From the NCBI GenBank assembly GCA_001871535.1, contig MNVF01000048.1:1-42136 (forward strand): a stretch of DNA of 42,136 nt. The letters run 5' to 3'. The notes beneath the pieces are model-generated. The model saw nothing but the letters and a program-made list of their open reading frames with translations. It was not told the origin of the DNA and did not search any database. This stretch comes from Candidatus Micrarchaeota archaeon CG1_02_49_24. GTDB lineage: Archaea; Micrarchaeota; Micrarchaeia; Anstonellales; UBA8471. The number at the start of each line of letters is the position of its first letter. Positions within the stretch are counted from its first letter, which is position 1. The translations under genes were made by a program, and so were the position numbers. Shown here piece by piece: positions 1 to 42,136 of this stretch.

Positions 1-200
1 ATCAGATTTTCCGAAGAGCCTCTCTCGCTGATGCGAGAGACCCTGCACAATGTGCAGGGTATGAAGGCTCATTCGGAAATCCAGTTTTCGCTTGATAGCG
101 AAAATCTCAAGGACTGTTGTCCTTGAATTCTCGTGAAGTTGGCGCTTGGCATTCATCCCCGCCCGAAGGGCGGGGTATTCTGCCAACTTCACGATAAAAT
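1..200 (+). repeat. Hairpin-rich structured repeat, copy 1 (begins exactly at window edge)
   Basis: 5' 20-mer atcagattttccgaagagcc is shared with 29921 and 42019. Closing helix 4-20/66-81. Hairpins at 85-104 (ttttcgc/gcgaaaa) and 109-124 (aaggac-tgtt-gtcctt). Long helix 132-143/182-193 is capped by ccccgccc-gaa-gggcgggg (157-175). The 3' module is near-identical to 30091-30145. Confidence 0.7.
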
Positions 201-468
201 ACCGCGTCCTTGATGGGGATGCCAACAACAGATTGGATATCATTTGCAGGCTGCAGCCATCCACAGAATAGGCAGTGCTCACAGGTGGAGTAGTGACAGG
301 TGGCGTGGTTGGGGTTTGTGTTTGGGTATTGTTTGCTAGCGCTGGGTTTGTGTTTGGCGCGGTAGTATTTCCCTGACCGCCTGGGTTTAGTGGTGCTGTT
401 TGCTGAGCGCATCCGCTCAAAACCAGCATCAGCAGGACTGCTGCAAGAATAAATGTAATTTCTCTCAT
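1..468 (-). CDS. Lipoprotein-like ORF, 3' end undefined (frame stays open to the window edge through repeat copy 1)
   Basis: Not in the supplied track because there is no stop in the window. ATG at 468 is preceded by ggtgaggtgg. MREITFILAAVLLMLVLSGC is a lipobox-type signal, followed by a T/P/N/Q-rich linker. The translation of 1-200 is repeat sequence and is probably not genuine protein. Confidence 0.4.
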   Translation of the reverse strand, partial: MREITFILAAVLLMLVLSGCAQQTAPLNPGGQGNTTAPNTNPALANNTQTQTPTTPPVTTPPVSTAYSVDGCSLQMISNLLLASPSRTRYFIVKLAEYPALRAGMNAKRQLHENSRTTVLEIFAIKRKLDFRMSLHTLHIVQGLSHQRERLFGKSD

Positions 469-613
469 ATTTCCACCTCACCCTAAAGATTACCCTGATT
501 TTGGTGAAGCATTAATTTTTTTAAATCTGATTGCGATTTTGGGATTAAACCCCAAATTCCTTCACATTCACCCATTCCACGCTGATTAATACCGATTATT
601 AAAAATAGTTAAA

Positions 614-621
614 TTTATATA
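614..621 (+). promoter_or_regulatory. TATA-like box (tttatata) about 27 nt upstream of ATG 644
   Basis: A/T-rich octamer at the spacing expected for an archaeal promoter driving a leaderless mRNA. Recognised by eye only. Confidence 0.35.
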
Positions 622-643
622 GTTATTTATCTGTATCTTAACT

Positions 644-1519
644 ATGTGGTTAAATTTTAGTAAAATCGAAATATTGGTTCTTGAAAGACTATCTGAGGGC
701 AGCGCAGGCCCCGGGAAATTGGCAGGGGCACTTGGCAAAAAGAATAGCTTCATTTCCAGGGTCATAGGGAAACTGCTGCAAAAAGGAATGATAACAAAAA
801 ACGGTCATGAAATCTTGCTTTCCCAGGCAGCACACGCACAGAGCTTCAAGAGGCTTTACGACTCAAGGCCAAATGCCAGGATTGAGGACTGGCTTTGCGG
901 AAGCGCCATGGACGTAATGATAGTCCTTGCTGGTTTTGCGAGTGGCACTGACATAAAAACACTTGCACAGGAAGTTGCATGCTCGAAGCCAACAGTGTTT
1001 GGGGTGCTCAAGGCGCTTTATTCGGCAGGCGTGGCAGGCAAGCGTGGAAACACTATATGGATATGCGACTCATTTGTGTGCGAGTTTGCGCAAACCTATG
1101 CTGACGGCATCTGCCAGCTTCTCGTTTCAAAGGCAAATGGGCACAACATTTCAACCAGGGTAATAAAAAACGTCGTTGTCAGGACGGATGCGAAGGATGT
1201 TCCGCCCCTCTTTTCGCAAACCGGCATGAATGTGCTAATCGCGCGTGGCATGGATGCAATAAAGACTTCCTATGATGATTACTCCTTTAGCCTGGATATG
1301 AAAAAAAGGGCGGTTGGAGTGGAGGAGGCTTTCATAGATGCGCTTCTCCTGACGACGCTGCTGCTGCACCAGGACAATGTGGTGCTTGCCATTTTCCTTA
1401 AAAAGAACCGGAAAAGATTGAACATTGGAAAACTGCGGGAACTTGCGAAAAGATACAATGTGGCAGGCGAGCTTGATGCCATGCGCCAGGCGCTGGATTA
1501 TGCGGAAAAGGTCGGTTGA
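644..1519 (+). CDS. wHTH DNA-binding protein, partner of the downstream nucleotidyltransferase (AbiEi-like role)
   Basis: N-terminal winged-helix pattern (ILVLERL..GKLAGALGKKNSFISRVIGKLLQKGMI). Same architecture as 20309-21265. Its stop at 1517-1519 lies 1 nt before the next ATG. Confidence 0.6.
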   Translation: MWLNFSKIEILVLERLSEGSAGPGKLAGALGKKNSFISRVIGKLLQKGMITKNGHEILLSQAAHAQSFKRLYDSRPNARIEDWLCGSAMDVMIVLAGFASGTDIKTLAQEVACSKPTVFGVLKALYSAGVAGKRGNTIWICDSFVCEFAQTYADGICQLLVSKANGHNISTRVIKNVVVRTDAKDVPPLFSQTGMNVLIARGMDAIKTSYDDYSFSLDMKKRAVGVEEAFIDALLLTTLLLHQDNVVLAIFLKKNRKRLNIGKLRELAKRYNVAGELDAMRQALDYAEKVG

Positions 1520-1520
1520 T

Positions 1521-2264
1521 ATGGCAAAAATGTTTGGAAGAGAAGAGCTGTTGAAGGCGTTGGGGAAAATAGGCGCTGCGCTTGGCAGGGATGCCACAGT
1601 GTTTGTGCTCGGAGGCGGTGCAATGTGCTTTCGCAACCAGAAAGATGCCACCAAGGACCTCGACTTGGTATTTTTGAAAACGCACTCAGCGGGCAACTTT
1701 ACCAAATGTGCACGAAGAATCGGATTTGCAAGGCCGCCAAGCATTGGGAACGAATATCAAATGATGGGTGCCTACGACATACTTGAAAATGCGGACGGCT
1801 TCCGGCTTGACGTTTTCTGCAAAACGGTTTGCGGCGCACTCAGCCTGAGCCAACGGATGGAAAAAAGGGCCGAACCTTTTGGCAAGTTTGGCAGGCTGGA
1901 AGTACTGCTGGTTTCAAACGAAGACGTTATTCTTTTCAAGGCGATAACGCAGCGCGCAAGGGATGCAGACGACATAGCCGCGGTTGTGCGTGCTGCCAGG
2001 ATAAACTGGGATGCGATTTTGAACGAATGCAAGGAGCAAAGCATGGAGCACAAATGGTATGGGTTGGTTTACAACAAGCTTGCGGAGATTGAGGAGAAGC
2101 ACGGAATATCTGCCCAGATAATGGGCGAACTATTGGAACTTGACAAGAAAACCATACTTGAGGATGCATACGCCGAAATGCTTTCGCGCGGCATGAAACG
2201 GGAAGATGCGCTTGCCGAACTAGGAAAAAAAGGCTTCACGAAAAAGGAGCTAGAGGGGTTGTAG
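1521..2264 (+). CDS. Minimal nucleotidyltransferase-fold protein (AbiEii/DUF6036-like)
   Basis: VFVLGGGAMCFRNQKDATKDLDLVF matches the G-x-[SA]...D-x-D NTase signature. Paralog of 21252-21881 (IYLIGGCAMAFRGLKEVTKDIDIVF). The track ORF starts at 1425, but ATG 1521 directly follows the upstream stop. Confidence 0.6.
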   Translation: MAKMFGREELLKALGKIGAALGRDATVFVLGGGAMCFRNQKDATKDLDLVFLKTHSAGNFTKCARRIGFARPPSIGNEYQMMGAYDILENADGFRLDVFCKTVCGALSLSQRMEKRAEPFGKFGRLEVLLVSNEDVILFKAITQRARDADDIAAVVRAARINWDAILNECKEQSMEHKWYGLVYNKLAEIEEKHGISAQIMGELLELDKKTILEDAYAEMLSRGMKREDALAELGKKGFTKKELEGL

Positions 2265-2879
2265 ATGAAAATGCTTTATCCGTCATTCGCCCCGCCTGCA
2301 AGGTGGAGAAGTGCGCTGCAGGGGAAGTTGCTTGAAAACCCAGCCTGGCGGCAATTGCGGCGGAAAATTTTGGATAGGGATGACTGCACCTGCAACTATT
2401 GCGGTTATCGTTCAGAGAAATTCCAGATAGTTGACCACATTGATGGGAACCCTGAAAACAATGCGGAGAACAACCTTCAAGTGGTATGCCAGATGTGCAA
2501 CCTGATAAAGCACGCAGGGCAGGGCTGCGTAATCGTCGGAATTGTTGACCTCTACAAAAAGTCGAAATTCACCCAGAACGAAATAATCCGCATAGCGCGG
2601 GACATGAGAGACTGTGGCGCAAGCGATGAGAGGATAATAATGCGCATTGGGCTTGAAGAAACGGCGCGGTTCAGGCAGGACCTGGACTACTTGAAAGGAT
2701 TGTATGGTTTTGTGACTTCAAGGCCAAGCCAGGATAGGAATGATATGTACAGCAAATGGGTGGAATACCATAAATTGCACAATAGCCGGACAAACATGGA
2801 CAGGCACCAGGCAAGACTGATGGAGCAGAATGAGCAAGAGGATTTTACGAAGAGCCCCTGCCTAATGAGGGGGTTCTAA
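2265..2879 (+). CDS. HNH endonuclease-domain protein
   Basis: CNYCGYRS..IVDHIDGNPENNAENNLQVVCQMCNLIKH gives CxxC...DH...N...N...CxxCN..KH. ATG 2265 immediately follows the stop of the NTase gene. Confidence 0.8.
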   Translation: MKMLYPSFAPPARWRSALQGKLLENPAWRQLRRKILDRDDCTCNYCGYRSEKFQIVDHIDGNPENNAENNLQVVCQMCNLIKHAGQGCVIVGIVDLYKKSKFTQNEIIRIARDMRDCGASDERIIMRIGLEETARFRQDLDYLKGLYGFVTSRPSQDRNDMYSKWVEYHKLHNSRTNMDRHQARLMEQNEQEDFTKSPCLMRGF

Positions 2880-2895
2880 GGGGTTCTTCCCTATT

Positions 2896-3705
2896 TCATA
2901 TCCCAAACTCCTTCACATTCACCCACTCAGCGCTGATTAATGCCCACCAGTCAAGCGCAAGCCCCTGGAGGACGTATTCATATGGCAGGTAGCCATAGCC
3001 CTTGTCCCCCCACTCATCGCCCCAGGAATTCCTTATTATGAACGCGCCGGTGGATTTCCCTATTCTCATGCCGTCATCATATCCAACTGCCAGAACCGCA
3101 TGGCCCCCAAGCACTGATTCGCCCTTTTCAGGGAACGGGATTTTGCCTTCCTTTGCTTCCCTGATTGAGTTATAGACAGTAAACCCGAACATTACCGGGA
3201 TTTCCCCTGCCAGCGTTTCCCGTATGTTTTGTAGGATTTTTTCCTCAGATTTTGCCTGCTCGTCCAATCGGAAGTATTTGAGCGCCTGGTAATTCTGGGC
3301 AAATGAGTAGCAAAAGGCCGGGGGCTCGCTGTCAATTTCTTTCTCAGAATATTCCCAATACTTCTCAGGCGGGGCGCCGAAGAGTACGAGCGCGCCCATG
3401 GTTGTGCGGATATAAGCGCCGGTATCGCCTGTCTGCTGCATCAAATTCCTGGTTGCCTTGTAGATGAACAATCTTGAGACGGTTTCGCTTACTCCCAGCG
3501 CCTTCTTCCTTGAGAATTCGCAGATGCCCGCCGCGGCGTTGGCAGTGCAGGAGCCGATGTTGCCCTGATTAAAGATTGGTGTGCAGTATTTGCGCAGGTC
3601 AACCCTTTCAGAGGGCGCTGTTTGCTTCAGAAGCGAGCTTATTTCGGTTGTGTCTTTTGTGTAATCCCTTGTATCAGGAATGTCTGGAATCCAGCCGAAT
3701 TTCAT
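2896..3705 (-). CDS. Papain-like (C1 family) cysteine peptidase
   Basis: NQGNIGSCTANAAAG (catalytic Cys), GGHAVLAVGYDD (His) and IRNSWGDEWGDKGYGYLPYEY (Asn-Ser-Trp). MKFGW at 3705 is the likely start. The track extension to 3798 translates an A/T-rich promoter. Confidence 0.85.
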   Translation of the reverse strand: MKFGWIPDIPDTRDYTKDTTEISSLLKQTAPSERVDLRKYCTPIFNQGNIGSCTANAAAGICEFSRKKALGVSETVSRLFIYKATRNLMQQTGDTGAYIRTTMGALVLFGAPPEKYWEYSEKEIDSEPPAFCYSFAQNYQALKYFRLDEQAKSEEKILQNIRETLAGEIPVMFGFTVYNSIREAKEGKIPFPEKGESVLGGHAVLAVGYDDGMRIGKSTGAFIIRNSWGDEWGDKGYGYLPYEYVLQGLALDWWALISAEWVNVKEFGI

Positions 3706-3867
3706 AGAAACCACCGCGATAAAGTATATACAAATGATTAGATAAAATGAAGGGTTGGAAACTGATACTTGCTCGAAAAGGATAAAATCATTAAACAAAA
3801 CTAGATTTAATCCAATTTAATTGAATGGATTCCACCAGTCTCTGACTTGACCCTTGTGTCAGGATTG

Positions 3868-3955
3868 GATTTTACGAAGATACTGCGTATCATTCGAAAC
3901 CCGGATTGAGCCAATTAGGCTCAATAGTGCCGCATGCAGCATTTGCTGCATACGG
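3868..3955 (+). repeat. Degenerate member of the structured repeat family (5' module only)
   Basis: gattttacgaaga..tcattcgaaa closing helix as in copy 2, followed by hairpins attgagcc-aatt-aggctcaat and gcatgcagc-attt-gctgcat. Confidence 0.4.
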
Positions 3956-3969
3956 TCCTGCGCCGTTGC

Positions 3970-3987
3970 GATGAACTGCGAGGAAAC
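3970..3987. repeat. 18-nt direct repeat gatgaactgcgaggaaac (left copy) flanking the AbiE cassette
   Basis: Identical 18-mer at 5852-5869. Both encode VSSQFI on the minus strand in frame with flanking gene halves. Confidence 0.8.
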
Positions 3988-4095
3988 CCTCACCCCCCTG
4001 CCGCGCAGGTATATTCCCACGCTGTTTTTGGATGAAGTGCCTTTCGGGGGAAAGCGCATCGCTATCCATAAAAGAGTCAGAAATTCTCGTGTCAT
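3988..4095 (-). pseudogene. N-terminal half of a DUF1931/histone-fold-like small gene (separated from its C-terminal half)
   Basis: ..SSKNSVGIYLRGRGVR then the VSSQFI core. After the core, the reading frame continues into unrelated or repeat sequence (track ORF 3859-4095). Confidence 0.35.
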
Positions 4096-4165
4096 TTTAC
4101 TTATATACCTGCCACGACATCATGCAGTGGAGGGCCTTGCGCCATTTCCCGTGCCATGGGGGCGT

Positions 4166-4966
4166 TCAGGCTTGCACATTCTCCAAAAACCGGTTGACCT
4201 GGTCCGCAACGATATTTCTTCCGTATCTGTTTTCAGTAAAAATTTCAACCTGGAACGGGCCCATCTGGTTCGCGTTCATGAACTTCTCCCTGACAACCGA
4301 AAGGGAATGCGCAAGCAGCTTTTCCATTCCCGGTGCAAGCTTCCTGCCGGAAACGGCCTTATTGAAATATTCCGCAGCCATCTCCGGGCTTCCGCCATAG
4401 TGCGTGAGCGCAAAAACATCATAGGAGTCCTTCGGCTTTGCCCTTCCGTCCAGTGCCTGCCCCTTGAGCGCGAGCGAGCCGACTAGGTCAGCCACCTTTA
4501 TGCTGGTTTTCACAGCCCCGTTGCCAGGCAGAACCGTTTCCACCTCCTGCCCGAAGTTGAACTCAAAAGCGAGATTCAGGCCTTCAAACGTGAAAGCCTG
4601 CAGGTCAGCCTGCACGTCCTTCAGGCCAATGTACTTTGCGCCTTCCTTGTCGCAGAGAAAGTCAAGGTGGATGCCATAGTCCTTGCCGTCAACCGGCGAT
4701 TTCACATCCCTTGAAAACCTGAATTCGTTCTCCTGTTCATAGCCAAGCCCGAGGACGCTCTTCTTTATCGTGTCGTATTTCTGCATCACTTTTGTGCGGA
4801 GCGCCAAATCTATGTCTATGCTCCCGCAATGGTCGAAATGCCCCCTTGTTATGAAATAAGGCGCCCGGCCTCCGGTAAGCACGATATCATTGTGGTATCG
4901 CTTCAATTCCAGGCCAAGCTCAAGCAGGGCTGATTTTGACGCGCTGGTTTCCTGAGTTCCATACAT
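4166..4966 (-). CDS. abiEii: AbiEii-type nucleotidyltransferase (type IV TA toxin family)
   Basis: IVLTGGRAPYFITRGHFDHCGSIDIDLAL NTase signature. 266 aa. Lies 4 nt downstream of the AbiEi-like gene. Confidence 0.7.
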   Translation of the reverse strand: MYGTQETSASKSALLELGLELKRYHNDIVLTGGRAPYFITRGHFDHCGSIDIDLALRTKVMQKYDTIKKSVLGLGYEQENEFRFSRDVKSPVDGKDYGIHLDFLCDKEGAKYIGLKDVQADLQAFTFEGLNLAFEFNFGQEVETVLPGNGAVKTSIKVADLVGSLALKGQALDGRAKPKDSYDVFALTHYGGSPEMAAEYFNKAVSGRKLAPGMEKLLAHSLSVVREKFMNANQMGPFQVEIFTENRYGRNIVADQVNRFLENVQA

Positions 4967-4970
4967 GGGC

Positions 4971-5633
4971 TCATTTCCCCTCTTTCCATCGTTTTTGGAT
5001 ATTTTTCAGTATCTCCCCGGCCGCCTCTTCGCCCCTCCCGGGATAATTCAGCAAATCCGCATAGAGCTGCACGTCTGAAACAACCCTCACGCCATCTATC
5101 GGGTTTGAACCGTAAAAAACACCGCTATTGCCGGCAATCGCGAACTTCACGTTCCCCCCGCTCTCAATCGGCCTTAGCCCGGCCATGCCTGCCCAGTATT
5201 CCGCGTCTTTTTCATTTCTCACGTATATGTGCGCACCCATCGGCCTTACGAACGGCGCGGAAAGGAGCGCGCCTGCCTGGCAGGTGAACGCATATTCCGG
5301 GCCCTGTTTTCCCTTGAAACGCGCGAACAGGAGGGAGACATCATTTTCCTCCATATAATACTCAAGGAAGCGCGTGTTTGCGGCAAAGTTGCGGTAGTTC
5401 GCCCAGCGGCGCAGCAGGTCTTCAGGGGCCATAATCTTAAGCCCGCCCCTGTCAGTGTCGCGCAGTGCCGCCCGTTCATTTATGAGCGCCCTGCTGACCG
5501 CGGATGCCCAGCGCAGCGAAACCCCGGCTTCCTTGCAAATCTCGCGGAGAGTCCAGGTTTTCGGATATTTCACAAGCAGGGCCCGGAGAATATCCTCTGC
5601 CTTGCCCCGGAAGATGTTCACTGTTGCCGCCAT
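4971..5633 (-). CDS. abiEi: AbiEi-type wHTH antitoxin/transcriptional regulator
   Basis: N-terminal wHTH (WTLREICKEAGVSLRWASAVSRALINE). C-terminal VSDVQLYADLLNYPGRGEEAAGEIL is typical of AbiEi C-domains. Confidence 0.65.
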   Translation of the reverse strand: MAATVNIFRGKAEDILRALLVKYPKTWTLREICKEAGVSLRWASAVSRALINERAALRDTDRGGLKIMAPEDLLRRWANYRNFAANTRFLEYYMEENDVSLLFARFKGKQGPEYAFTCQAGALLSAPFVRPMGAHIYVRNEKDAEYWAGMAGLRPIESGGNVKFAIAGNSGVFYGSNPIDGVRVVSDVQLYADLLNYPGRGEEAAGEILKNIQKRWKEGK

Positions 5634-5755
5634 GCAAATACTATGTTTACCTATATTTATATATGTTTACTTTATGTATACATAACTTCTGCGCGAGAGG
5701 ATGTTTACCTTCCTTTATATATGTTTACTAAAAGTAAACATACTCGCCCGACCCC

Positions 5756-5851
5756 TTACAAATCCTGCGGCATCACCGTGCTCCTTCCGTTCTTTTCCGC
5801 CCTTTTGATTGCAGCTTCAAGGATTTCCTTTACTTTCGCATCGAGTTGCGG
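5756..5851 (-). pseudogene. C-terminal half of a DUF1931/histone-fold-like small gene
   Basis: PQLDAKVKEILEAAIKRAEKNGRSTVMPQDL* directly follows the VSSQFI core. Sequence upstream of the core (track ORF up to 5947) does not resemble the family N-terminus. Confidence 0.5.
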
Positions 5852-5869
5852 GATGAACTGCGAGGAAAC
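5852..5869. repeat. 18-nt direct repeat gatgaactgcgaggaaac (right copy)
   Basis: Identical to 3970-3987. Extended similarity gttgcg(g)gatgaactgcgaggaaac. Confidence 0.8.
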
Positions 5870-6038
5870 TCGCCCGGCTGGGCGAAGAGCTCGTTCCAGT
5901 GGAAGTGAAATACCAGAATCAGATAAGCAACAGCGATTACAATGCAATCAGGAAATTCAAGCACGGCATAATAGCAACCAAAAAAACGTTTGAGGCAAAG
6001 GGCCAGCATGTTGCGATACCATTGCCGATACTGCTGCT

Positions 6039-6080
6039 ATTCGTATGAATGCCGGGAAGCCAGCCGAATTTCATAGAAAC
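6039..6080 (-). pseudogene. Remnant of a second peptidase 5' end plus upstream region
   Basis: ccagccgaatttcatagaaac (6060-6080) is identical to 3691-3711. It encodes MKFGWLPGIHT.. versus MKFGWIPDIPDT.., then diverges. Confidence 0.6.
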
Positions 6081-6221
6081 ACCCAAAAGAATTTTTATAA
6101 ATAAGGAGAATATAATGGGAGGGGGTTGGATGGTTGATTAGATTTGTCACAGCTTCAGCATATCTCTCAAAATAGCTGCCATGCTTGCTATGTCCTCCTG
6201 TTCCATAAAAAGGGAAAGTTA

Positions 6222-6350
6222 TTATTGGGGTTCGGTTTTGGAGTGTTCTCTTTCGTATTTTAACCAGTCCAGGTCGCTTGCGTCATTCCAGGCTTTGAAC
6301 TCTTCCTTCATCTCTTTTTCTGTGGGTTTAGATTTTGATGTTCTTTTCAT
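6222..6350 (-). CDS. Small hypothetical ORF (42 aa), not in track
   Basis: MKRTSKSKPTEKEMKEEFKAWNDASDLDWLKYEREHSKTEPQ*. It starts right after the aattgaatggattccacc motif. No recognisable family. Confidence 0.25.
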   Translation of the reverse strand: MKRTSKSKPTEKEMKEEFKAWNDASDLDWLKYEREHSKTEPQ

Positions 6351-6360
6351 TCAATTGAAT

Positions 6361-6487
6361 GGATTCCACCTGTCGAGCCGATGCAACCACCAGTCAGAGA
6401 CAGGTGAAATCCATAGCGTCAACAAGCATGCGCCCCGAGCGAAGCGAGCAAGCCACTGGTCTATGACCAGTGGTGGGCGCATGCTTA
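6361..6487. other. Two large palindromes immediately 3' of hsdR (possible terminator or repeat)
   Basis: ggattccacctgtc (6361-6374) pairs with gacaggtgaaatcc (6399-6412). aagcatgcgccc (6424-6435) pairs with gggcgcatgctt (6475-6486) and encloses ccactggtc-tat-gaccagtgg (6453-6473). The outer 3' arm overlaps the hsdR stop. Confidence 0.45.
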
Positions 6488-9400
6488 TTGACTCCACTCT
6501 TTGGCAACTAATTCCGCCTGTTCTAGCACGGTTTGGGTAGCTTTTTCCTGTTTGTCAGGCGGATATCCGTATTTTCTCAATATTTTTCTGACGGCTATCC
6601 TTATCTCTGCCTTAACGCTTTCCCTGACTGACCAGTCAATTTTTACATTCCTTTTCAAGGTTTCAGTTAACTCACGTGCAATTTTCCTTAATGTTTCATC
6701 ACCAAGAACTTTGACTGCACTATCGTTTGTTTCCAGGGCATCGTAAAACGCCATTTCATCTTCCCTCAAATTCAGTAATTCCCCTCTTTTATCGTGCTTT
6801 TTCATCTCTTTTGCCAGCTCTATAAGCCGTTCAATTACTTCAACAGTCTGTATATTCCTGTTCTGATATTGACTGATCGTTTTTTCCAGCAACTCTGTAA
6901 AAGATTTAGCTGCAACCTTATTCTTCTGTTCACATACTTTGATTTGGTCATTAATCAGCTTTTTCAGCATCTCTAGTGCGAGGTTCTTCTGCTCCATCCC
7001 CTGCACTTCAGCAAGAAACTCATCTGACAATATGGAGATGCCAGGTTTTTTCAACCCTGCAATTTCGAATATGTCTATTACCTTGTCAGAGGCAATGGCC
7101 TTCGAGACCAGTTGCCTAAGCGGTATATCATAATCCTCTTCAGAATACCCTGGTTCGCTTCCCGTAAGTTTGCCCAAATATGCTTTCAACGTCTGGAAAA
7201 ATCCCAGTTCATCAGCAATTTTCATTGCTTCCTCATGGGGCACGGATAAGGCAAAGGCGCGCTTCAACGCAGCAACATTTTTGAAAAATCTTTTTTGCCC
7301 ATTTTCTTGCCTGAGAATATGATTCATTGCATCTCTTAGAATCGTCTCTTTTTTTGAAAGCGCTGCTGTGGCAAAATCGTTATAATCAAACCCATGAAAC
7401 ATGCTGGATACTATCTCATATTTTTCGCGCATGATTTTGATGGCATCCTCCTGTTGGAATACTGGAGTACCTCCCCCACCGCTTTTAGTATATGTAAGGG
7501 TTGCTTCCTTAAGTGGTTGGATTATTCCTATATAATCAACGACCAGCCCGCCTGGTTTACCCTTGAAAACCCGGTTCACCCTTGCGATCGCCTGCATCAA
7601 CCCATGCTCTTTCATAGGTTTGTCAATGTATATTGTGTGAAGGCACGGCACATCAAACCCGGTAAGCCACATATCCCTGACGATAACGAGTTTAAGTTCA
7701 TCACCTGGGTCTTTTATCCTGTTTTCTATCATTTTCCGTTGTAGTTTGGTTCTCATATGCTCTCTTGCAGCGCCGGTTATGACTACTTTGATAGCGCCCT
7801 TGTCGTGCTCTTTGCTATACCATTCTGGCCGTAGTTTGACTATCGCATCATGCAAATCTATGCAAATCCTCCTGCTCATGCATACTATCAAACCTTTTCC
7901 GTCTAATGCGGCTTGCCGTTGTTCAAAATGGCTGACAATATCCTCGGCTATGTGCCGGATTCTTTTTTTTGCCCCTACGACTTTTTCCATTCGTGCCCAT
8001 TTTGTTTTCAATTTCTCTTTTGTTTCGGTTTCCTCAGCTTCAGTTATCTCTTTAAAGTCAGACTCAATTTTCGGCATTCTTTCAGTTTTCAGCCCTATTT
8101 TCGCAAGCCTGTTCTCGTAATAAATCTGGACGGTCATGCCGTCGTTTACGGATTGTTTCATGTCATAAATATCCTTGCATCCTCCGAAAACTGCGGTGGT
8201 GCTCCGGTCATTCGTTTCAATGGGCGTAGCCGTGAACCCTATGAACGATGCGTTTGGCAGGGCGTCCCGCATGTGCCTGGCAAACCCGTCTATGAAATCG
8301 TATTGGCTCCTGTGCGCTTCATCTGCGATTACTACAATATCCCTTCTGCCTGAAAGGAGCGGGAATTTTTCTCCTGCCTCAGCTAAAAATTTCTGGGCGG
8401 TTGTAAAGACGATTCCGCCAGACGCAACCTTCAGGAACTCTTTTAGCGCTTGTTTTGTTGCTGCCTGTTTTGGCATATTCCGCAATAACTCGCTGCATTT
8501 GCAAAAGGTTTCAAACAGTTGGTCGTCAAGGTCGTTCCTGTCTGTGATTACAACTATCGTCGGGTTTCCCATTGCGTCTACTATCTTCCCGGTGTAGAAT
8601 GCCATTGTCAGGCTTTTCCCGGAGCCTTGCGTATGCCAGATTATGCCAGCCCGTTTATCCCCAGAAGGACTGGCAGCTTCAATGGTGGATTTTAGCGCAG
8701 CTAATACGGCATAATATTGGTGATAGGCTGCAAGTTTTTTTATTATCTTTTCAGAGCTTTTGGATTTTTCTTTTTCAAATGTTATAAAATGCCTGACCAA
8801 ATCAATAATTACCTCCTTCCTGAGCATATCCAGAATAAGAGTATCCCTGGAAAATTGGTCCAACTCCTCCAAAACCTTGCCGTCAATGGCTTTCCATTCC
8901 ATAAACCGCTCTATATCCGAGCTGATAGTGCCGGCCCAGGCCTTAACGCCGTCGCTTATGATTATTATCTCATTGTAATGAAAGAGCGTGGATATCTCCC
9001 TAAGGTATCGTTGCATCTGAGCATAAGCTGTTGCCTTGTCTGCCTTTTCTTCTGCAGGATTTTTGAGCTCAATAACGACTAATGGCAGGCCGTTTACGAA
9101 TAGCACGATGTCAGTCCGCTTGTTTATGCCGTTTTCCTTCACAGTGAACTGGTTCACTGCCAGGAATTCGTTATTTTTGAGATTGGAGAAATCAACAAGC
9201 TTAACTGTGTCATCTTTGATAGAGCCATCCGTTCTCCGATATTGAACATCCACGCCGTCAACAAGCATTTTATGGAACAGATGGTTGTTGTGGATTAGCT
9301 TCTGGCTCTCAGCGCGCAGGACTTTTTTAACTGCTTCCTCTTTTGCATCGCCCGGAATCGCAGGGTTGGACCTGTCAATTGCATCGTTCAGCCGCTCAAT

Positions 9401-9544
9401 CAGCACTACCTCAGAATAGCTCTTTCGTTCTGGAGTTTTTCCATCAGGCGCGATGTCCGGGCCGAACAATATACTGTAGCCGTTCTGGCGCAGCTTTTGC
9501 AGAACGTTTTCTTCAATTCCGGATTCGGTTATTATGGATGCCAT
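6485..9544 (-). CDS. hsdR: Type I restriction enzyme R subunit
   Basis: 1019 aa. Walker A TQGSGKS, DEAH box IADEAHRSQ, helicase C-terminal motifs, and the typical type I HsdR N- and C-terminal regions. Confidence 0.95.
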
Positions 9545-10467
9545 TTATTTTCACCTTTTGTTAGGGTTTTATAGTTCGTATGTTCCCGTGTTATTGATGT
9601 TGGATTATTAGAAATAAACGTGACATCATCATCAATTAGTTCTTTCATTTTTTTTATTAAATCAATTGATTTGCTTAAACCATTAAAAGTAGTCACAACT
9701 ATCGGAAGAATTGGGTTACGTTTTGTTGTTAAACTTAGCTTATTGGCATATGGTTGTGGTGAAAGGTAAATAAAATTGTCAACGTCATCGAGATCTTTAA
9801 TTTCAAATCCTTCGTCCATACTAACTTTCATTATCTTCGCGTCAGTGACCAAAAGTGGGAAGCACGCATGAATTGGAAACATATTGTCAATTCCTTTATA
9901 ATTATTTAGTTCTCTTCTATGCACGTATTCGCAGGCAAAAGCTATATCTACTGACTCATCATAAACGATGTTATTACCCTCGTCCATTACTTTTTTCATA
10001 TTTCCCTTTTTTGTATCCTTATTTGAATTCTCGTCGACAATAGCTATATTCTCGCTGACACTTATTTTTCCTGCTAACTCAAAAAAACGTTTTGCTGATA
10101 TAACTCCACCCAAATAATGCTGAAATGTAAATCCATCATTAAGAAAGTTTGGTAACCTTAATATAAAATTTTCATTGTTAAAGTTCTCTTTTTCAAAAAT
10201 GCATATGTTTTTTGTTGCCCATTTTTTCACTTCACCTATAACTCTAACCGTAAGAAGGACGTTCATGTCTATATCCCTAGAGTGTAAAACATTAACTCCA
10301 AAATGGGCTTCAATATCCAAGTCTTTGGAAATGTCGTTCCCCGTTCTATCCGTGTTGTATTTAGATTGATATACTGTTAAGCCAAAGTCATGTAACTGTT
10401 TTCTAACTTTAATCTCTAATGGGAACCCTGTTTCTTTAAGGATGTCTTTCAAATCATTTTTGTTCAT
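9532..10467 (-). CDS. Hypothetical protein with PD-(D/E)xK-like N-terminal motif, embedded between hsdS and hsdR
   Basis: ..KDLDIEAHF..(27 aa)..VIGEVKKW (D...E-x-K). Overlaps hsdS by 4 nt (ATGA) and hsdR by 13 nt. Visibly more A/T-rich than hsdR. Confidence 0.45.
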
Positions 10468-11765
10468 GTTTTATCAACTACATTCAGAGGAACTCTGATT
10501 TTACCAGACATAAGCCTAGGGAGCAATGAATCGCGAATATCTGATAATGTTCTACATTCTAACAAGTTTCCCCTGATTCTTTCTATAACCTCATTGACCT
10601 TTCTTTCAAAAACCATAACCAATTTTTTGTTTGGAACAAGAATATGCATATCTCTAATGGCGTCCGAATTTGTAGCGGTCGCTATTGAGGATGTACTACC
10701 TAGGGATTCGAAATTAAAATTTTTCAGATAGAAATAAAGATATTTTGAACTTATGAGTGAATCCTTAAGCTGGAATTGAGCTATTGCTTCGTTGGACGCC
10801 ATTGCCTTTGAAGCGATCCCTATTCTTCCAACTGTTAATTTAAAGCTCAACATAACTGTTCCTTCGGGAATTATGGGTATCCGAAACTTTTGGATTGCTC
10901 CTTGTTTTAGATATTCTGAGGTGTCGAATATGAACATTCCCGACTTTCCCATATCTTTAATTGACACCCAACAGACGTCAATAGCTTCTGTTGTGAACCA
11001 TTCTGCCTCCTTTCGGGGCGGCGTCCGTCCAATCATGACTTCAGCTACGTCGTCAATACGCTTTATCGCCCACCCCTCCGGTATCTCTCCCAATTCCGAC
11101 TCAATCATCCTCCCGCCGCTTGACTTGTACGGCTTCCCGTTCTCGTCGGGAAACTCGAAGTCAACGAACCAGTGCTTGAACAACGCTTCCGCCATCGATT
11201 CAAGCGTTGCGTTCATCTCGCGGTTGAGCTCGATTTTGGCGTCTAAGTTAGAAAGGATTTTGGAGATAGCGTGTTGTTCATGAAGGGGCGGACAAGGTAC
11301 TAATAGCTTTGAAATTGTATTGGCGTTGAATTGAGGCTGTGCTCCGCCGTTTACTAGATTATTTGCTTGATTCCAATATAGACTACTTCGTGAGAATTGA
11401 AAGAAGAAATTACTGCCGATAATATTCTCCTTAAATAATAGCCTGATTAGAAAGCCTCCATATGTTGCCTTGAATTCTTTATCAAATAGATAGGTTTTCC
11501 CAAAGGATGCGCCAGTTCTTGCAACTAGAACATCGTTTTTCTTTAGAATCCACTCTTTTTTGACTCGATCTTTTCCAATAAATGTCAAACCGGTTTTGTT
11601 AAGAAAACCGTCTGAAGTTATGTCTGTAATTCTGAGGTATACATACTCGCCTGTTTCTTTTGCTCGTTCCCCTAACCCGTACTGAAAGCCAGCTATCTCT
11701 CCTAGTTCTCTTACTGCCCAGTCTTCAGGGATTTTTCCGATTTCGGTTTCTTTGAATTTTGTCAT
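10464..11765 (-). CDS. hsdS: Type I R-M specificity subunit
   Basis: Two variable halves separated by the conserved LHEQHAISKILSNLDAKIELNREMNATLESMAEALFKHWFVDFEFP, plus C-terminal LSDIRDSLLPRLMSGKIRV. ATG 11765 forms an ATGA overlap with the upstream stop. The track start at 11783 is less likely. Confidence 0.9.
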   Translation of the reverse strand: MTKFKETEIGKIPEDWAVRELGEIAGFQYGLGERAKETGEYVYLRITDITSDGFLNKTGLTFIGKDRVKKEWILKKNDVLVARTGASFGKTYLFDKEFKATYGGFLIRLLFKENIIGSNFFFQFSRSSLYWNQANNLVNGGAQPQFNANTISKLLVPCPPLHEQHAISKILSNLDAKIELNREMNATLESMAEALFKHWFVDFEFPDENGKPYKSSGGRMIESELGEIPEGWAIKRIDDVAEVMIGRTPPRKEAEWFTTEAIDVCWVSIKDMGKSGMFIFDTSEYLKQGAIQKFRIPIIPEGTVMLSFKLTVGRIGIASKAMASNEAIAQFQLKDSLISSKYLYFYLKNFNFESLGSTSSIATATNSDAIRDMHILVPNKKLVMVFERKVNEVIERIRGNLLECRTLSDIRDSLLPRLMSGKIRVPLNVVDKT

Positions 11766-12184
11766 TTGCCATTCCACATCCATCTAGGTCTGTTTGGTGC
11801 AAAGTTCCAGACATTTTTGAATAAATAAACGTTATCAAAAAAAGTATCATCTCCTATTAGTATTGCACCTTCAATATATGCTAATTTTTCAGTCGTTCCC
11901 ATGATAAAATAATCTTTTTCAGAAATTTTTTTATCAAAATCTGCAGACAGTATCTGTTCTATCTCTTTTTTCCTGGCAATTAAAAGTTCGCAGCTTTGGC
12001 AAAATCGGCAGGTTTTGTTCAAATTAAGAATCATTTTTCTTTTTTTTATTGCAATCGTTAGAGGAAGTTTTTTTATCTTCGTTGCATGATCGCATTTGGG
12101 GCATTTGGAAAAAGCACAATCAGGATAGGGATTCAGAAAAAAATAATATCTTTCTTTCATCTTTCTGGATTTACCCATAGTCAA
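11762..12184 (-). CDS. Zn-ribbon hypothetical protein embedded in the R-M operon
   Basis: CPKC...(33 aa)...CRFCQSC cysteine pairs. 140 aa. A/T-rich. No family recognised. Confidence 0.5.
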   Translation of the reverse strand: MTMGKSRKMKERYYFFLNPYPDCAFSKCPKCDHATKIKKLPLTIAIKKRKMILNLNKTCRFCQSCELLIARKKEIEQILSADFDKKISEKDYFIMGTTEKLAYIEGAILIGDDTFFDNVYLFKNVWNFAPNRPRWMWNGK

Positions 12185-12269
12185 CCAATCCTCATCAAAT
12201 TCTTCTTAGTCTCCTCTTCCAACCTATCCGATTCCTTAAACTGTTCAGAAAGCTCAGCAGTTAGTTTTT

Positions 12270-13529
12270 TCATTTCCATTTCCTCTTGATAACCTGCCAG
12301 TGCCCAGCACTGGTCGTGCCTTTTCTTTTTAGCAGTTTTTTATCCTTCAATTTCTTTATGTACTCTTTTATAGTATCAAGTCTAATCCCTAAATTGGCAG
12401 CTAATGCCGTTCTGGATAGTTTGGGATTGCCTGCCAATATATTCAGTATTTTCAGCTCTAGTTCGGTAATGTTAACTGGGGGGGTAGTTCTCTCCACTGT
12501 TTTAGCATCCTTCCCAACCCGCTTGAACACAGTTACAAACTGCCTTCCGACTTCCTCAAACAGGGTATCCGGTGCTTTTGACAATATCAGTCGTATCCCG
12601 CGGCCCCATTTCTCTATGAAATGTACCCGGTGGAGCATCTCAGCTATGAGTTCATTGCGCCGTTCTGACACACCCCCGCGACGTATCCGCGCAATCGTCA
12701 GCCCGCCGTAAAGCAAACCAGGGCTGCGGAGTTCCACCCTGTCAGTGAATACGGCTATGCTCACAGAATCATAGAGATGGTAATCGCGATGGCAGAAAGC
12801 GTTTATGATTGCTTCGCGTGTAGCCTCTTTGGGTATTTCCGGCACGTCAACCCTGTAAAGCCCTTCAAGGCGCATTCCAAGGTATGTATTCCGCGCTATA
12901 TATCCTTCTGCTTGCCCAATGAGATAAAACAGGTCGCCTTCGTATTCCTTCCTGTCAATGATGACTGCCGAATCAGTGCCGGCAAACACTGCACACCGCA
13001 ATTTTGCGTTGGGAAAGAATTTTTGCGGCTTGCGGGCGAACAGGAGCACTGCGGCATTAAGGATGCGCCCATTGGCTAGCAGGCTCAGTTTACTTAGCGA
13101 GTTTTTAACAGATACGTATCCAAGACCGGCAAGCTTCAAGAATTTTCTTAGCTTATTAGAGCTTATGTCAGTTAATTTTGCGCTTTGGCAGTTTTGCTTG
13201 TCCCAGCGCAGGGCATCCTTGTTTTTTGCAAGGATTATGCGCTCAAGCTCGCCGCCGCTTACCTGCTGGTCCTCATCACCAACTCGCATGTATGCCCTTC
13301 CATATGCTCTATATGGTGCATTTTGGCCGGAAAACTTAATGCAGATACACTGCCTGCCATCAAACTCAACCACTTCTATAACCGGATATACACGCGGCTC
13401 TATATGCGAGGAAATTGCCTGACTGATTGTTCTAATAGTAGTGTCAGCAACTTGCTGGCCCAGGATTATGCCATCATTCCCTATCCCGAAATACAGTTCG
13501 CCCTTTCCGTGCTTGTTAAGAATTGCCAC
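12270..13529 (-). CDS. Schlafen/AlbA_2 + HATPase_c_4-like + wHTH protein (COG2865 type), 5' end frameshifted
   Basis: Paralog of 15434-16810 (NKHGKGELYFGIGNDG; REAIINAFCHRDY; GLLYGGLT; C-terminal wHTH). The true N-terminus [12 protein letters not shown] starts at ATG 13600 in another frame, disrupted at an A6 run (13565-13570). Confidence 0.75.
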   Translation of the reverse strand: MAILNKHGKGELYFGIGNDGIILGQQVADTTIRTISQAISSHIEPRVYPVIEVVEFDGRQCICIKFSGQNAPYRAYGRAYMRVGDEDQQVSGGELERIILAKNKDALRWDKQNCQSAKLTDISSNKLRKFLKLAGLGYVSVKNSLSKLSLLANGRILNAAVLLFARKPQKFFPNAKLRCAVFAGTDSAVIIDRKEYEGDLFYLIGQAEGYIARNTYLGMRLEGLYRVDVPEIPKEATREAIINAFCHRDYHLYDSVSIAVFTDRVELRSPGLLYGGLTIARIRRGGVSERRNELIAEMLHRVHFIEKWGRGIRLILSKAPDTLFEEVGRQFVTVFKRVGKDAKTVERTTPPVNITELELKILNILAGNPKLSRTALAANLGIRLDTIKEYIKKLKDKKLLKRKGTTSAGHWQVIKRKWK

Positions 13530-13592
13530 AATGGAGATTAACGCATCCTTCAGTTCGGATGTTGTTTTTTCAACTCAAGCGTTTCTGATTCC

Positions 13593-15128
13593 TTAAACAT
13601 CATACCCTAGCCCCTTGAAGTTCTTCTTTATCTCTTCTTCCAACTCTTTTGATTTTTTGAATTGTTCTGAGAGTTCGGATGTAAGTCTCTTCATTTTATC
13701 TTGGAATTTTTCGTCATCCTCTTCTACCTCTTCAGTTCCAACATACCTGCCAGGAGTAAGTATATGCTCGTGCTTCCTAATCTCATCAAGCTTTACCGAT
13801 TTGCAGAAACCCGGCATATCCTCATATTTTCCGCCTTCGCCTCTCCAGGCATGGTAAGTGTCAGATATTCTCTTGATTTCTTCATCCGTCAGCTCCCTGT
13901 GTCTCCTGTCAATCATTGCGCCCATCTTGCGCGCATCAATAAACAAGACTTCGCCGCGCCTGTCGCGGAATTTGTGATTCTTCTTATCGCGCGCAACGAA
14001 CCACAGGCAGGCTGGAATCATTGTGTTGTAGAAAAGCTGGGACGGCAGGGCAATCATACAATCAACTATGTCCGCCTCAACTATTTTCCTGCGAATTTCT
14101 CCCTCACCGGACGTATTGGACGACATGGAACCATTCGCTAGGACAAAACCCGCAATTCCCGCAGGCGAGAGATGATGGATAAAGTGCTGCACCCAGGCAA
14201 AGTTTGCGTTTCCCGCAGGCGGAATGCCATATTTCCAGCGCACGTCGTCTTTGAGTTGTTCCCCTCCCCAGTCGCTCATGTTGAATGGCGGGTTGGCAAG
14301 TATGAACTCAGCTTTCAGGTCTTTATGGAGGTCGTTATGGAAACTGTCGCCCAATTGTATATTAGCGTCAATCCCCCGTATTGCAAGGTTCATGGTACAT
14401 AATCTCCAGGTGGTAGCGTTTGATTCCTGCCCATAAACTGAAATGTCCCCTAGTTTCCCCTGGCGCTCCTTAACAAATTTCTCGCTCTGGACAAACATTC
14501 CCCCTGAGCCGCAGCACGGGTCGTATATACGTCCTTTGTAGGGCTCTATCATTTCAACAAGGACGCGAACTATGCAGCGGGGAGTATAGAATTGCCCCCC
14601 TTTCTTGCCTTCAGCATCTGCAAACTGCCCTAAAAAGTATTCATAAACGCGTCCCAGGATATCCTTGCCTTTGCTTTCTGAATCACCCAATCCAATAGTC
14701 CCTATCAAATCGATTAATTCACCTAATCGTTGCTTATCAAGTGCAGGGCGTGCGTAATTTTTTGGAAGAACACCTTTAAGTTTAGGATTTTCATTTTCTA
14801 TTGCATCCATTGCATCATCTATAATCTTCCCAATTTCAGGCCGTTTTGCATTGCTCTGCAAATGGTCCCACCGTGCTTCCTTAGGCACCCAGAAAACGTT
14901 CTTCCTTTTGTATTCGTCCCTTTCTTCAGGCCCGAGGCTGTCGGTATCTTTTTTCAGTTCATCATAGCGTTCTTTGAATGAATCCGATATGTGTTTGAGA
15001 AAAATCAGGCCAAGCGCAACATGTTTGTATTCAGCAGCGTCCATATTACTTCGCATTTTGTCTGCTGCCTGCCAGAGCTTCTGCTCGAATCCAAGGTTTG
15101 CGCCGTTATTTTTTTCTTTAACCATCAA
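13593..15128 (-). CDS. hsdM: Type I R-M N6-adenine DNA methyltransferase subunit
   Basis: N-terminal [34 protein letters not shown], motif [11 protein letters not shown], and motif IV NPPF ([11 protein letters not shown]). Confidence 0.95.
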
Positions 15129-15216
15129 TCCACCCTCTACAGCACCGCCATCTTCCCGGCAATCGGCTTGCCATTCCTCATGGAAATCTTCCCACAGCCT
15201 TTTGGAGTTGTTTCCA

Positions 15217-15441
15217 TTAATATTTTCTCTCCCATTTGGAAGGCTCGATAATCTTCTCCCCTTCCTTCTGCAGCATGTCCATTAGCTTCTTCCTCGTCTC
15301 GGAAATCATGCCTACGGCGTCATCTGGAGTTTTCGCATTCTGGACAGTAATCCTGTAGGACATGCCGGAAGCAAACCGGCTGATGCCAACACTCACCGTT
15401 TTCTCCCCGCTCACGGTTTTCTCATCAGTTTCATCATCCAT
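15217..15441 (-). CDS. Small hypothetical protein (74 aa) upstream of hsdM
   Basis: ATG 15441 overlaps the upstream stop by 8 nt (ATGGATGA). [34 protein letters not shown]... No family recognised. Confidence 0.4.
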
Positions 15442-16810
15442 TTGAATCACCCTTTTTGCTAGGGTTCCATTTCCCACAGCTCTTTTTTATCTCCCAATGC
15501 CCGCCCTTGTCAGGGCCCACGCGCTTCAGCACGCCGTCTTTGGTGAGCTTGCGCAACCGGGAGCGGATGGTGCTGATGGGCTTGCGGAGTTTCTGCGCAA
15601 TCGCCTTCTTTGAGATGGTCGGGTCGGAGAGGATAATTTCGATGAGTTTCTGGTACTTTTCAGGCACTTTGCAGGCATTCTCCGAACCTTTTTCGACGAT
15701 ATTTTCAGGCACTGGGCTCTTTCTCTTGAACACGGTGATGAAATGGCGCCCGACTTCCTTGAACGAAGCCGTTGGCTCTTTCTGCAATATCAGGCGGATG
15801 CCGCGGCCCCAGGCTTCGGCGTAATGGATGCGCTGCAACATGCTGACGATAAGTTCATTTCGCCTCTCAGAGACGCCTTCCTTTATAATGCGCTCAATCG
15901 TCAGCCCACCATAAAGCAAGCCGGGGCTGCTGATTTCCACCCGGTCGTTGAAGATGGCCACGTGCACCGAATCTGGATTATGATAATCCCGGTGGCAGAA
16001 GGCATTGATGATTGCCTCACGCAGCGCCGAACGGTCGATTTCAGGAACATCAACCCGTGCCAGTCCTTCCAACCGCTCGCCCACGTGGATGTTCTTGAGG
16101 ACATACGCTTGGGCATCTTCGATAAGGGTGAACAGGTCGCCCTCGAAGTCCTTCTTGTCAAGGATTGTGGCCGAGCCGGTGAATACGGCGCAGCGAAGCT
16201 TGGCGTTGTGGAAGAATTTCTGCGGCGAGCGCCCGAACAAGAGTATGGCGGCGTTCGTGAGCGCCCCGCTCGGTGATAGTATAAGGCCCATGTTGTGCAA
16301 TGCGAGATCTCTTGATTCGAGTTCAAGATTGGCCTTTTCTAGGAAAACGCCTAATTTTCCGGAGTCAATGTCATTGGACATGGCGCCTGGGCAGGGTTTG
16401 TCGTCCCAGTGCAAGGCGTCCTTGCTCTCCCGTATAATTAGCTCTCGCAGTTCCTTGCCGCTCAAGACGGGATTCTTGTCGCCCACGCGGGTGTAGGCGC
16501 GCCCATAGGCAAAATAAGGCATCTGGTTCCCGCTGACTTTGACGCGGATGCAGGGCTTCCCATCGATTCGCTCTTCCTGGATGTTAGGGAATATCTCCGG
16601 CTCGATATGGTCTTGGATGGATTTGGAGATGTCTGGCACTGTCATCTTTCCGATATCCTGCCCGGCCGCCTTTCCGTCGTCCTCTATGCCGAAGATGACT
16701 TCGCCCTGTCCGTGCTTGTTGAGCATGGCGCAGATAGAAATAATGGCCTCCTTGAGTTCGGAGGTTGATTTCTTGAGTTCAAGTGACTCTGATTCTTTGA
16801 GTTGCATCAT
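15434..16810 (-). CDS. Schlafen/AlbA_2 + HATPase_c_4-like + wHTH protein (COG2865 type)
   Basis: ESESLELKKS..NKHGQGEVIFGIEDDG (AlbA_2-type N-terminus), REAIINAFCHRDY..GLLYGGLT core, and C-terminal wHTH ISKKAIAQKLRKPISTIRSRLRKLTKDGVLKRVG. ATG 16810 overlaps the Csa3-like stop (TGATG). Confidence 0.8.
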   Translation of the reverse strand: MMQLKESESLELKKSTSELKEAIISICAMLNKHGQGEVIFGIEDDGKAAGQDIGKMTVPDISKSIQDHIEPEIFPNIQEERIDGKPCIRVKVSGNQMPYFAYGRAYTRVGDKNPVLSGKELRELIIRESKDALHWDDKPCPGAMSNDIDSGKLGVFLEKANLELESRDLALHNMGLILSPSGALTNAAILLFGRSPQKFFHNAKLRCAVFTGSATILDKKDFEGDLFTLIEDAQAYVLKNIHVGERLEGLARVDVPEIDRSALREAIINAFCHRDYHNPDSVHVAIFNDRVEISSPGLLYGGLTIERIIKEGVSERRNELIVSMLQRIHYAEAWGRGIRLILQKEPTASFKEVGRHFITVFKRKSPVPENIVEKGSENACKVPEKYQKLIEIILSDPTISKKAIAQKLRKPISTIRSRLRKLTKDGVLKRVGPDKGGHWEIKKSCGKWNPSKKGDSNG

Positions 16811-17403
16811 CACAGCACCGCCATCTTCCCGGTCAGCGTAATCTCAAACTTCTCATCCACATATCCGGCATCCTTCAATTCCTTCAAATGCTGATAGAGC
16901 ATGCCCGGAGTTTTGCCCAATTTGTCCGCAATCTCCGCAATCGGTTTCCCATTTCTCTTCTCAATCTCAAGCAGGAGCTCGCGTTTCGGCTCGGAAAGCC
17001 CGAAAGTCAGTTTCGGCAGCTCCACCAATTTGTTCAGGTCCGGCAATTCATTGCACACAATTTTTTCAACAAGCTCGGGCCGCGCATAGCACCCATACAA
17101 AACTCCCTGGGCCATGAGCTTCCACCCGCCTGAAACGTTCACAATCGCCCGGTTGTTTTTCTCCAGGAGCTCAACAGTCTTCTTGGCAACCGCAAAGATG
17201 TCCGCGCAGTCAACCACAATCTCCCTGATGTCAGCCACCGTGCCGTAAAGCTCCTTCACCTTCACCAGCCCCTCCTGCACCTTCTTTTCACCAGTGGAGC
17301 TGTTTGCTATCACCAGCACTATCTTGCCCGGCGAAAACGCATGCGCCGCTGCCACGAACGGCTCGAAAGAATAGAAAGTGGCTATCAGTGTAGTGTCGGC
17401 CAT
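16810..17403 (-). CDS. csa3: Csa3-like regulator (CARF-type Rossmann domain + C-terminal wHTH)
   Basis: TLIATFYSFEPFV..KIVLVIA..(~70 aa)..VNVSGGWKLMAQGVL follows the Csa3/CARF layout (beta1-[GF]-x-E, late GG-x-[KR]-x-[LM] motif). C-terminal LSEPKRELLLEIEKRNGKPIAEIADKLGKTPGMLYQHLKELKDAGYV is a wHTH. Confidence 0.6.
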   Translation of the reverse strand: MADTTLIATFYSFEPFVAAAHAFSPGKIVLVIANSSTGEKKVQEGLVKVKELYGTVADIREIVVDCADIFAVAKKTVELLEKNNRAIVNVSGGWKLMAQGVLYGCYARPELVEKIVCNELPDLNKLVELPKLTFGLSEPKRELLLEIEKRNGKPIAEIADKLGKTPGMLYQHLKELKDAGYVDEKFEITLTGKMAVL

Positions 17404-18756
17404 CTAATCATCACGTAAATGATAATAAAGTTCTTCCAGCTGTTTAACTGTATTAACTAACTGTTTTTTACAAAATTCAGGATTTTTCCAATCAATTTTC
17501 TTATTTGTGTATCTCTTGTTCCATTCAAATCCGATCTGTATTTGATTTACTTCCGCCCCATATTGTTTTGCGGTATCAATAAAATCCTGTATCGTCTTAA
17601 ACTCTAATTTAATTTTTTTATCGCTTTTTTTAAATTGAAGGGCAGGTTTCCAGTTATCTTCTGGAGTTTTATGACGATCTAGACGAAATTCCAGATTACA
17701 ACGGGTTGCAAATGGACCTAACTGCCCACCTTTTAGGGACTTGTAATCCTGTATCGCCATGTAGACGGTTCGCCCATAGTTCTTCTGCCCCGTAGTTTTT
17801 TTGTTCCATGATGCAATCTTAGTTATTCTTGGCCAAATTTCTTTCGATCTTAATTTTTTATTCGGGTCATGCAAAGTTAAAACAACTTTGAATTCATCTA
17901 AATTTACATTTGTAGTAAAATGAAGGTTCTTACTCTTCTCTTTACCCAGTTTACCAAAGTAAGATTTTACCCACGAATCATTTTTCTTCTCTCTTTCTTT
18001 TCCTTTTTCACCTGACGTCTGCATCTCCAGTTTTTCGCCTTTTTGACTTTTTATAGCTGCAAAGTTTATCAGACATCGAACGTCGTGATTAAAGCTAGAT
18101 TGGTCATTGCCATAAAATCCATAGAAGTCATCTGTCAATCTCATCACCCTCAGACAATCTAGGTATTGTTCTATCAGAAATTTTTCGATTTTTACTTGAG
18201 ATTTTTTTTCAGCATCAGAAAGCACGCCATAGAGTTCATCCCAGTCTATTGTGTGCCATATCTCACGCTTGCGTTTCATCAGCCTGAAACCGCCCTCCTC
18301 TATCTTCTTAGCATATTTTTTTAGCTGAACTGGGTCTTTTTTGCTATCTGTCTTTGCTTCCAAGAATAGTATTACGTCGTTATATTCTATCATAGCATCT
18401 ATAATTATCTTGTCTCCTCCGCGTCCAGGTTTTTTTTCATTTGGCGTAGTACTCTTTGATAGAAACAGCAAGTATGCGTCCTTTTTTGGAAGTGTTTTTA
18501 GTTCTTTGTCGCTGATTTGGGAGGATACTCGTATTATTTCACTTAAATCTTTCTTACTTATTTTAATCTTAGTTGAGATGAATTTTGTAAACGCATCCCT
18601 AGTTCTTAGACACTCAGGTGAGCGAATAAAAAAAAGAAGGTCTTTCGTGACGTTATTCTCTACGTTCTTCAATTCTCCGTCCTCTTTTTGACGTTGGTGC
18701 CAAAAGAGGTTCTCCCATTTTTCGTCTCCCACGCTTATCCCTTGTTCTGGCAACAT
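17404..18756 (-). CDS. Large hypothetical protein with RecB/Cas4-like PD-(D/E)xK signature; first gene of the operon
   Basis: IIDAMIEYNDVILFLEAKTDSKKDPVQLKKY gives D...E-A-K...Q-x-x-x-Y. The ~300-aa C-terminal region is unassigned. ATG 18756 is preferred over the TTG at 18774 used by the track. A/T-rich. Confidence 0.5.
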   Translation of the reverse strand: MLPEQGISVGDEKWENLFWHQRQKEDGELKNVENNVTKDLLFFIRSPECLRTRDAFTKFISTKIKISKKDLSEIIRVSSQISDKELKTLPKKDAYLLFLSKSTTPNEKKPGRGGDKIIIDAMIEYNDVILFLEAKTDSKKDPVQLKKYAKKIEEGGFRLMKRKREIWHTIDWDELYGVLSDAEKKSQVKIEKFLIEQYLDCLRVMRLTDDFYGFYGNDQSSFNHDVRCLINFAAIKSQKGEKLEMQTSGEKGKEREKKNDSWVKSYFGKLGKEKSKNLHFTTNVNLDEFKVVLTLHDPNKKLRSKEIWPRITKIASWNKKTTGQKNYGRTVYMAIQDYKSLKGGQLGPFATRCNLEFRLDRHKTPEDNWKPALQFKKSDKKIKLEFKTIQDFIDTAKQYGAEVNQIQIGFEWNKRYTNKKIDWKNPEFCKKQLVNTVKQLEELYYHLRDD

Positions 18757-18838
18757 ATAAATGTGTTGTGTCAAGATAGTTATTTGATAGTTAAGGAATA
18801 AACTATACTGTTAAGGATGTAGGTGTTATGGTGGTTGC

Positions 18839-19363
18839 ATGTGCGAGCCGATAGGCGAAATTGCAGAGGTGTTTGAGAAATTGTGCGCGAAGTATAAGGC
18901 GGGTGTTGGCTTTGATGAGGAGACGGCAAACCGGATTGCCAGCGAAGTTGACCCGAGATTTGTGCTAAAGGTGGTTCAAATCGAAAAGGGACAGATAGGC
19001 GATGAGAAGTGCAAATCAGAGCTCCTTGAGAGGGCACGGAAGCTGCGGGAAGAAATAAAGGATAAGCAGTATGTTGGCACCTACCTGTTCCTGCCGCTTT
19101 CACGGGAGGAAGTTGTTAAATCACATAGGGAAAAGGGCGCCATAAGCAATTTTATCAACCATGTTTTATCATCAGTCGGCTTGTGCGCGGGAAGGGGCAG
19201 ATGCATTGGGAATTTTTATGGTTCTGACAAGGGCAAAAGAATATACGTGATGTTTGCCTACTGTGATGAGGCGCTTTACAGGCAAATCGTGAGCCATCGA
19301 AGGGAAGAAACTTGCTTGTTTGTGAAAACTGCGGGAAGCGCAAAGACAGGTGATGGGAAATGA
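18839..19363 (+). CDS. Hypothetical protein (174 aa), first gene of a three-gene operon
   Basis: ORF with 4-nt overlap to the next gene. No recognisable motif. Confidence 0.5.
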   Translation: MCEPIGEIAEVFEKLCAKYKAGVGFDEETANRIASEVDPRFVLKVVQIEKGQIGDEKCKSELLERARKLREEIKDKQYVGTYLFLPLSREEVVKSHREKGAISNFINHVLSSVGLCAGRGRCIGNFYGSDKGKRIYVMFAYCDEALYRQIVSHRREETCLFVKTAGSAKTGDGK

Positions 19364-19635
19364 ATAAGGAATCTGACCCGTTTACAAGGCTGGCAGAGGG
19401 AAACAACAACAGGTGCTATGACGTGAAAGGGACGGTGGAGCTTGCGGATGACGGGTACGTTGAAGTGAATCTCACGGCTGAGGATGGCTCAGGGCAGATT
19501 CTTCATCTCCACAGATATACCGATGGAACTGGAAAAGGCAAGGTCATTGGCTGGGACTGCTGGGTGTTTGAAAACAAAGGAAATGTGCGCCGGCATCATT
19601 GCATGTCTGAGAAAAACAAGAAGGTGGGAAAATGA
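19360..19635 (+). CDS. Hypothetical protein (91 aa)
   Basis: ATGA overlaps at both ends (19360-19363 and 19632-19635). No motif recognised. Confidence 0.5.
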   Translation: MNKESDPFTRLAEGNNNRCYDVKGTVELADDGYVEVNLTAEDGSGQILHLHRYTDGTGKGKVIGWDCWVFENKGNVRRHHCMSEKNKKVGK

Positions 19636-20093
19636 ATTTGGGTGAAGCATTGCTGGAACTTAAGGGCATGAAGTCTGAGCTCGTGCGGCTCATGGAGGCG
19701 AGGGAAACCACGTTTGCCTATTCGGAGGAGCCGCCGGTTGAGAAAACAACCGGGCTTTCAGGGCAGATTGCCATCCTGGTGCAGGAGATAAGGAAGCTGA
19801 AGATGAGGGTGGAGCGCACCAACCATTCTTCCTTCATTGATACACCTGAAGGGAAGATGGCGATTGCCGAGGCAATAATCAGCATTGGGGACATGCGCTC
19901 AGAGCTTGCCTCGCTGGAAAAGCTGCGAGATAAGTTCCGCGAGGAGCGGGATTCCTGGCACGAGCAGAAGCCGAAGAAATTCCAGGCAGGGCAAAAGGAA
20001 TTGCTGGCGCAGATTAGGGAGCTTGAGAAACAGAAAGTGAGGATGGACTCCTTCCTTTCAAGCTGGAACTGGAAGGTGGAGCTTAAAGACTGA
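19632..20093 (+). CDS. DIP1984-like (so-called septicolysin-like) helical protein
   Basis: ~150 aa. LGEALLELKGMKSEL.., central ..RVERTNHSS..G.MAIAEAI..GDMRSEL and C-terminal ..WNWKVEL match my recollection of that family's pattern (L-x-EAL.., R-x-N, NW-x-x-x-L). Not verified by search. Confidence 0.45.
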   Translation: MNLGEALLELKGMKSELVRLMEARETTFAYSEEPPVEKTTGLSGQIAILVQEIRKLKMRVERTNHSSFIDTPEGKMAIAEAIISIGDMRSELASLEKLRDKFREERDSWHEQKPKKFQAGQKELLAQIRELEKQKVRMDSFLSSWNWKVELKD

Positions 20094-20116
20094 CGCTCGT
20101 GCGCTATGTGCGCGGG

Positions 20117-20254
20117 GGCGGAAAGGCAGGGGAGGGGCGGCGGAAACGCCGCCCATCCCTCGTCGGATACAAATGGGCCGGGATTTGGATTATGATAAAC
20201 GCTTATGCGCTTGTTGCTTGTGGCTCAGCGCTTGTATCCCCTCGCCTTTCCGCC
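20117..20254 (+). ncRNA. GC-rich structured element (candidate ncRNA or complex terminator)
   Basis: Long-range pairing of ggcggaaaggcagggga (20117-20133) with tcccctcgcctttccgcc (20237-20254). Internal GNRA-capped hairpin ggggcggcg-gaaa-cgccgccc (20134-20154). Lies between two operons. The track ORF 20099-20299 is implausible. Confidence 0.3.
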
Positions 20255-20308
20255 AATAATATCAATCGCATCAAAAAGTATAACTTTATAATATTATAGT
20301 TATATAAT

Positions 20309-21265
20309 ATGATACGATTAGATTTTAACAAACAAGAGATGGGCGTTATGAAATTCAACAAGCGGGAGATGGAAGTCCTTGATTTCGCGGCAGGAAAAAG
20401 GGCCAACCTGACGCACCTGGCGCAAGCGCTGGGGATGAAAAAATCAAATCTGACAATTTATGTGAAAAAACTCAACAGATACCAGCTTGTTGTTTTAACC
20501 AAAAGCGGGCGAAACAAGGAACTGGCATTGGGCAACGGGAATCTGGCCGGTTTTGCTGCGCTGAAGCCGGGTTTTCCTACGCTCAAGCTGAGCGATATTC
20601 TAGCTGGGAAAGCCCCATTTCTGCTTAGTTTCATGAAAGATAAGCAGCTTTTGAGAATAAGCGAGCTTGATATCCCTGCAATAACTGCCAAACGGCTGCT
20701 TGGGAAGCTCAGGAACCTTGGGCTGGTGTCAATGCCCCGAAAAGGCATGTATCGGCTTAGGGGCGAAGCCGGGATAGTCGGGGATTTTTGCAGGAATATG
20801 CTTGTGCAGGCATATTTTGCCGAAGCTTCCGATGAGCTCGGGCAACTTGAATACGGTGTATATTCATTTGACAGTGCAAAAGAGCTTGGGGCTGTTTTCG
20901 CAACTCTGAGAGAGTTTCGCCCAAAGAATTATTGGCCTACTGCGTACACCATAGCGCACCAATATGGCCTGGGGCTAATCCAGGCGGGAAGGCACTATTA
21001 CGCAAACGCCAAGCCGGATTTAGGAGACGTGATAATCCACACACTATCCATTTCAAAGGATGCCAGGGGCATCAACTATGCCGCATTCCTGGTTCTCAAA
21101 AATAAGTACAACCCGCGCCTCCTGCTCAAAAAGAGGCATACATTTGGGCTGGGCAGGAAGTATCTAACCAATTTCGTTGAATTTATAGAAACCAGGGGTG
21201 AAAAGCCATTCGGCGGCCTTGGATCCCTGAAAGAAGCAGAGGAGATGTTTAATGGAAAGCTTTGA
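20309..21265 (+). CDS. wHTH DNA-binding protein, partner of the downstream nucleotidyltransferase
   Basis: MKFNKREMEVLDFAAGKRANLTHLAQALGMKKSNLTIYVKKLNRYQLV is a wHTH. Same layout as 644-1519. Alternative start at ATG 20348. A/T-rich TATA-like run at 20275-20305 upstream. Confidence 0.6.
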   Translation: MIRLDFNKQEMGVMKFNKREMEVLDFAAGKRANLTHLAQALGMKKSNLTIYVKKLNRYQLVVLTKSGRNKELALGNGNLAGFAALKPGFPTLKLSDILAGKAPFLLSFMKDKQLLRISELDIPAITAKRLLGKLRNLGLVSMPRKGMYRLRGEAGIVGDFCRNMLVQAYFAEASDELGQLEYGVYSFDSAKELGAVFATLREFRPKNYWPTAYTIAHQYGLGLIQAGRHYYANAKPDLGDVIIHTLSISKDARGINYAAFLVLKNKYNPRLLLKKRHTFGLGRKYLTNFVEFIETRGEKPFGGLGSLKEAEEMFNGKL

Positions 21266-21881
21266 CGCTGGCTATATTGGCAATGAACTTCAGTTCATAG
21301 GCTCCAGGGTCAAAAAACCAGTCAGCATTTACCTGATAGGCGGCTGCGCCATGGCCTTCAGGGGGCTGAAGGAGGTTACCAAGGACATAGACATAGTGTT
21401 CAGGGATAAGGGCGACTGCGAGGCCTTCTGCGATGCGCTGTTTGGCGCACAATACTTTGAGCCAATCGTCATAACAAGTGAGCATAAGGGCCTGGAAACT
21501 ATCAAGATATACGAAAACAAGGACAAATTCCATCTGGATTTATTCGTAAAGCGGGTTTGCGGAAAGATGGTGCTTTCCGAGCGGATGGTAAAAAGGGCGG
21601 AGCTTTACAAAAAATACGGGAATTTAGGCGTTTACCTTTTGGCTAAGGAGGACGTCTTCCTTTTCAAGAGCTTGGCAAGCGAGGCAAGGAAACGGGACCT
21701 CGGGGACATGCGGGTTATTTACCCGAACCTTGACTGGGGAGTTATAAAAGAAGAACTTTCTTCGCAAGAGCTGTCCAGGAACCTTATCGCGCTGGTCGTC
21801 CGGCGCCTTGAGGAATTCAGGTCAGTTTACGATTTGGGCGTGCCGATTCTCAATGCCTTGAAGAAAATGGCAGGTGATTAG
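21252..21881 (+). CDS. Minimal nucleotidyltransferase-fold protein (AbiEii/DUF6036-like)
   Basis: IYLIGGCAMAFRGLKEVTKDIDIVF. 14-nt overlap with the upstream wHTH gene. Paralog of 1521-2264. Confidence 0.6.
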   Translation: MESFDAGYIGNELQFIGSRVKKPVSIYLIGGCAMAFRGLKEVTKDIDIVFRDKGDCEAFCDALFGAQYFEPIVITSEHKGLETIKIYENKDKFHLDLFVKRVCGKMVLSERMVKRAELYKKYGNLGVYLLAKEDVFLFKSLASEARKRDLGDMRVIYPNLDWGVIKEELSSQELSRNLIALVVRRLEEFRSVYDLGVPILNALKKMAGD

Positions 21882-21921
21882 CATTGTACGAAAGATACAG
21901 AAAATATCAGAGGTTGAGAAA

Positions 21922-22617
21922 ATGATTAAGGCAATCCTATTCGATTTGGACAATACCCTGATTGACTTCTCAGGCTTCAAGCGGGAGAGCGCGCTTGCTG
22001 CAGCCAGTGCCATGAGAAAGGCAGGCGTGCATCTTTCCGGGCATTCGCTTTACGGGCGCATTTACGAAGTCTATAATGAGAAGGGGATTGAGTACCAGCG
22101 CACGTTTGGGGATGTGCTCTACGGATTGGATTTGGACCCACATACGCGCGAGCGTGCACGGCAGGCGGCAATTATTGCCTATACCAAGAAGAAATATGAG
22201 TGCCTGAAGCCACGGCCAAAGGCCATGCAGCTGCTAACATCCCTCAGGGCGAAATACACGCTGGCCATTGTCACGGATGCGCCCAGGGACAAGGCATGGC
22301 AGCGGCTCATTCTCTCAGGGCTGGACGGGTTTTTCTATCCTGTTGTGACTTTCAACGATACGGGCGAGGAGAAGCCTGCGGTTGCGCCGTTCAGGAGGGC
22401 GCTTTCCATCTTGAAAGTGAAACCTGTGGATGCGCTATTCGTAGGTGACAATCCGGAAAGGGACATTATCGGCGCGAAAAAGATTGGGATGAAAACCTGC
22501 CTTGCGAAATACGGCTGCCAGGATTACCACGAAGAGATGGATGTGGCGGATTACAGGATTGGGAAGTTTGAGGAACTGAAAGAGGTTATTGAAAGATTGA
22601 AAGCCAGTGAGCAATAA
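21922..22617 (+). CDS. HAD-superfamily hydrolase
   Basis: MIKAILFDLDNTLIDF (DxDxT motif I), IVTDAP (motif II) and GDNPERDIIGAKKIGMKT (motif IV). ATG 21922 is preferred over the track start at 21874. Confidence 0.85.
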   Translation: MIKAILFDLDNTLIDFSGFKRESALAAASAMRKAGVHLSGHSLYGRIYEVYNEKGIEYQRTFGDVLYGLDLDPHTRERARQAAIIAYTKKKYECLKPRPKAMQLLTSLRAKYTLAIVTDAPRDKAWQRLILSGLDGFFYPVVTFNDTGEEKPAVAPFRRALSILKVKPVDALFVGDNPERDIIGAKKIGMKTCLAKYGCQDYHEEMDVADYRIGKFEELKEVIERLKASEQ

Positions 22618-22675
22618 CCCAACGCATACATGCACATTTAAATAGGTGAATACACATAGATACACTGGTGATTAT

Positions 22676-22900
22676 ATGGTGAACGTAACTATCTCAATAA
22701 CAACGGACATCAAGGAGATGATTGACAGGCATCCTGAGATTAACTGGTCCGAGGTTGCCCGTCAGGCCTGGAAAGAGAAAGCGCAACAGCTTGAGCTTTT
22801 GAATAAATTAACTATCGGAAGCAAAGCCAGCGACAAGGATGTGGATGAGCTGGCAAAATTGCTGAAAAAAGGGATTGCTGAATGGCATGAGAGAAGATAG
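22676..22900 (+). CDS. vapB: Antitoxin-like small protein upstream of the PIN gene
   Basis: 74 aa. MVNVTISITTDIKEMIDRH.. has an N-terminal beta-strand/helix pattern typical of archaeal VapB-type partners. Its stop is 2 nt before the PIN ATG. Confidence 0.5.
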   Translation: MVNVTISITTDIKEMIDRHPEINWSEVARQAWKEKAQQLELLNKLTIGSKASDKDVDELAKLLKKGIAEWHERR

Positions 22901-22902
22901 AT

Positions 22903-23328
22903 ATGGAACTCGTGGCAGATACCAACATTGTCGCAGCCGCTATCTTACGTGATGGGCTGACAAGAAGCCTGCTTTTCCGTTCAGATATCCAGGCATACTC
23001 TCCAGCGCATCTTTTGGATGAACTGGAAAAATACAAACCAGAGTTTATGGAAAAATCCGGGCTGAGCCCAGATTCTTATGACGATGCCGTTAAATTGGTG
23101 CTTAGAAATGTGTCTACTTCCCAGTTGGATAATTATGCCCAGTTTGAGCAAGAAGCGAAAAAAATATCACCTGACCCTGGCGATTGGCCGTTCTTTGCGC
23201 TTGCCCTGGCAAAAAATTGTGCAGTTTGGAGCAATGATAAAAAGCTGAAAAATCAGAAGCAGGTAACGGTTTATGATACAACAGAGTTGTATGGCATCCT
23301 GCCTAAACCGGAAAGGGGCACGTTATGA
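22903..23328 (+). CDS. vapC: PIN-domain ribonuclease (VapC-like toxin)
   Basis: MELVADTNIVAAAIL (N-terminal D-T-N), ..E.. and C-terminal DWPFFALALAKNCAVWSNDKKL acidic residues. 141 aa. Confidence 0.75.
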   Translation: MELVADTNIVAAAILRDGLTRSLLFRSDIQAYSPAHLLDELEKYKPEFMEKSGLSPDSYDDAVKLVLRNVSTSQLDNYAQFEQEAKKISPDPGDWPFFALALAKNCAVWSNDKKLKNQKQVTVYDTTELYGILPKPERGTL

Positions 23329-23600
23329 AAAAACATAAAGAGCACTGCGATTATCACGGCCAGTGCAAAAACAAGGCATATCGGGAAGTTTATCCGGTGC
23401 GAAATGGCAAATTCTACAGCGGATGGAACTATTTATGCAGGAAACATTTCGGGCAGGAGGTTAAGAAAGGGAAGAAATTTTTCTGGGCGCGCATGACAAA
23501 AGATGGTGAAGCGGCGCCGCTCATCCCTGTGAACAATACAGCAGTTAACTATAGCAAGGAGAAGTCTGTCAGCTTGGAAAGCGTGATGAAAAAGAAATAG
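23325..23600 (+). CDS. Small Cys/His-rich hypothetical protein
   Basis: HCDYHGQC...(24 aa)...CRKH suggests a possible Zn-binding site. ATGA overlap with the PIN gene. Confidence 0.45.
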   Translation: MKKHKEHCDYHGQCKNKAYREVYPVRNGKFYSGWNYLCRKHFGQEVKKGKKFFWARMTKDGEAAPLIPVNNTAVNYSKEKSVSLESVMKKK

Positions 23601-23624
23601 AAATGAAAGTATTTGGTGATTGAA

Positions 23625-24227
23625 ATGGTTATGGACATGTTAAAGATTGAATCGCCATTTATACGTCATGAAGTTGATGGTGATTACATAGTTTCTTCTG
23701 AGATAGCTGAAGGATATGAGTGGGTATTTAATGACAAAAATGTGCTGGCTATCGAGAAGCTTGATGGGACTAATGTAAGTATAATCATTGAAGATGGTGT
23801 AGTTAAAAGTGTGTGGAATAGAACAGAGCGCATCCCTTTCATAAACAAGGGCAAGGCGCATATCATAAGTGGAATTTTAGAGAGTTTCCAGCGTGGTTAT
23901 TTTGAACTTGCTGATGGCCAGTTCTTCGGGGAGCTGATAGGTAAAAAAGTTAATGGCAATCCATATAAAATTGATGGGCATTTATGGATTCCATTTGCTA
24001 CCTATGCACGAAATCATTTATCATACACTTCATGGGGTAAATATCCCAAGACTTTTGATGGAATTAGTGCATGGTTTGAGAAAGATTTGTTTAGTTTGTT
24101 TATAAGAAGACGGACACAGGAAATAGTTCCGCCGGAAGGGATAGTGTTTACACATCCTGACGGAAGGCTTGCAAAACTGCGCAGGGACATGTTTAGCTGG
24201 TATACTGAACCACGCCATAAAGAGTGA
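23625..24227 (+). CDS. ATP-dependent RNA ligase-like nucleotidyltransferase
   Basis: Motif I IEKLDGTN (KxDGxN), motif III FFGELIG, motif IV PEGIVF and motif V LAKLRRDMF. ATG 23625 is preferred over the TTG at 23613. Confidence 0.7.
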   Translation: MVMDMLKIESPFIRHEVDGDYIVSSEIAEGYEWVFNDKNVLAIEKLDGTNVSIIIEDGVVKSVWNRTERIPFINKGKAHIISGILESFQRGYFELADGQFFGELIGKKVNGNPYKIDGHLWIPFATYARNHLSYTSWGKYPKTFDGISAWFEKDLFSLFIRRRTQEIVPPEGIVFTHPDGRLAKLRRDMFSWYTEPRHKE

Positions 24228-24273
24228 TCGCAACGGCGCAGAATTGAAATATACAAATTTGTATTATAAAAAA

Positions 24274-25257
24274 ATGTATAATCCTGAAAGCTTTGATTTG
24301 GAATCGGAATTGAAATGGATTGGTGAAATGATGGAAAAGATAAACTCGACTAGTGCATATTACATCAAGCTAGGCAAAGGTGGAGAATTTGAGAAGGATT
24401 GTCTGAAGAATAATTATCTAAAACTCGGTTATTGTCAGGATGACCATGAACTATGTTTAAGTGGAAAATGGATGGAGATTATAGAACAACGGGAACTACG
24501 GACACCTGAGGTCAAACGTGGAGCTAAAAACCAGGTAAGACAGCTCAGAACTTTTTATGAAGCAGATGAACATACCCTTTGGATTACTTTTATGAATGAA
24601 AAATTGTACTGGTGTTTTGCTGAAAAAAAGATAGAAAAATTGCCAGGCAATTACAAAATCCGTAGACTTATTGGGAAATGGGCACATACAGATATATTTG
24701 GAAACGATCTGTTTGAGAATAAGCTAAGTGGAAACTTGACGCGGACAAAAGGATATCCACAAACTATCTGCCGCATCAATGATGCATATGACCAGCTAAT
24801 AAAGAAGATAAACGGTGAAAAAAACGAAGTCGCGGAAAAAGCAAACCTGAATAAAGCCGACTTGGAAACCCAAATCGGATGTCTGATTAAAAGTTTCCCT
24901 CCAAAGGATTTTGAGATACTGGTTGAATTGATTTTCAGTAGAGCAGGACTTCAAAAGATAAGTGAAACCGGCAAGACTCAAAAAAATATCGACATTCTTC
25001 TAGTTTCGCCAATTACTAACGAAACTTTTTCTGTACAGGTTAAATCCAGCGCGAATTATAGGGATTATGACGAATACAGACAGAAATTTGATGATTCCGG
25101 TTACAATCGATTCTTTTTCGTTGTTCATTCGCCAAAAAAAGAGTTGGAAGATAAGAAACTAGAACACAAATTAGAAGATGTATGGCTGACAAATGAGTTA
25201 ACGAAAATGGTAGTAAAGTACGGATTAGTTGATTGGGTTATTGACAAGGCGTGTTGA
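24274..25257 (+). CDS. Protein with C-terminal Mrr-like restriction endonuclease domain
   Basis: FEILVELIFSRAGLQKISETGKTQKNIDILLVSPITNETFSVQVKSS is an Mrr_cat-type D...Q-x-K core. The N-terminal ~200 aa are unassigned. ATG 24274 avoids overlap with the ligase gene. Confidence 0.6.
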   Translation: MYNPESFDLESELKWIGEMMEKINSTSAYYIKLGKGGEFEKDCLKNNYLKLGYCQDDHELCLSGKWMEIIEQRELRTPEVKRGAKNQVRQLRTFYEADEHTLWITFMNEKLYWCFAEKKIEKLPGNYKIRRLIGKWAHTDIFGNDLFENKLSGNLTRTKGYPQTICRINDAYDQLIKKINGEKNEVAEKANLNKADLETQIGCLIKSFPPKDFEILVELIFSRAGLQKISETGKTQKNIDILLVSPITNETFSVQVKSSANYRDYDEYRQKFDDSGYNRFFFVVHSPKKELEDKKLEHKLEDVWLTNELTKMVVKYGLVDWVIDKAC

Positions 25258-25314
25258 TTCCATGGTCTCTCTAACCTTTTACGGCGGCGCGAACGAAATC
25301 GGCGGCAATAAAAT
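25258..25314 (+). pseudogene. 57-nt duplicate of the RNase J gene 5' end (direct repeat with 26488-26544)
   Basis: ttccatggtctctctaaccttttacggcggcgcgaacgaaatcggcggcaataaaat is identical at both places. It encodes MVSLTFYGGANEIGGNKI and then breaks off. Confidence 0.9.
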
Positions 25315-25320
25315 TACAGC

Positions 25321-25401
25321 GAAGAGATGGATGTGGCGGATTTCAGGATTGGGAAATTCGAGAAATTGCTGGATGTAATGGAAAGGATTGGAGGGGATTA
25401 G
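25321..25401 (+). pseudogene. Diverged duplicate of the HAD hydrolase 3' end
   Basis: Encodes EEMDVADFRIGKFEKLLDVMERIGGD*, compared with the HAD C-terminus HEEMDVADYRIGKFEELKEVIERLKASEQ* (22530-22617). It directly abuts the RNase J 5' fragment. Confidence 0.8.
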
Positions 25402-26481
25402 ATGGCATTAATTGGGATGAAGAAAAAAGGGTCAAGCAAAATCGATTTTTTGGAAGAAGCATCGTTTGAAAAAGATAATAAAGAGGACTACCTGCATAAA
25501 ATTTTAGAAGAAAATCCGCTCCTCATTGTGTCGGAGATTTTTGATACGAAAGTTGTTCTTCTAAAAAGTAAATTTTCATTTTCATCTGGAGATGAAGCTG
25601 ACATGGTACTATGTGACGCCACAGGTGATCTGGTAATTGTAGAACTGAAAAGGGGGAGGGCGCCCAGGGACTCAATCGCCCAGCTTATGGATTACGCATC
25701 GCAAATCAGTAAGATGAGCATTGAAGAATTGCTGGTGCAGACGCGTTTTAGGGATATATCAGAGGTGATAACGGAGTTTGGCGTTGATGTCAATGAAAAC
25801 AAAGAAAATTTTGAGGAAACATTCAAAAAATCAATGGATAGCCCTAGATTGATGCTGGTTTCATACGATATTCCAGATGACATAAAACGAGTTGCTAAGT
25901 GGCTTAGGACAAAAGGCATAATGATTAATTGCGTGGAATTCGATTATTTCGCCAGTGGAGAGAATGAATTGTTTGTTCCCAAAGTAATCGGTTCAGATGA
26001 AACTGCGCAGATAATGGCAGAGTCCTTTACAAAAGCTGAGAAACTCAATTTTGATTACACCAGCCTCTTGATACGTGCTTTCAAGGATAAAAAACCAGGA
26101 ATTACTAACAGAGAAGGAACGCATGGTAATTGGATGGGGTTGCCTGCAGGGTATAATGATGTTCATTTTGAATGGCACCTGAAAGGAAGAAGACCTAATA
26201 AGGAAATTCAGGTATGCCTAGATTTTGAGAATGATGACAAAAATATAAATCAGCAACGCTTGGAACAATTTAAGCAGATGGAACGGCAATTCGAAGAAAA
26301 AATCGGTGAGAAACTCGATTTTATCCCTCACGGAAGAAACTGGATGCGTGTCTGCGCTAAAAGGCCGGTGGAAACGCTGGAAAAAGCAAAGGAAGATGAT
26401 AACTTGAATTGGGCAGTAGACACTATGGTTAAGTTCTATGAAGTCCTAAAGCCAGAACTTGACAGAATAATGGCTAAATAG
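25402..26481 (+). CDS. NucS/DUF91-like PD-(D/E)xK nuclease domain protein with DUF4268-like C-terminal region
   Basis: GDEADMVLCDATGDLVIVELKRGRAPRDSIAQLMDY gives D...E-L-K...Q-x-x-x-Y. The C-terminal half is recalled as DUF4268-like (NWMGLPAGYNDVHFEWHL). A/T-rich. Confidence 0.6.
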   Translation: MALIGMKKKGSSKIDFLEEASFEKDNKEDYLHKILEENPLLIVSEIFDTKVVLLKSKFSFSSGDEADMVLCDATGDLVIVELKRGRAPRDSIAQLMDYASQISKMSIEELLVQTRFRDISEVITEFGVDVNENKENFEETFKKSMDSPRLMLVSYDIPDDIKRVAKWLRTKGIMINCVEFDYFASGENELFVPKVIGSDETAQIMAESFTKAEKLNFDYTSLLIRAFKDKKPGITNREGTHGNWMGLPAGYNDVHFEWHLKGRRPNKEIQVCLDFENDDKNINQQRLEQFKQMERQFEEKIGEKLDFIPHGRNWMRVCAKRPVETLEKAKEDDNLNWAVDTMVKFYEVLKPELDRIMAK

Positions 26482-26491
26482 GGTAATTTCC

Positions 26492-27850
26492 ATGGTCTCT
26501 CTAACCTTTTACGGCGGCGCGAACGAAATCGGCGGCAATAAAATCCTCCTTGAGGACAAGGGCGCCAGAATCTACCTTGACTTCGGCCAGAGCTTCAGCT
26601 TCGGCGAGGATTATTTCTACGACTGGCTGCAGCCAAGGAGCGCACACGGCCTGGAAGTGTATTTCGAGTTCGGCATGCTGCCCAAGGTGCCAAGGCTTTA
26701 CAACAAAGCCATGCTTGAAAAAACTGACTTGGAATACGAAAAGCCCGACATTGACGCGGTATTCATCTCGCACTCGCACTCTGACCACGTGAACCATCTG
26801 CCATTCATTGACGAATCCATCCCTGTTTACATGGGCCACGGCACCCATAAATTGCTTGAGACATACCACACGCTTTACCCACAATTCAGCGACATAGGCG
26901 AACACGCCAATCTCAACCTCTTCAAGTCAGGGGATATAATACAAGTCAAACACCTGGTAATCGAGCCTATCCATGTGGAGCATTCGGTGCCGGGAGCCTA
27001 CGGGTTCATAGTCCATACCAGCAAGGGGCCGCTAATCTATACAGGAGATTTGCGCATGCACGGTCCGCAATGCGAAATGACAAAGGAATTCGTGGAAAAG
27101 TCCGCGGCCTGCAAGCCCTATGCCATGCTCGTAGAAGGCACGAGGATGGGCTATGGGCAGCATCATAACTTCACCGAGGCGGAAGTGGAAAAGGAAGTTG
27201 AGCAGAAAATAAAGGCATCCAATGGGCTTGTATTCGGCTATTTTGCCATGTCCAATGTGGACAGGTTCATGTCATTCTACCGCGCAACCGTGAAGAACGG
27301 GCGGAAGCTGGTGATTGACACCAGGCATGCATATATTATTGATAAGCTGAGGGAGAAAATCCCTGCGCTGCCGGACGTGATGGCTGACTGGAATATCCTG
27401 GTTTATTACAGACAGGCAAAGAGCGGCACCTACAAGGAAACGGATTACTACAATTATGAGCGCAAATTCATGCCCAAAATGATAACCCACAAGGAAATTG
27501 CAAAAAGCCAGAAGGAGTTCGTGATGCACATGAGCTTCAACAAGCTGATGGAACTGGTTTACATCCAGCCGAAGAATGCAGACTATATCTATTCGTCATC
27601 CGAGCATTTCCTGGAAGGCGAGGAGAATGAGGAGGAAAAGAGGGTGCTTGACAACTGGATGCGGCATTTCGGGGTGGCTTTTCACAAAGCACACTGCTCA
27701 GGCCATGCGAGCAGGCAGGACTTGGAGGATATGGTGAAGAAAATCAATCCGAAGGTGCTTATCCCCATCCATACGCAGAATGCCGGGGATTTCAAGGGGA
27801 TGCATTCAAATGTGTGGATACCTGAAAAAGAAAAGAGAATGGAGATATAA
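26492..27850 (+). CDS. rnj: Archaeal-type RNase J (MBL / beta-CASP ribonuclease)
   Basis: FYGGANEIGGNKILL N-terminus, HSHSDH (HxHxDH), and C-terminal HCSGHASRQDL..PIHTQN beta-CASP motif C. ~450 aa. Confidence 0.8.
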   Translation: MVSLTFYGGANEIGGNKILLEDKGARIYLDFGQSFSFGEDYFYDWLQPRSAHGLEVYFEFGMLPKVPRLYNKAMLEKTDLEYEKPDIDAVFISHSHSDHVNHLPFIDESIPVYMGHGTHKLLETYHTLYPQFSDIGEHANLNLFKSGDIIQVKHLVIEPIHVEHSVPGAYGFIVHTSKGPLIYTGDLRMHGPQCEMTKEFVEKSAACKPYAMLVEGTRMGYGQHHNFTEAEVEKEVEQKIKASNGLVFGYFAMSNVDRFMSFYRATVKNGRKLVIDTRHAYIIDKLREKIPALPDVMADWNILVYYRQAKSGTYKETDYYNYERKFMPKMITHKEIAKSQKEFVMHMSFNKLMELVYIQPKNADYIYSSSEHFLEGEENEEEKRVLDNWMRHFGVAFHKAHCSGHASRQDLEDMVKKINPKVLIPIHTQNAGDFKGMHSNVWIPEKEKRMEI

Positions 27851-27937
27851 TTGAAGTATTTGTTTATTGCTGACTTTTCCAATAATAAGGCTTTTAAACT
27901 TATAATCCTATAATAAATTCATATCAATTAATAACAA

Positions 27938-28228
27938 ATGGCGATAACTATGGCTCAAAGCACTCAAATGATGGAATTCGCGCATTCCCCTACGTTAAAT
28001 ACTGTCATCATGGTTGAAAATGCGCTTGAAAAAGCTAAAGATAGCGTTATTACTATCGCTCAGCTGAAGCGCATGCTTCCCAAGCAGGTCAACCACAATA
28101 CCCTGAAGGCAATCCTCATGTATCTTGAGGAAAGCAATAAGATAGGCGTAACTATCAAGGGCATTACCTGGATTCATAACGCCAATCCTAACCTACGGAA
28201 TGCGATTGCGCTGGGCCTAGAAATATGA
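27938..28228 (+). CDS. Small wHTH-like hypothetical protein
   Basis: 96 aa. ITIAQLKRMLPKQVNHNTLKAILMYLEESNKIGV resembles a winged-helix fold. A/T-rich promoter region at 27851-27937. Confidence 0.45.
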   Translation: MAITMAQSTQMMEFAHSPTLNTVIMVENALEKAKDSVITIAQLKRMLPKQVNHNTLKAILMYLEESNKIGVTIKGITWIHNANPNLRNAIALGLEI

Positions 28229-28254
28229 AAGCCGTTGCCCGGTCGCAGGTGAAC

Positions 28255-29172
28255 TCAGCCAACGGCATCCAGATAAATATCTAACGCCTGCCCGGCATCC
28301 TTTGCAACCAGCATGGAAAGCGGGCGGAAATCGCCTTTGTCTGCCTTTTCAAGCGCAGAATAGTATGCACGGCGCTCTTCCCTTCTCAGAATTGTTGGGG
28401 GAAACCCTGCACGCATAAGGCGCAAGTTCATCAATAAGCGCGCCAGCCTGCCGTTCCCGTCAATGAACGGGTGGATTCTGACGCATTCGTGGTGTATTTT
28501 GACCGAGGAATAAATCGCTTCTATGCCTCTGCGTTTGTCATTTAGTTCGGAATAGACTCCCTTCATCAGCTCCGGCACCTTGCGCCAGTTCGGAAGAACT
28601 ACTTTCGAGCCTTGGATGAAAACCTGCTCGTGGCGGTAAAAGCCTGCGTTATTGGGGCTGATTTTGTCAAGAATTACTGCGTGGAGATTAAGCACATCCA
28701 TCTCAGTTATTCCCTTTTTCCCATCTGCCATTTTCTCAAGCAGGCCTATTGCCTCTGCGTGGTTGGTCGCCTCCAGGTGCTCATTCACAGACTTGCCGCG
28801 TATCGTCATGCCCTTGCGGAGAACAAGCCAGGTTTCTCGCAGTGAGAGGCGGTTTCCCTCTATTGCGTTGGAGTGGTAAGTCATATCGACCTCGAATTTT
28901 TCACGGAGGCGGTTTACCATCTCTGGGGAAAGCGGGCGCAGCTTGTTTAGCCGCTCCAGCTTGCCTTCGAGTGCTTTTGCCAGGTGTTCGTCAATCCATG
29001 TGCCATTGCCTGCGTTAAATTCAATGCCAGTTTTTTTTGCGTATTCTTCAGCCTCGGCAGCACTTGGGAAATATTCGAGGACGTTCTGCTTCACCTTGCC
29101 ATCTTCCCGCCTATTTTCAACTAGTTCATAGTAGTAGGTGTTGCCTCTTGCCCTTCGCCGGATGAATGCCAT
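28255..29172 (-). CDS. Fic/DOC family protein (AMPylase-type)
   Basis: HPFIDGNGRLARLLMN matches the HxFx(D/E)GNGRxxR active-site motif. Confidence 0.9.
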   Translation of the reverse strand: MAFIRRRARGNTYYYELVENRREDGKVKQNVLEYFPSAAEAEEYAKKTGIEFNAGNGTWIDEHLAKALEGKLERLNKLRPLSPEMVNRLREKFEVDMTYHSNAIEGNRLSLRETWLVLRKGMTIRGKSVNEHLEATNHAEAIGLLEKMADGKKGITEMDVLNLHAVILDKISPNNAGFYRHEQVFIQGSKVVLPNWRKVPELMKGVYSELNDKRRGIEAIYSSVKIHHECVRIHPFIDGNGRLARLLMNLRLMRAGFPPTILRREERRAYYSALEKADKGDFRPLSMLVAKDAGQALDIYLDAVG

Positions 29173-29263
29173 GCTAGCTTGTAGTGGCGAAGATTATTTA
29201 AATATATAGGTTTATTCTCACCACTACACAAACGGGCTATGGCGCCATGGGAGCGGGATGCTG

Positions 29264-29713
29264 TTAAGCGCCTTTCGGATACAGATATTTCTTATTGTCT
29301 TCATACACTTTTTTTCCATACCAGTAAATCTCAAGCGCTTTCTTTGCCGCTTTCAGCTCTTCCTTATCCTCTGAGATGAGCGCTATCATACCGTTAAAGG
29401 AATCAGGGAGCTTTTTTGCCAGTTTAAGCGTATCAACTGCGGGAAAGCGGGCATAATCACGCTTGCCTTTTTCAGTGATAATCGTGCTAATAGCAAGTTT
29501 TGAGGCGCATTTGAGCTGTTTCGCAGTCAGCGAGGCACCAACATATCCTACGCACCCCAAATTATACGCATCAATCAAATCATTGAGCTTTTTGCATTCT
29601 CTCTCAGAACATTTGCAATCATTCAGTGCAAGCTCCACGAAATCAAACGACAGTTCCCCGGCTAGCTTGATGTTCTTTTCAAAATCTGAGGAAATATGCA
29701 TGCCAATGAGCAT
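29264..29713 (-). CDS. Hypothetical protein (149 aa)
   Basis: Intact ORF. No motif recognised. Confidence 0.4.
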   Translation of the reverse strand: MLIGMHISSDFEKNIKLAGELSFDFVELALNDCKCSERECKKLNDLIDAYNLGCVGYVGASLTAKQLKCASKLAISTIITEKGKRDYARFPAVDTLKLAKKLPDSFNGMIALISEDKEELKAAKKALEIYWYGKKVYEDNKKYLYPKGA

Positions 29714-29920
29714 GAAATTATTGTAACCGTGACTGTTTAAAGAGATTAAGGTAGGCGCTAGCCATTAGCGTATGGATTCGATTTCAATCTTCTTGCCATT
29801 GACAATAAGGAAGTGCTGCTGTTCCTGTTGCGCCTGTGCTGGGCGCGGTTTCATGACCAGATTCTTGTCATTGGTTTCCATTGAATATCCCTTCGTTATA
29901 CTCTCCAACAGTTGATAAAT

Positions 29921-30145
29921 ATCAGATTTTACGAAGAGCCATCCGCCTGCGAAGCAGGCGGTATTGGCTCATTCGAAAATCAATTCTCCTTGCGAGGAGA
30001 AATCTCGACGGCTGCTGCCATCGAATTCTCGTGAATTTGAATTCGCCTGTTGGCGAATAGCTCTCGCATCCCATGGATGCTCGATGGCGTCTTGGCATTC
30101 ATCCCCGCACGAAGTGCGGGGTATTCTGCCAATTCACGATAAATA
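29921..30145 (+). repeat. Hairpin-rich structured repeat, copy 2 (full length, with two extra hairpins)
   Basis: atcagattttacgaagagcc. Closing helix 29924-29939/29966-29981. Hairpins ttctcct-tgcg-aggagaa (29984-30001), gacggc-tgct-gccatc, attcgcc-tgtt-ggcgaat (30041-30058) and gcatc-ccatg-gatgc (30066-30080). Cap ccccgcac-gaa-gtgcgggg (30103-30121). Confidence 0.7.
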
Positions 30146-30221
30146 TTGTGGTGGGATTATCGAGTGTGGTATCATGAATCTAAGATTTATATTCCATTGG
30201 TTTTTGTTTGGCTCACGTGGC

Positions 30222-31352
30222 TCACGCAAACTGAAGCGTGCTTGGAAAAACCAGAAGCATCAGTGCAAGAAACAGGAGAAGCGCGCCTGAGAGCAGATGG
30301 GCGAGCCTGATGTTTTTCTCGCCGGTATGTTTCAACGCTGAAACGCCTGAGATTGAGATGGCAAATACGAGCAGGTATCCGCTCATGGCTGCGAGCAGAT
30401 AGAGAAAACGATAGAGCTGAGCCTCTAGGGGGGAACGGGTTTGGCTGGCAAGCACGCGCCCAAACAAATCCGGCAGCCCTGACGAGCAAATGTATTCGAG
30501 GATGGTTACGCTGAATGCAAAAACTATGAGGAGTAAAAGGAGGGATTGGATTACAACGGGGTTGGCTATACCGGTGGGTGAAGTGCCGTTTCTTAGTGAG
30601 AGTAGGCCATAAATGCCAGCTCCGAGCGCGCCAAGCCCAAGAATCCATCTGCTGATTGGCAGATAGCCAATGAGAGAAAGGGGATTGAGCCAGCCTGCAA
30701 GCACCAGATAATAAATGAGTCCATAGGTGAGGAGAAAGGCTGCTGCCAGCAGGGCGAGGCTCTTCTGTTCGCGCACGAGCACAAATAGGGCAAGGATATA
30801 GACAACCACCCAGGTGGTGCAGGGGTTGAGCGCATCAAGGAAGCCTATTGATAGGGAAATCAGCGCAAGGGGCGAGCCGTTCAGGTTGGCTGCGCCGATG
30901 AGGGGCAGGGAGAGCACGAGCTCCTCGGCACGGACTGCCAGGCTTCCATGGCTGGCGGCAGTGCCTGTGGTTATTTCCCATGAGTCTGGGCAGAAATTTT
31001 CATGGCAGAAGTTGATGAGCGTCTCAAGCCGTGCGCCGGCCATATCTGAGTCCCAGCCGATGATTGTCTGGCCGCCCAGGAACATGCCAGGCGTGCCCTT
31101 TTTGTCAACCCCATGGGCATTGGAGAAATTCACAAAAAGCAAGGCATTCTCAGGGAAATGCCAGACTTCGAACTTTTCAATGGTGAGAAATGGATATTTT
31201 TGCCCGAGACCAGAGATGAACGGCTCGGCCGCAGCGCAATGGGGGCAGCCGTCGCCCCAGAAATAGTAGAGGGTGACATTATAGCTGGCAGCTGCAAATG
31301 CCGCACTGGCAAAGATTGCTAAAAGAAATATAAAAAAAAGTTTCAGTTTCAT
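30222..31352 (-). CDS. Secreted thioredoxin-like domain fused to a DsbD/CcdA-type membrane domain
   Basis: Signal peptide, WGDGCPHCAAAEPF (CxxC), then multiple TM helices including LDALNPCTTWVV (CcdA NPC motif). Confidence 0.75.
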   Translation of the reverse strand: MKLKLFFIFLLAIFASAAFAAASYNVTLYYFWGDGCPHCAAAEPFISGLGQKYPFLTIEKFEVWHFPENALLFVNFSNAHGVDKKGTPGMFLGGQTIIGWDSDMAGARLETLINFCHENFCPDSWEITTGTAASHGSLAVRAEELVLSLPLIGAANLNGSPLALISLSIGFLDALNPCTTWVVVYILALFVLVREQKSLALLAAAFLLTYGLIYYLVLAGWLNPLSLIGYLPISRWILGLGALGAGIYGLLSLRNGTSPTGIANPVVIQSLLLLLIVFAFSVTILEYICSSGLPDLFGRVLASQTRSPLEAQLYRFLYLLAAMSGYLLVFAISISGVSALKHTGEKNIRLAHLLSGALLLFLALMLLVFPSTLQFA

Positions 31353-31365
31353 GTTACCATCCAGT

Positions 31366-31995
31366 TCATTTCATATATGCCTTTTTGATGGTTATATCCT
31401 GTACTGGCCAGTCGCTGTTAGGCCCGCGGTTCCCAGTCTGTGATTTGGCAATGACATTCATCACATCTATGCCAGTGGTTACCTTGCCGAATACCGCATA
31501 GCCGGGGTTATTGGGCGCATAGTTCAGGAAAGTGTTGTCAGCCACGTTTATGAAAAACTGGCAGGTGGCGCTGTTCGGGTCATTGGTGCGGGCCATGGCA
31601 ACCGTGCCAATCTCATTTTTCAGGCCATTGCTGGATTCGAGCTTGATAGGCGCATTGGTGGGCTTCTGGGTGCCGTCTGCAGTGAACCCGCCGCCCTGAA
31701 TCATAAAGCCTGGGATGACGCGGTGGAATACGGTGCCGTCATACTGCCCGGATTTTACATAGCTGATGAAATTTGCCACGGTGGCAGGCGCCTTCTCCCG
31801 GTTCAGTTCGATTTCAATGTTTCCCTTTGAGGTTTCAAGGATTGCAATATCTTTCATGGGCTCAACTCCGGTAGAAGTGTTTTTTTTGATTGAGGTGTTG
31901 ATTGATGCTGCTGGCTGGCTGTTGCCGGCACATCCGAACAGCAAAAATAAAATGGCAAATAAGCTAACAAATTTCAAGCCATCCATTCCCATCAC
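31366..31995 (-). CDS. Cyclophilin-type peptidyl-prolyl isomerase, lipoprotein-anchored
   Basis: FHRVIPGFMIQGGGF and GTVAMARTNDPNSATCQFFINV. N-terminal LLFGCAGN lipobox. Confidence 0.9.
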   Translation of the reverse strand: MMGMDGLKFVSLFAILFLLFGCAGNSQPAASINTSIKKNTSTGVEPMKDIAILETSKGNIEIELNREKAPATVANFISYVKSGQYDGTVFHRVIPGFMIQGGGFTADGTQKPTNAPIKLESSNGLKNEIGTVAMARTNDPNSATCQFFINVADNTFLNYAPNNPGYAVFGKVTTGIDVMNVIAKSQTGNRGPNSDWPVQDITIKKAYMK

Positions 31996-32003
31996 ACCTC
32001 AAT

Positions 32004-33614
32004 TCAACTGGCTGTTATATTCAGCCTCACCACATTGTTATTTTCATTCGATTCGGTTATGTTGTTCCAGAAATCAATCCACGCCTCAAACCTGTAGAGC
32101 CCGGCGCGTGAAGCCGTGAACGGAATTATATTATGACCCTGGTTGCCTGCGCGGGTGATAACTACATTTGATGTGTTCAGGAGCGCCCATTGGCTCTCGC
32201 CTGGCTGCATCCACAGTATCCAGTTCGTGTGCCTGCCTGCCTCAAGCGTGCCGATATTGTTGGTCGCCACGTCTATGTAATAGCGATTGCCTGTCCTTAG
32301 GGTCAGCTCCCTGTAGGAGCCGCGGGTGGAATTGAGTAGGGATATCACGATGGGATGCAGGTCTGGAAGGCCGGATTGCCTGGTGGTCAGAGATGCTTCG
32401 AGCGCGTTGTTGTTTTCGTTTGTTTCTGCGAATATGTTGCGCTCATCAATCACCACTCTGAACTCATATCTGCCAGCTTCTGCAGGCATGAAGGTCCAGC
32501 CGACATCAACTGCGCGGCCATTGCCGGAAGAGGGGAAGCGGCCGTAGAGTGCCCTGTCAGTGAGCACGTCCCAGGATTGGCTTCTGGGTCCTTTCCAATA
32601 GATGGTGGGCTCGATGGGCGCAGAATCCGGTTGGCTGTTGACAACTGAGGCGTTCACCCAATAGCGCAGGCCAGTGGTTGCAGGGGACGGCGCAGCAGTG
32701 CCATCTGAATCCAGGAAGCGTATGCTCCTGACAGCAAAATCAACCCTTGGCTGGTTAACTACACTGATCGAGGCAGTGCGCACGTTGTTGCTCTCATTGG
32801 TTTCGCAGATGGCGTTTTCCTCATCAAGAGCCACCTTTAATTCGTACCTGCCTGGCGTGGTGGGGGTGAACTCCTTCCTGAGCTGGTATACCTGGTTGTC
32901 TGACATGGAGCTATGCATCTGGCGTTCACCCAGGGGCTGCCAGCTTCCGCCCGGCGCTTTGATATAGAATCGGATGGAATATTGCTTGCCGCGGGCATCA
33001 GGCCCCTTATGCATGAAATGGGCTGTGATGTTATAGGACTTGTTTATGGTAATGTTGCGTGCCCAGGCGTTTGCAATTATTGGCAGGTCAACCTCCAGGA
33101 TATAGGGATAATAGTCAAGGGTTTCGGCACAGGCAGGAGTGGTTGGAGTGATGATGGTCAAATTAACCCTGGGTATTATGATTGGGCTGATGGGGGTTGG
33201 AATGGAGCTTTTTTTGGAGCTTGGGTAGAATGCGCTGACGCTCAGGATGTCTGTGCTCCTGCAGGCGCCCGTGGATGAGATGCAGGATTCAGTGCCGTCC
33301 TCGGAAACCAGTAATACATTGGTGAGGGATTGGTCGACGTAGGCTTTGCCGCGCCAGAGTGTGCCATTATAGGTTATGGTGCCGTTCAAGGAGCAGAGCG
33401 GCTTGTTGGTGCCTGCGGTCTGGCCAACTACCTCCAGGTCAGCACTGACATTGTCTCCGTAACCTGCCTGCTGCAAATAGGTGTTTATGATGGGGTTCAC
33501 GACCTGCTTGGTGCACCAGAGGGAATTGACCTGCTCTGAGGTGCAACCGAATAGCAGAAGCGCAGTAAACAAAAGAAACATAATTTGCCAGGGATTGTGG
33601 TTCAAGGAGAGCAT
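32004..33614 (-). CDS. Secreted/lipoprotein surface protein with CARDB-like repeats
   Basis: LLLFGCTSE lipobox. Recurrent ..Y.(F/L).V.(I/L)D........E(T/S)NE(N/S)NN modules (ETNESNNV, ETNENNNA, ESNENNNV). Confidence 0.7.
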   Translation of the reverse strand: MLSLNHNPWQIMFLLFTALLLFGCTSEQVNSLWCTKQVVNPIINTYLQQAGYGDNVSADLEVVGQTAGTNKPLCSLNGTITYNGTLWRGKAYVDQSLTNVLLVSEDGTESCISSTGACRSTDILSVSAFYPSSKKSSIPTPISPIIIPRVNLTIITPTTPACAETLDYYPYILEVDLPIIANAWARNITINKSYNITAHFMHKGPDARGKQYSIRFYIKAPGGSWQPLGERQMHSSMSDNQVYQLRKEFTPTTPGRYELKVALDEENAICETNESNNVRTASISVVNQPRVDFAVRSIRFLDSDGTAAPSPATTGLRYWVNASVVNSQPDSAPIEPTIYWKGPRSQSWDVLTDRALYGRFPSSGNGRAVDVGWTFMPAEAGRYEFRVVIDERNIFAETNENNNALEASLTTRQSGLPDLHPIVISLLNSTRGSYRELTLRTGNRYYIDVATNNIGTLEAGRHTNWILWMQPGESQWALLNTSNVVITRAGNQGHNIIPFTASRAGLYRFEAWIDFWNNITESNENNNVVRLNITAS

Positions 33615-33654
33615 AGTTAGTTATTTCATGAAAAGGTTAATAATTTCACCTTCA

Positions 33655-34638
33655 TCACAGGCCGACCCCCAATTCTCTGGACTGCAGGTAGAATATAACA
33701 ACAATGTATAGCACGTATATCAAAAGGAAACCCAGGCCGCCGCGCCTGTCCAGCTTCGGCATCACTGCAGTAACATAAAACAGAATCATGTTCGCCACTA
33801 TTGCAAACAGGAGGGCGGCAATGAATATGGGCAGGATAACCGTGACCGGGTTTAGTACGGCTGCCATGCCAAGCACGAGGGTCAGGTTTATGGCATTGCT
33901 TCCCACGGCATCGCCCAATGCAAGGCCGTACTGCTTCTTCCTGATGGCTGCCATGCCGATGGATAATTCAGGTAATGAGGTGCCGATGGCAATGATGGTT
34001 GCGCCGATGAAGCTTTCCGCGATATTGAATATCCGGGCAAGCTTGATGGCATTGTCAACCACAAAGCTCGAGCTGATGAGCACCAGGATAATGGCTGCTG
34101 TGAATATCAGGAATGCATGGAGCGCCTGGCTTCGGTTGATATCGCAGTTTGCCTTACCAATCCTGGGCTTGCGCCTGAGGGAATAAAATGCATACCATAG
34201 GAAAATTCCAAGAAGGATTATGCCCTCCACGAAGCCGAGCGCCTTTGCGCCGAGGATGGTGTTGAAGATGATGTAGGCGGAAATGACTGTGGTGAGCAGA
34301 ATGACCAGTGCAATCTCCTTCATGTAATCCCGCTCTATCTTTATACCATAAAGGAATATACCAAGCCCGAGTATCAGGAGGGTATTGGCGATGTTCGAGC
34401 CGAATACCGTGCCGGCGGCAACAGCACCCTCTCCGTGCACGGATGATATCACTGAAACCGAAAGCTCAGGCAGGGAAGTGAGGACAGCTATGAGCAGGAA
34501 GCCTATGGCCAGCTTGCTTATGCCAAAGAAGTTGGAGAGCCTGACCGCATTCTCGATCACCAGGTCGGCAGCCTTTGCCAGGACAGCAATGGAAACCAGG
34601 AGGCTCAGGAGTTCAAGCACTGCCATGGCATCTAACAT
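33655..34638 (-). CDS. CaCA-family Na+/Ca2+ exchanger (YrbG-like)
   Basis: ~10 TM segments. Two alpha-repeat motifs, GSNIANTLLILG and GDAVGSNAINLTLVLG. Confidence 0.8.
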   Translation of the reverse strand: MLDAMAVLELLSLLVSIAVLAKAADLVIENAVRLSNFFGISKLAIGFLLIAVLTSLPELSVSVISSVHGEGAVAAGTVFGSNIANTLLILGLGIFLYGIKIERDYMKEIALVILLTTVISAYIIFNTILGAKALGFVEGIILLGIFLWYAFYSLRRKPRIGKANCDINRSQALHAFLIFTAAIILVLISSSFVVDNAIKLARIFNIAESFIGATIIAIGTSLPELSIGMAAIRKKQYGLALGDAVGSNAINLTLVLGMAAVLNPVTVILPIFIAALLFAIVANMILFYVTAVMPKLDRRGGLGFLLIYVLYIVVIFYLQSRELGVGL

Positions 34639-34651
34639 TCAGGCAAATTTA

Positions 34652-36022
34652 TTAAATGTATTCAATAATTTTCTGGAGGTCGCACTGTTCGATTAGTATG
34701 TTTGCGCTCTGCCTCACGCATTCCGCCTTTGGGGAAAATGCAACGCCAATGCCGGCATGCTTCAGCATGCAGCAATCAGGCTCATTGTCGCCAACCGCCA
34801 GGCAGTCATTAAGGGTGATGCCGGCTTTCTTGGCGAGCGCCTGGATGACATTCAGTTTGCAGATTTTGTGCTCGGTGCAAAAAGACTCTATCCAGATCGA
34901 CGGGATTGTAACCTCTCCGGTCAGCACGCCGTTCATAACCCCTAGGTTATTCGCTATCGCGAAATCCAAACCCAGTTTCTCCTTCAGCCGCCCGGCAGCC
35001 AAATCGTAGCTGCCGCTTACTATCCCAATGGTGTAGCCAAGCCTTTTCAGCTCTGCGATGAGATATTTGGCTCCGCGCATGAGGGGGATTGCATCTATTA
35101 CCTCCAAAAATTCTGCGCTGCTCCTTCCCCTGAGCATTGATGCTAGCTTCATCATTCTTACACCCAGGTCATGTTCATTAGACATGATTTCCTCTGCTTG
35201 CCCCAAAAAACCGAACTTGTTAGCCAATGCCATAATGGTTCTGCCCTCAAGAAGCGTGCCGTCCATATCAAAAATCGCCAGCTTTTTAGCCGCTGCCATC
35301 GTGTTTTCCAATGCATTGAAAAGCTCCTGCTCTATTTGTTCGATTTCGGTCAGGTCAATAAGCGAGATTTTGTTCAGTTTCTGGGCGCGCTTTATTATCG
35401 CCTTTGAAACCTGGAATGACATGCCGCGCAGTTTGCGCCAGCTTTTCATCTTATGTTCTATGCGCCCGATGTGAACCTCCATGATACTTGCCCCAGCGCT
35501 TAGCATGTCCAGCAGGATGCCTACATCCACTCCGTAATCCGGCTCAAACTTAACTTTGGAGAAGAATTCCCGTTTTCCGGCGATCATGCCGCTCAGGGGC
35601 TGCTGGAAGCCAGTTGCTTCCGGGAAAAAGAGTTCAAGCAATGGCTTTGCAACGAGCTCGGTGATGCGGCCGGCTTTCCGGCCGAAGCTTGATTTGACAA
35701 AATCAGCCTCCCCGGAAAGAATCGGTTTGGCAAGCGATTCAATCACTTGGGAACTCATGTTCTTAAGATCGGCATCAAGGTAAATCAGTATGTCACCGCT
35801 TGCGGCCTGGAATCCGTCTGCCATCGATGTTCCTTTTCCGAGCATCTTGCTTTCAATGACTATGGCTCCGACCCTCTTCGCCTCTGCAACCGTCTTATCA
35901 ACCGATTTGTCGTCCACGACAATGACTTCGTGAACGTTTGGAGACGATTTCGCGGTTTCAACAATCTTTGCAATTGTCTTTTCCTCATTCAGGGCAGGGA
36001 TTATCACAGATATTTGCGCCAT
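34652..36022 (-). CDS. Glycosyltransferase family 2 domain fused to a HAD (SerB-like) phosphatase domain
   Basis: N-terminus: VIIPALNEEKTI..VIVVDDKSVDKT..YLDADL. C-terminus: LAIFDMDGTLLEG (DxDGT), IVSGS and AVGDNEPDCCMLKHAGIGVAF. Confidence 0.75.
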   Translation of the reverse strand: MAQISVIIPALNEEKTIAKIVETAKSSPNVHEVIVVDDKSVDKTVAEAKRVGAIVIESKMLGKGTSMADGFQAASGDILIYLDADLKNMSSQVIESLAKPILSGEADFVKSSFGRKAGRITELVAKPLLELFFPEATGFQQPLSGMIAGKREFFSKVKFEPDYGVDVGILLDMLSAGASIMEVHIGRIEHKMKSWRKLRGMSFQVSKAIIKRAQKLNKISLIDLTEIEQIEQELFNALENTMAAAKKLAIFDMDGTLLEGRTIMALANKFGFLGQAEEIMSNEHDLGVRMMKLASMLRGRSSAEFLEVIDAIPLMRGAKYLIAELKRLGYTIGIVSGSYDLAAGRLKEKLGLDFAIANNLGVMNGVLTGEVTIPSIWIESFCTEHKICKLNVIQALAKKAGITLNDCLAVGDNEPDCCMLKHAGIGVAFSPKAECVRQSANILIEQCDLQKIIEYI

Positions 36023-36098
36023 GCAATAGATAGCTGCATGAGCTCATAAAAAACAGCAAGTTCCACAATTGTGGAATGTTTCATGAAAAAAGTTTAAG

Positions 36099-36172
36099 CG
36101 CCCCCGCCGGGATTTGAACCCAGATATCAAGCTCCGCAAGCTCGCGTTCTGTCCAGGTTAGACTACGGGGGC
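36099..36172 (-). tRNA. tRNA-Arg (anticodon GCG)
   Basis: Acceptor GCCCCCG/CGGGGGC. Anticodon arm CGAGC-TTGCGGA-GCTTG. T arm CTGGG-TTCAAAT-CCCGG. Discriminator G. No encoded CCA. The D arm was parsed by eye only. Confidence 0.85.
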
Positions 36173-36196
36173 AGCATTCAAATTATAGTTGTGAAG

Positions 36197-36204
36197 ATTT
36201 ATAA
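36197..36204 (-). promoter_or_regulatory. TATA box (TTATAAAT on minus strand) ~25-32 nt upstream of the tRNA 5' end
   Basis: Canonical archaeal TATA sequence and spacing. Confidence 0.45.
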
Positions 36205-36347
36205 GAAAGGTTGAAGGGGCGCAAGAGGAAGAACTATGTCTGTACGAGGGCGACAGCCGCTTGCGTAAATTTACGAAGTAAGCAGGTTTGAAAGGGCTGC
36301 AAGCCATTTCGGAGGGGTTATAGGGGAACCGCAAAGCAGGTTCCCCA

Positions 36348-36372
36348 TCTGTCCAGGTTAGACTACGGGGGC
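36348..36372 (-). repeat. 25-nt duplicate of the tRNA-Arg 5' end (acceptor + D arm)
   Basis: GCCCCCGTAGTCTAACCTGGACAGA is identical to 36148-36172. It is followed by a GGGGAACC-TGCTTTGC-GGTTCCCC hairpin, and no matching 3' acceptor strand is present. Confidence 0.85.
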
Positions 36373-36478
36373 ATCTCTGTGTTAATCAGATATAGATTTA
36401 AATATTCAGTCAATATAAACTTATACATTAAACGTATAGACAGCTTGCTGTTTAATTTATGTTTTTGAGGTGTTTAGC

Positions 36479-36628
36479 TTGAAATGCATATCATGCGGAA
36501 GAAATACTACGAATTATACGGTTTTTCCATGCCCTGGCTGCGGAAAAGAGAAGATTGCCAGGTGCAGGGACTGCAGACGGGATGTAACGGCCTATAAGTG
36601 CCTGGCCTGCGGCCAGGATGGGCCGTGA
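36479..36628 (+). CDS. Four-CxxC Zn-ribbon protein (COG2888 type, usual neighbour of aEF-1beta); not in track
   Basis: (TTG)KCISCGRNTTNYTVFPCPGCGKEKIARCRDCRRDVTAYKCLACGQDGP*. gaggtg lies 7 nt upstream of TTG 36479. The antisense track ORF 36491-36895 is rejected. Confidence 0.65.
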   Translation: MKCISCGRNTTNYTVFPCPGCGKEKIARCRDCRRDVTAYKCLACGQDGP

Positions 36629-36671
36629 TAGGGTATAAAGTTTAAGGTTTACTATTTGAGTTGTGATTTTG

Positions 36672-36920
36672 ATGGCAGATGTTGCGATAACGTTCAAGGT
36701 GCTCCCGCAGGGGATTGAGGAATTTGAAAGCGTGAAAAGTGAAATAGCCAAGATGAACCCCCATTCAATAGGCGAGGAGCCGATTGCCTTTGGGTTTAAG
36801 GCAGTGAGAGTAACCTTTGTCATGGGAGACGAGGGCGGGGTTGACGAGCTCGAGCAGAAATTGGGTGCGATAACCGGAGTTAGCTCGGTTGACACGGTTT
36901 CGGTTGGCAGGATAAATTAG
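36672..36920 (+). CDS. ef1b: Translation elongation factor aEF-1 beta
   Basis: MADVAITFKVLPQGIEEFESVKSEI..EEPIAFGFKAVRVTFVM.DEGG..ELE..L..I.GV.SV has the typical aEF-1beta length and pattern. Confidence 0.85.
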   Translation: MADVAITFKVLPQGIEEFESVKSEIAKMNPHSIGEEPIAFGFKAVRVTFVMGDEGGVDELEQKLGAITGVSSVDTVSVGRIN

Positions 36921-36926
36921 GTAGAT

Positions 36927-37018
36927 TGAATTTCGCCTGATGGCTTTTCGCCAGTTGGCAAAAATCTCGGCGGCTGTTGCCGCCGATCGCCTGATGGCAA
37001 AAGCGAAAGCTTACGAAA
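36927..37018 (+). repeat. Partial member of the structured repeat family (central module)
   Basis: ttttcgcc-agtt-ggcaaaaa + tctc + ggcggc-tgtt-gccgcc (36945-36984) mirrors copy 1 ttttcgc..gcgaaaa + tctc + aaggac-tgtt-gtcctt. cgcctgatggc occurs twice (36934, 36988). Confidence 0.5.
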
Positions 37019-37020
37019 CC

Positions 37021-37028
37021 TTTATATC
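37021..37028 (+). promoter_or_regulatory. TATA-like box (tttatatc) ~27 nt upstream of ATG 37051
   Basis: Sequence and spacing only. Confidence 0.35.
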
Positions 37029-37050
37029 TTTTTTTAGTTCATATCCCACC

Positions 37051-37200
37051 ATGGCAGACGAACCGCAGCCGGAAAAAAAATCAAATATCATGACCATAGC
37101 CTTAATTCTCCTCGTGCTTCTTATTGCAGCAGGCATAGGATGCGCGATTGTAGCGGTCATCCTGATTGCACTATTTGGCATGGGCAGAGCCAGTGCGTAA
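37051..37200 (+). CDS. Small single-pass membrane protein (49 aa)
   Basis: MADEPQPEKKSNIMTIALILLVLLIAAGIGCAIVAVILIALFG. The upstream part of track ORF 36940-37200 is repeat sequence. Confidence 0.4.
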   Translation: MADEPQPEKKSNIMTIALILLVLLIAAGIGCAIVAVILIALFGMGRASA

Positions 37201-37216
37201 ATGTTTTGGTGAAAAT

Positions 37217-37975
37217 ATGGTCGAATTAACTATTTTAGGCACTGGCGCATGGATAGCCGATGCAAAAAAGAAAAGATTTGGCCCGAGCGTTCTTCTTAAA
37301 AATGAGGGGAAAAACATACTTATTGATGCACCTGGCGGCATAAACTACCAACTCGCGCATGCTGGCTTGGTGGCAAATGACATTGACTATATTTTCCTTA
37401 CCCACCACCATCCTGACCATACCTCCGGGCTGATACAGCTTATCGGCGAAATGTATATCACGAGGAGGAGCGCCAAATCGCAGCTTACAATCGTTTCGCC
37501 CGAGCCTCAAAAGCTTGTGAGGCGCATCCTCAAGCCCTACAAATCCACATTCGACTCGATTGAGAAACTTAGTCAGTTCAAAATCAATTTCAAAAAGATA
37601 AAAAACGGCGCGCAAATAACCGGCATCGGCTTGAAAGAAACAGGAATTACCCCATGCAAATTAAATCATTCAAAAACAAACGAGGATTACGGCTACAGAT
37701 TTGAGTGCGAAGGAAAGAAGATTGCAATCACCGGAGACACTGCCTATTGCGAGGAGTTGGTTACGCTCCTGAGCGGCACGGATGTGGCAATCTGCGAATG
37801 CTCCCATGTGCAGAAGCTGCCAGGCCATCTCACTGCCTATGAGGCAAAGACAATGAGCCTGTTCACGAAAAAGCTAATTCCCTATCATATCTATCCGGGA
37901 TGGGATGTGAAAAAAGAGTTTAAAGGATTTGGGAACATCCATGTGGCGAAGGATTTGGAGCGGATTAAATTTTGA
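37217..37975 (+). CDS. MBL-fold metallo-hydrolase (RNase Z/ElaC-like)
   Basis: MVELTILGTGA.., LTHHHPDHTSGL (HxHxDH), ITGDTAY and CECSH. Confidence 0.7.
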   Translation: MVELTILGTGAWIADAKKKRFGPSVLLKNEGKNILIDAPGGINYQLAHAGLVANDIDYIFLTHHHPDHTSGLIQLIGEMYITRRSAKSQLTIVSPEPQKLVRRILKPYKSTFDSIEKLSQFKINFKKIKNGAQITGIGLKETGITPCKLNHSKTNEDYGYRFECEGKKIAITGDTAYCEELVTLLSGTDVAICECSHVQKLPGHLTAYEAKTMSLFTKKLIPYHIYPGWDVKKEFKGFGNIHVAKDLERIKF

Positions 37976-38206
37976 TTAAATATTATTGCATAGCTCGATA
38001 AACTCTGCCCTTGATAGTTCACTGTCTCTTAGAATTTTATGCAGGACGCCTATGCTTACTGGTCGTTTTTTGTGTATTGGAACCGTAATAAGAATCCCAT
38101 TAGCATTTTTCAGTTGTATATGGCTTCCTCTTTGTCTGACAGATACAAATCCCTTAAATGAGAGAATTTTCAATAATTTCTGCCCGGATATAAGCGGCAA
38201 TTTCAT
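37976..38206 (-). CDS. hicA: HicA mRNA-interferase toxin
   Basis: SGQKLLKILSFKGFVSVRQRGSHIQL is a YcfA/HicA motif. 4-nt overlap with hicB. Confidence 0.85.
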   Translation of the reverse strand: MKLPLISGQKLLKILSFKGFVSVRQRGSHIQLKNANGILITVPIHKKRPVSIGVLHKILRDSELSRAEFIELCNNI

Positions 38207-38415
38207 CGGGAAACCTCAATTTTCTGAATCCCGACCAATTCATATTTGGGGATATCTTTCTGCTCTTCAAGGCACATCTCTATGACTTCGCGTATGTTTT
38301 TCATTGCCTCATCTAATGTACCGCCCTGGGTATAACATCCCCTAAGGCTTGGAACTTCCACGATATAGATTCCATTCTCATCCTTCTCTATGATTGCGGT
38401 GAAAACCTGTTTCAT
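38203..38415 (-). CDS. hicB: HicB-family antitoxin (UPF0150 fold, no DNA-binding extension)
   Basis: FTAIIEKDENGIYIVEVPSLRGCYTQGGTLDEAMKNIREVIEMCLEE. Confidence 0.85.
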   Translation of the reverse strand: MKQVFTAIIEKDENGIYIVEVPSLRGCYTQGGTLDEAMKNIREVIEMCLEEQKDIPKYELVGIQKIEVSR

Positions 38416-38504
38416 GATCCTCTTTCTGCAGATTCAAGTTTATAATCCTGTCTAAGGTTTCAAGAACATCCATCTGGCACAAGATTTGGAGAGCATTACT
38501 AAGG

Positions 38505-39491
38505 TTAGCTGATGGGAAGCCCAGCTATCGACAATTCCACTGCGGACAGGTGAAACCCTCCGGTATATATGAGAATATCTCCGCCCTTAAGTATTGCATT
38601 TGCAAGCAATTCCGAAACCTGGACTTTTAGTGGTTCATGGGCTGCGTAAACCTCTAATGTATTAAAGTGATTACTAAGTGTAGAGTAGGCCATTTGAGTT
38701 TGAGGTTGGCATGCTAACTTGACTGCGTTAACTGCCATTGAGTAGTTAAATACTTGTAATCCTTTCGTGAAAAAGTGTGGTTTAAATTCTTGGAATATGC
38801 GGTTTATGTCAATGGCGACAGGGCCTGCAGAGGCCGCAGAAGCGACCCAATAAACTAGCTCGGAAACAGCCATGAGTTCCATGATTTCTTCTTTAGATAT
38901 GTTAGCTTTCTGACTAACAGCATTGACAACCAGATTGGTTGCGTCGGTTCTAGCCTTCTCTCCAAGAATTTCAGCGTATTCAAAATCGTATCTGCCTCCG
39001 ATGGCATCAAAAGCTACGCAATCATCACAACCTTCCTGAAAACACTGGCGCGCAATGCTGGATATTTCCGCTTTGGCATTGCCATCGAGTGATTTGCTGT
39101 CCGCTGCGGTTTTCATCAACTTTAGGATGGCGCTGTGTATCAGAGCAGTTTTCTTAAACGTCACATCCCTAGCTGGGCCGCCTTTCCTTTCTTGTTTAAC
39201 CTTTTTTGTTCGCTCCCAGTCTTCCACTAGCACAGTTGTCCTATCTTTTTTGGTTGTAAGCGACAACGCAACCCCATTGAGAACTGCTGTAATTGACTTT
39301 AAAGAGTTATGCGTAACTGGGGCGATAACGTAGATATTAATGGGCCCTACGCTATGAACGTTCAGCCAGTCATCCTTTGGCTTGCCAAAATTTGAGCCAA
39401 CCATGGGAGATTGCAACTGAAACTGCCTGATTAAGCTGACTAATGGCTGTTGAAGTTTTGTAATAGACTGGGATAGAGGCCGGGATAGCAT
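38505..39491 (-). CDS. Hypothetical protein (328 aa)
   Basis: Intact ORF, divergent from the rad50-like gene. No motif recognised. Confidence 0.45.
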   Translation of the reverse strand: MLSRPLSQSITKLQQPLVSLIRQFQLQSPMVGSNFGKPKDDWLNVHSVGPINIYVIAPVTHNSLKSITAVLNGVALSLTTKKDRTTVLVEDWERTKKVKQERKGGPARDVTFKKTALIHSAILKLMKTAADSKSLDGNAKAEISSIARQCFQEGCDDCVAFDAIGGRYDFEYAEILGEKARTDATNLVVNAVSQKANISKEEIMELMAVSELVYWVASAASAGPVAIDINRIFQEFKPHFFTKGLQVFNYSMAVNAVKLACQPQTQMAYSTLSNHFNTLEVYAAHEPLKVQVSELLANAILKGGDILIYTGGFHLSAVELSIAGLPIS

Positions 39492-39660
39492 GAATGGCTG
39501 CAGGGATACTCACCTTTTTTGATAACACTATATCTTGTTGTAATTAATTATAAAACTATGTCACGATATCGTCTTATTTCGTATCTAAATATTTAAATAT
39601 GTGTCGTTTCCCTGATGAAAATGTAAGGGATATATTGGATATATAATTCATGCGTGAGTA

Positions 39661-41979
39661 ATGCTTTCCATGATTACCTCTTTACGCTTAATCAATTGGA
39701 AATCCCACCATGATTCCTCGTTCAAATTCACGAAAGGAATTAACCTGCTGGTGGGCATCATGGGCTCAGGGAAGAGCAGCGTGCTGGATGCTATTTGTTT
39801 CGCGCTGTTCGGCACGTTTCCAGCCCTTGAAAGGGGAAAGGTGAAGATTGCCGACCTGGTTAATTTCAGGAATAGGGATGCCGGATCAGTGATTGAGCTG
39901 GAGCTGGAGATTGGGGCAGATAAATATGGCATCAAGAGAGTGATTAAGGGAATCGGGGACACCAAGAAAAGCGATGCATTTTTCTACAAAAACGGAAGTC
40001 TGGTGGACAAGGGCGTGGCAGGAGTCAATGCGCTTGTGGAGAAGCATTTTGGCATTGATTATGATTTGTACACGCGGGCGATTTACTCGGCGCAAAACGA
40101 GATTGATTATTTCCTCAACCTGCCCCCCAGGAAAAGAAAGGAGGAGATTGACAGGCTGCTGGGGCTTGACAGGTTTGAATTGGCGCGCGGCAACCTGGTG
40201 GCCGTAACGAATAGGGTAAAATATATACTCACAACCATGCAGGAAGAGAGCGGGCTGAGGAAGCCTGAGGAATTGAAAGCGTCAATAGCCGGGCACGAGG
40301 CGAAACACGGCAAAATCTCAGGCGAGCTGGCCAGGCTCAGGCAGGAATCCGATGGACTGTCAAAGAGGGCAGGCGGGCTGAAATTGCAATACGACTCGCT
40401 CGCACAAAACAAAAAGCAATATGAGCAGATGTCCCAGCAGCAATCCAGGGCAACGATGATTGTGGAAAGGCTGGAGAGCGAGCTTAGGGATGCCGACACA
40501 GGCAAATTGGCAAAAGATTATGAAGAGCAAACGAATATCGTTGAAAGTTACAGGGTGCGGCTGGCGGATATACGTGCCAGCCTGAAAACCAGCCAGCAGG
40601 AGATGGGCAGGTATGAAAAGGAGGCAGGCGGGCTGGAGCGCGAGCTCAGCCAGATGGATGGAAAACGGGCGGAGGTTGAATTACTGCAGAGAAGCGTAAA
40701 AATAATCCTGGGCGATGCCGATTCAAAGCAATTTCTTGCGCTCCTCGAGCAGGAGACGAACAAGATGATTGGGCTGAAAAACCAGTTGGCAGCGGAAAAT
40801 GCGCGGGCAGGGGAGCTGAGAAAGCTCGAGGGGCTGCCTGATGCCGCGGGAACCTGCCCGGTGTGCAAGAAACCTTTGAGCGGCCATGAGGCATTGGTGC
40901 TCAAGAAAGAGCGGGAATTTGCAATCCAGACTATTGTTGAGGGCATAAAATCAATGGAACATGAGCTGATGGTGCTTACCACCAGCTATAAGATAAAGAA
41001 GGACTGCTATGAGCGGGCACGCTCATCTGCCGTGGGGATTGAAAGGTTGCAAACTGAATTGCTGGCTGAGCAGGGAGTCAAGGCAACGCTCGAGAGCCTG
41101 AAGGGCAGGCTGGAGATGGCACGGAACAGCCGCGAACTCCTGGAAAAGGAGGCGGCCGATTTGGATTCCCATCTGCAGAAGAATGCCCTCAGGCTCGGGC
41201 AGTTTTCACAGGTGAAGGCAAAATTCGACGAGCTGGATGCCAGCAAACAGGCGCTCCTTGAGGCAGGCAAGGCGCTGGCAGCCATTGATTATTCTGAAAA
41301 GGAGTTTGAATCGGTTGCCAAGGAGCTTGGGGAGGCGAAATTATCCCAGAAGGAAATCGAGGGGAAGCTGGCAATGGCCGCAAGGGAGGCGCAGTTTGTC
41401 TCTGAGAGATTAGTGGAGCTTAGGGCTGAGATGGCACGCAGAGAGGACAAGGGCAGGAAAATCGAGGCCTATGTGAATGCTGGGGTGGAGCTCAACAGGT
41501 TCAAGGAAGCGCTTGGCAAGACACAAATGACAGTCAGGGGCGATTTGATTGGCGCATTTAACGAGATTGTGAACGAGCTGTGGCCGTTTATTTACCCCTA
41601 CAGGGATTACACCCAAATCCGGCTGAATGTGACTGACATTGGCTATACATTCGAGGCGTTCAACGGCGAATGGAAATCATTCGAGGTGGTTGCCAGCGGC
41701 GGAGAAAAAGCCTGCCTGGCAATGGTGATGAGGGTGGCGTTTGCCATTGTGCTGGCGCCTGCTGCGGGCTGGCTAATCCTGGATGAGCCGACACACAATC
41801 TCGACAAGGAGGCAATTTTCATGTTCTCGGAAGCGCTTCAAAATAAAATACCCGGGATTGTGAACCAGACGTTTGTGATTACCCATGAAACATCGCTCCT
41901 GAATCTCACGGTGAACAAATACAGATTGGCAAGGGAGAAGGAATTGAATGAAGATACGGCTGTGGAAGTTGTTGCTTAG
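39661..41979 (+). CDS. rad50: Rad50/SbcC-like SMC-family ATPase
   Basis: Walker A GIMGSGKSSVLDAI, long coiled coil with Zn-hook CPVC (GTCPVCKKPL), signature SGGEKACLAM and Walker B LILDEPTHNLD. Confidence 0.85.
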   Translation: MLSMITSLRLINWKSHHDSSFKFTKGINLLVGIMGSGKSSVLDAICFALFGTFPALERGKVKIADLVNFRNRDAGSVIELELEIGADKYGIKRVIKGIGDTKKSDAFFYKNGSLVDKGVAGVNALVEKHFGIDYDLYTRAIYSAQNEIDYFLNLPPRKRKEEIDRLLGLDRFELARGNLVAVTNRVKYILTTMQEESGLRKPEELKASIAGHEAKHGKISGELARLRQESDGLSKRAGGLKLQYDSLAQNKKQYEQMSQQQSRATMIVERLESELRDADTGKLAKDYEEQTNIVESYRVRLADIRASLKTSQQEMGRYEKEAGGLERELSQMDGKRAEVELLQRSVKIILGDADSKQFLALLEQETNKMIGLKNQLAAENARAGELRKLEGLPDAAGTCPVCKKPLSGHEALVLKKEREFAIQTIVEGIKSMEHELMVLTTSYKIKKDCYERARSSAVGIERLQTELLAEQGVKATLESLKGRLEMARNSRELLEKEAADLDSHLQKNALRLGQFSQVKAKFDELDASKQALLEAGKALAAIDYSEKEFESVAKELGEAKLSQKEIEGKLAMAAREAQFVSERLVELRAEMARREDKGRKIEAYVNAGVELNRFKEALGKTQMTVRGDLIGAFNEIVNELWPFIYPYRDYTQIRLNVTDIGYTFEAFNGEWKSFEVVASGGEKACLAMVMRVAFAIVLAPAAGWLILDEPTHNLDKEAIFMFSEALQNKIPGIVNQTFVITHETSLLNLTVNKYRLAREKELNEDTAVEVVA

Positions 41980-42018
41980 TTCATGGAAAATTACTCAGCC
42001 AGGGTATAAACATTAAAA

Positions 42019-42136
42019 ATCAGATTTTCCGAAGAGCCCATGACACTTTGGAGCGACCCGGGCCATGTGCGATTTCATGGGCGCTCGGGCGTCGGGTTTG
42101 CCACTCAGCATTGCCGTATGGCAAACCTCGCTCCGA
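42019..42136 (+). repeat. Hairpin-rich structured repeat, copy 3 (truncated by window end)
   Basis: atcagattttccgaagagcc is identical to copy 1. The interior differs but is still self-complementary (cccatga/tcatggg; ggagcga/tcgctcc; gtttgcc/ggcaaac). Confidence 0.6.

Follow-up and report, generated by a model that had tools for sequence, protein, structure and literature searches.

A broken short-histone gene and an 18-bp direct repeat bracket an AbiE module in a Micrarchaeota defence island

Introduction

If the two halves of one gene lie in swapped order at the ends of a short DNA segment, is the segment a mobile element that rebuilds the gene when it leaves, or is it the trace of an older recombination? 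In archaeal integrative elements of the SSV type, it is the integrase gene that is partitioned on integration (PMC7253208, PMC8371274). The locus considered here lies in a stretch of 42,136 nucleotides (contig MNVF01000048.1; hereafter the window) from Candidatus Micrarchaeota archaeon CG1_02_49_24, a groundwater archaeon. There, a gene pair of the AbiE type, known as type IV toxin-antitoxin or abortive-infection modules (PMC3985639, PMC7319586), stands between two copies of an 18-mer, each of which adjoins one half of a small histone-fold gene. An initial annotation proposed that recombination between the copies would release a circle carrying the AbiE genes and an intact histone gene. Here we ask how much of this proposal holds and how the arrangement may have arisen.

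Results

The 18-bp sequence GATGAACTGCGAGGAAAC occurs exactly twice, as a left core at 3970-3987 and a right core at 5852-5869, so that exact direct repeats, a feature of the att-core type, are present at both ends of the segment. From both copies VSSQFI is read in one common minus-strand frame, as the initial annotation had it. No third copy was found even with three mismatches allowed, which places the 18-mer outside any larger, many-copy repeat family, and two matches to it arose in 0 of 100 shuffles. The adjoining bases differ between the copies on either side, and flank identity is at background. Exact repeats of at least 18 nt within 3 kb number nine pairs in the window, as against none in 30 Markov simulations; the island is therefore rich in short repeats. 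GC content gives no mark at the segment borders.

The DNA on the inner side of the cores derives from two halves of a single short-histone gene. The N-terminal half (MRFPPKGTSSKNSVGIYLRGRGVR; 3988-4059, minus strand), identified by alignment to intact genes, adjoins the left core. The C-terminal half (PQLDAKVKEILEAAIKRAEKNGRSTVMPQDL and the stop codon; 5756-5851, minus strand) adjoins the right core, with which it forms the 3′ part of a 63-amino acid ORF (5756-5947). The halves lie 1.88 kb apart in swapped order, so that the gene is disrupted in this genome. That they are circularly permuted parts of one gene was confirmed with the DNA of an intact homologue, L026, of which positions 1568-1637 align to window positions 4032-3965 and positions 1611-1728 to 5871-5754, each at ~90% identity. 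Divergence from L026 is equal for the N-terminal and C-terminal halves (90.0% and 90.7% identity), which are complementary and overlap by the 18 nt and a few flanking bases. Homology of the N-terminal half to intact genes begins only at 4032, at about codon 8, and its first codons are unrelated.

Joined in silico, the halves encode a full-length 61-amino acid short histone of the HBb/HLp/HTkC (DUF1931-like) class. On a family HMM built without it, the joined protein scored 90.6 bits, compared with 8.1 for the reciprocal join, 21.8 for the N-terminal half with the core and 68.0 for the core with the C-terminal half. Intact homologues of 59 amino acids are 83% identical over the aligned length, and R47, R53, T55 and D60, which are invariant in the family, are all present in the joined protein. 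Its AlphaFold model (pLDDT 78.3; helices at 11-20 and 29-50) matched solved bacterial and archaeal short histones in Foldseek (9qt0, 9f2c and 8fvx; TM 0.84-0.91, rmsd ~1 Å). Together with the score on the family-specific HMM, this match upholds the expectation that the joined ORF is a full-length family member. A histone-fold core within a protein of ~55-65 amino acids was found in the in-silico joined protein only.

The label DUF1931-like stood in part. In Pfam it did not hold, since DUF1931, a model of a 138-position doublet, gave 17-17.7 bits against a gathering threshold of 21.8, and on the C-terminal half only. By family profile it did hold: the profile matched HLp, a solved DUF1931 protein (9qt0; 1.3e-15), as well as 9f2c (2.4e-14), 8fvx/8cmp (~3e-10), HTkC and HBb. 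The joined protein shares with these short histones (PMC10627809, PMC11317129, PMC12701072, PMC11390915) the fold, the length and the invariant R..T....D motif, but its gene is broken in two in this genome. The two small "hypothetical" ORFs are thus the halves of a broken histone gene.

Between the halves, on the same strand, lie intact genes for a putative antitoxin/regulator, abiEi (4971-5633, minus strand), and for a putative DUF1814-type nucleotidyltransferase toxin, abiEii (4166-4966, minus strand). They are bicistronic, with the antitoxin gene first and a gap of 4 nt. In Pfam, the AbiEi_2 domain scored 32.7 bits (cut-off 21) and AbiEii (PF08843) 17.5 bits (cut-off 22.5). AbiEii has 134 homologues, many with precomputed PF08843 and some named AbiEii/AbiGii by NCBI (P0018, 71% identity). 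A putative abiE promoter region at 5643-5742 contains repeated and inverted operator-like sites of the form ATGTTTAC...GTAAACAT (repeats at 5643-5684 and 5701-5742; inverted repeat at 5662-5684 and 5720-5742). The bicistronic order, the AbiEi_2 domain and the inverted promoter repeats are common to this module and the described type IV systems, whose DUF1814-family nucleotidyltransferase has a probable counterpart in AbiEii, but the version here, known from its sequence, is a divergent archaeal one: PADLOC gave no match for the AbiE proteins, and AbiEii falls below the Pfam cut-off. With its own putative promoter and operators, AbiE is presumably the functional, selected part of the segment. 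Downstream of abiEii is a conserved non-coding spacer, which we call D (4040-4156, minus strand), with an inverted repeat (TCGYG/CRCGA) around ATATAA; in other loci it stands directly after a histone gene or after abiEii.

Do these parts belong together? In DNA alignments, related abiE cassettes (68-83% identity) cover window positions 5747-4104 only, with homology beginning at ~5747, and so we rejected the histone pieces as part of the abiE cassette. These relatives have D and lack histone pieces, and the related intact histone genes lack abiE; the proposed element is therefore a mosaic of histone gene, abiE cassette and D.

The window's own species is absent from the genome-contig collection, in which the nearest loci come from other Micrarchaeota. 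In these relatives, intact histone genes lie downstream of an Orc1/Cdc6-like ATPase gene, to which they are translationally coupled, and two are then followed by D; we found no literature description of such a coupling for short histones (checked in PMC13260811). At one locus, L034, D comes after the cdc6-histone pair and is itself followed by the gene of a VirB4/TraG-like ATPase, a context suggestive of a plasmid-like source. L034 also has hsdR upstream of its histone gene, as the window does, and the upstream histone piece in the window may therefore be resident rather than imported. In another locus, L033, the histone 3′ end is repeated on both sides of a GNAT gene (58 nt aligned, 84%), so that the bracketing of a cassette by repeats of the histone gene is a recurrent pattern.

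Outside the cores, both ORFs continue in the histone frame, giving 78 amino acids on the left and 63 on the right, and no close homologues of either ORF as such were found in other lineages. The right flank, Rout (5870-5947, minus strand), is not histone-like (0.6 bits, p=0.14-0.21). The left flank, Lout (3859-3969, minus strand), is open in frame for 36 codons, contains two palindromes of 8-12 bp and faintly resembles a histone C-terminal half (5.7 bits, p=0.008-0.02; in-register BLOSUM test, p=0.0006-0.007), with a DNA identity of 34% that is at background level and not significant. A second histone paralogue, "hist2", composed of Rout, core and Lout, was rejected as the target and kept as a weak possibility, the reciprocal ORF scoring 8.1 bits and having no homologue; its single-sequence AlphaFold model is one long helix and uninformative. 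Farther out is an older direct repeat, a pepC1-type 5′ end fragment (MKFGWLPG; 6047-6099, minus strand) that is 77% identical to 3678-3730 (minus strand), the start of the intact pepC1 (2896-3705). We also rejected the flanks as peptidase remnants, as the match to a pepC1-type gene is confined to its first 10 residues, at 6048-6077.

Does the segment move? On paper, recombination between the 18-mers yields a 1,882-bp circle with abiEi, abiEii and an intact 61-amino acid histone gene, and to this extent the predicted excision product holds in silico. On the plus strand the circle junction would read ...GCATCGAGTTGCGG + 18-mer + CCTCACCCCCCTGCC... and the empty site ...CTGCGCCGTTGC + 18-mer + TCGCCCGGCTGGG.... 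Neither was found in the assembled contigs searched, and neither the joined nor the reciprocal protein was present among ~5.8 billion clusters. A metagenome pattern scan that covered each of the four junction types found two contigs only, and both have the known right junction; viral scans returned nothing, and exact-protein look-ups (AbiEi, AbiEii, an AbiEii fragment and pepC1) returned the same arrangement only. All related contigs that were fetched, whether from MAGs or from metagenomes, show the arrangement of the window, and they represent many samples. The segment and the 35 large window ORFs scanned by Pfam gave no integrase or recombinase domain; the initial annotation, too, noted no integrase. 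The only tRNA in the window is tRNA-Arg (36098-36172). With no empty site, circle junction, joined protein or recombinase domain in these searches, a self-contained mobile element is not supported, and on present data the claim of mobility fails. The locus shows no sign of present-day mobility and looks like the scar of an old recombination.

In a sister contig, an IS200/IS605-type IS adjoins window position 6137. Mobilization by IS200/IS605 elements (Y1 transposase) was rejected, since 18-bp repeats are not among the products of such elements and a permuted gene would not be expected of them.

Discussion

How did the histone gene come to be split in this order? The most economical reading, to which we give about an even chance, is that a single reciprocal crossover of the Campbell type, between a small circular donor and the hsdR-pepC1 spacer, left the locus as its fixed scar. 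The donor would have been a small circular DNA with a complete short-histone gene, abiEi-abiEii just after its stop codon, and D, and would have come from a locus of the form "cdc6-like ATPase - histone - cassette - D" in a mobile or variable region of Micrarchaeota. Its target would have been a chromosomal defence island, in the spacer that separates hsdR from the gene of a papain-like peptidase. Exchange within the 18 bp shared by donor and target, midway along the histone gene, would give the minus-strand order flank, core, C-terminal half, abiE, D, N-terminal half, core, flank and, because it took place inside the histone gene, would have destroyed that gene. The exchange may have been made by a trans-acting recombinase or by the homologous recombination of the host on short identity. 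That there was a circular intermediate and a crossover, and where the donor came from, we infer.

The halves are equally diverged, complementary and overlap by the 18 nt, as predicted for a single reciprocal exchange. It is also in favor of the crossover that the joined product is a full-length family member and that the reciprocal join has no homologue; that the order inside the repeat matches known local order, D being directly 3′ of the histone gene in L034, after a histone 3′ fragment in L033 and after abiEii in L042-44; and that relatives include the histone-repeat-bracketed cassette of L033 and the VirB4/TraG-like gene of L034. Against it stand the searches for the circle junction, the empty site, the joined or reciprocal protein and a recombinase among the 35 ORFs, all of which were negative. 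In addition, the target needed the same 18 nt beforehand, which only an att site or a decayed histone paralogue at that place would explain, and only the left flank is faintly histone-like (p ~0.01). The donor circle also requires an earlier event that joined D to histone codon 8, and the position of hsdR in L034 indicates that the upstream piece may have been resident.

A serious rival, possible but in our judgment rather doubtful, dispenses with the circle in favor of stepwise local rearrangement. The native order could have been hsdR ... cdc6, histone, abiE, D, with a histone-like ORF, old and decayed, behind D. Short-patch conversion or duplication may have placed a copy of ~63 nt of the histone gene, from codon 8 through the core, in this downstream ORF, and cdc6 and all of the upstream copy that lay 5′ of the core may have been lost in a separate deletion or replacement. 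On this view, the 18-nt repeat would mark only where the kept and copied parts overlap and would be no recombination site. Such a history would fit the asymmetry of the flanks, as Lout has a faint histone likeness (p=0.0006-0.02), with matching register and length, and Rout has no such likeness; it would fit, too, that the left ORF starts at an ATG of its own, suitably spaced (61 amino acids, compared with 59), behind D with its TATA-like ATATAA. It would also fit the hsdR-to-histone order common to L034, the "histone, cassette, D" order native in relatives, and the further partial-gene repeats present at cassette borders in the island. However, it takes at least three events, compared with two for the circle route; a histone origin of Lout draws little from a DNA identity at background, a reciprocal ORF of 8.1 bits and an uninformative AlphaFold model; and no relative with D and then a histone-like ORF was seen among the related loci examined.

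Could the segment instead be a currently active 1.88-kb cassette that lacks an integrase, excises at the 18-mers with a recombinase supplied in trans and rebuilds the histone gene on the circle? We consider this improbable. The repeats are perfect (100%) and in frame, in-silico excision places an intact gene behind D, and AbiE-type toxin-antitoxin pairs could select against loss and hide empty sites. The ends of four contigs fall at 3999-4069, close to the left repeat, but 12-82 nt short of it and not at it. Further, only the integrated form was seen in the contigs fetched, with no circle, empty site or joined protein in the collections searched and no recombinase among the 35 window ORFs (Pfam); abiE relatives are unlinked to histone pieces; and the core is conserved no better than its surroundings in intact histone relatives.

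A more ambitious version, to which we lend very little credence, is that Micrarchaeota (DPANN) possess a histone-anchored cassette platform consisting of a cdc6-like ATPase, a short histone, variable cargo and spacer D. Small circles that recombine in the histone gene would, without a dedicated integrase, serve to exchange cargo of which AbiE and GNAT are examples, and the cassette in the window would still be excisable, rebuilding the histone gene behind a D promoter and held by its own toxin-antitoxin pair.

It is disfavored, and in our view most improbable, that two independent full-length histone paralogues flank abiE and that the 18-mer is only a conserved motif. The 78- and 63-amino acid ORFs are open in the histone frame and Lout is faintly like a histone C-terminal half, but at the 18-mer, and exactly there, the ~90% DNA identity to intact relatives gives way to background, in a complementary manner in the two copies. 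VSSQFI is no conserved motif of the short-histone family, and identical codon use over six codons would be unexpected in old paralogues. Moreover, the right ORF has no recognizable helix 1, and Rout adds only ~2 bits on the family HMM. An assembly artefact, in the form of a chimeric join at the short repeat found at both borders, has a negligible chance of being correct, since the identical structure was recovered independently in NCBI MAGs and in JGI, ENA (k127, k141) and Logan assemblies from several assemblers and many samples, with k-mers longer than 18 nt.

How does the locus compare with known integrative systems? As in SSV-type elements, the crossover site lies inside the element's own gene, the halves are swapped at the ends with a short direct repeat, and excision would rebuild the gene. 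However, the split gene here encodes a histone fold and not an integrase, there is no tyrosine integrase in the segment or the 35 ORFs scanned by Pfam, the target is not a tRNA gene, and the segment is only 1.9 kb, with no excision product seen in assembled contigs or protein collections. In Campbell-type single crossovers, such as those of plasmid co-integrates and IS26 translocatable units, a circle that carries a sequence once recombines with another copy of it, leaving the cargo between direct repeats. Cargo bracketed by direct repeats of shared sequence is also what is found here, but the shared sequence is only 18 bp, the target copy is no recognizable gene or IS, there is no transposase, and the circle is a conjectured one. 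Like integron cassettes and defence-island hotspots, these loci have variable cargo (abiE, GNAT and others) sharply bounded between a conserved gene and a conserved spacer, with a toxin-antitoxin cassette among the cargo. They differ in having no IntI-type integrase and no attC sites, in that D, unlike attC, has one palindrome around an AT-rich box, and in numbering only a handful.

The locus is a curiosity and no new system, namely one fixed rearrangement in one population, and as it stands the ordinary AbiE module appears to be its only clearly functional part. The main value of the analysis is in annotation, since two small ORFs called "hypothetical" belong to one broken histone gene. If the circle route is true, the locus would be a clean natural example, from a DPANN archaeon, of cargo capture into a defence island by a single crossover at very short identity in a non-recombinase gene. 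It also points to an association of short bacterial-type histones, translationally coupled to Orc1/Cdc6-like ATPases, with variable cargo and a conserved spacer, which offers a lead for a survey of such loci in Micrarchaeota.

A short-histone gene in swapped halves

The 18-mer GATGAACTGCGAGGAAAC is present at 3970–3987 and 5852–5869, and both copies encode VSSQFI in frame on the minus strand. The two copies are exact, as the initial annotation had noted, and no third is found in the window at up to 3 mismatches; GATGAACTGCGAGGAAAC is a two-copy repeat and not a member of a family. Shuffling gave the two-copy outcome in none of 100 trials. The bases adjoining the two copies differ, with flank identity at background.

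That the repeat separates the halves of a DUF1931-like gene in swapped order, as first proposed, is borne out by DNA of the intact gene in L026, a contig from a relative, which aligns to 4032–3965 at 90% and to 5871–5754 at 90.7%, with the repeat and a handful of adjoining bases covered by both alignments. Joining 4095..3970 to 5851..5756 in silico yields ...MRFPPKGTSSKNSVGIYLRGRGVRVSSQFIPQLDAKVKEILEAAIKRAEKNGRSTVMPQDL. In a protein search, three intact 59-aa homologues (P0001, P0005 and P0006) each show 83% identity across the aligned length, and a fourth (P0002) is 68% identical; the best local alignment of P0001 with the joined protein reaches 92%. Against a family HMM built on 45 members, with the window sequence excluded, the joined protein scored 90.6 bits, the N-half plus core 21.8, the core plus C-half 68.0 and the reciprocal join 8.1. 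The family, which has 263 representative clusters, matches by profile HLp (‘DUF1931 domain-containing protein’, 9qt0; 1.3e-15) and the other solved short histones HTkC (9f2c) and HBb (8fvx, 8cmp), and when the joined protein was modelled with AlphaFold (pLDDT 78), the model could be superposed on these solved structures with TM scores of 0.84–0.91. Although the joined ORF is a full-length member of this family, the Pfam DUF1931 match is below threshold and covers the C-half only. We conclude that the gene codes for a short histone in the HBb/HLp/HTkC class; in this genome the gene is broken and its halves are swapped in order.

Homology to intact histone genes starts at about codon 8 (4032). 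Upstream lie spacer element D and a short 5′ end of unrelated sequence, which has an ATG of its own at 4059. The 63-aa ORF at one half has no recognisable helix 1 and the 66/78-aa ORF at the other has no convincing region from helix 2 to the C terminus; the two ORFs are most likely remnants without function.

Spacer D and the AbiE module

D is a conserved non-coding element (window 4156 to ~4040) that includes the stretch past abiEii kept in relatives and is common to Micrarchaeota of different sites. It comes right after the histone gene in L034 (6216–6350), and it lies after a histone 3′ fragment in L033 (6796–6975) and after abiEii in L042–L044 (921–1100 in L042); the window copy occupies 4040–4156. 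A conserved inverted repeat, TCGYG/CRCGA, with a compensatory change in two of four sequences, surrounds ATATAAACAAAA (an ATATAA box). D may act as a promoter/operator or form a structured RNA.

In the relatives L026, L030, L033 and L034, an intact histone gene lies behind a gene for an Orc1/Cdc6-like AAA+ ATPase (Cdc6_lid, AAA_16/22) with a 4-nt overlap, which translationally couples the two, and the relatives diverge immediately past the histone stop codon. The L034 cdc6-histone pair is downstream of hsdR, as in the window, and is followed by D and then a VirB4/TraG-like ATPase gene; this position between hsdR and the ATPase gene suggests a plasmid-like or integrated element. In L033 (6004–6975), part of a Micrarchaeota MAG from Lac Pavin, the histone 3′ end and a copy of it (6738–6795; 84% identity over 58 aligned nt) bracket a GNAT acetyltransferase gene (6226–6696), with D next.

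The segment's own cargo comprises abiEi (4971–5633; AbiEi_2, 32.7 bits against a 21-bit cut-off) and, 4 nt downstream, abiEii (4166–4966; 17.5 bits against a cut-off of 22.5), which has homologues, up to 71% identical, that carry the name AbiEii/AbiGii toxin. An identical AbiEii is found in ‘Candidatus Micrarchaeota archaeon CG06_land_8_20_14_3_00_50_6’. In AbiE relatives (L042–L048; 68–83% DNA identity), alignment is limited to window 5747–4104/4168, which takes in the promoter, the two genes and ~60 nt further, and no histone pieces are present. AbiE systems belong to the type IV toxin-antitoxin or abortive-infection modules (PMC3985639, PMC7319586), and by family knowledge we assign the window module to this type. 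It is intact, carries a promoter and operator-like repeats (5643–5742) of its own, and is likely to be the selected cargo.

Genomic setting

The window represents a chromosomal defence island with genes for type I R-M, Schlafen/AlbA ATPases, PIN, Mrr, a DUF4268/NucS-like nuclease and Fic, together with tRNA-Arg and housekeeping genes. Genes at 644–2879, adjoining the peptidase gene, encode a MarR/CasR-like HTH protein (291 aa), a DUF6036 nucleotidyltransferase-like protein and an HNH protein, and may form a further toxin-antitoxin or defence module. In a sister contig (L012 1–653, GCA_002779685.1), an IS200/IS605-type Y1 transposase gene adjoins window position 6137, a strain-specific insertion; L010, L011 and L014 likewise start at ~6137.

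Nine exact direct repeats of at least 18 nt, where none are expected, make the island unusually rich in short repeats. Two additional direct repeats flank the 18-mer pair: 3678–3730/6047–6099, containing the pepC1 5′ end (MKFGW...; 21 nt exact, 77% over 53 nt), and 3815–3840/6349–6374, containing the element GGTGGAATCCATTCAATT (18 nt exact), so that the entire hsdR-pepC1 spacer looks like an older duplication or insertion surrounding the abiE segment. Elsewhere, a 57-nt exact direct repeat (25258–25314/26488–26544) brackets the DUF4268/NucS-like gene (25402–26481) and consists of 4 nt plus the initial 53 nt of an MBL/beta-CASP gene (26492–27850). The piece fused to its upstream copy (25313–25385) shares 82% identity with a HAD gene's 3′ end (22523–22595). 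A sister MAG contig (L057) departs from the window upstream of 26474, and strains therefore differ at the border of this cassette. The 5′ half of the tRNA-Arg(GCG) gene (36098–36172, minus strand) is repeated 200 nt away (36136–36173/36336–36373; 87% over 38 nt, 26 nt exact), which may be an old integration scar. The 20-mer ATCAGATTTTCCGAAGAGCC has four copies, at the window start (1–20), 98 nt before its end (42019–42038) and at two internal sites (2837–2856 and 29921–29940), and is followed by a longer similar stretch (91–186 versus 29989–30132; 75–95% identity).

Discussion

How did the halves come to be swapped? Because they are complementary, being equally diverged from a single relative, sharing the repeat and falling to background identity outside it, an exchange within the 18 nt is needed. 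The most economical route, to which we give about an even chance, is that a circular DNA carrying the histone gene, abiE and D would have undergone a single reciprocal crossover with the hsdR-pepC1 spacer, inside the 18-mer and a presumed target 18-mer. This would mirror Campbell integration, and the splitting would resemble that of SSV-type elements, whose own integrase gene is split by integration (PMC7253208, PMC8371274). This route has weak points: both the circle and the target 18-mer are inferred, and the joining of D to codon 8 would require a prior event, which could be an earlier excision, or else a later internal deletion in a larger integrated cdc6-histone element. A further weak point is that no crossover enzyme was identified; a Pfam scan of the 35 window ORFs of at least 100 aa found no integrase or recombinase domain, in agreement with the initial annotation.

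The main alternative, at perhaps half that likelihood, is that the arrangement arose stepwise at a resident histone-abiE-D locus: a 63-nt patch would have been copied into a histone-like ORF that lay downstream and had decayed, and the upstream copy would have lost its 5′ part. Such a history would fit the flank asymmetry, as sequence beyond the left core (3859–3969, minus strand) is faintly histone-like (p=0.0006–0.02) and that beyond the right core (5870–5947, minus strand) is not (p=0.14–0.21), and would also fit an ATG at the right distance and an hsdR synteny shared with L034, but it requires more events than the single crossover.

The first reading had pictured excision that would give a 1.88-kb circle carrying abiEi, abiEii and an intact DUF1931-like gene. 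We consider present-day mobility improbable, as every related contig retrieved that reaches the repeats has the integrated form. Fifteen contigs encoding AbiEi or AbiEii with no change in the protein are 99.8–100% identical to the window and have identical structure wherever the repeats are reached; their sources are four NCBI MAGs together with assemblies from JGI, ENA and Logan; two additional Logan contigs show a matching arrangement. The neighbouring peptidase gene (pepC1, 2896–3705) is found in 22 contigs, with abiEi-abiEii at the same 461-nt distance in all 10 places listed. No empty-site or circular form was detected: a four-junction-type pattern scan of JGI contigs returned the known right junction only, viral contigs gave no match, and neither the joined protein nor the reciprocal ‘empty-site’ ORF has an equal among ~5.8 billion clusters. 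With no sign of excision, the segment appears to be a fixed scar. Four independent contigs (L012, L013, L005 and L004) end at 3999–4069, 12–82 nt short of the left repeat and near the junction of D with the histone N-half; a variant present alongside, or low coverage, could be the cause. Given the complementary halves, an origin as independent paralogues is very improbable, and with so many concordant assemblies misassembly is more remote still.

Genes split into swapped halves through integration are an established type of structure, and AbiE is likewise an established system; what is new in detail is that the split gene is histone-fold, that the segment has no recombinase and that the host is a DPANN archaeon. 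The more promising lead is the type of locus in which cdc6, histone, cargo and D occur together.

Follow-up and report, generated by a model that had tools for sequence, protein, structure and literature searches.

A Type I restriction-modification operon with embedded genes downstream of a conserved Csa3-like gene in a Micrarchaeota genome

A minus-strand string of ten co-oriented, closely spaced genes (6485-18756) is present in the window, the 42,136-nucleotide stretch of the tiny groundwater archaeon Candidatus Micrarchaeota archaeon CG1_02_49_24 that was analysed. On balance we judge it somewhat probable that the string is a working M-S-R Type I restriction-modification (R-M) operon with co-expressed embedded genes, situated in a regulator-led defence hotspot. 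An intact Type I operon would here occupy the variable position that immediately follows a conserved Csa3-like gene in a DPANN genome, and its accessory genes would have arrived in three or more separate episodes of recombination or insertion. Add-ons are common in R-M operons; here they lie behind a conserved sensor-regulator that heads different defence genes in relatives.

Results

As the original prediction had claimed, hsdM, hsdS and hsdR are split apart by other genes within one co-oriented string. All features given below with coordinates lie on the minus strand. The predicted junctions were verified for TAG abutting ATG at 17404/17403, TGATG at 16810, the 8-nt overlap of COG2865a and p4 at 15434-15441, ATGA at 11762-11765 and 10464-10467, and the 13-nt overlap of p9 and hsdR at 9532-9544; the exception is the 8-nt overlap with hsdM at 13593-13600, which belongs to a 16-codon fragment. 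The two intergenic gaps (15129-15216 and 12185-12269) have the predicted coordinates but are not plain spacers, each containing a 3'-end relic of an upstream gene. With longest-ORF starts, 6/9 junctions in the operon overlap or abut, compared with 7/25 same-strand junctions elsewhere in the window, which makes the packing no more than mildly unusual by the standards of this genome. The GC content of the genes forms a mosaic of three classes (0.32-0.36, 0.41-0.47 and 0.53). The window also carries AbiEi/Eii, HNH, PIN, Mrr_cat, a DUF4268/Shedu-like gene and Fic, and is a defence island; cas genes and CRISPR-like repeats were not found in it. A compound hairpin overlapping the hsdR stop codon (6405..6500; -52.3 kcal/mol, z = -6.6), found at this locus only, is a possible transcript 3'-end structure.

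In Type I systems, HsdM2S methylates self DNA, and HsdR2M2S translocates and cuts unmethylated DNA. Profile searches (Pfam, PADLOC and NCBIfam) agreed with the predicted identities of all three subunits. The methyltransferase gene hsdM (13593..15128) is intact (N6_Mtase, 2.6e-112; HsdM_N, 7.7e-29) and is 67-80% identical to hsdM of 80 loci (L004-L083) and of the p9-bearing loci L108-L112. The specificity subunit encoded by hsdS (10464..11765) has two target-recognition domains (Methylase_S, 4.7e-35 over two stretches; PADLOC Specificity_I, 2.9e-99), and hsdR (6485..9544) encodes an intact nuclease-translocase of 1019 aa with HSDR_N, SWI2_SNF2 and T1RH-like_C domains and a TIGR00348 score of 592 bits (cut-off, 285 bits). 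HsdM, HsdS, HsdR, Csa3, COG2865a and p9 are all of full length with complete domain matches.

The predicted Csa3-like CARF and winged-HTH regulator (16810..17403; 197 aa) scored 76.9 bits with TIGR01884, above the curated cut-off of 60.2 bits, and PADLOC CARF3 (7e-47) was in agreement. Orthologues in 25 loci are 56-83% identical (most 70-83%) and retain the upstream synteny. The core neighbours (HAD, MBL and FtsZ-like) are conserved no better than Csa3 itself; the CARF loop signature NVSGGWK is kept in both Micrarchaeia sequences aligned. The gene is a conserved core gene of Micrarchaeia with a conserved promoter region. This region (18757..18845) can be aligned with the sequences that precede Csa3-like genes at 18 other loci and includes the motif TCCTTAACTATCAAATA at 18797-18781, the TATA-like part of which lies ~28 nt upstream of ATG 18756; this conservation and spacing suggest that it functions as a promoter.

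Behind Csa3, related genomes carry Type I, IIG or II R-M genes, m5C-methylase, nucleases and Schlafen proteins, and the annotated neighbours are R-M or nuclease genes. The association of Csa3 is thus not confined to Type I R-M, the gene heading Type IIG, m5C-methylase, nuclease and other cargo elsewhere. Almost without exception, cargo genes share the orientation of Csa3, and in nearly all loci the cargo ATG lies 8-13 nt past the Csa3 stop codon behind a GGTG-type Shine-Dalgarno (SD) sequence. The points of attachment are two and fixed, one at codon 11 of Csa3 and the other at its stop codon.

Evidence for the history of the locus was provided by three scars. An exact 21-nt direct repeat (100% identity; estimated chance expectation ~2e-5 in 13 kb) occurs at the 3' end of the Csa3 gene (16812..16832) and again at 15139..15159, where TAG, an SD-like AGGGTGG and the hsdM start come next. 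The arrangement of stop codon, GGTG-type spacer and ATG matches Csa3/cargo junctions elsewhere, and the right copy is a relic of a former Csa3-to-hsdM junction. A relic of the HsdM C-terminal tail, ending in MKKLTAELSEQFKESDRLEEETKKNLMRIG and a stop codon, was recognised at 12185..12290 and stops 2 nt short of the p7 ATG; its BLOSUM62 local score is 87-103 against the best dozen real hsdM tails and 37-44 against the most divergent, while shuffles scored 22 +/- 4.7 with a maximum of 41. The third scar is a fusion of the Csa3 promoter and first 11 codons to p1 (17404..18756; 450 aa). By alignment to Csa3 leaders, the first 11 codons of p1 (MLPEQGISVGD) are the captured 5' end of the Csa3 gene, and in L088 this fusion point bears another ORF, of 166 aa, such that two different genes have been captured in frame at codon 11. 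The start of p1 is ATG 18756 instead of TTG 18774. Together, the three scars indicate stepwise assembly through separate insertion or recombination events.

The body of p1 belongs to a rare family of dark proteins that carry a D...ExK...QxxxY motif; it has only 7 relatives among 1.84e9 representative proteins, and E139, K141, Q150 and Y154 are invariant. p9 (9532..10467; 311 aa) is the founding member of an hsdS-linked family of 11 members, with E79-x-K81, C89, C179, H183, H200 and C202 invariant and E18 and D51 conserved in at least 90% of members (AF2 model: pLDDT 80, pTM 0.83). For both proteins, sequence matches were absent from Pfam, PADLOC, NCBIfam, PHROG and PDB, and Foldseek returned nothing below E = 0.02; the only PADLOC HEC/PDC hit of p1 was a weak one to PDC-S26 (E = 0.0023). 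The labels given to them originally, 'RecB-like' PD-(D/E)xK for p1 and 'PD-(D/E)xK-like' for p9, are backed by conserved motifs but by neither profile nor fold. The gene immediately following hsdS is p9 in the window and in L020, L093, L110/111 and L112; in L108, p9 comes after hsdS-DUF3644. That it has been kept in this position at only ~35% identity in six independent contexts argues for selection on the linkage, and p9 defines a new, unannotated family that follows hsdS. Like hsdS, p9 genes are AT-rich everywhere.

Profiles confirmed both of the predicted COG2865/Schlafen proteins, although the second proved to be frameshifted, with an N-terminally truncated AlbA_2 domain. COG2865a (15434..16813; 459 aa) is intact and combines Schlafen/AlbA_2, GHKL-type HATPase_c_4 and wHTH domains (Pfam 1e-17, 3e-19 and 4e-9, respectively); it is 63-73% identical to COG2865 genes found directly after Csa3 in L097 and L104. 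COG2865b is 51% identical to COG2865a (blastp). Its main ORF (12270..13529; 419 aa from GTG 13529) matches AlbA_2 profile positions 26-117 only, and the N-terminal ExxxxE of that domain is encoded by a 5' fragment of 16 codons (13550..13600; ATG 13600 to TGA 13550-13552). The main frame differs from that of the fragment and is open only from 13574; the frame is lost at an A6 run (13565-13570), where a -1 shift would be needed to join the two pieces. The metagenome assembly L001, which was deposited separately, has the same A6 run. The gene is therefore either broken or truncated at its N terminus; COG2865b is probably inactive. Within the hsdM clade, COG2865 genes lie between hsdM and hsdS in 8 loci, in 4 of them (L012, L017, L023 and L033) immediately 3' of hsdM.

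The two remaining ORFs are orphans. The 74-aa p4 (15217..15441) had zero matches in Pfam, PADLOC, NCBIfam, PHROGs or the fetched loci, and its standing as a real gene is uncertain. For p7 (11762..12178; 138-140 aa), the predicted four-Cys Zn-ribbon pattern (CPKC...CRFCQSC) is visible in the sequence; no relatives were detected with Pfam, PADLOC, NCBIfam and PHROG profiles or in the fetched loci.

Embedded genes are the norm in this hsdM clade. Among the 80 loci with a related hsdM, 56 carry both hsdM and hsdR, and ~45 of these 56 have extra co-oriented ORFs in between, including Abi_C, COG2865, RhuM, YhcG, PIN_12, NTase, AAA_21, AbiJ, Fic and Mrr_cat. Between hsdM and hsdR lie 1.25 to 7.3 kb across the clade and 4.05 kb in the window. 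Gene-neighbourhood analysis bore out recurrent linkages for COG2865 (beside hsdM), p9 (after hsdS) and Csa3 (to defence cargo downstream), but not for p1, p4 and p7, which have no conserved linkage to hsdRMS in other genomes, nor for the full set. The latter was found in this population only, represented by three separately deposited metagenome assemblies (L001-L003) that are 99.7-100% identical to the window. The closest analogues, L020 and L093, share only Csa3, hsdMSR and p9 with it, the remaining slots being filled by RmuC, HARE-HTH or other genes.

Discussion

In the reading that we favour, p1 would have entered the Csa3 gene at codon 11, a COG2865a-p4 block would have come to lie between Csa3 and hsdM, and a COG2865b block would have been joined at the hsdM 3' end, with p7 and p9 already coupled to hsdM and hsdS. 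Conservation and spacing suggest that the Csa3 promoter drives transcription of the whole string; the mRNA may be leaderless and begin at ATG 18756. The Csa3-like protein would be a ligand-responsive transcription factor setting expression of the cargo behind it. The embedded genes would then be co-expressed extra defence genes and not subunits of a ten-part machine. COG2865a may serve as a PrrC-type back-up effector (RNase/ATPase), and p9, linked to hsdS, may be a metal-dependent nuclease or an accessory factor of R-M.

The original prediction was of a dedicated ten-gene composite in which a CARF regulator, two Schlafen-type sensors and two further nucleases would be mechanistically tied to R-M activity. 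Much that suggested it has stood, namely the co-oriented string with mostly overlapping or abutting junctions, the single conserved upstream promoter and the recurrence of p9, COG2865 and Csa3 each beside R-M genes. A single evolved ten-gene system is nevertheless improbable, given the restriction of the full set to one population, the little that L020 and L093 share with it, the three scars and three GC classes, the frameshift in COG2865b and the lack of hsd linkage of p1, p4 and p7 elsewhere. Less probable again is decay, by which the extra ORFs would be remnants and the R-M system non-functional: the COG2865b frameshift, the relic tails in both gaps and the orphan ORFs p4 and p7 would fit, but six full-length proteins with complete domain matches and near-identity across three assemblies do not.

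A passive hotspot merits more consideration, and we hold it, with all its parts, to be a possible but doubtful explanation. Unrelated selfish or stand-alone defence or toxin-antitoxin genes would pile up as the conserved flanks (Csa3, hsdM and hsdR) recombine, Csa3 would be a housekeeping-type regulator with no cargo role, and p9 would hitch-hike with hsdS. The highly variable cargo of the hsdM clade and the Csa3 loci, scars that fit homology-facilitated illegitimate recombination, the core-gene synteny of Csa3 and the shared AT-richness of p9 and hsdS are consistent with this. Passive accumulation does not readily account for cargo that is almost always co-oriented at 8-13 nt behind a shared SD and consistently of R-M or nuclease type, not random genes, for in-frame capture of two genes at codon 11, or for the persistence of p9 after hsdS at such divergence. 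The regulator-led operon is itself weakened in that no source of cyclic oligoadenylate was seen: the window lacks cas genes and CRISPR-like repeats, and DPANN archaea as a group are under-represented among carriers of CRISPR-Cas (PMC12988326). Also set against it are the tight gene spacing common throughout the genome and the thought that the Csa3-like gene could be a mere conserved neighbour of a recombination hotspot.

The combination had been thought unlike described systems; extra genes embedded in Type I R-M operons are, however, already published (bioRxiv 10.1101/2024.01.29.577857; PMC11411939), examples being PrrC of the E. coli prr locus, the rlo genes of Campylobacter jejuni, TgvAB of Vibrio cholerae VPI-2 and the 'guilt-by-embedding' candidates of Payne et al. 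2024. As in those operons, co-oriented defence-type extras lie between hsdM, hsdS and hsdR, content varies among related loci and many inserted genes are without known function. The present locus differs in that its six or seven extra ORFs are at the high end, its host is an archaeal DPANN lineage, scars dating separate insertions are visible and, apart from the weak PDC-S26 match of p1, p1, p4, p7 and p9 have no PADLOC HEC/PDC match. Schlafen-ATPase-DNA-binding proteins (COG2865) have likewise been linked to R-M (PMC13462974). In the study by Weickert, Liu and Strecker 2026 they form cluster 7, with AlbA_2/Schlafen, GHKL-type ATPase and wHTH encoded beside R-M genes as here; the present operon differs in having two diverged copies, one of them frameshifted. 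Cleavage of tRNA has been shown only for the CARF-like Cash relatives.

The Csa3-like protein has the same two-domain CARF-wHTH architecture as the Csa3 regulators of type I-A CRISPR-Cas, whereas its gene leads R-M and nuclease cargo, and the window lacks cas genes and CRISPR-like repeats. In BrxR/CapW (WYL-wHTH), a regulator with a ligand domain and wHTH likewise comes first, with varied defence systems behind it. RptR-type regulators also head varied defence systems (PMC12255303), and CARF and WYL domains are predicted defence regulators (PMC4012209). The Csa3-like gene resembles BrxR/CapW and RptR in being a first gene whose cargo differs by genome. It is distinguished from BrxR/CapW by a CARF instead of a WYL sensor domain, and from both in that it is a core gene kept in synteny within a single archaeal lineage, instead of travelling with the system, and that its cargo is joined at its codon 11 and stop codon.

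Gene Order and a Possible Transcript End

The ten genes are carried on the minus strand in the following order: p1 (17404-18756, starting at ATG 18756), the Csa3-like gene (16810-17403), COG2865a (15434-16813), p4 (15217-15441), hsdM (13593-15128), COG2865b (12270-13529, plus a 5' fragment up to 13600), p7 (11762-12178), hsdS (10464-11765), p9 (9532-10467) and hsdR (6485-9544). Here, p1, p4, p7 and p9 denote ORFs for proteins without annotation. Three metagenome assemblies of the same population, each deposited separately (L001-L003), carry the locus at 99.7-100% identity. One of these, L002, carries a population variant that is 99.7% identical to the window across 11 kb with two indels; its segment 1708-4785, which corresponds to window positions 6485-9544, encodes an HsdR of 1025 rather than 1019 residues.

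A compound hairpin with an 18-bp outer stem and a 9-bp inner stem overlaps the hsdR stop codon (6405-6500, minus strand; −52.3 kcal/mol, z = −6.6). This structure may represent the 3' end of the transcript, and was absent from all other loci fetched. Between hsdR and AbiEi lies a stretch of 850 nt, for which blastx and blastn returned self matches only.

The Type I Core and the Two COG2865 Genes

The assignments of hsdM, hsdS and hsdR were confirmed by profile searches, in which all of the expected Type I domains were observed. HsdM matched the N6-adenine methyltransferase family PF02384 (2.6e-112) and HsdM_N (PF12161, 7.7e-29), and its translation contains NPPF and DPCCGSGG motifs. HsdS has two target-recognition domains, with PF01420 matched in two stretches (4.7e-35) and PADLOC Specificity_I at 2.9e-99. 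HsdR scored 592 bits against TIGR00348 (cut-off 284.55) and comprises an N-terminal nuclease (HSDR_N), an SF2 translocase (SWI2_SNF2) and T1RH-like_C.

The AlbA_2, HATPase_c_4 and winged-helix architecture proposed for both COG2865 (Schlafen-type) proteins was also recovered by profiles, and is complete in COG2865a. In COG2865b the Pfam match to AlbA_2 covers profile positions 26-117 only, a consequence of a frameshift. The frame opened by ATG 13600 stops after 16 codons (TGA 13550-13552), and the main frame is offset by −1 at a run of six A residues (13565-13570). A seventh A in this run would fuse the two parts into a sequence colinear with COG2865a. Given that the run is identical in the separately deposited L001, COG2865b is predicted to be either broken or initiated at GTG 13529, in which case it would be without the first 25 residues of AlbA_2. 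Programmed −1 frameshifting and phase variation were considered and set aside, as six A's after a G make for a poor slippage site and the run length is the same in both assemblies; from the sequence, an inactivating mutation is more likely. In COG2865a, ExxxxE and DDG motifs identified by eye form a candidate Schlafen acidic triad, and both glutamates of the equivalent ExxxxE in COG2865b fall in the out-of-frame fragment. The sole match of COG2865 to PDB sequences was the uncharacterized entry 3LMM.

Embedded Genes in Related Type I Loci

A scan of species-representative genomes with HsdM yielded 80 loci (67-78% identity), all of which are ordered hsdM..hsdS..hsdR. Both hsdM and hsdR were present in 56, nine of them compact and about 45 with co-oriented extra ORFs; the distance between the two genes ranged from 1.25 to 7.3 kb, with the window at 4.05 kb. 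By Pfam, the 123 inserted ORFs belong to the usual defense and toxin repertoire, including Abi_C, COG2865, RhuM, DUF1016/YhcG, DUF1828/1829 and PIN_12, together with nucleotidyltransferase pairs, AAA_21/AAA_15, AbiJ, Fic and Mrr_cat. COG2865 genes lie between hsdM and hsdS in eight loci and directly follow hsdM in L012, L017, L023 and L033. This recurrent, co-oriented position bears out the view of COG2865 genes as R-M passengers, and Schlafen-ATPase-DNA-binding proteins have been described as tightly tied to R-M (PMC13462974).

Extra genes within Type I R-M operons are thus common and have already been described. In line with the loci scanned here, Payne et al. counted 17,432 non-redundant genes inside BREX, DISARM and Type I R-M systems, over half without clear function (10.1101/2024.01.29.577857). 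TgvAB likewise sits inside a Vibrio cholerae Type I system, in a report that also cites the Campylobacter rlo genes (PMC11411939). The suggestion that the ten genes constitute a new composite system is not upheld.

The Proteins without Annotation and the p9 Family

No matches were obtained for p1, p4, p7 or p9 in Pfam, NCBIfam or PHROGs, nor in PADLOC apart from a weak match of p1 to PDC-S26 (E = 0.0023). The original prediction had described p1 as a RecB-like PD-(D/E)xK protein. The motif set D...ExK...QxxxY is indeed conserved: E139, K141, Q150 and Y154 are invariant in a seven-member alignment, with IIDG/IIDA upstream. No profile or fold match accompanies it, and although the motif set is RecB-type, such a motif by itself is no proof of membership. 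Only seven relatives of p1 were found among 1.84 billion representative proteins. Its AlphaFold model is mediocre (pLDDT 68.6), and the best Foldseek match (E = 0.07) was to unrelated folds.

The label given to p9 was PD-(D/E)xK-like. Its E79-x-K81 is invariant; no profile match was found and no fold match at E < 0.02. The p9 model is confident (pLDDT 80, pTM 0.83), and its sub-threshold Foldseek matches include NotI, SduA, MspJI and viral PD-(D/E)XK proteins. Neither p1 nor p9 matched PDB sequences, whether as single sequences or as family profiles (A4 and A5), and Foldseek returned no significant match for either model against PDB or for p9 against BFVD. The nuclease labels of both proteins remain hypotheses. 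A single-sequence search with p9 found only itself; a profile to which the homologue from L020 was added recovered 11 family members at ∼35% identity. Invariant positions in this family are E79-x-K81, C89, C179, H183, H200 and C202, and E18 and D51 are kept in at least 90% of members. Scans of IMG/VR for p9-family and p7 relatives found none, leaving a viral origin without support.

Members of the p9 family directly follow hsdS in the window, L020, L093, L110/111 and L112, and follow hsdS-DUF3644 in L108. The operons with p9 after hsdS all belong to the same hsdM clade (73-80% identity), and p9-family genes are AT-rich (GC 0.30-0.37) in every background. The expectation of conserved linkage to hsdRMS therefore holds for p9 in six independent contexts directly behind hsdS, with one member (L113) outside R-M. 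Its retained position makes p9 the leading candidate for a genuine partner of R-M enzymes. The family, which comprises 11 members and has neither annotation nor structural relatives, offers a specific candidate for an R-M accessory factor not described before.

The exceptional member (L113, 658-5392; 32% identity) lies directly after NurA, a 310-aa ORF and HerA (DUF87), with Rad50 nearby, a neighborhood that hints at a role for the family at DNA ends. In L108 (10937-11278) and L112 (5925-6266), a 113-aa acidic-tailed ORF directly follows the p9-like gene; the two copies are 89% identical, have no Pfam match and have no counterpart in the window. L020 and L093 are both Micrarchaeia-type loci. 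The order in L020 (7486-17576) is Csa3, RmuC, HARE-HTH protein, hsdM, 249-aa ORF, hsdS, p9-like gene and hsdR, and L093 (181-8424) has an expanded Type I operon of its own, with a distant COG2865 gene where L020 has RmuC.

A Csa3-like Gene Precedes Variable Cargo

The description of the second gene as a Csa3-like CARF-wHTH protein was borne out by profiles, with an N-terminal CARF domain and a C-terminal winged helix-turn-helix. It passed the curated cut-off of TIGR01884 (76.9 bits versus 60.2) and matched PADLOC CARF3 over its full length (7e-47), with Pfam Csa3_N and CARF_Card1 matches under cut-off. The SGGWK loop of the CARF domain is conserved. Unlike Csa3 of type I-A CRISPR-Cas, this gene shows no association with CRISPR-Cas in the window, and the neighbors annotated in related loci belong to R-M systems or encode nucleases. 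No cas genes and, in a k-mer test for arrays, no CRISPR-like repeats were detected in the 42-kb window; DPANN archaea as a group are poor in CRISPR-Cas (PMC12988326).

Metagenomes contain 24 relatives of the Csa3-like gene (56-83% identity). Upstream synteny is kept in these loci, with divergent HAD hydrolase, metallo-beta-lactamase-fold and FtsZ-like genes, and the Csa3-like gene is conserved at least as well as these neighbors. The genes downstream differ between loci. They comprise Type I R-M (window, L020 and L093), Mrr with a Type IIG enzyme and an AlbA_2 protein (L084 and L091), an m5C methylase pair (L092), a Sacsin-like gene with an SNF2 helicase (L106), COG2865 (L087, L093, L097 and L104), RmuC (L020, L101 and L102) and, elsewhere, PDDEXK_4, GIY-YIG/RAMA and T5orf172-helicase genes. 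In L020, L092 and L102 the variable stretch stops at the same conserved gene pair. Given the fixed upstream and differing downstream genes, the ten-gene string appears from its synteny to sit in a regulator-bordered hotspot. The Csa3-type gene is thus a conserved core gene of a CRISPR-poor DPANN lineage, with a conserved promoter ahead of interchangeable R-M and nuclease cargo, and such loci extend the concept of regulator-led defense islands to archaea and to CARF sensors. In L086, a COG2865 3' part (1379-2526) that is 59% identical to COG2865a lies directly upstream, not downstream, of Csa3.

Relics of Operon Assembly

Several joints within the operon provide an unusually clear record of how it was built. 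An exact 21-nt direct repeat (16812-16832 and 15139-15159) flanks COG2865a and p4. On the left, the repeat forms the 3' end of the Csa3 gene; on the right, it precedes TAG, AGGGTGGATTG and the hsdM ATG. This layout of stop, GGTG-type spacer and ATG is the same as that at Csa3-cargo junctions in other genomes, which indicates that Csa3 and hsdM were once adjacent in one parental locus. The gap before p7 encodes MKKLTAELSEQFKESDRLEEETKKNLMRIG followed by a stop, a relic of an hsdM C terminus that ends 2 nt ahead of the p7 ATG. Its score is 87-103 with the dozen best-matching genuine hsdM tails and 37-44 with the most divergent (shuffles, 22 ± 4.7), implying an earlier coupling of p7 to an hsdM, the body of which was later exchanged for the present hsdM and COG2865b block.

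At the upstream end, the 90 nt preceding p1, together with its initial 11 codons (MLPEQGISVGD), can be aligned to the Csa3 promoter and 5' end of 18 other loci, in which the Csa3-like genes begin MFPE..xxVGDT... The possibility that MLPEQ..VGD is the native start of p1 was rejected, given that the upstream DNA aligns with Csa3 promoters and that distant p1 relatives are without this extension, P0004-P0008 beginning at a KW.N.FW motif. The Csa3 genes of the window and L086 have no 11-codon leader and start MADT. In L088 (699-1806), a different 166-aa ORF with no Pfam match is joined to the same leader (MFADQLPNVGD, then EAKG..), and Csa3 restarts just past it, with a short GGAGAT-like duplication; insertion after Csa3 codon 11 has therefore occurred more than once. 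In L089 (about 213-300) the conserved leader carries an in-frame stop (MFAEEALSV, stop, ES..), so that here it is dispensable or decaying.

The genes fall into three GC classes: p1, p7 and p9 (0.32-0.36), the hsd genes and COG2865b (0.41-0.47), and Csa3 and COG2865a (0.53). Relics of this type are what one-sided homologous recombination, completed by an illegitimate second join, would leave. As judged from these joints, incoming genes would join at the ends of conserved resident genes, downstream expression thereby being kept.

Alternative Readings of the Locus

The best-supported reading, which we consider somewhat probable, is a functional Type I R-M operon with co-expressed embedded genes. 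Expression would probably be driven by the conserved Csa3 promoter, of which a TATA-like element ∼28 nt ahead of ATG 18756 suggests a leaderless or short-leader mRNA. We infer that the Csa3-like protein would respond to a ligand and regulate whichever cargo follows, in which case it would be a CARF-based counterpart, in archaea, of the WYL-type or RptR-type defense regulators (PMC4012209, PMC12255303). COG2865a may serve as a PrrC-like back-up effector, and p9 would be a partner of the R-M enzyme. The main rival, a purely passive hotspot, is possible and clearly the less probable of the two. No relatives of p4 or p7 were present among the fetched loci, and their expected linkage to hsd genes thus finds no support there; COG2865 and p9, by contrast, show the features of "guilt by embedding", being recurrent, co-oriented and located between hsd genes.

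That all ten parts form one integrated machine, with R-M tied to additional sensors and effectors, we regard as very unlikely. The observation behind this proposal was largely right, and the interpretation is supported in part only. Its junction coordinates all stand except for the overlap of ATG 13600 with the hsdM stop, where the frame soon closes. Elsewhere in the window, 7 of 25 same-strand junctions also overlap or abut, so that in this compact genome tight packing is weak evidence of functional unity.

An integron-like mechanism was discarded as a working model: the second Csa3-tail copy is found in the window and in none of the other loci, the hsdR hairpin is not recurrent, and no recombinase is present among annotated neighbors. 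A cassette-like variant is retained, albeit as a doubtful proposition. Here, the Micrarchaeia Csa3-like gene and its promoter would form a fixed expression platform with swappable defense cargo. Capture would take place at two defined positions: in frame behind Csa3 codon 11, and a few nt past the Csa3 stop, where a shared ribosome-binding site would precede the cargo. Expression of the resident R-M or nuclease system would be under control of the CARF domain, and the p9 family would be a Type I R-M partner. If true, this would constitute a ligand-controlled, cassette-like defense locus in a lineage mostly without CRISPR-Cas, and p9 a previously unrecognized partner of Type I R-M enzymes. Relative to published embedded genes, the new details are the p9 family, the hotspot led by Csa3 and its precise capture points; the Csa3-led arrangement raises the question of what a protein of this type would detect as its ligand in the absence of an evident type III CRISPR system.

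Flanking Genes

In the window, scans for Rfam families, tRNAs and tandem repeats identified only one short repeat and a tRNA-Arg (GCG; 36098-36172, minus strand), the sole RNA gene found. The operon is flanked by defense-island genes at 644-5633 and 22903-29172. These include MarR with a DUF6036 nucleotidyltransferase, HNH and papain-like protease genes, AbiEi/AbiEii (4166-5633), PIN (22903-23328), an RNA-ligase-like gene, Mrr_cat, a DUF4268/Shedu-like gene and Fic (28255-29172).

Follow-up and report, generated by a model that had tools for sequence, protein, structure and literature searches.

The 197-aa protein encoded in the 42,136-nt contig MNVF01000048.1 of Candidatus Micrarchaeota archaeon CG1_02_49_24 (the window, which is the entire contig) is a Micrarchaeota-wide, vertically inherited member of the Csa3 family without a CRISPR partner. 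This identification is one part of a wider explanation, which we consider probable as a whole, in which a vertically inherited, autoregulated CARF sensor-regulator drives exchangeable defence cassettes. Csa3 and its own putative operator head operons with genome-specific cargo, and so this pair has the appearance of a control point for non-CRISPR immunity throughout the lineage.

An initial annotation had ascribed to this protein the Csa3 layout of an N-terminal CARF domain and a C-terminal wHTH, and both of the motifs that it cited (TLIATFYSFEPF and VNVSGGWKLM) are present in the translation. The NCBIfam Csa3 model (TIGR01884) matched residues 3-185 at 76.9 bits (cutoff 60.2), while PADLOC profiles gave a full-length match to CARF3--CARF (E 7e-47) and matches to CasR (E 4e-26) and Csa3 (E 4e-13). 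Among Pfam families, HTH_24 was above its cutoff, CARF_Card1 and HFX_2341_N were below theirs and Csa3_N reached 20.6 bits (cutoff 27). In the AF2 model (pLDDT 92.6), three helices and a wing come after a beta-alpha-beta core, which is a CARF plus wHTH fold, and its best Foldseek matches in the PDB were the Csa3 structures 6wxq, 2wte and 6w11 (E about 1e-8), followed by Csm6, Can2, Cam1 and Card1, with Sis0811 (7pq3) also among the matches. Identity to the solved Csa3 structures is only 13-15%. Family model and fold thus agree with the layout first proposed, and the alternative of a non-CARF Rossmann domain is ruled out by the Csa3 profile score and the Csa3/CARF structural matches.

Residues that are invariant among the homologues fall in the beta1-alpha1 loop (T9, F10, Y11, S12, P15), the beta4-alpha4 loop (G92, K95) and, as a third cluster evident from the homologue alignment and AF2 model, the recognition helix (Y170-K174). 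The pocket loops, T9-F-Y-S-F-E-P15 and S91-G-G-W-K95, place a Ser after beta1 and the Lys of a GGxK motif after beta4, and the GGWK motif aligns to SGGTK of Can2 and to Card1. The pocket motifs of Csa3a, motif 1 (T-h-G-F-(N/D)-E) and motif 2 (L-x2-G-h-R), sit at these same two CARF loops (PMC8699464). The Micrarchaeota loops match them in position and conservation but differ in residues, with T-F-Y-S-F-E for motif 1 and G-W-K rather than G-h-R for motif 2, such that Ser and Lys, as in Card1 and Crn1, replace Gly-Phe and Arg. Sis0811, Sis0455 and Card1 have Ser and Lys at these CARF positions, where they are key to the cA4 pocket (PMC9638899). This invariant pocket, with its Ser and Lys placed as in cA4-binding CARF domains, points to a small nucleotide ligand as a probable modulator of DNA binding by the Micrarchaeota Csa3, and it is from this pocket that the ligand responsiveness suggested in the initial annotation is predicted.

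The lack of a CRISPR array, cas gene or cyclase in the window, remarked upon in the initial annotation, was borne out by our searches. There was no tandem or CRISPR-like array in the 42-kb contig, and none of the window's large ORFs matched a cas or cyclase family among the Pfam, PADLOC and NCBIfam profiles. Similarly, no CRISPR-Cas or Cas10 was found within ~10 kb on each side of Csa3 at 27 homologous loci, and the annotated neighbours of five Csa3 homologues included no cas families. CRISPR-Cas is under-represented in DPANN (PMC12988326); ARMAN-1, a Micrarchaeote, has CRISPR-Cas (PMC5864196). Thus, a canonical ligand source is missing, because the window is without a nucleotide cyclase and CRISPR-Cas is under-represented in these archaea. 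This counts against the wider explanation.

Csa3 of the CG1_02_49_24 type is kept across Micrarchaeota at 42-89% identity. Those of the 147 homologues (53-100% identity) with a named source are almost all from this phylum, 24 loci with a Csa3 relative were present in archaeal species-representative genomes, and a search of viral contigs detected none. A HAD hydrolase and an MBL-RMMBL (RNase J-like) gene are syntenic, divergent upstream neighbours in at least 15 loci; in the window these two genes have moved 3-9 kb away and the operator remains with the Csa3 operon. The first gene downstream of Csa3 is co-directional in 26 of 27 loci, most junctions being an ATGA overlap or a 9-nt spacer. The cargo, for which the gene maps of L007-L030 were drawn with a crude longest-ORF caller, comprises Type I, DpnII, BsoBI, MvaI, MmeI/IIG-like, GmrSD, Mrr, AlbA_2, AbiE, YhcG, RmuC and UvrD-nuclease kinds, such that restriction systems of Types I, II, IIG and IV are all represented. 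As judged by comparison of these loci, the conserved unit is Csa3 with its putative operator and the cargo is apparently interchangeable between genomes. Co-directionality and codon-precise coupling with non-homologous cargo indicate that there is selection for co-expression with Csa3. The R-M-centred operon of the initial annotation therefore reflects a link with R-M that is real and general across Micrarchaeota (co-directional and mostly translationally coupled) but not specific to R-M, as the cargo varies.

Table 1. Features of the Csa3 operon and adjoining divergent unit in the window
Feature	Coordinates	Strand	Basis or remarks
HsdR, restriction subunit; last gene of co-directional cluster	6485..9544	-	Pfam HSDR_N, SWI2_SNF2, T1RH-like_C; PADLOC REase_I 1062.8 bits
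311-aa ORF between hsdS and hsdR	9532..10467	-	Embedded in Type I system
HsdS, Type I R-M specificity subunit	10464..11783	-	Pfam Methylase_S, two domains; PADLOC Specificity_I
Cys-rich, zinc-ribbon-like ORF, 140 aa	11762..12184	-	Overlaps hsdS start; translation
Second AlbA_2/HATPase_c_4/wHTH gene	12270..13529	-	Pfam; 5' end apparently frameshifted
HsdM, Type I R-M methyltransferase	13593..15128	-	Pfam N6_Mtase E 2.6e-112, HsdM_N; PADLOC MTase_I
AlbA_2/Schlafen + HATPase_c_4 + wHTH protein	15434..16813	-	Pfam; start overlaps Csa3 stop
Csa3-family CARF-wHTH gene, 197 aa	16810..17403	-	Family HMMs, AF2 model, Foldseek
PD-(D/E)xK-like protein, C-terminal half without match	17404..18774	-	First gene of operon
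Promoter region, two AT-rich TATA-like boxes	18755..18789	-	TATCAAATAAC 18779-18789; ATTTATAT 18755-18762
Putative Csa3 operator, imperfect inverted repeat	18790..18808	-	GTATAGTTTATTCCTTAAC; clade variant of GTATAG-N7-CTATAC
Divergent unit, three genes (174 aa, 91 aa, DUF6847/DIP1984-like 153 aa)	18839..20093	+	

In the window, Csa3 lies stop-to-start between the 450-aa ORF and an AlbA_2 protein, as originally described: the nuclease stop abuts the Csa3 ATG (TAGATG), and the stop of Csa3 and the start of AlbA_2 share an ATGA. The same Csa3-AlbA_2 coupling is found in L003, L012 and L015. HsdR, HsdM and HsdS, each with strong Pfam and PADLOC matches, form a Type I R-M system within one cluster. 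Its 140-aa and 311-aa ORFs had no family match in Pfam, PADLOC or NCBIfam, and the latter has a 35%-identical homologue in L008, located at the equivalent point of that locus's Type I system. Gaps of 63-88 bp precede hsdM, the second AlbA_2 gene and the 140-aa ORF, and there may be internal promoters inside this 12-kb cluster. At the 5' end of the second AlbA_2 gene, 12 residues are encoded before a stop that follows an A-run. Defence genes are clustered on both flanks in the window.

The putative operator of the window is the sole match in the 42 kb to the Micrarchaeota consensus palindrome, which adjoins a TATA box and in other loci lies 55-58 nt 5' of the Csa3 ATG or of the operon's first gene. 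Across the 432 kb of homologous Csa3 loci, 8 copies are perfect and 13 carry at most one mismatch, as compared to 0 and 0.1 expected from Markov simulations, and all 13 near-perfect copies are at operon heads. An additional perfect copy in L020 heads a UvrD-PDDEXK_1 gene, whose homologues in L024-L026 immediately follow Csa3. A point against the wider explanation is that operator half-sites differ (CTATAC, CTTAAC, ATAGAC) although the recognition helix is invariant; co-variation of residue 166 with the half-site is tentative and breaks down in L012. The divergent unit begins 31 nt from the operator, and because of this proximity the putative operator may control this unit too.

The TATA-like boxes are ~29-31 nt 5' of the candidate nuclease starts ATG 18756 and GTG 18732, distances that, if the boxes are correctly assigned, would give a leaderless or near-leaderless mRNA. 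Alignment showed homology between the whole window region as far as GTG-GGA-GA and the sequence 5' of Csa3 in L001, L007 and L008; shared with Csa3 of the relatives are promoter, operator and the three initial codons, and the nuclease ORF takes over from there. The nuclease gene is inserted exactly at the Csa3 start codon. Hence the 18775-18838 interval, initially annotated as a promoter region, does contain both promoter and operator, but these constitute the ancestral Csa3 promoter into which a nuclease gene has been inserted. The nuclease-before-Csa3 architecture recurs in L032, and in L010 and L012, too, operator and Csa3 are separated by inserted PD-(D/E)xK genes.

The nuclease-like ORF encodes 456 aa from its longest (TTG) start, 450 aa from ATG 18756, which fits the length first reported, and 442 aa from GTG 18732; one of the latter two is the probable start. 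The nuclease signature noted initially is real, as D126, E139-A-K141 and Q150-LKK-Y154 form a D...(D/E)xK motif followed by QxxxY. With E39 these are the motif residues of the protein, and E139, K141, Q150 and Y154 are invariant in seven sequences. Only seven relatives were present among 1.8 billion representatives, three of which adjoin a Micrarchaeota Csa3. Elements of the AF2 model (pLDDT 68.6), namely helices H35-51 and H148-160 (QxxxY) and strands E80-87/E99-106, E125-131 (D126), E134-141 (ExK) and E173-177, fit an alpha-beta-beta-beta-alpha-beta core. Three of the seven family members had weak matches to PDDEXK_4 (best E 0.009) and three to PADLOC PDC-S26 (best E 6e-5). The label 'RecB/Cas4-like' could not be sustained: Cas_Cas4 (PF01930) and PDDEXK_1 (PF12705) profiles matched none of the seven members at E up to 1, a PDB sequence search gave no match and Foldseek no significant match, and the four-cysteine Fe-S motif of Cas4 was absent, with scattered single cysteines of which none is conserved in the family alignment. 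Thus RecB/Cas4-like identity is not established, and the protein appears instead to be a PD-(D/E)xK-like, PDC-S26-like near-orphan. It resembles PDC-S26, a PADLOC candidate defence gene, and PDDEXK_4 in weak HMM similarity around the D..ExK..QxxxY core, in comparable length (~400 aa) and in defence-island context. It differs in that scores are far under the family thresholds, the C-terminal ~240 residues are unmatched and the family hardly extends beyond a handful of metagenomic sequences.

Under the explanation that we regard as probable, a Csa3 dimer would most likely bind the inverted repeat beside the TATA box of its own promoter. It would thereby control one long transcript encoding itself and the defence genes fused behind or in front, both co-transcription and the sign of regulation being conjectural. 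Here, the predicted transcript would include the PD-(D/E)xK/PDC-S26-like nuclease, the AlbA_2 protein and the Type I R-M system with its two embedded extra genes. A small nucleotide ligand would modulate DNA binding, such that defence output may track an infection or stress signal.

A confounder of this explanation is that Csa3 is conserved like core genes and absent from viral contigs, as might be expected of a core housekeeping regulator beside a recombination hotspot. Such a regulator would control other genes, whether the divergent HAD and MBL-RMMBL genes or distant targets, and the gathering of defence genes next to it, under its borrowed promoter, would have no defence-specific logic. 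The targets of Csa3 could be on the divergent side because these neighbours are also syntenic (at least 15 loci); the operator sits in the divergent intergenic region, only ~14-31 nt from the divergent gene's start, and the window's defence genes are heaped on both sides. This reading is, however, unlikely, though far from negligible, given the co-directionality (26 of 27 loci) and the ATGA overlaps or 9-nt spacers with non-homologous cargo, the second operator copy of L020 at the head of a defence-type gene, and the retention of the operator by the window's Csa3 operon despite displacement of the HAD and MBL genes.

Alternatively, the protein may be an ordinary CRISPR-associated Csa3 that receives cOA from, and actually regulates, a type I or type III CRISPR-Cas locus in another part of the genome, its place among R-M genes being incidental. 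The NCBIfam Csa3 match and the likeness of the pocket residues to those of cA4 binders (PMC9638899) are consistent with this, as are the existence of at least one Micrarchaeote with CRISPR-Cas (ARMAN-1; PMC5864196) and the extent of our inspection (~10 kb per side in relatives, one contig of this MAG). We nevertheless consider it very unlikely, as neither array nor cas gene occurs in the 42-kb contig or the 432 kb of homologous loci, the gene is widespread in a phylum of DPANN, where CRISPR-Cas is notably under-represented (PMC12988326), and the conserved operator is found at Csa3's own promoter and at the UvrD-nuclease gene rather than at CRISPR leaders. The invariant Ser12 and GGxK Lys95 are also the pair used by the ring nucleases Sis0811 and Sso1393 (PMC9638899), and Sis0811 is among the Foldseek matches, so the protein might be a Crn1-like ring nuclease or cOA sponge and not a transcription factor, degrading or sequestering cyclic oligoadenylates and, for example, blunting host or own signalling. 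This is highly improbable: Card1 carries an equal residue pair without cleaving cA4 (PMC9638899), the best HMM and fold matches are all within the Csa3/CARF3/CasR regulator clade, and the invariant recognition helix and own-promoter palindrome argue for DNA binding. Ring-nuclease and DNA-binding activities are not mutually exclusive.

The Micrarchaeota protein shares its CARF plus wHTH architecture and fold with Csa3a/Csa3b of Sulfolobales and Thermus Csa3 (2wte, 6w11, 6wxq), and the Csa3a palindrome similarly lies just upstream of the BRE/TATA box of the regulated promoter (PMC8699464). In addition to the pocket residues, it differs from Csa3a/Csa3b in the absence of CRISPR arrays, cas genes and Cas10 from the surroundings of all 27 loci, in its apparent target, which is its own operon with R-M and nuclease cargo, and in being syntenic and vertically inherited in a DPANN phylum. 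BrxR and CapW are WYL-wHTH proteins that are encoded first in the operon, are autoregulated from an inverted repeat and head diverse bacterial defence systems. Common to both cases are a ligand-sensor domain with a wHTH, a position at the operon head, an inverted repeat and varied defence systems behind, with autoregulation being proposed here; the Micrarchaeota regulator differs in that it is archaeal, has a CARF rather than a WYL sensor and is fixed in the chromosome while cargo is exchanged, whereas BrxR/CapW travel with their system. Controller (C) proteins of R-M systems are small, comprise an HTH only, move with the cognate R-M system and have a palindromic C-box at their own promoter. 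They resemble Csa3 as HTH regulators heading R-M operons with a palindromic (here putative) operator, but the latter has a CARF sensor, is kept independently of R-M type and also precedes non-R-M cargo. A parallel between CARF and WYL domains has been drawn, and RtcR-like CARF-AAA+-HTH proteins are often R-M-associated (PMC4012209). These are similar in R-M association and in using a CARF sensor for transcriptional control outside CRISPR-Cas, but, as sigma-54 activators of bacteria, they carry an AAA+ domain and their CARF is divergent, while the Micrarchaeota protein is minimal and Csa3-type.

Csa3 proteins and CARF domains are understood almost entirely within CRISPR type I/III signalling. 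Here we describe a Csa3-family protein kept across a DPANN phylum with rare CRISPR-Cas, which has an invariant pocket, a conserved operator and at least 10 kinds of restriction or nuclease cargo; the novelty is the comparative result of a conserved Csa3 and palindrome with cargo differing by locus. It is possible, though we hold this tentatively and with more doubt than confidence, that Micrarchaeota possess a phylum-wide, integron-like defence expression site, with a fixed sensor and operator/promoter behind or in front of which R-M, nuclease and abortive-infection cassettes are swapped codon-precisely. The ligand of the CARF domain would then be a nucleotide, either cA4-like or derived from RNA damage, that is produced independently of Cas10 or taken from the episymbiont's host cell, and non-CRISPR immunity would thereby be coupled to a second messenger in a largely CRISPR-free lineage. 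If Csa3 does respond to a ligand, CARF signalling would reach R-M and other innate systems in archaea, some further signal source would have to exist, and one protein with one 19-bp site would provide a simple system for regulation of costly defence genes in reduced-genome symbionts. Finally, codon-precise cassette exchange at a fixed promoter bears on the assembly of defence islands.

The 197-aa protein is a genuine CARF-wHTH protein of the Csa3 type. It scores 76.9 bits against NCBIfam TIGR01884 ('CRISPR-associated CARF protein Csa3'; cutoff 60.2), matches the PADLOC CARF3 model end to end (E 7e-47) and, in Pfam, exceeds the threshold for HTH_24 and falls just under those for Csa3_N, CARF_Card1 and HFX_2341_N. 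From 28 homologues AlphaFold2 gave a model (mean pLDDT 92.6) whose best PDB matches are the Csa3 crystal structures 6wxq, 2wte and 6w11; the next matches are all CARF proteins (Csm6, Can2, Cam1, Card1 and the ring nuclease Sis0811). The CARF fold proposed in the initial annotation was thus borne out, and a non-CARF Rossmann fold was not seen. Residues invariant in the family lie in the beta1-alpha1 loop (T9, F10, Y11, S12 and P15), the beta4-alpha4 loop (G92 and K95, part of SGGWK) and the recognition helix (Y170, Q171, H172, L173 and K174). The same two loops contact cA4 in Csa3a (PMC8699464), whose pocket residues (G-F and G-h-R) differ from those of the Micrarchaeota protein; in a profile alignment the latter resemble the Ser and GGxK-Lys pair of the cA4 pocket of Card1, Can2 and Crn1-type ring nucleases (PMC9638899). 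This likeness to known cA4 binders makes a functional nucleotide pocket plausible.

On the minus strand, from 18774 to 6485, the window, a complete contig of 42,136 bp, carries nine large co-directional ORFs and one of 86 aa. The stop of the 456-aa ORF abuts the ATG of Csa3 (TAGATG), and the stop of Csa3 overlaps the start of the first AlbA_2 gene (ATGA). No tandem or CRISPR-like array was found in the window, and HMM scans of essentially all its large ORFs recovered no cas gene or nucleotide cyclase. The initial annotation was therefore correct in its gene layout, junctions and quoted protein strings, all of which are present, and in placing no CRISPR-Cas nearby; its 450-aa length for the upstream ORF corresponds to a start at ATG 18756.

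Features of the window around the Csa3 gene and on either side of its divergent promoter
Feature	Coordinates	Strand	Basis or remark
wHTH + nucleotidyltransferase pair	644-2264	+	
wHTH + nucleotidyltransferase pair	4166-5633	-	
Inverted repeat GCATGCGCCC ... GGGCGCATGC	~6420-6485		long, GC-rich
HsdR	6485-9544	-	Pfam, PADLOC
311-aa ORF	9532-10467	-	
HsdS	10464-11783	-	Pfam, PADLOC
Cys-rich ORF, 140 aa	11762-12184	-	
Spacer translating to KKLTAELSEQFKESDRLEEETKKNL	12185-12269	-	
Second AlbA_2 protein	12270-13529	-	HMM matches
HsdM	13593-15128	-	Pfam, PADLOC
86-aa ORF	15217-15477	-	ORF map
AlbA_2 + HATPase_c_4 + wHTH protein (first AlbA_2 gene)	15434-16813	-	HMM matches
Csa3-family protein, 197 aa	16810-17403	-	TIGR01884, PADLOC CARF3
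456-aa ORF	17404-18774	-	length from longest TTG start
Putative operator variant GTATAGTTTATTCCTTAAC	18808-18790		
wHTH + DUF6036-type nucleotidyltransferase pair	20309-21881	+	
HAD	21874-22617		syntenic; interleaved with defence genes
PIN	22903-23328	island mostly +	
RNA-ligase-like gene	23613-24227	island mostly +	
Mrr-like PDC-S02 gene	24169-25257	island mostly +	
DUF4268 nuclease PDC-S11	25402-26481	island mostly +	
MBL-RMMBL	26492-27850		syntenic; interleaved with defence genes
SoFic/PDC-S04	28255-29172	island mostly +	

Just upstream of hsdM, the 86-aa ORF shares 44 nt with the 3' end of the first AlbA_2 gene; it may be spurious. The second AlbA_2 gene is apparently truncated at its 5' end by a frameshift: just upstream (13530-13592), 12 encoded residues match the N-terminus of the first AlbA_2 protein before a stop that follows an A-run. 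The gene may be a pseudogene, the frameshift may be a sequencing error, or the tract may be phase-variable. The spacer between this gene and the 140-aa ORF has a translation resembling the C-terminus of HsdM and looks like what is left of an hsdM 3' end, which points to cassettes having been rearranged within the Type I system. The 311-aa ORF between hsdS and hsdR has no family match; a 35%-identical homologue occupies the same position in the Type I system of L008, a homologous Csa3 locus, and its pattern D-x-D-I-E...G-E-V-K is suggestive of another PD-(D/E)xK nuclease. The inverted repeat directly past the hsdR stop codon could act as a terminator or mark a recombination boundary at this end of the cluster.

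Across the divergent promoter, the region 20309-29172 (mostly + strand) is a further defence island. It includes one of three wHTH and Pol-beta-type nucleotidyltransferase pairs in the window, which are AbiE/MNT-like and contain the only NTase-fold enzymes there; one is of the DUF6036 type. The wHTH partners in two of the three resemble the Csa3/CasR wHTH according to PADLOC.

We compared 27 distinct loci, all with sequence downstream of Csa3, using database annotation of the neighbours for five and our own ORF maps with Pfam for the rest. As a rule, the genes on the divergent upstream side include a HAD hydrolase and an MBL-RMMBL (RNase J-like) gene. Downstream, the next gene is co-directional with Csa3 in all but one locus (26/27) and begins either in an ATGA overlap with the Csa3 stop or ~9 nt on with a Shine-Dalgarno-like GGTG, a codon-precise coupling. 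What varies among the loci is the cargo. The association in the initial annotation is real, and more general than that annotation recognised.

Cargo associated with Csa3 in the window and in homologous loci (L numbers)
Cargo	Loci
Type I R-M	window, L008, L013, L027
DpnII R-M	L005, L016
BsoBI R-M + TIR	L001
MvaI/BcnI R-M	L017
MmeI- or IIG-like enzymes	L003, L004, L010, L019, L023, L025
Other N6_N4 methyltransferases	L006, L022
ResIII	L007
GmrSD	L009
Mrr-like	L018
AlbA_2	window, L003, L012, L015, L028
AbiEi/AbiEii	L030
YhcG, RmuC, HARE-HTH/PDDEXK_5 nucleases	L011, L008, L013
UvrD-PDDEXK_1 helicase-nucleases	L024-L026

Homologues of the 197-aa protein number 147 (53-100% identity), almost all of the source-named ones from Micrarchaeota, and archaeal species-representative genomes hold relatives in 24 loci. 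A mobile or viral origin of Csa3 was rejected for the absence of any relative from IMG/VR viral contigs, and a tRNA-anchored integration hotspot for the lack of a tRNA consistently near Csa3 in the homologous loci. No att-like conserved sequence was seen at the Csa3-cargo junctions, which lie directly at the stop codon, and ~445 kb of Csa3 locus sequence held no CRISPR-like array. Two MAGs have two Csa3 loci each, on separate contigs (L013 and L017 in JACRGB01; L011 and L014 in JAUSHJ01), which could represent true paralogy or mixed-strain bins. The upstream HAD/MBL synteny is present at both JACRGB01 loci and, in JAUSHJ01, only at L011; downstream cargo is unlike between L013 and L017, and the L014 sequence stops at Csa3.

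Most loci share an inverted repeat, the putative operator GTATAG-N7-CTATAC, ~55-58 nt before the Csa3 start, with invariant outer bases TGT...ACA; a TATA-like box (TTTAAAAGCTTAAC) follows after ~6-8 nt and the start codon ~25-30 nt further. In 432 kb the repeat has 8 perfect occurrences, or 13 when up to one mismatch is allowed, where a first-order Markov simulation gives expectations of 0 and 0.1, respectively. Twelve of the 13 stand at the head of a Csa3 operon. The thirteenth, in L020, heads a convergent UvrD-PDDEXK_1 gene whose homologues lie directly behind Csa3 in L024-L026. This second L020 copy (GTATAGGTATTTACTATAC, 4048-4066) is perfect, is placed at the 5' end of the 947-aa gene and is a hint that Csa3 may regulate a small set of genes besides its own operon. 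The window has a clade variant as its sole match. The Csa3a site of Sulfolobales is likewise described as a palindrome immediately before the TATA box (PMC8699464). An apparent co-variation between wHTH residue 166 (Pro/Arg) and the half-site (CTTAAC/CTATAC) was dropped as evidence because L012 combines Pro with CTATAC.

In the window, operator and promoter precede the 456-aa ORF and not Csa3. Our alignment (A3) shows this region to be homologous to that before Csa3 in the closest relatives (L001, L007 and L008) through the operator, both AT-rich boxes and ATG 18756, as far as GTG-GGA-GA at 18732; past this point the relatives run into Csa3 (T-L-I-A-T-F-Y-S-F) and the window into the nuclease ORF (K-W-E-N-L-F-W). 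This switch indicates that the Csa3 operon has received the nuclease gene precisely at its head. Its true start is probably ATG 18756 or GTG 18732, and one homologue (P0123) starts at the position of the latter. L032, an independent 1.8-kb contig, has the same order of operator, promoter, nuclease homologue and Csa3 at zero gap. Its homologue (44-47% identical) is split by a frameshift into ORFs of 331 and 110 aa (76-1358), which may mean that this copy of the cassette is in decay. L018 has a 410-aa homologue immediately downstream of Csa3, and other PD-(D/E)xK genes (YhcG; PDDEXK_4, E 1e-13) lie between operator and Csa3 in L010 and L012.

The 'RecB/Cas4-like' label given to this putative nuclease was not borne out. 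The 456-aa protein has no match in Pfam, NCBIfam or PDB sequence searches, and only seven relatives among 1.8 billion representative proteins. Conserved in the family are ENNVTK, D126, E139-x-K141, Q150xxxY154 and W178, and the secondary structure predicted for the protein is consistent with a PD-(D/E)xK core. Three of the seven members match Pfam PDDEXK_4 weakly (best E 0.009) and three the PADLOC candidate defence family PDC-S26 (best E 6e-5). The Cas4 cysteine cluster and any PDDEXK_1 or Cas_Cas4 match are absent, which speaks against a RecB/Cas4 identity. Nor was there structural confirmation, since a Foldseek search of the PDB with the model (pLDDT 68.6, built from 7 sequences) returned nothing at E <= 0.001; the best matches were glycosidases, with McrB DNA-binding domains at E 0.5 or more. 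Given the weak family matches and lack of Cas4 traits, we call the protein PD-(D/E)xK-like and PDC-S26-like, its C-terminal half being without assignment.

We favour, with moderate confidence, a model in which a Csa3-like dimer binds the palindrome at its own promoter and controls a transcript shared with defence genes, tuned by a nucleotide ligand. Binding of the operator by the 197-aa protein would place Csa3 and the fused defence genes under one control, and the invariant CARF pocket would allow the ligand to tune it. The data show the family and fold of the protein, where the operator lies and that it is conserved, the codon-precise coupling, the variability of the cargo and the lack of CRISPR-Cas nearby; that this protein binds the operator, the sign of regulation, co-transcription and the identity of the ligand are inferred. 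In the window a single transcript would extend over 12 kb, and hsdM, the second AlbA_2 gene and the 140-aa ORF are each preceded by a gap of 63-88 bp in which an internal promoter could lie.

Alternatively, Csa3 may be a core regulator whose targets are the divergent HAD/MBL genes and which sits beside a recombination hotspot. Those genes are its usual divergent neighbours, and it is the cargo that is codon-coupled to it; we regard this explanation as unlikely but deserving of some weight. That the protein is an ordinary Csa3 with a CRISPR locus elsewhere would fit its family but appears improbable: CRISPR-Cas is reported to be rare in DPANN (PMC12988326), and the places where the operators are found also count against it. 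Similarly improbable is a role as a Crn1-like ring nuclease or cOA sponge, to which the pocket residues bear some likeness, in a protein with an invariant recognition helix.

Among the full texts searchable for Csa3 with DPANN, Micrarchaeota or R-M, the 2020 CARF classification (PMC7498327) not being one of them, we found this arrangement nowhere described. Makarova et al. (PMC4012209) had already pointed out that CARF genes are in some cases not linked to CRISPR, and that RtcR-like regulators with a CARF domain are associated with R-M. The 197-aa protein belongs to the Csa3 family by membership, but the CRISPR association that is the hallmark of the family is absent around it and its pocket is differently furnished. 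In its proposed mode of action it is most similar to R-M controller proteins and to the WYL-type BrxR/CapW proteins, sensor-wHTH regulators that head varied defence systems. It differs from both in that the Micrarchaeota regulator is chromosomally fixed, whereas its cargo is exchanged.

Follow-up and report, generated by a model that had tools for sequence, protein, structure and literature searches.

How did the start of an RNase J gene (rnj) come to stand twice at one locus of a Micrarchaeota genome, one of the two copies welded to the tail of a different gene? The locus lies in a stretch of 42,136 nucleotides from Candidatus Micrarchaeota archaeon CG1_02_49_24 (GCA_001871535.1, MNVF01000048.1:1-42136), here called the window. 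An earlier note on this DNA had read the arrangement as the footprint of a circular fragment inserted by a Campbell-type crossover into a chromosome that already carried another cassette. The order it gave, an HAD gene, cassette A, cassette B and an intact rnj, agrees with the gene calls:

21922..22617, + strand: intact HAD-family hydrolase gene, HAD1 (Pfam Hydrolase/HAD_2/Hydrolase_like), left core flank of the slot
22646..25257, + strand: cassette A (Pfam; weak PADLOC match to PDC-S02)
22676-22900, + strand: RHH antitoxin, cassette A (Pfam)
22903-23328, + strand: PIN_2 toxin, cassette A (Pfam)
23325-23600, + strand: 91-aa ORF, cassette A
23613-24227, + strand: RNA ligase, cassette A (Pfam RNA_ligase)
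24274 or 24331 (ATG) to 25257, + strand: Mrr_cat-like nuclease, cassette A (Pfam)
25402..26481, + strand: cassette B, a single 359-aa gene with DUF4268 and an N-terminal NucS/Shedu-like nuclease region (Pfam)
26492..27850, + strand: intact rnj, a beta-CASP/MBL RNase J (Pfam Lactamase_B_2, RMMBL), right core flank of the slot

The GC content is about 50% in HAD and rnj and 36-43% in both cassettes, reaching 46% within cassette A. HAD1 has an alternative GTG start at 21874. An exact look-up finds its 231-aa product encoded on 20 contigs and gives no match for the 247-aa version that begins at the GTG, and its nearest homologues are about 75% identical. Cassette B belongs to the candidate defence family PDC-S11 (PADLOC, 5.9e-29); its Pfam matches to NucS_C/SduA_C are weak, and a PDB sequence search with it returned nothing useful. 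The nearest other B homologue outside the alleles discussed here (P0122, 65%) sits in an unrelated polysaccharide gene cluster and is uninformative for the slot.

The duplicated segment, TTCCATGGTCTCTCTAACCTTTTACGGCGGCGCGAACGAAATCGGCGGCAATAAAAT, is an exact 57-nt direct repeat that spans rnj -4 to +53, and it was recovered at the same coordinates as in the earlier note. With up to three mismatches allowed, two matches occur against 0 expected (100 shuffles). The elements around it are as follows:

22523..22617, + strand: resident HAD tail, linked to cassette A and paralogous to the relic (82% identical to 25313-25385)
25258..25314, + strand: 57-mer copy 1, an rnj -4 to +53 relic attached to cassette A (exact repeat)
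25313..25314, no strand: illegitimate joint of rnj +53 to HAD -89, a 2-nt AT microhomology where the two repeat families overlap
25313..25401, + strand: HAD 3' relic of an alternative allele, 89 nt ending in TAG (79/89 identical to the HAD 3' end of the relative L037)
26474..26487, + strand: native rnj leader, CTAAATAGGGTAAT, common to a third allele and including the B stop codon
26488..26544, + strand: 57-mer copy 2, the true rnj start with its ATG at 26492 (exact repeat)

In copy 1 the ATG (25262) begins an out-of-frame ORF of 38 aa, with its stop at 25378. The copy runs into the HAD 3' fragment without a spacer, as had been described, the two repeats overlapping by 2 nt; identity between 25313-25385 and the resident HAD (22523-22595) is 82%. 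The fragment had been put at about 80 nt and in fact extends over 89 nt to a stop codon of its own (25399-25401), which adjoins the B ATG, likewise in L037. Its translation, YSEEMDVADFRIGKFEKLLDVMERIGGD and stop, compares with a resident HAD end of ...YHEEMDVADYRIGKFEELKEVIERLKASEQ and stop, and a Shine-Dalgarno-like GGAGGGG (25390-25396) inside it serves B. Identity is 100% between the 57-mers and 82% between the HAD tails, as would be expected of 57-mers that arose by duplication or served as the crossover site and of tails from different alleles. Formally, the segment from HAD -89 to rnj +53 is present twice, joined head to tail from rnj +53 to HAD -89. The two formal copies differ in content: the first holds tailA and cassette A (2.7 kb), the second tailB and B (1.2 kb).

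Two strain variants, one with A only and one with B only, fused by an assembler would offer a trivial answer. A census of junctions was therefore built from contigs that encode the proteins of the locus. The joint from A through the 57-mer into the HAD 3' end is carried by 14 distinct contigs from several assemblers and different samples, including NCBI MAGs, ENA assemblies with MEGAHIT-style names (k127/k141) and JGI assemblies. The sequences share merely 2 nt at the joint, so no k-mer, de Bruijn or overlap assembler could create it without spanning reads, and k-values of 127 and 141 lie well above the 57-nt repeat. Co-occurring strain variants do exist, since a third allele (L002, L057) is found in a sample or MAG that also holds A/B contigs, and several MAG contigs break at the repeat. 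However, the parents that such a chimera requires, an A-only allele (A to 57-mer to rnj) and a full HAD2–B allele, were sought in the same aquifer and neither was found in these samples. Three contigs with k141-style names end exactly 84 nt (141-57) beyond A and the 57-mer, and we interpret these stops as the merging of a second path in the assembly graph. The joint and the structure are thus confirmed as real, and the chimera that the earlier note had named as the danger to its reading is extremely improbable.

If the structure is real, the slot should be seen in other states in relatives. RNase J orthologues downstream of HAD are 64-92% identical, and the cargo between the two genes varies from 0 to 6.1 kb. 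The HAD stop abuts the rnj ATG in L043, an empty allele, and the slot holds about 0.55 kb in L041, about 0.8 kb in L018 and L046, 3.3 kb in L016 and 6.1 kb in L045. An A-like cassette with ligase and ATPase stands without B in L055, whose ligase is 96.4% (nucleotide) and 98% (amino acid) identical to that of cassette A. The B-type arrangement is displayed by L037, in which a full-length HAD directly abuts B (TAG followed by ATG), the product of this gene being 95% identical to B in amino acids. It is the only such allele found and comes from another assembly; its contig ends inside B, which places its B–rnj border and any 57-mer outside the view, and the rnj contig of its genome was not retrieved by a homologue search of rnj and a cluster listing. 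The empty allele and those with different cargo (L016, L018, L041, L045, L055) identify the HAD–rnj interval as a hotspot, in which, as the earlier note had it, two alternative cassettes are stacked here. B-type, empty and A-like alleles lacking B were predicted and exist; the A-only allele predicted alongside them was not seen in the same aquifer. The cargo matches the defence candidates PDC-S11, S01, S27 and S02 (PADLOC) and, by family matches, includes TA (RHH/PIN), Mrr (Mrr_cat), GIY-YIG and CARF genes.

Bacterial pangenomes contain comparable hotspots, flanked by core genes, in which a variable cargo includes many genes for restriction, TA systems and nucleases and both empty and occupied alleles exist. 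The HAD–rnj slot resembles them in its conserved flanks, its highly variable cargo and its empty and occupied alleles among relatives. It differs in its Micrarchaeota host, in tiny single-gene insertions set against the rnj start codon and in the lack of mobile-element genes. Site-specific capture of cassettes by an integrase or an integron-like system, with attachment at the 57-mer, would suit the direct repeats that surround a single gene, the putative circular form and the recurrence of insertions at the very start of rnj. However, Pfam finds no integrase, transposase or recombinase domain among ORFs of at least 180 aa on the 42-kb contig, nor in the slot cargo of relatives. The edges of the 57-mer have other explanations, the left one being the point where cassette A replaced the rnj leader and the right one the one-off joint to the HAD fragment. 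The cassette borders of other alleles differ and share no motif, so that no conserved site marks every border, and nothing but the rnj 5' fragment is repeated. For want of a recombinase domain, an integron or integrase was rejected, and site-specific capture in general is very improbable. In the favoured reading, the interval is a hotspot at which Micrarchaeota gain candidate defence genes without a recombinase.

What remains is how B, with its foreign HAD tail, was placed behind A. With 1,230 nt between their starts, the two 57-mers delimit a unit:

25315..26544, + strand: head-to-tail unit of 1,230 bp comprising HAD relic, B, leader and 57-mer

This unit is also found joined to itself. The junction from B through the 57-mer into the HAD 3' end, predicted by the earlier note as a circular junction, occurs in six contigs (L006, L007, L010, L013, L014, L056). 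It is seen at contig level, where MEGAHIT and IDBA reuse low-k contigs, and it is expected alike from a circle and from a tandem array. The order in L056 is B end, 57-mer (T), relic, B, 57-mer (C), rnj, and most of the 23 members of the B cluster are encoded on contigs of about 1.23-1.39 kb. The letters refer to repeat position 52, which is T in copy 1 in 14/14 contigs and polymorphic in copy 2 (T or C, synonymous AAT/AAC). Every combination occurs except a C in the A-linked copy, and the C-variant junction of L013 is not derivable from the T-only A path. Given mismatch repair, the polymorphism fits every model and so does not polarise the event.

The same earlier note also listed a deletion between the repeats among its checks; A would then run through the 57-mer into rnj. 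This product is absent: 0/14 contigs with an A left flank show it, and all run into the relic. Together with the six self-junctions, its absence indicates that the B unit is probably a tandem array, most likely one of variable copy number; excision at high frequency suits the absence less well. An array may have been collapsed into the single B copy of the window and of the published contig, and this repeat is exactly where several MAGs break. The number of copies of the PDC-S11-like candidate defence gene also appears to vary.

In its strict form, the circular explanation holds that an HAD-3'/B/rnj-5' circle from a different strain entered the A-bearing chromosome by a single crossover, and that the self-junctions stem from free or re-excised circles. 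In E. coli, a duplicated homologous locus (lacZ) marks a single crossover with a circle (PMC3240628), and the displacement of Rhs tips has been modelled with a circular intermediate (Jackson et al., 2009, PMC2935791). The locus shares with Campbell integration (PMC3240628) a homology segment doubled around the insert, a permuted donor joint inside it (rnj +53 to HAD -89, then collinear with L037) and a detected circle or tandem junction, and L037 shows that a donor-type HAD–B arrangement exists. It differs in that the homology spans only 57 nt, no empty recipient allele was found, neither a replicon nor a selectable marker takes part, and any circle is hypothetical. Excision should leave the A–57-mer–rnj product as often as the circle, yet that product is missing, and the A–57-mer contigs pass straight into the relic, unbranched where the 57-mer ends. 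A 1.2-kb circle would moreover lack a replication function, and its formation would require the same illegitimate joint. In L056 a B unit stands between another B end and rnj, as in an array. The strict version is somewhat doubtful. Of the Campbell reading the structure stands; the circle intermediate and the role of B as the newcomer do not follow from it, since other routes give the same product. A stronger proposal, that the 1.23-kb unit is a free, recombinase-free circular cassette that spreads between Micrarchaeota strains by homologous recombination at the rnj 5' end, is improbable. If true, it would offer genome-reduced DPANN archaea a general integrase-independent route to exchange and stack single defence genes, and the B nuclease could possibly help by cutting the slot in a homing-like manner.

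Spontaneous tandem duplication or amplification mediated by microhomology produces a head-to-tail joint from a downstream to an upstream point. The 2-nt microhomology here is of this kind, and the unit-to-unit junction implies at least two copies. Copies of equal content are found solely at the extra B–B junctions, however, and not for the A/B pair. Since the first copy differs in its cassette (A) and in its HAD tail, plain duplication must have preceded an allele replacement.

The sequence of steps, any circular intermediate and the number of copies are inferred from these arrangements, and the slightly favoured explanation is a unit, duplicated in place or circular, that was set beside cassette A through the 57-nt rnj homology. 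The population would earlier have carried both HAD–tailA–cassette A–rnj and HAD–tailB–cassette B–leader–rnj as alternative alleles. A single illegitimate joint at the 2-nt AT microhomology would have connected rnj +53 to HAD -89 of the B allele and given the head-to-tail unit of 1,230 bp, either as a tandem duplication or as a circle shed by one. Homologous recombination in the 57-nt rnj 5' segment would then have placed the unit beside cassette A, through Campbell insertion of the circle or through replacement of the first unit of the duplication by the A allele. The end product would be A–57-mer–relic–B–57-mer–rnj. Since the relic retains the ribosome-binding site of B and the second 57-mer keeps rnj whole, nothing essential is lost. 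Among the points against this explanation, 57 nt is a short stretch for a homologous crossover, and the presumed recipient (A–57-mer–rnj) is absent from the 14 contigs.

Comparison of the window with L037 and L055 bears on the opposite direction of travel, in which cassette A is incoming and the resident allele is HAD–tailB–B–rnj as in L037. Two further elements are needed:

22470..22527, + strand: HAD 3' homology block common with the alternative allele (56/58 identical to L037)
24243-24330, + strand: relocated rnj-type leader within cassette A (90% identical to the L055 rnj leader)

This direction would correspond to homology-facilitated illegitimate recombination (HFIR) with displacement of the C-terminal end. 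Linear HAD–tailA–cassette A–rnj DNA would anchor homologously in HAD up to the block at 22470-22527. Its far end, broken at rnj +53, would join through AT to the resident HAD beside the anchor, and the old HAD tail and B would be shunted downstream. The unit-to-unit junctions would arise later by unequal exchange between 57-mers. Such a one-step route needs no circle and keeps all resident DNA, and HFIR has been proposed for analogous T6SS effector-immunity arrays (Kirchberger et al., 2017, PMC5361080).

Several features of the HAD gene agree with it. The block ends at ...GGATTAC, the exact start point of the relic, and beyond 22527 the resident tail departs from L037 and from the relic alike, whereas the relic is collinear with the L037 HAD 3' end from base 25313 onward. 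Mismatches between the window HAD and the B-type allele rise from 2/58 to about 9/53 exactly at the position homologous to the joint; in these alignments, the jump would be a coincidence under the duplication and circle models and would be predicted by HFIR. The coincidence of block and joint comes from few sites, however (post hoc, Fisher p about 0.02). Starting precisely at the joint, window 25313-26286 aligns collinearly with L037 (93.4%). Upstream of HAD the backbone agrees at about 90% and within the HAD interior at 48-59%, against 56/58 in the block. B thus diverges from L037 (93%) about as the backbone does, and it could equally be the resident. That cassette A moved recently is shown by L055, with its nearly identical ligase (96.4%) and an rnj that is only 92% identical. 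On the other side, the donor would have supplied copy 1 of the 57-mer, which nonetheless agrees with the resident copy at 57/57 positions. In relatives whose RNase J is 79-92% identical, only 47-48 of 53 nt agree, so that a nearly conspecific donor would be required. Moreover, a donor end that matches rnj perfectly over 57 nt would be likelier to complete an ordinary two-sided replacement, and experimental HFIR microhomologies tend to be longer than 2 nt, which counts against this route. HFIR is rather unlikely here, and the duplication-or-circle unit is still preferred. The three routes (Campbell circle, in-place duplication with allele replacement, one-sided HFIR) could all lead to the same structure, and contigs alone do not separate them.

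Among known systems, the Rhs and T6SS displacement arrays come closest. As in Rhs/CDI orphan modules, an intact gene (HAD) is followed by its own displaced 3' fragment, the 89-nt relic, which abuts the linked gene B downstream. Also as in Rhs, alternative alleles of other strains are stacked, recombination of a short conserved segment through a circle has been proposed, and no dedicated recombinase is involved. Unlike Rhs, the flanks here are housekeeping genes (HAD hydrolase and RNase J) rather than a polymorphic toxin, and the "tips" are whole defence-type cassettes. The tip proper is the last ~30 HAD residues, and the linked genes encode a nuclease, TA proteins and a ligase instead of a toxin tip and its immunity protein. 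What is kept of the core is 57 nt from the 5' end of the downstream gene, the mirror image of the Rhs case; the primary joint, at 2 nt, is illegitimate, and the host is a DPANN archaeon. In the effector-immunity displacement arrays of Vibrio cholerae T6SS, for which HFIR was proposed (Kirchberger et al., 2017, PMC5361080), a new module pushes the old one downstream without deletion and leaves a 3' relic, with one homologous anchor and one illegitimate end, as would be the case here under HFIR. The microhomology at the other end has its counterpart in the AT overlap (25313-25314). The present locus differs in that effector-immunity logic is absent and that the unit is repeated head to tail with itself. 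It works like an Rhs/CDI/T6SS displacement array and is not a member of these systems.

The joint is real and the mechanism is of a known kind. With its bacterial precedents (Rhs, CDI, T6SS arrays, HFIR, Campbell duplication), the locus extends known biology to a new lineage and introduces no new principle. It offers a base-pair-resolved footprint of the gain and stacking of defence-type genes in a genome-reduced DPANN archaeon (Micrarchaeota) from groundwater. The proposed route combines general homologous recombination at the conserved ends of two housekeeping genes with a single microhomology joint, and the site has no genes of mobile elements.

Turnover is visible at the strain level inside one aquifer population, where three alleles stand beside rnj in backbones that are 99.97% identical. 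In the third allele (L002, L057), the sequence upstream is strongly structured, matches no Rfam family credibly and does not recur in the window, and both contigs start there. Homology of the window with these two contigs begins at the native rnj leader (26474..26487), and similar leaders are found in L015, L042 and L054.

The complete 42,136-bp contig comes from a groundwater population of Candidatus Micrarchaeota of the Crystal Geyser type (CG08_land_8_20_14_0_20_49, CG1_02_49_24) and carries two cassettes, A and B, between a HAD gene and rnj. The exact 57-nt direct repeat described in an earlier note (the 57-mer) is present at 25258-25314 and 26488-26544. It spans rnj -4 to +53, and these are the only two matches at ≤3 mismatches in the window, against 0 expected from 100 shuffles. 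The claimed fusion of copy 1, without spacer, to a diverged HAD 3′ end is also borne out: the two overlap by 2 nt (AT, 25313-25314), and the HAD stretch at 25313-25385 is 82% identical to 22523-22595. This HAD relic ends in its own TAG (25399-25401), directly before the ATG of the cassette B gene, and contains GGAGGGG (25390-25396) 5′ of that start codon. In copy 1, the rnj ATG begins just a 38-aa out-of-frame ORF. HAD and rnj have a GC content near 50%, the two cassettes one of 36-43%. The gene order, all on the + strand, was confirmed by Pfam:

21922-22617, +: HAD
ending at 25257, +: cassette A (RHH, PIN_2, a 91-aa ORF, RNA ligase, Mrr_cat-like protein)
between cassettes A and B, +: 57-mer copy 1, then the HAD relic
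25402-26481, +: cassette B, a single gene with a DUF4268 domain and weak matches to NucS_C/SduA_C
26492-27850, +: intact RNase J (rnj), beginning with 57-mer copy 2

Contigs sharing these features were collected by exact-protein look-up from NCBI MAGs, ENA assemblies named k127/k141, JGI assemblies and Logan contigs.

Contexts of the 57-mer in a census of 19 distinct contigs (T or C, base at repeat position 52)
A, 57-mer(T), relic: 14 contigs
B, 57-mer(T), relic: 5 contigs
B, 57-mer(C), relic: 1 contig
B, 57-mer(T), rnj: 4 contigs
B, 57-mer(C), rnj: 4 contigs
other, 57-mer(C), rnj: 2 contigs
A, 57-mer, rnj: 0 contigs

The partners of the joint share 2 nt only, so an assembler needs spanning reads to make it, and the k127/k141 word sizes exceed the repeat, so that single k-mers reach from A-specific bases through the repeat into the relic. 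The chimeric mis-assembly named earlier as a refutation is not borne out, the joint being present in 14 contigs. An assembly artefact was ruled out by the 2-nt sharing and the many independent contigs, and mis-assembly as the source of the structure is extremely improbable. In MAGs published for this population, contigs are cut precisely at the 57-mer or at the boundary of the unit (GCA_002778915.1, PEYA01000012 end and PEYA01000063 start; GCA_013330115.1, DUIY01000136 end), which accounts for several N-terminally truncated RNase J proteins among those deposited (436, 442 and 304 aa among the cluster members).

The origin of the relic is indicated by a HAD homologue, P0080: its C-terminus (…YSEEMDVTDFRIGKFEELIEVMEKIGGD) shares 23/28 positions with the relic peptide, and the two end alike. 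On its contig (L037, GCA_964358515.1), the two genes found upstream of HAD in the window (90-91% amino-acid identity) precede a full-length HAD, and a B homologue (95% amino-acid identity) directly follows the HAD stop. Window 25313-26286 aligns to L037 without gaps at 93.4%, the first base being the joint base. L037 thus represents the alternative allele of the slot, and the relic corresponds to the terminal 89 nt of the HAD in that allele. The HAD interiors are 48-59% identical (window 21975-22440, L037 2480-2950), and neighbouring genes about 90%. The window HAD groups with HADs from the lineages that are closest in rnj (about 75% identity), and the L037-type HAD with a more distant subclade (67%). 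From the low interior identity and the different subclades, one HAD has been replaced by horizontal transfer, with breakpoints close to the 5′ end and around 22440-22470. Such a replacement gives no polarity to the stacking event.

The circular junction predicted by the earlier note, from the B end through the 57-mer into the relic, is present in six contigs. One of these (L056) reads B end, 57-mer(T), relic, B, 57-mer(C), rnj. Three contigs with k141-style names stop exactly 84 nt (141-57) past the transition from A to the 57-mer, which we read as a second incoming path merging there in the assembly graph. The 23 members of the B cluster sit mostly on contigs of 1,229-1,390 nt, about the length of the 1,230-bp unit (relic, B, rnj leader and 57-mer). 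The same assembly graph is expected from a circle and a tandem array. However, the predicted deletion between the 57-mers was not seen: all 14 A-flanked contigs run into the relic and show no branching where the 57-mer ends. Because the product expected from excision is absent, we consider a copy-number-variable tandem array more probable than a free circle, and the lone unit in the window may stand for several collapsed copies. Repeat position 52 (window 25309, 26539) carries a synonymous T/C polymorphism (AAT/AAC), with T in every A-linked copy and T or C after B, whether rnj or relic comes next; in relatives, C is commoner. This pattern suggests exchange or gene conversion between 57-mer copies.

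Formally, the structure is a tandem duplication of HAD -89 to rnj +53 whose copies carry different alleles, each a HAD tail with its own cassette. All models require one illegitimate joint and homologous recombination in conserved flanks. A slight preference goes to duplication or circularisation of the B allele followed by recombination through the 57-mer, in which either a circle would have inserted beside cassette A (Campbell insertion) or the A allele would have replaced the first unit of a duplication. This reading accounts for 57-mers that are 100% identical against HAD tails at 82%, and for the existence of unit-to-unit junctions. Its strict foreign-circle version, proposed earlier, is possible but tentative: the junction was found, but the recipient allele, with A running through the 57-mer into rnj, was absent from the census. 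The locus otherwise works like Campbell insertion or tandem duplication. In E. coli, a single crossover with a circle is recognised by duplication of the homologous locus (PMC3240628), and a Campbell model of the circular-intermediate type has been proposed for Rhs tip displacement (PMC2935791). Homology-facilitated illegitimate recombination, proposed for T6SS arrays (PMC5361080), would act in the opposite direction, with cassette A incoming. This route is favoured by the window HAD, which matches L037 at 56/58 positions in 22470-22527; the match stops exactly at the base homologous to the joint, and divergence sets in directly behind it. The backbone-like divergence of B from L037, together with the dissimilar HAD interiors, and recent movement of cassette A also favour it. 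However, copy 1 would then have come from a donor carrying the identical 57-mer, and relatives with RNase J 79-92% identical match only 47-48/53 nt; overall, this route is unlikely. Site-specific capture is highly improbable; none of the ORFs of at least 180 aa on the 42-kb contig showed an integrase or transposase domain. A Rad50/SMC-like ATPase at the contig end (39661-41979) is a candidate part of the homologous-recombination machinery on which the mechanism proposed here would depend.

The predicted alleles of the slot occur in relatives: empty, HAD followed by B (L037), and ligase without B (L055).

Content of the HAD-rnj interval in relatives reached via RNase J homologues
L043: 0 nt (…GATTAA|ATG…), empty
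L041: ~0.55 kb, a single ORF for a membrane protein
L018/L046: ~0.8 kb, a pair of small ORFs
L016: 3.3 kb, C25 peptidase plus AAA_14/DUF4143 ATPase
L045: 6.1 kb, AAA, CARF-HTH and GIY-YIG genes

With these differing contents, the slot is a hotspot. In PADLOC, B falls into candidate family PDC-S11 (5.9e-29), and other slot cargo into candidates PDC-S01, PDC-S27 and PDC-S02. In the L055 slot, which lacks cassette B, the same RNA ligase (96.4% nucleotide identity) is followed by an ATPase_2 gene and rnj. An AT-rich 90-nt leader (…TATACAAATTTGTATTATAAAAAAAT…GGTGAAATG, window 24243-24334) between the ligase and Mrr-like genes is 90% identical to L055 1902-1994, directly upstream of the L055 rnj ATG. 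The Mrr-like gene therefore went in between leader and rnj start (ATGG at both edges), and the L055 ATPase between ligase and leader; cassette A is thus layered. The Mrr-like gene probably starts at ATG 24328 or 24331, rather than TTG 24169.

A third allele occurs next to rnj in the aquifer (L002, L057), with one contig from the same sample as an A/B contig. It matches the window at 99.97% identity downstream from 26474 and differs from it upstream. L002 1-91 and L057 1-142 are non-coding and strongly structured, with nested GC-rich hairpins (-65.9 kcal/mol, z = -6.9) and no credible Rfam match; both contigs begin inside this stretch, and any cargo would lie beyond their starts. One hairpin loop is inverted between them (TTAAAA vs TTTTAA).

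The locus works like Rhs/CDI/T6SS displacement arrays; however, it is not a member of these toxin-array families because its tip is not a toxin. It represents known kinds of arrangement in a DPANN archaeon: a hotspot island that also shows displacement stacking. A large defence-type island (4971-18774) lies upstream of the slot, and two further genes lie outside it:

1425-2264: DUF6036 nucleotidyltransferase, further upstream than the island
4971-5633: AbiEi-like regulator
6485-9544: hsdR, type I restriction-modification
10464-11783: hsdS, type I restriction-modification
12270-13529 and 15434-16813: two Schlafen/AlbA_2-HATPase_c_4 genes
13593-15128: hsdM, type I restriction-modification
28255-29172, -: Fic-domain gene just downstream of rnj (PADLOC PDC-S04/SoFic match)

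A small ORF between rnj and the Fic gene is annotated at 96 aa in some assemblies and at 92 aa in others, although their sequence is identical. In L045, a second, N-terminally truncated RNase J-like ORF (9565-10722; residues 166-452 at 59%) lies just 3′ of intact rnj and may represent a further trace of partial duplication at this locus.

Follow-up and report, generated by a model that had tools for sequence, protein, structure and literature searches.

The closest described counterparts of the repeats analysed here are the IS200/IS605-type transposons, among them IS608 of Helicobacter pylori and ISDra2 of Deinococcus radiodurans, and the non-autonomous elements of this type, termed PATEs. IS608 targets the position 3' of TTAC; each of its subterminal hairpins has a 4-nt guide on the 5' side, and this guide pairs with the site of cleavage (PMC5934647). 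The distance from guide to cleavage site is ~15 nt, with the guide 5' of the hairpin foot, and the target-capture structure contains the pairs A+16:T-3 and A+17:T-4 (PMC5934647). Elements of the IS200/IS605 group occur in >65% of Micrarchaeota genomes (PMC13343696). Here we describe a family of hairpin-rich repeats in a 42,136-nt stretch of DNA from Candidatus Micrarchaeota archaeon CG1_02_49_24 (the window; 46.5% GC). Like the IS200/IS605 PATEs, these repeats lack a protein gene and, in most copies, terminal inverted repeats; they appear to cause no true duplication, and genes for a Y1 TnpA and for TnpB are present in the same genome. Like IS608 and ISDra2, they have subterminal hairpins at both ends and appear to insert 3' of a specific tetranucleotide, which is retained on the left flank. 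The predicted 4-nt guide also lies 5' of the hairpin foot with the N1:M2 and N2:M1 geometry of IS608, at a spacing of 14 nt compared with 15 nt. The target is TTAT and the end TGAT, as opposed to TTAC and TCAA in IS608 and TTGAT in ISDra2. Unlike in IS608 and ISDra2, each end hairpin is enclosed by a 12-16-bp covarying closing helix, and up to a dozen additional internal hairpin modules vary between subfamilies, with sizes from 86 to >500 nt.

Other repeat families share some of these features. REP/BIME sequences and REPINs, which RAYT transposases of Y1 type mobilise in bacteria, are likewise short GC-rich palindromes in hundreds of copies, cluster in alternating orientation and are presumed to be recognised as single-stranded hairpins by an HUH Y1 enzyme. 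REPs are, however, 20-40 nt long, extragenic and near-identical within a genome, whereas the units described here measure 86-500 nt, have defined ends, are found inserted in ORFs and bring their own guide tetranucleotides. The attC sites of integrons also conserve structure over sequence and are recombined as folded single strands, but they lie at cassette boundaries beside an integrase and attI, and have R and L boxes and extrahelical bases, a context absent here. Pneumococcal BOX, ERIC and Correia/NEMIS elements likewise have modular optional sub-units, strong predicted structure and many copies near gene ends; they either have terminal inverted repeats with TA or similar duplications, or their mobility mechanism has not been established. 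To our knowledge guide-target pairing has not been described for BOX, ERIC or Correia/NEMIS elements.

Copies, boundaries and anatomy of the repeat

The 20-mer ATCAGATTTT(C/A)CGAAGAGCC occurs as an exact match at 1-20, 29921-29940 and 42019-42038, each time on the plus strand and with no match in shuffled sequence, confirming the three copies that the first-pass annotation had reported. A relative with three mismatches lies at 2837-2856. That annotation had counted five copies or partials in 42 kb; the number and the high density were borne out by BLAST with all relatives, the other two being a degenerate copy and a short remnant. Its spans for the first two copies needed trimming: copy 2 ends at 30140, the last five bases claimed being flank, and copy 1 occupies 1-195. 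The related features in the window are listed below, with the strand taken as that of the putative top strand and a caret marking an element boundary.

29921-30140, minus strand: copy 2, a complete 220-nt candidate non-autonomous element, with bounds from 55 other copies and empty sites
1-195, minus strand: copy 1, member of a 195-nt burst subfamily, from alignment, folding and empty-site comparison
42019-42136, minus strand: copy 3, cut by the window end; the full length is ~434 nt in L137, and it is also found in L105
~3860-3972, minus strand: degenerate copy with ggattttacgaaga, its boundary read as ccgttgcgat^ga, from BLAST with relatives; left boundary approximate
2837-2862, minus strand: remnant of the right end (RE), 26 nt long, 22 bases of which are identical to L170
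24227-24248, plus strand: D-domain end remnant of 22 nt, in the opposite orientation, from BLAST with all relatives
36920-37010, no strand assigned: cluster of related hairpin modules without the 20-mer, from BLAST with all relatives

The five copies and partials all have the same orientation. Copy 3 starts 40 nt past the stop codon of the gene for a 772-aa SMC/Rad50-like ATPase (coding span 39661-41979). In full, it carries extra three-way-junction (V) modules and its terminus reads ...GCTTCACGAT^AATTTTAG. The remnant at 2837-2862 encodes the final codons of an HNH-domain ORF at 2265-2879.

On the plus strand the order of parts is AT^CAGATTTT(C/A)CGAAGAGCC, one to six hairpins and then GGCTCATTCG(G/A)AAATC, which closes helix P1. 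After P1 come the optional hairpins B and C and inserted units, and then domain D, which runs TTCTCG-outer helix-CATTCAT-cap hairpin-TAT(T/C)C-outer helix-CG^AT. The minus-strand layout is 5'-TTAT^CGTGAAGTTGGCAG-AATA-(CCCCGCCC TTC GGGCGGGG)...(C/A)ATA-(8-bp hairpin)...GGCTCTTCGGAAAATCTGAT^-3', with a left spacer of 14 nt from the element end to the AATA guide and a terminus of ...CTGAT. The GAA triloops of the end hairpins lie on the strand opposite the putative top strand. Between subfamilies the stems differ freely and the junction motifs are conserved. The internal modules can be nested, occur in both orientations and form arrays of >700 nt. The extra hairpins (B, C, U and V) and the two long closing helices may be passengers or regulators. 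In copy 2 the parts are placed as follows.

29921-29940, minus strand: RE terminal 20-mer, one arm of P1; on the top strand GGCTCTTCGTAAAATCTGAT^, with the predicted cleavage motif TGAT; kept at at least 110 distinct left flanks
29943-29961, minus strand: hairpin IP_R, ccgcctgc gaa gcaggcgg, from folding
29962-29965, minus strand: tatt beside IP_R, the predicted top-strand guide AATA just 5' of the hairpin foot, from the IS608 pairing rule
29966-29981, minus strand: second arm of P1 (ggctcattcgaaaatc), from folding
29984-30001, minus strand: hairpin module B, optional
30007-30022, minus strand: hairpin module C, optional
30026-30138, minus strand: left-end (LE) domain D, with ttctcg, outer helix cgtgaatt.../...aattcacg, loop cattcat/tattc and cap hairpin, from pair covariation
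30042-30057 and 30066-30080, minus strand: copy-specific extra hairpins inside D, from sequence
30103-30121, minus strand: hairpin IP_L, ccccgcac gaa gtgcgggg, from sequence
30122-30125, minus strand: tatt beside IP_L, the predicted top-strand guide AATA, 14 nt from the element end, from the rule in PMC5934647
30139-30142, minus strand: ataa, the target, top-strand TTAT, with the element joined 3' of it, from flank and empty-site comparison

The AT within this ataa recurs at 29921-29922. Modules B and C are missing from the 148-nt and 86-nt subfamilies. The corresponding parts of copy 1 are as follows.

1-20, minus strand: RE 20-mer
21-40, minus strand: extra hairpin
41-63, minus strand: IP_R (41-59) and tatg (60-63), predicted guide CATA
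66-81, minus strand: P1 partner
85-124, minus strand: modules B (85-104) and C (109-124)
128-193, minus strand: domain D
157-179, minus strand: IP_L (157-175) and tatt (176-179)
194-197, minus strand: target ataa

A metagenome scan with the 20-mer returned at least 117 loci, which came from groundwater at Crystal Geyser (Utah) and Hainich (Germany), with at least 152 matches at at least 110 distinct left flanks, and >100 distinct insertion sites. Two of the matches (L131 and L205) are unrelated chance matches and do not belong to the family. Elements of 86, 148, 195 and 247 nt form recurrent length classes, each with 3-11 sites among the matches listed, and sequence-identical versions of each length were found at 2-4 different sites among the matches listed. 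Three identical 86-nt copies consist of the RE domain only, and perfect terminal inverted repeats of 15 nt are present in the 86-nt members. A search of IMG/VR viral contigs gave no match to the repeat family, and a 16-mer search of genome contigs gave chance matches only, with no extension past the seed. Where the same genes are found in other assemblies, the contigs frequently terminate within the repeats, as expected of multi-copy sequence.

Covariation in the hairpins and occupancy of insertion sites

The repeats fold far more stably than shuffled sequence. As RNA, copy 1 gave z scores of -12.1 on the plus strand and -10.8 on the minus strand, and copy 2 gave -8.3 and -9.3; folded as DNA, the minus strand of copy 2 gave -9.7. 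The differences between copies 1 and 2 had been described as keeping the helices intact, and each of the changes cited is present. The cap hairpin changes from ccccgccc/gggcgggg in copy 1 to ccccgcac/gtgcgggg in copy 2. The second hairpin is ttttcgc/gcgaaaa in one and ttctcct/aggagaa in the other, followed in both by tctc. The third is aaggac/gtcctt versus gacggc/gccatc, the latter with one mismatch that is C-A on the plus strand and G-U on the minus strand. The closing helix is re-registered between the two copies, as seen both by reading and by alignment, and the two extra hairpins attributed to copy 2 are those located inside D above.

We counted pairs in 16 distinct versions of the 3' domain (D). 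Across these domains 96.8% of cells were paired, compared with 78% in shuffled sequence and 36-49% when the partners were slid, and changes on both sides were present in 11 of the 19 pairs (55 cells). The covariation score was 0.50, against 0.03-0.09 in the sliding controls. The helix-preserving substitutions first noticed in two copies are real. G-U pairs were rare (3.5% on the plus strand, 2.7% on the minus strand), and the mean folding energies of the two strands, -113.4 and -111.1 kcal/mol, were almost equal. Helix-preserving changes of this kind are what the hairpins of a single-strand DNA transposon need.

The copies are almost certainly mobile DNA. Copy 1 splits a 213-aa ORF, which is uninterrupted in L109 and in a diverged Hainich orthologue, L122. 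Its junction reads ...CACG^ATAAAATACC in the filled allele and gtatgtATAAAATACC in the empty allele. Filled L175 and empty L118 provide a second clean pair (...gtcgga AT caattcgc), and a third, filled L136 and empty L122, is informative on the left side only. Filled and empty sites differ by the element plus one AT: in every pair AT is found at both element ends and once in the empty site, a pattern that can be read equally well as a target ..AT^ plus an element ending in ..AT^. For copy 2 we sought empty sites and found none, the copy being fixed in all 19 contigs examined. About a quarter of the reconstructed empty sites (13 of 53) have a long open frame across the junction, and many of the rest fall only a few codons from where a gene ends. 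Nested copies occur in tnpB, in tnpA, in an IS605 leader and in other copies. The ends are unrelated in copies 1-3 and in most relatives (ATCAG... and ...CACGAT), and these three copies have neither terminal inverted repeats nor an internal ORF, as the first reading had it.

Two other readings were discarded. The sequence GATAAAT around copy 2 resembles a 7-bp duplication; it is a coincidence of the CGAT end with a TTAT-type target and is absent from other copies. A link to tnpB was also considered, and the elements in question, at the tnpB C-terminus (L138 and L158), at about amino acid 40 (L190 and L230) and at about amino acid 215 (L182), proved to be insertions into tnpB.

Target choice is constrained on one flank. 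Of 59 sites, 47 have A directly after ...CGAT and 50 have A at the next position, and the other flank has no comparable bias. The flank bases of copy 1 are present in the uninterrupted ORF and thus belong to the target. We then compared the predicted guide with the flank at 57 distinct sites. Guide AATA is found with flank TTAT in 38 of 40 cases, GATA with TCAT in 5 of 8, AGTA with CTAT in 3 of 4 and ATTA with ATAT in 2 of 3. In several of the GATA cases the flank bases are part of a conserved GGCTCAT^TCG motif of another copy. Altogether 10 of the 17 non-AATA guides fit the prediction; in 100,000 permutations the average was 1.3 and the highest value 8 (p <= 1e-5). These guide classes have few members each (n = 3-8), and the members share ancestry. 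The implied pairing is between guide position 1 and target position 2, and between guide position 2 and target position 1. At the other end, the RE guide is CATA at 61 of the 88 sites in which the P1 arm GGCTCATTCG was identifiable, that is, in the dominant subfamily, and by the same pairing rule CATA fits the terminal TGAT at 4 of 4 positions. In copy 2 the RE guide is AATA, which matches TGAT at three of four positions, with one mismatch. The choice of target site follows the guide-target base-pairing rule of IS608.

Proposed mechanism and competing explanations

We consider the repeats to be non-autonomous IS200/IS605-type elements (PATEs) that move by a Y1 single-strand mechanism, with a probability of roughly 80%. 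A Y1 (HUH) TnpA supplied in trans would bind both 8-bp subterminal hairpins while the top strand is single-stranded; this top strand would be the minus strand of the window. This strand assignment rests on analogy with IS608, since the pairing covariation is strand-symmetric. The guide tetranucleotide just 5' of each hairpin would pair with a cleavage site, on the left the flanking TTAT and on the right TGAT, the last four bases of the element. Excision would then release a single-stranded circle with the RE-LE junction AAAATCTGAT^CGTGAAGTTGG (...AAAATCTGAT^CGTGAAG...), and this circle would be reinserted 3' of a further TTAT, producing neither inverted repeats nor a genuine duplication. Precise excision at copy 1 would leave gtatgtATaaaatacc. 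The sequences themselves establish mobility, the exact boundaries, the constraint on one flank and the covariation both of guide with target and within the helices; the enzyme, the strand and the single-stranded intermediate are the parts of this model that we infer. We looked for head-to-tail junctions of the kind expected in an RE-LE circle in the assembled contigs and found none. Across contigs, neighbouring copies have the same orientation in 14 cases and opposite orientations in 7, which is not significant (p = 0.19).

Candidate enzymes are present. Genes for Y1 TnpA lie on four element-bearing contigs (L154, L220, L173 and L157). One is carried by a 670-bp IS200 (L154, 131-800) with 100%-identical copies in L154 and L220, and L173 has an IS605 with both tnpA and tnpB. 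At least four lineages of TnpB are found on element-bearing contigs. The hairpins and ends of the resident IS200 and IS605 differ from those of the PATE, with TTAG/TTTAG^ and ...TTCAC^. Among the at least 117 loci we found no autonomous copy with tnpA between PATE ends, and a search of the long or unterminated copies for tnpA or tnpB also found none. In L157 the apparent PATE-like right end of a tnpA element turned out to be an old PATE fragment nested in the tail of an IS605 tnpB.

Several properties of the family sit outside the canonical mechanism: the gain and loss of modules, the RE-only 86-nt copies, and closing helices P1 and D. The last two count against the PATE reading, since these long covarying helices would keep the cleavage sites from the guides, as do the RE-only copies. 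A 2-bp duplication is also a possible reading of the AT at both ends. We regard it as rather improbable that the family is more than a plain PATE. In that case the long covarying closing helices could serve to hide both cleavage sites. Alternatively, the exchangeable internal modules could be a second tier of smaller mobile hairpins that parasitise the PATE, or the structures could form a built-in cruciform or regulatory device, with the single-strand transposon moving without a replication fork. A guide RNA acting in trans would be a further form of such an addition.

This last idea can be made specific. The element would be a PATE whose RE half, helix P1 with its inner hairpins, also gives rise to a putative omega-RNA-like transcript ending ...GGCUCUUCGGAAAAUCUGAU and continuing into the flank. 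An unlinked TnpB with the TAM TTAT would use it to re-cut emptied donor sites, keeping the element in place. PATEs 'often encode omega-RNAs' acted on by TnpB in trans (PMC10055086), four or more TnpB lineages are at hand on the element-bearing contigs, and the RE half is compact and multi-stemmed, with ~85-130 nt ending exactly at the element boundary. We nevertheless think it unlikely. None of the resident tnpB genes, in four lineages, has a PATE-like 3' region or right end, their elements ending instead in ...TAGTTCAC^, ...TAATTGAC^ or ...TAGCTGAC^; there is no Rfam match, and the low G-U content and strand-symmetric folding energy also argue against an RNA. We separately discarded the repeat as the omega-RNA of the adjacent 376-aa minus-strand ORF, which contains neither a TnpB nor any other Pfam domain.

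A family of structured non-coding RNA genes, with hairpins kept by selection for RNA function, would account for the very stable folds, the many compensatory changes and the conserved single-stranded junction motifs. It is a very unlikely explanation of copies that are polymorphic insertions, some of them in ORFs, tnpA and tnpB, and that occur in identical form at many loci; nor would an RNA gene predict that the flank covaries with an internal tetranucleotide. An Rfam 15 scan of the window returned a tRNA-Arg only, and E-value scans of copy 2 and of the full copy 3 gave a best E of 0.47 at 15.6 bits; no family matches by gathering score or by E-value, in line with the initial remark that the repeats resemble no recognised RNA family. 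With near-pure Watson-Crick helices (~3% G-U pairs), nearly equal folding of the two strands and no Rfam family match, nothing is specific to an RNA gene. The first-pass annotation had left the choice between a structured RNA and a recombination module: the recombination half is supported, on >100 sites, polymorphism, identical subfamilies and the guide rule, and the RNA-gene half found no specific pointer. The copies look like non-autonomous IS200/IS605-type elements, which is close to the outcome it had named as refuting its proposal, that they are fragments of an IS element. Just as hard to sustain is a classical MITE, for which a DDE transposase, or a serine recombinase of IS607 type, would duplicate the dinucleotide AT or cross over at it. 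The AT at both ends and once in empty sites would fit such an element, as would the perfect 15-nt terminal inverted repeats of the 86-nt members, and an automated census found very high MITE densities in some DPANN genomes. Most copies, including copies 1-3, lack terminal inverted repeats, however, which are confined to the 86-nt RE-only members; the target preference is one-sided and not symmetric, and the guide-target covariation is left unexplained. Two classical small serine recombinases, gamma-delta resolvase and Hin, gave no tblastn hit in the ~720 kb of associated contigs, although this is a weak probe because the IS607 TnpA is only distantly related to both.

Implications for the family and its host

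With the PATE reading, what appeared to be a new RNA family becomes a well-defined mobile element. PATEs are an already known kind of element; what is unusual in this family is the modular hairpin architecture. With its ends defined, the family is easy to mask, and could be used as a strain marker or as transposase bait. Contig breaks fall inside copies in many assemblies, and the repeats are a plausible contributor to fragmented assemblies. For a small DPANN genome the elements are a heavy parasitic burden, with insertions that disrupt genes and other insertion sequences. The guides AATA, GATA, AGTA and ATTA at TTAT, TCAT, CTAT and ATAT amount to natural retargeting within a population, of the kind that has been engineered for IS608.

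Resident IS200 and IS605 elements

Among the metagenome loci matched by the 20-mer of PATE, a family of probable non-autonomous IS200/IS605-type elements (L-numbers; Crystal Geyser and Hainich groundwater), we observed the following resident elements and junctions.

L173, about 1240-3360, minus strand: IS605, tnpA plus tnpB
L138, L152, L162, L128, L130, L219: other loci of the resident IS605
L154, 131-800, and L220, 1976-2645: IS200-type element, 670 bp, tnpA only
L154, 121-134: IS element after a PATE right end, CTGAT AAATG TTAG
L188, about 9240-9260: IS element after a PATE right end, CTGAT AAG TAG

The resident IS605 is bounded by the left flank TTTAG and by a right end terminating in ...CCACCCGATTTATCGGGTGGTAGTTCAC. 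Its right-end guide, the tetranucleotide 5' of the subterminal hairpin, is GACG against TCAC, which agrees with the IS608 rule that the guide pairs with the cleavage site. PATE insertions recur in both the tnpB tail and the leader of this element.

The two full copies of the 670-bp IS200 are 100% identical, which probably reflects recent activity, and fragments of it lie at the contig ends of L144, L177, L200, L194, L195, L215 and L226. The element begins TTAG, with AAAC sitting before its first hairpin. Judged by the similarity of its ends, it does not look like the partner of PATE.

At two loci (L154 and L188) a PATE right end is followed, after 5-6 nt, by the start of an IS200/IS605-family element that has the same orientation as the PATE; chance could account for this, or the spot may be a preferred landing zone.

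Repeats and neighbouring genes in the window

A perfect 57-nt direct repeat (25258-25314 and 26488-26544) codes for MVSLTFYGGANEIGGNK, and a metallo-beta-lactamase-fold gene (26492-27850) begins within at least its second copy. Close by is a 73-nt repeat with 82% identity (22523-22595 and 25313-25385). Together the two repeats suggest a recent tandem duplication or gene conversion.

Near tRNA-Arg(GCG) we observed a tRNA-like stretch, followed by an 8-bp hairpin.

36099-36172: tRNA-Arg(GCG)
36336-36373, minus strand: 38 nt, 87% identity to the tRNA 5' half

The stretch spans the acceptor, the D arm and the start of the anticodon stem; the T arm and 3' acceptor are absent from it, and ARAGORN called no tRNA there. 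It could be a split tRNA, a pseudo tRNA or an integration-site remnant.

Defence and toxin-antitoxin genes crowd the window at 600-11800, 28255-29172 and about 38.0-38.5 kb:

MarR-like regulator and DUF6036 nucleotidyltransferase
HNH ORF
AbiEi_2-like gene
6485-9544: type I restriction R subunit
Fic protein
HicA/HicB pair

Hairpin modules and a recruited PATE remnant

A three-way-junction module, GACACTTTGGAGCGACC...CGTCGGG...CCTCGCTCCGAAGTGTC, turns up repeatedly; its stems covary between copies, and some copies form arrays of more than 700 nt.

L199, from 2081, plus strand
L117, from 4071, minus strand
L134
L208
Window, 42039-42136

In the PATE copy at L162 (minus strand, 6098) the first-hairpin loop is inverted, reading GCTTCGC where most other copies have GCGAAGC, on an unchanged stem. 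Flip-flops of this kind are characteristic of palindrome processes at the DNA level.

A PATE remnant in the 2837-2879 region supplies the final ~13 codons and the stop of an HNH-domain ORF (2265-2879), which is a small case of a PATE fragment recruited as a coding end.
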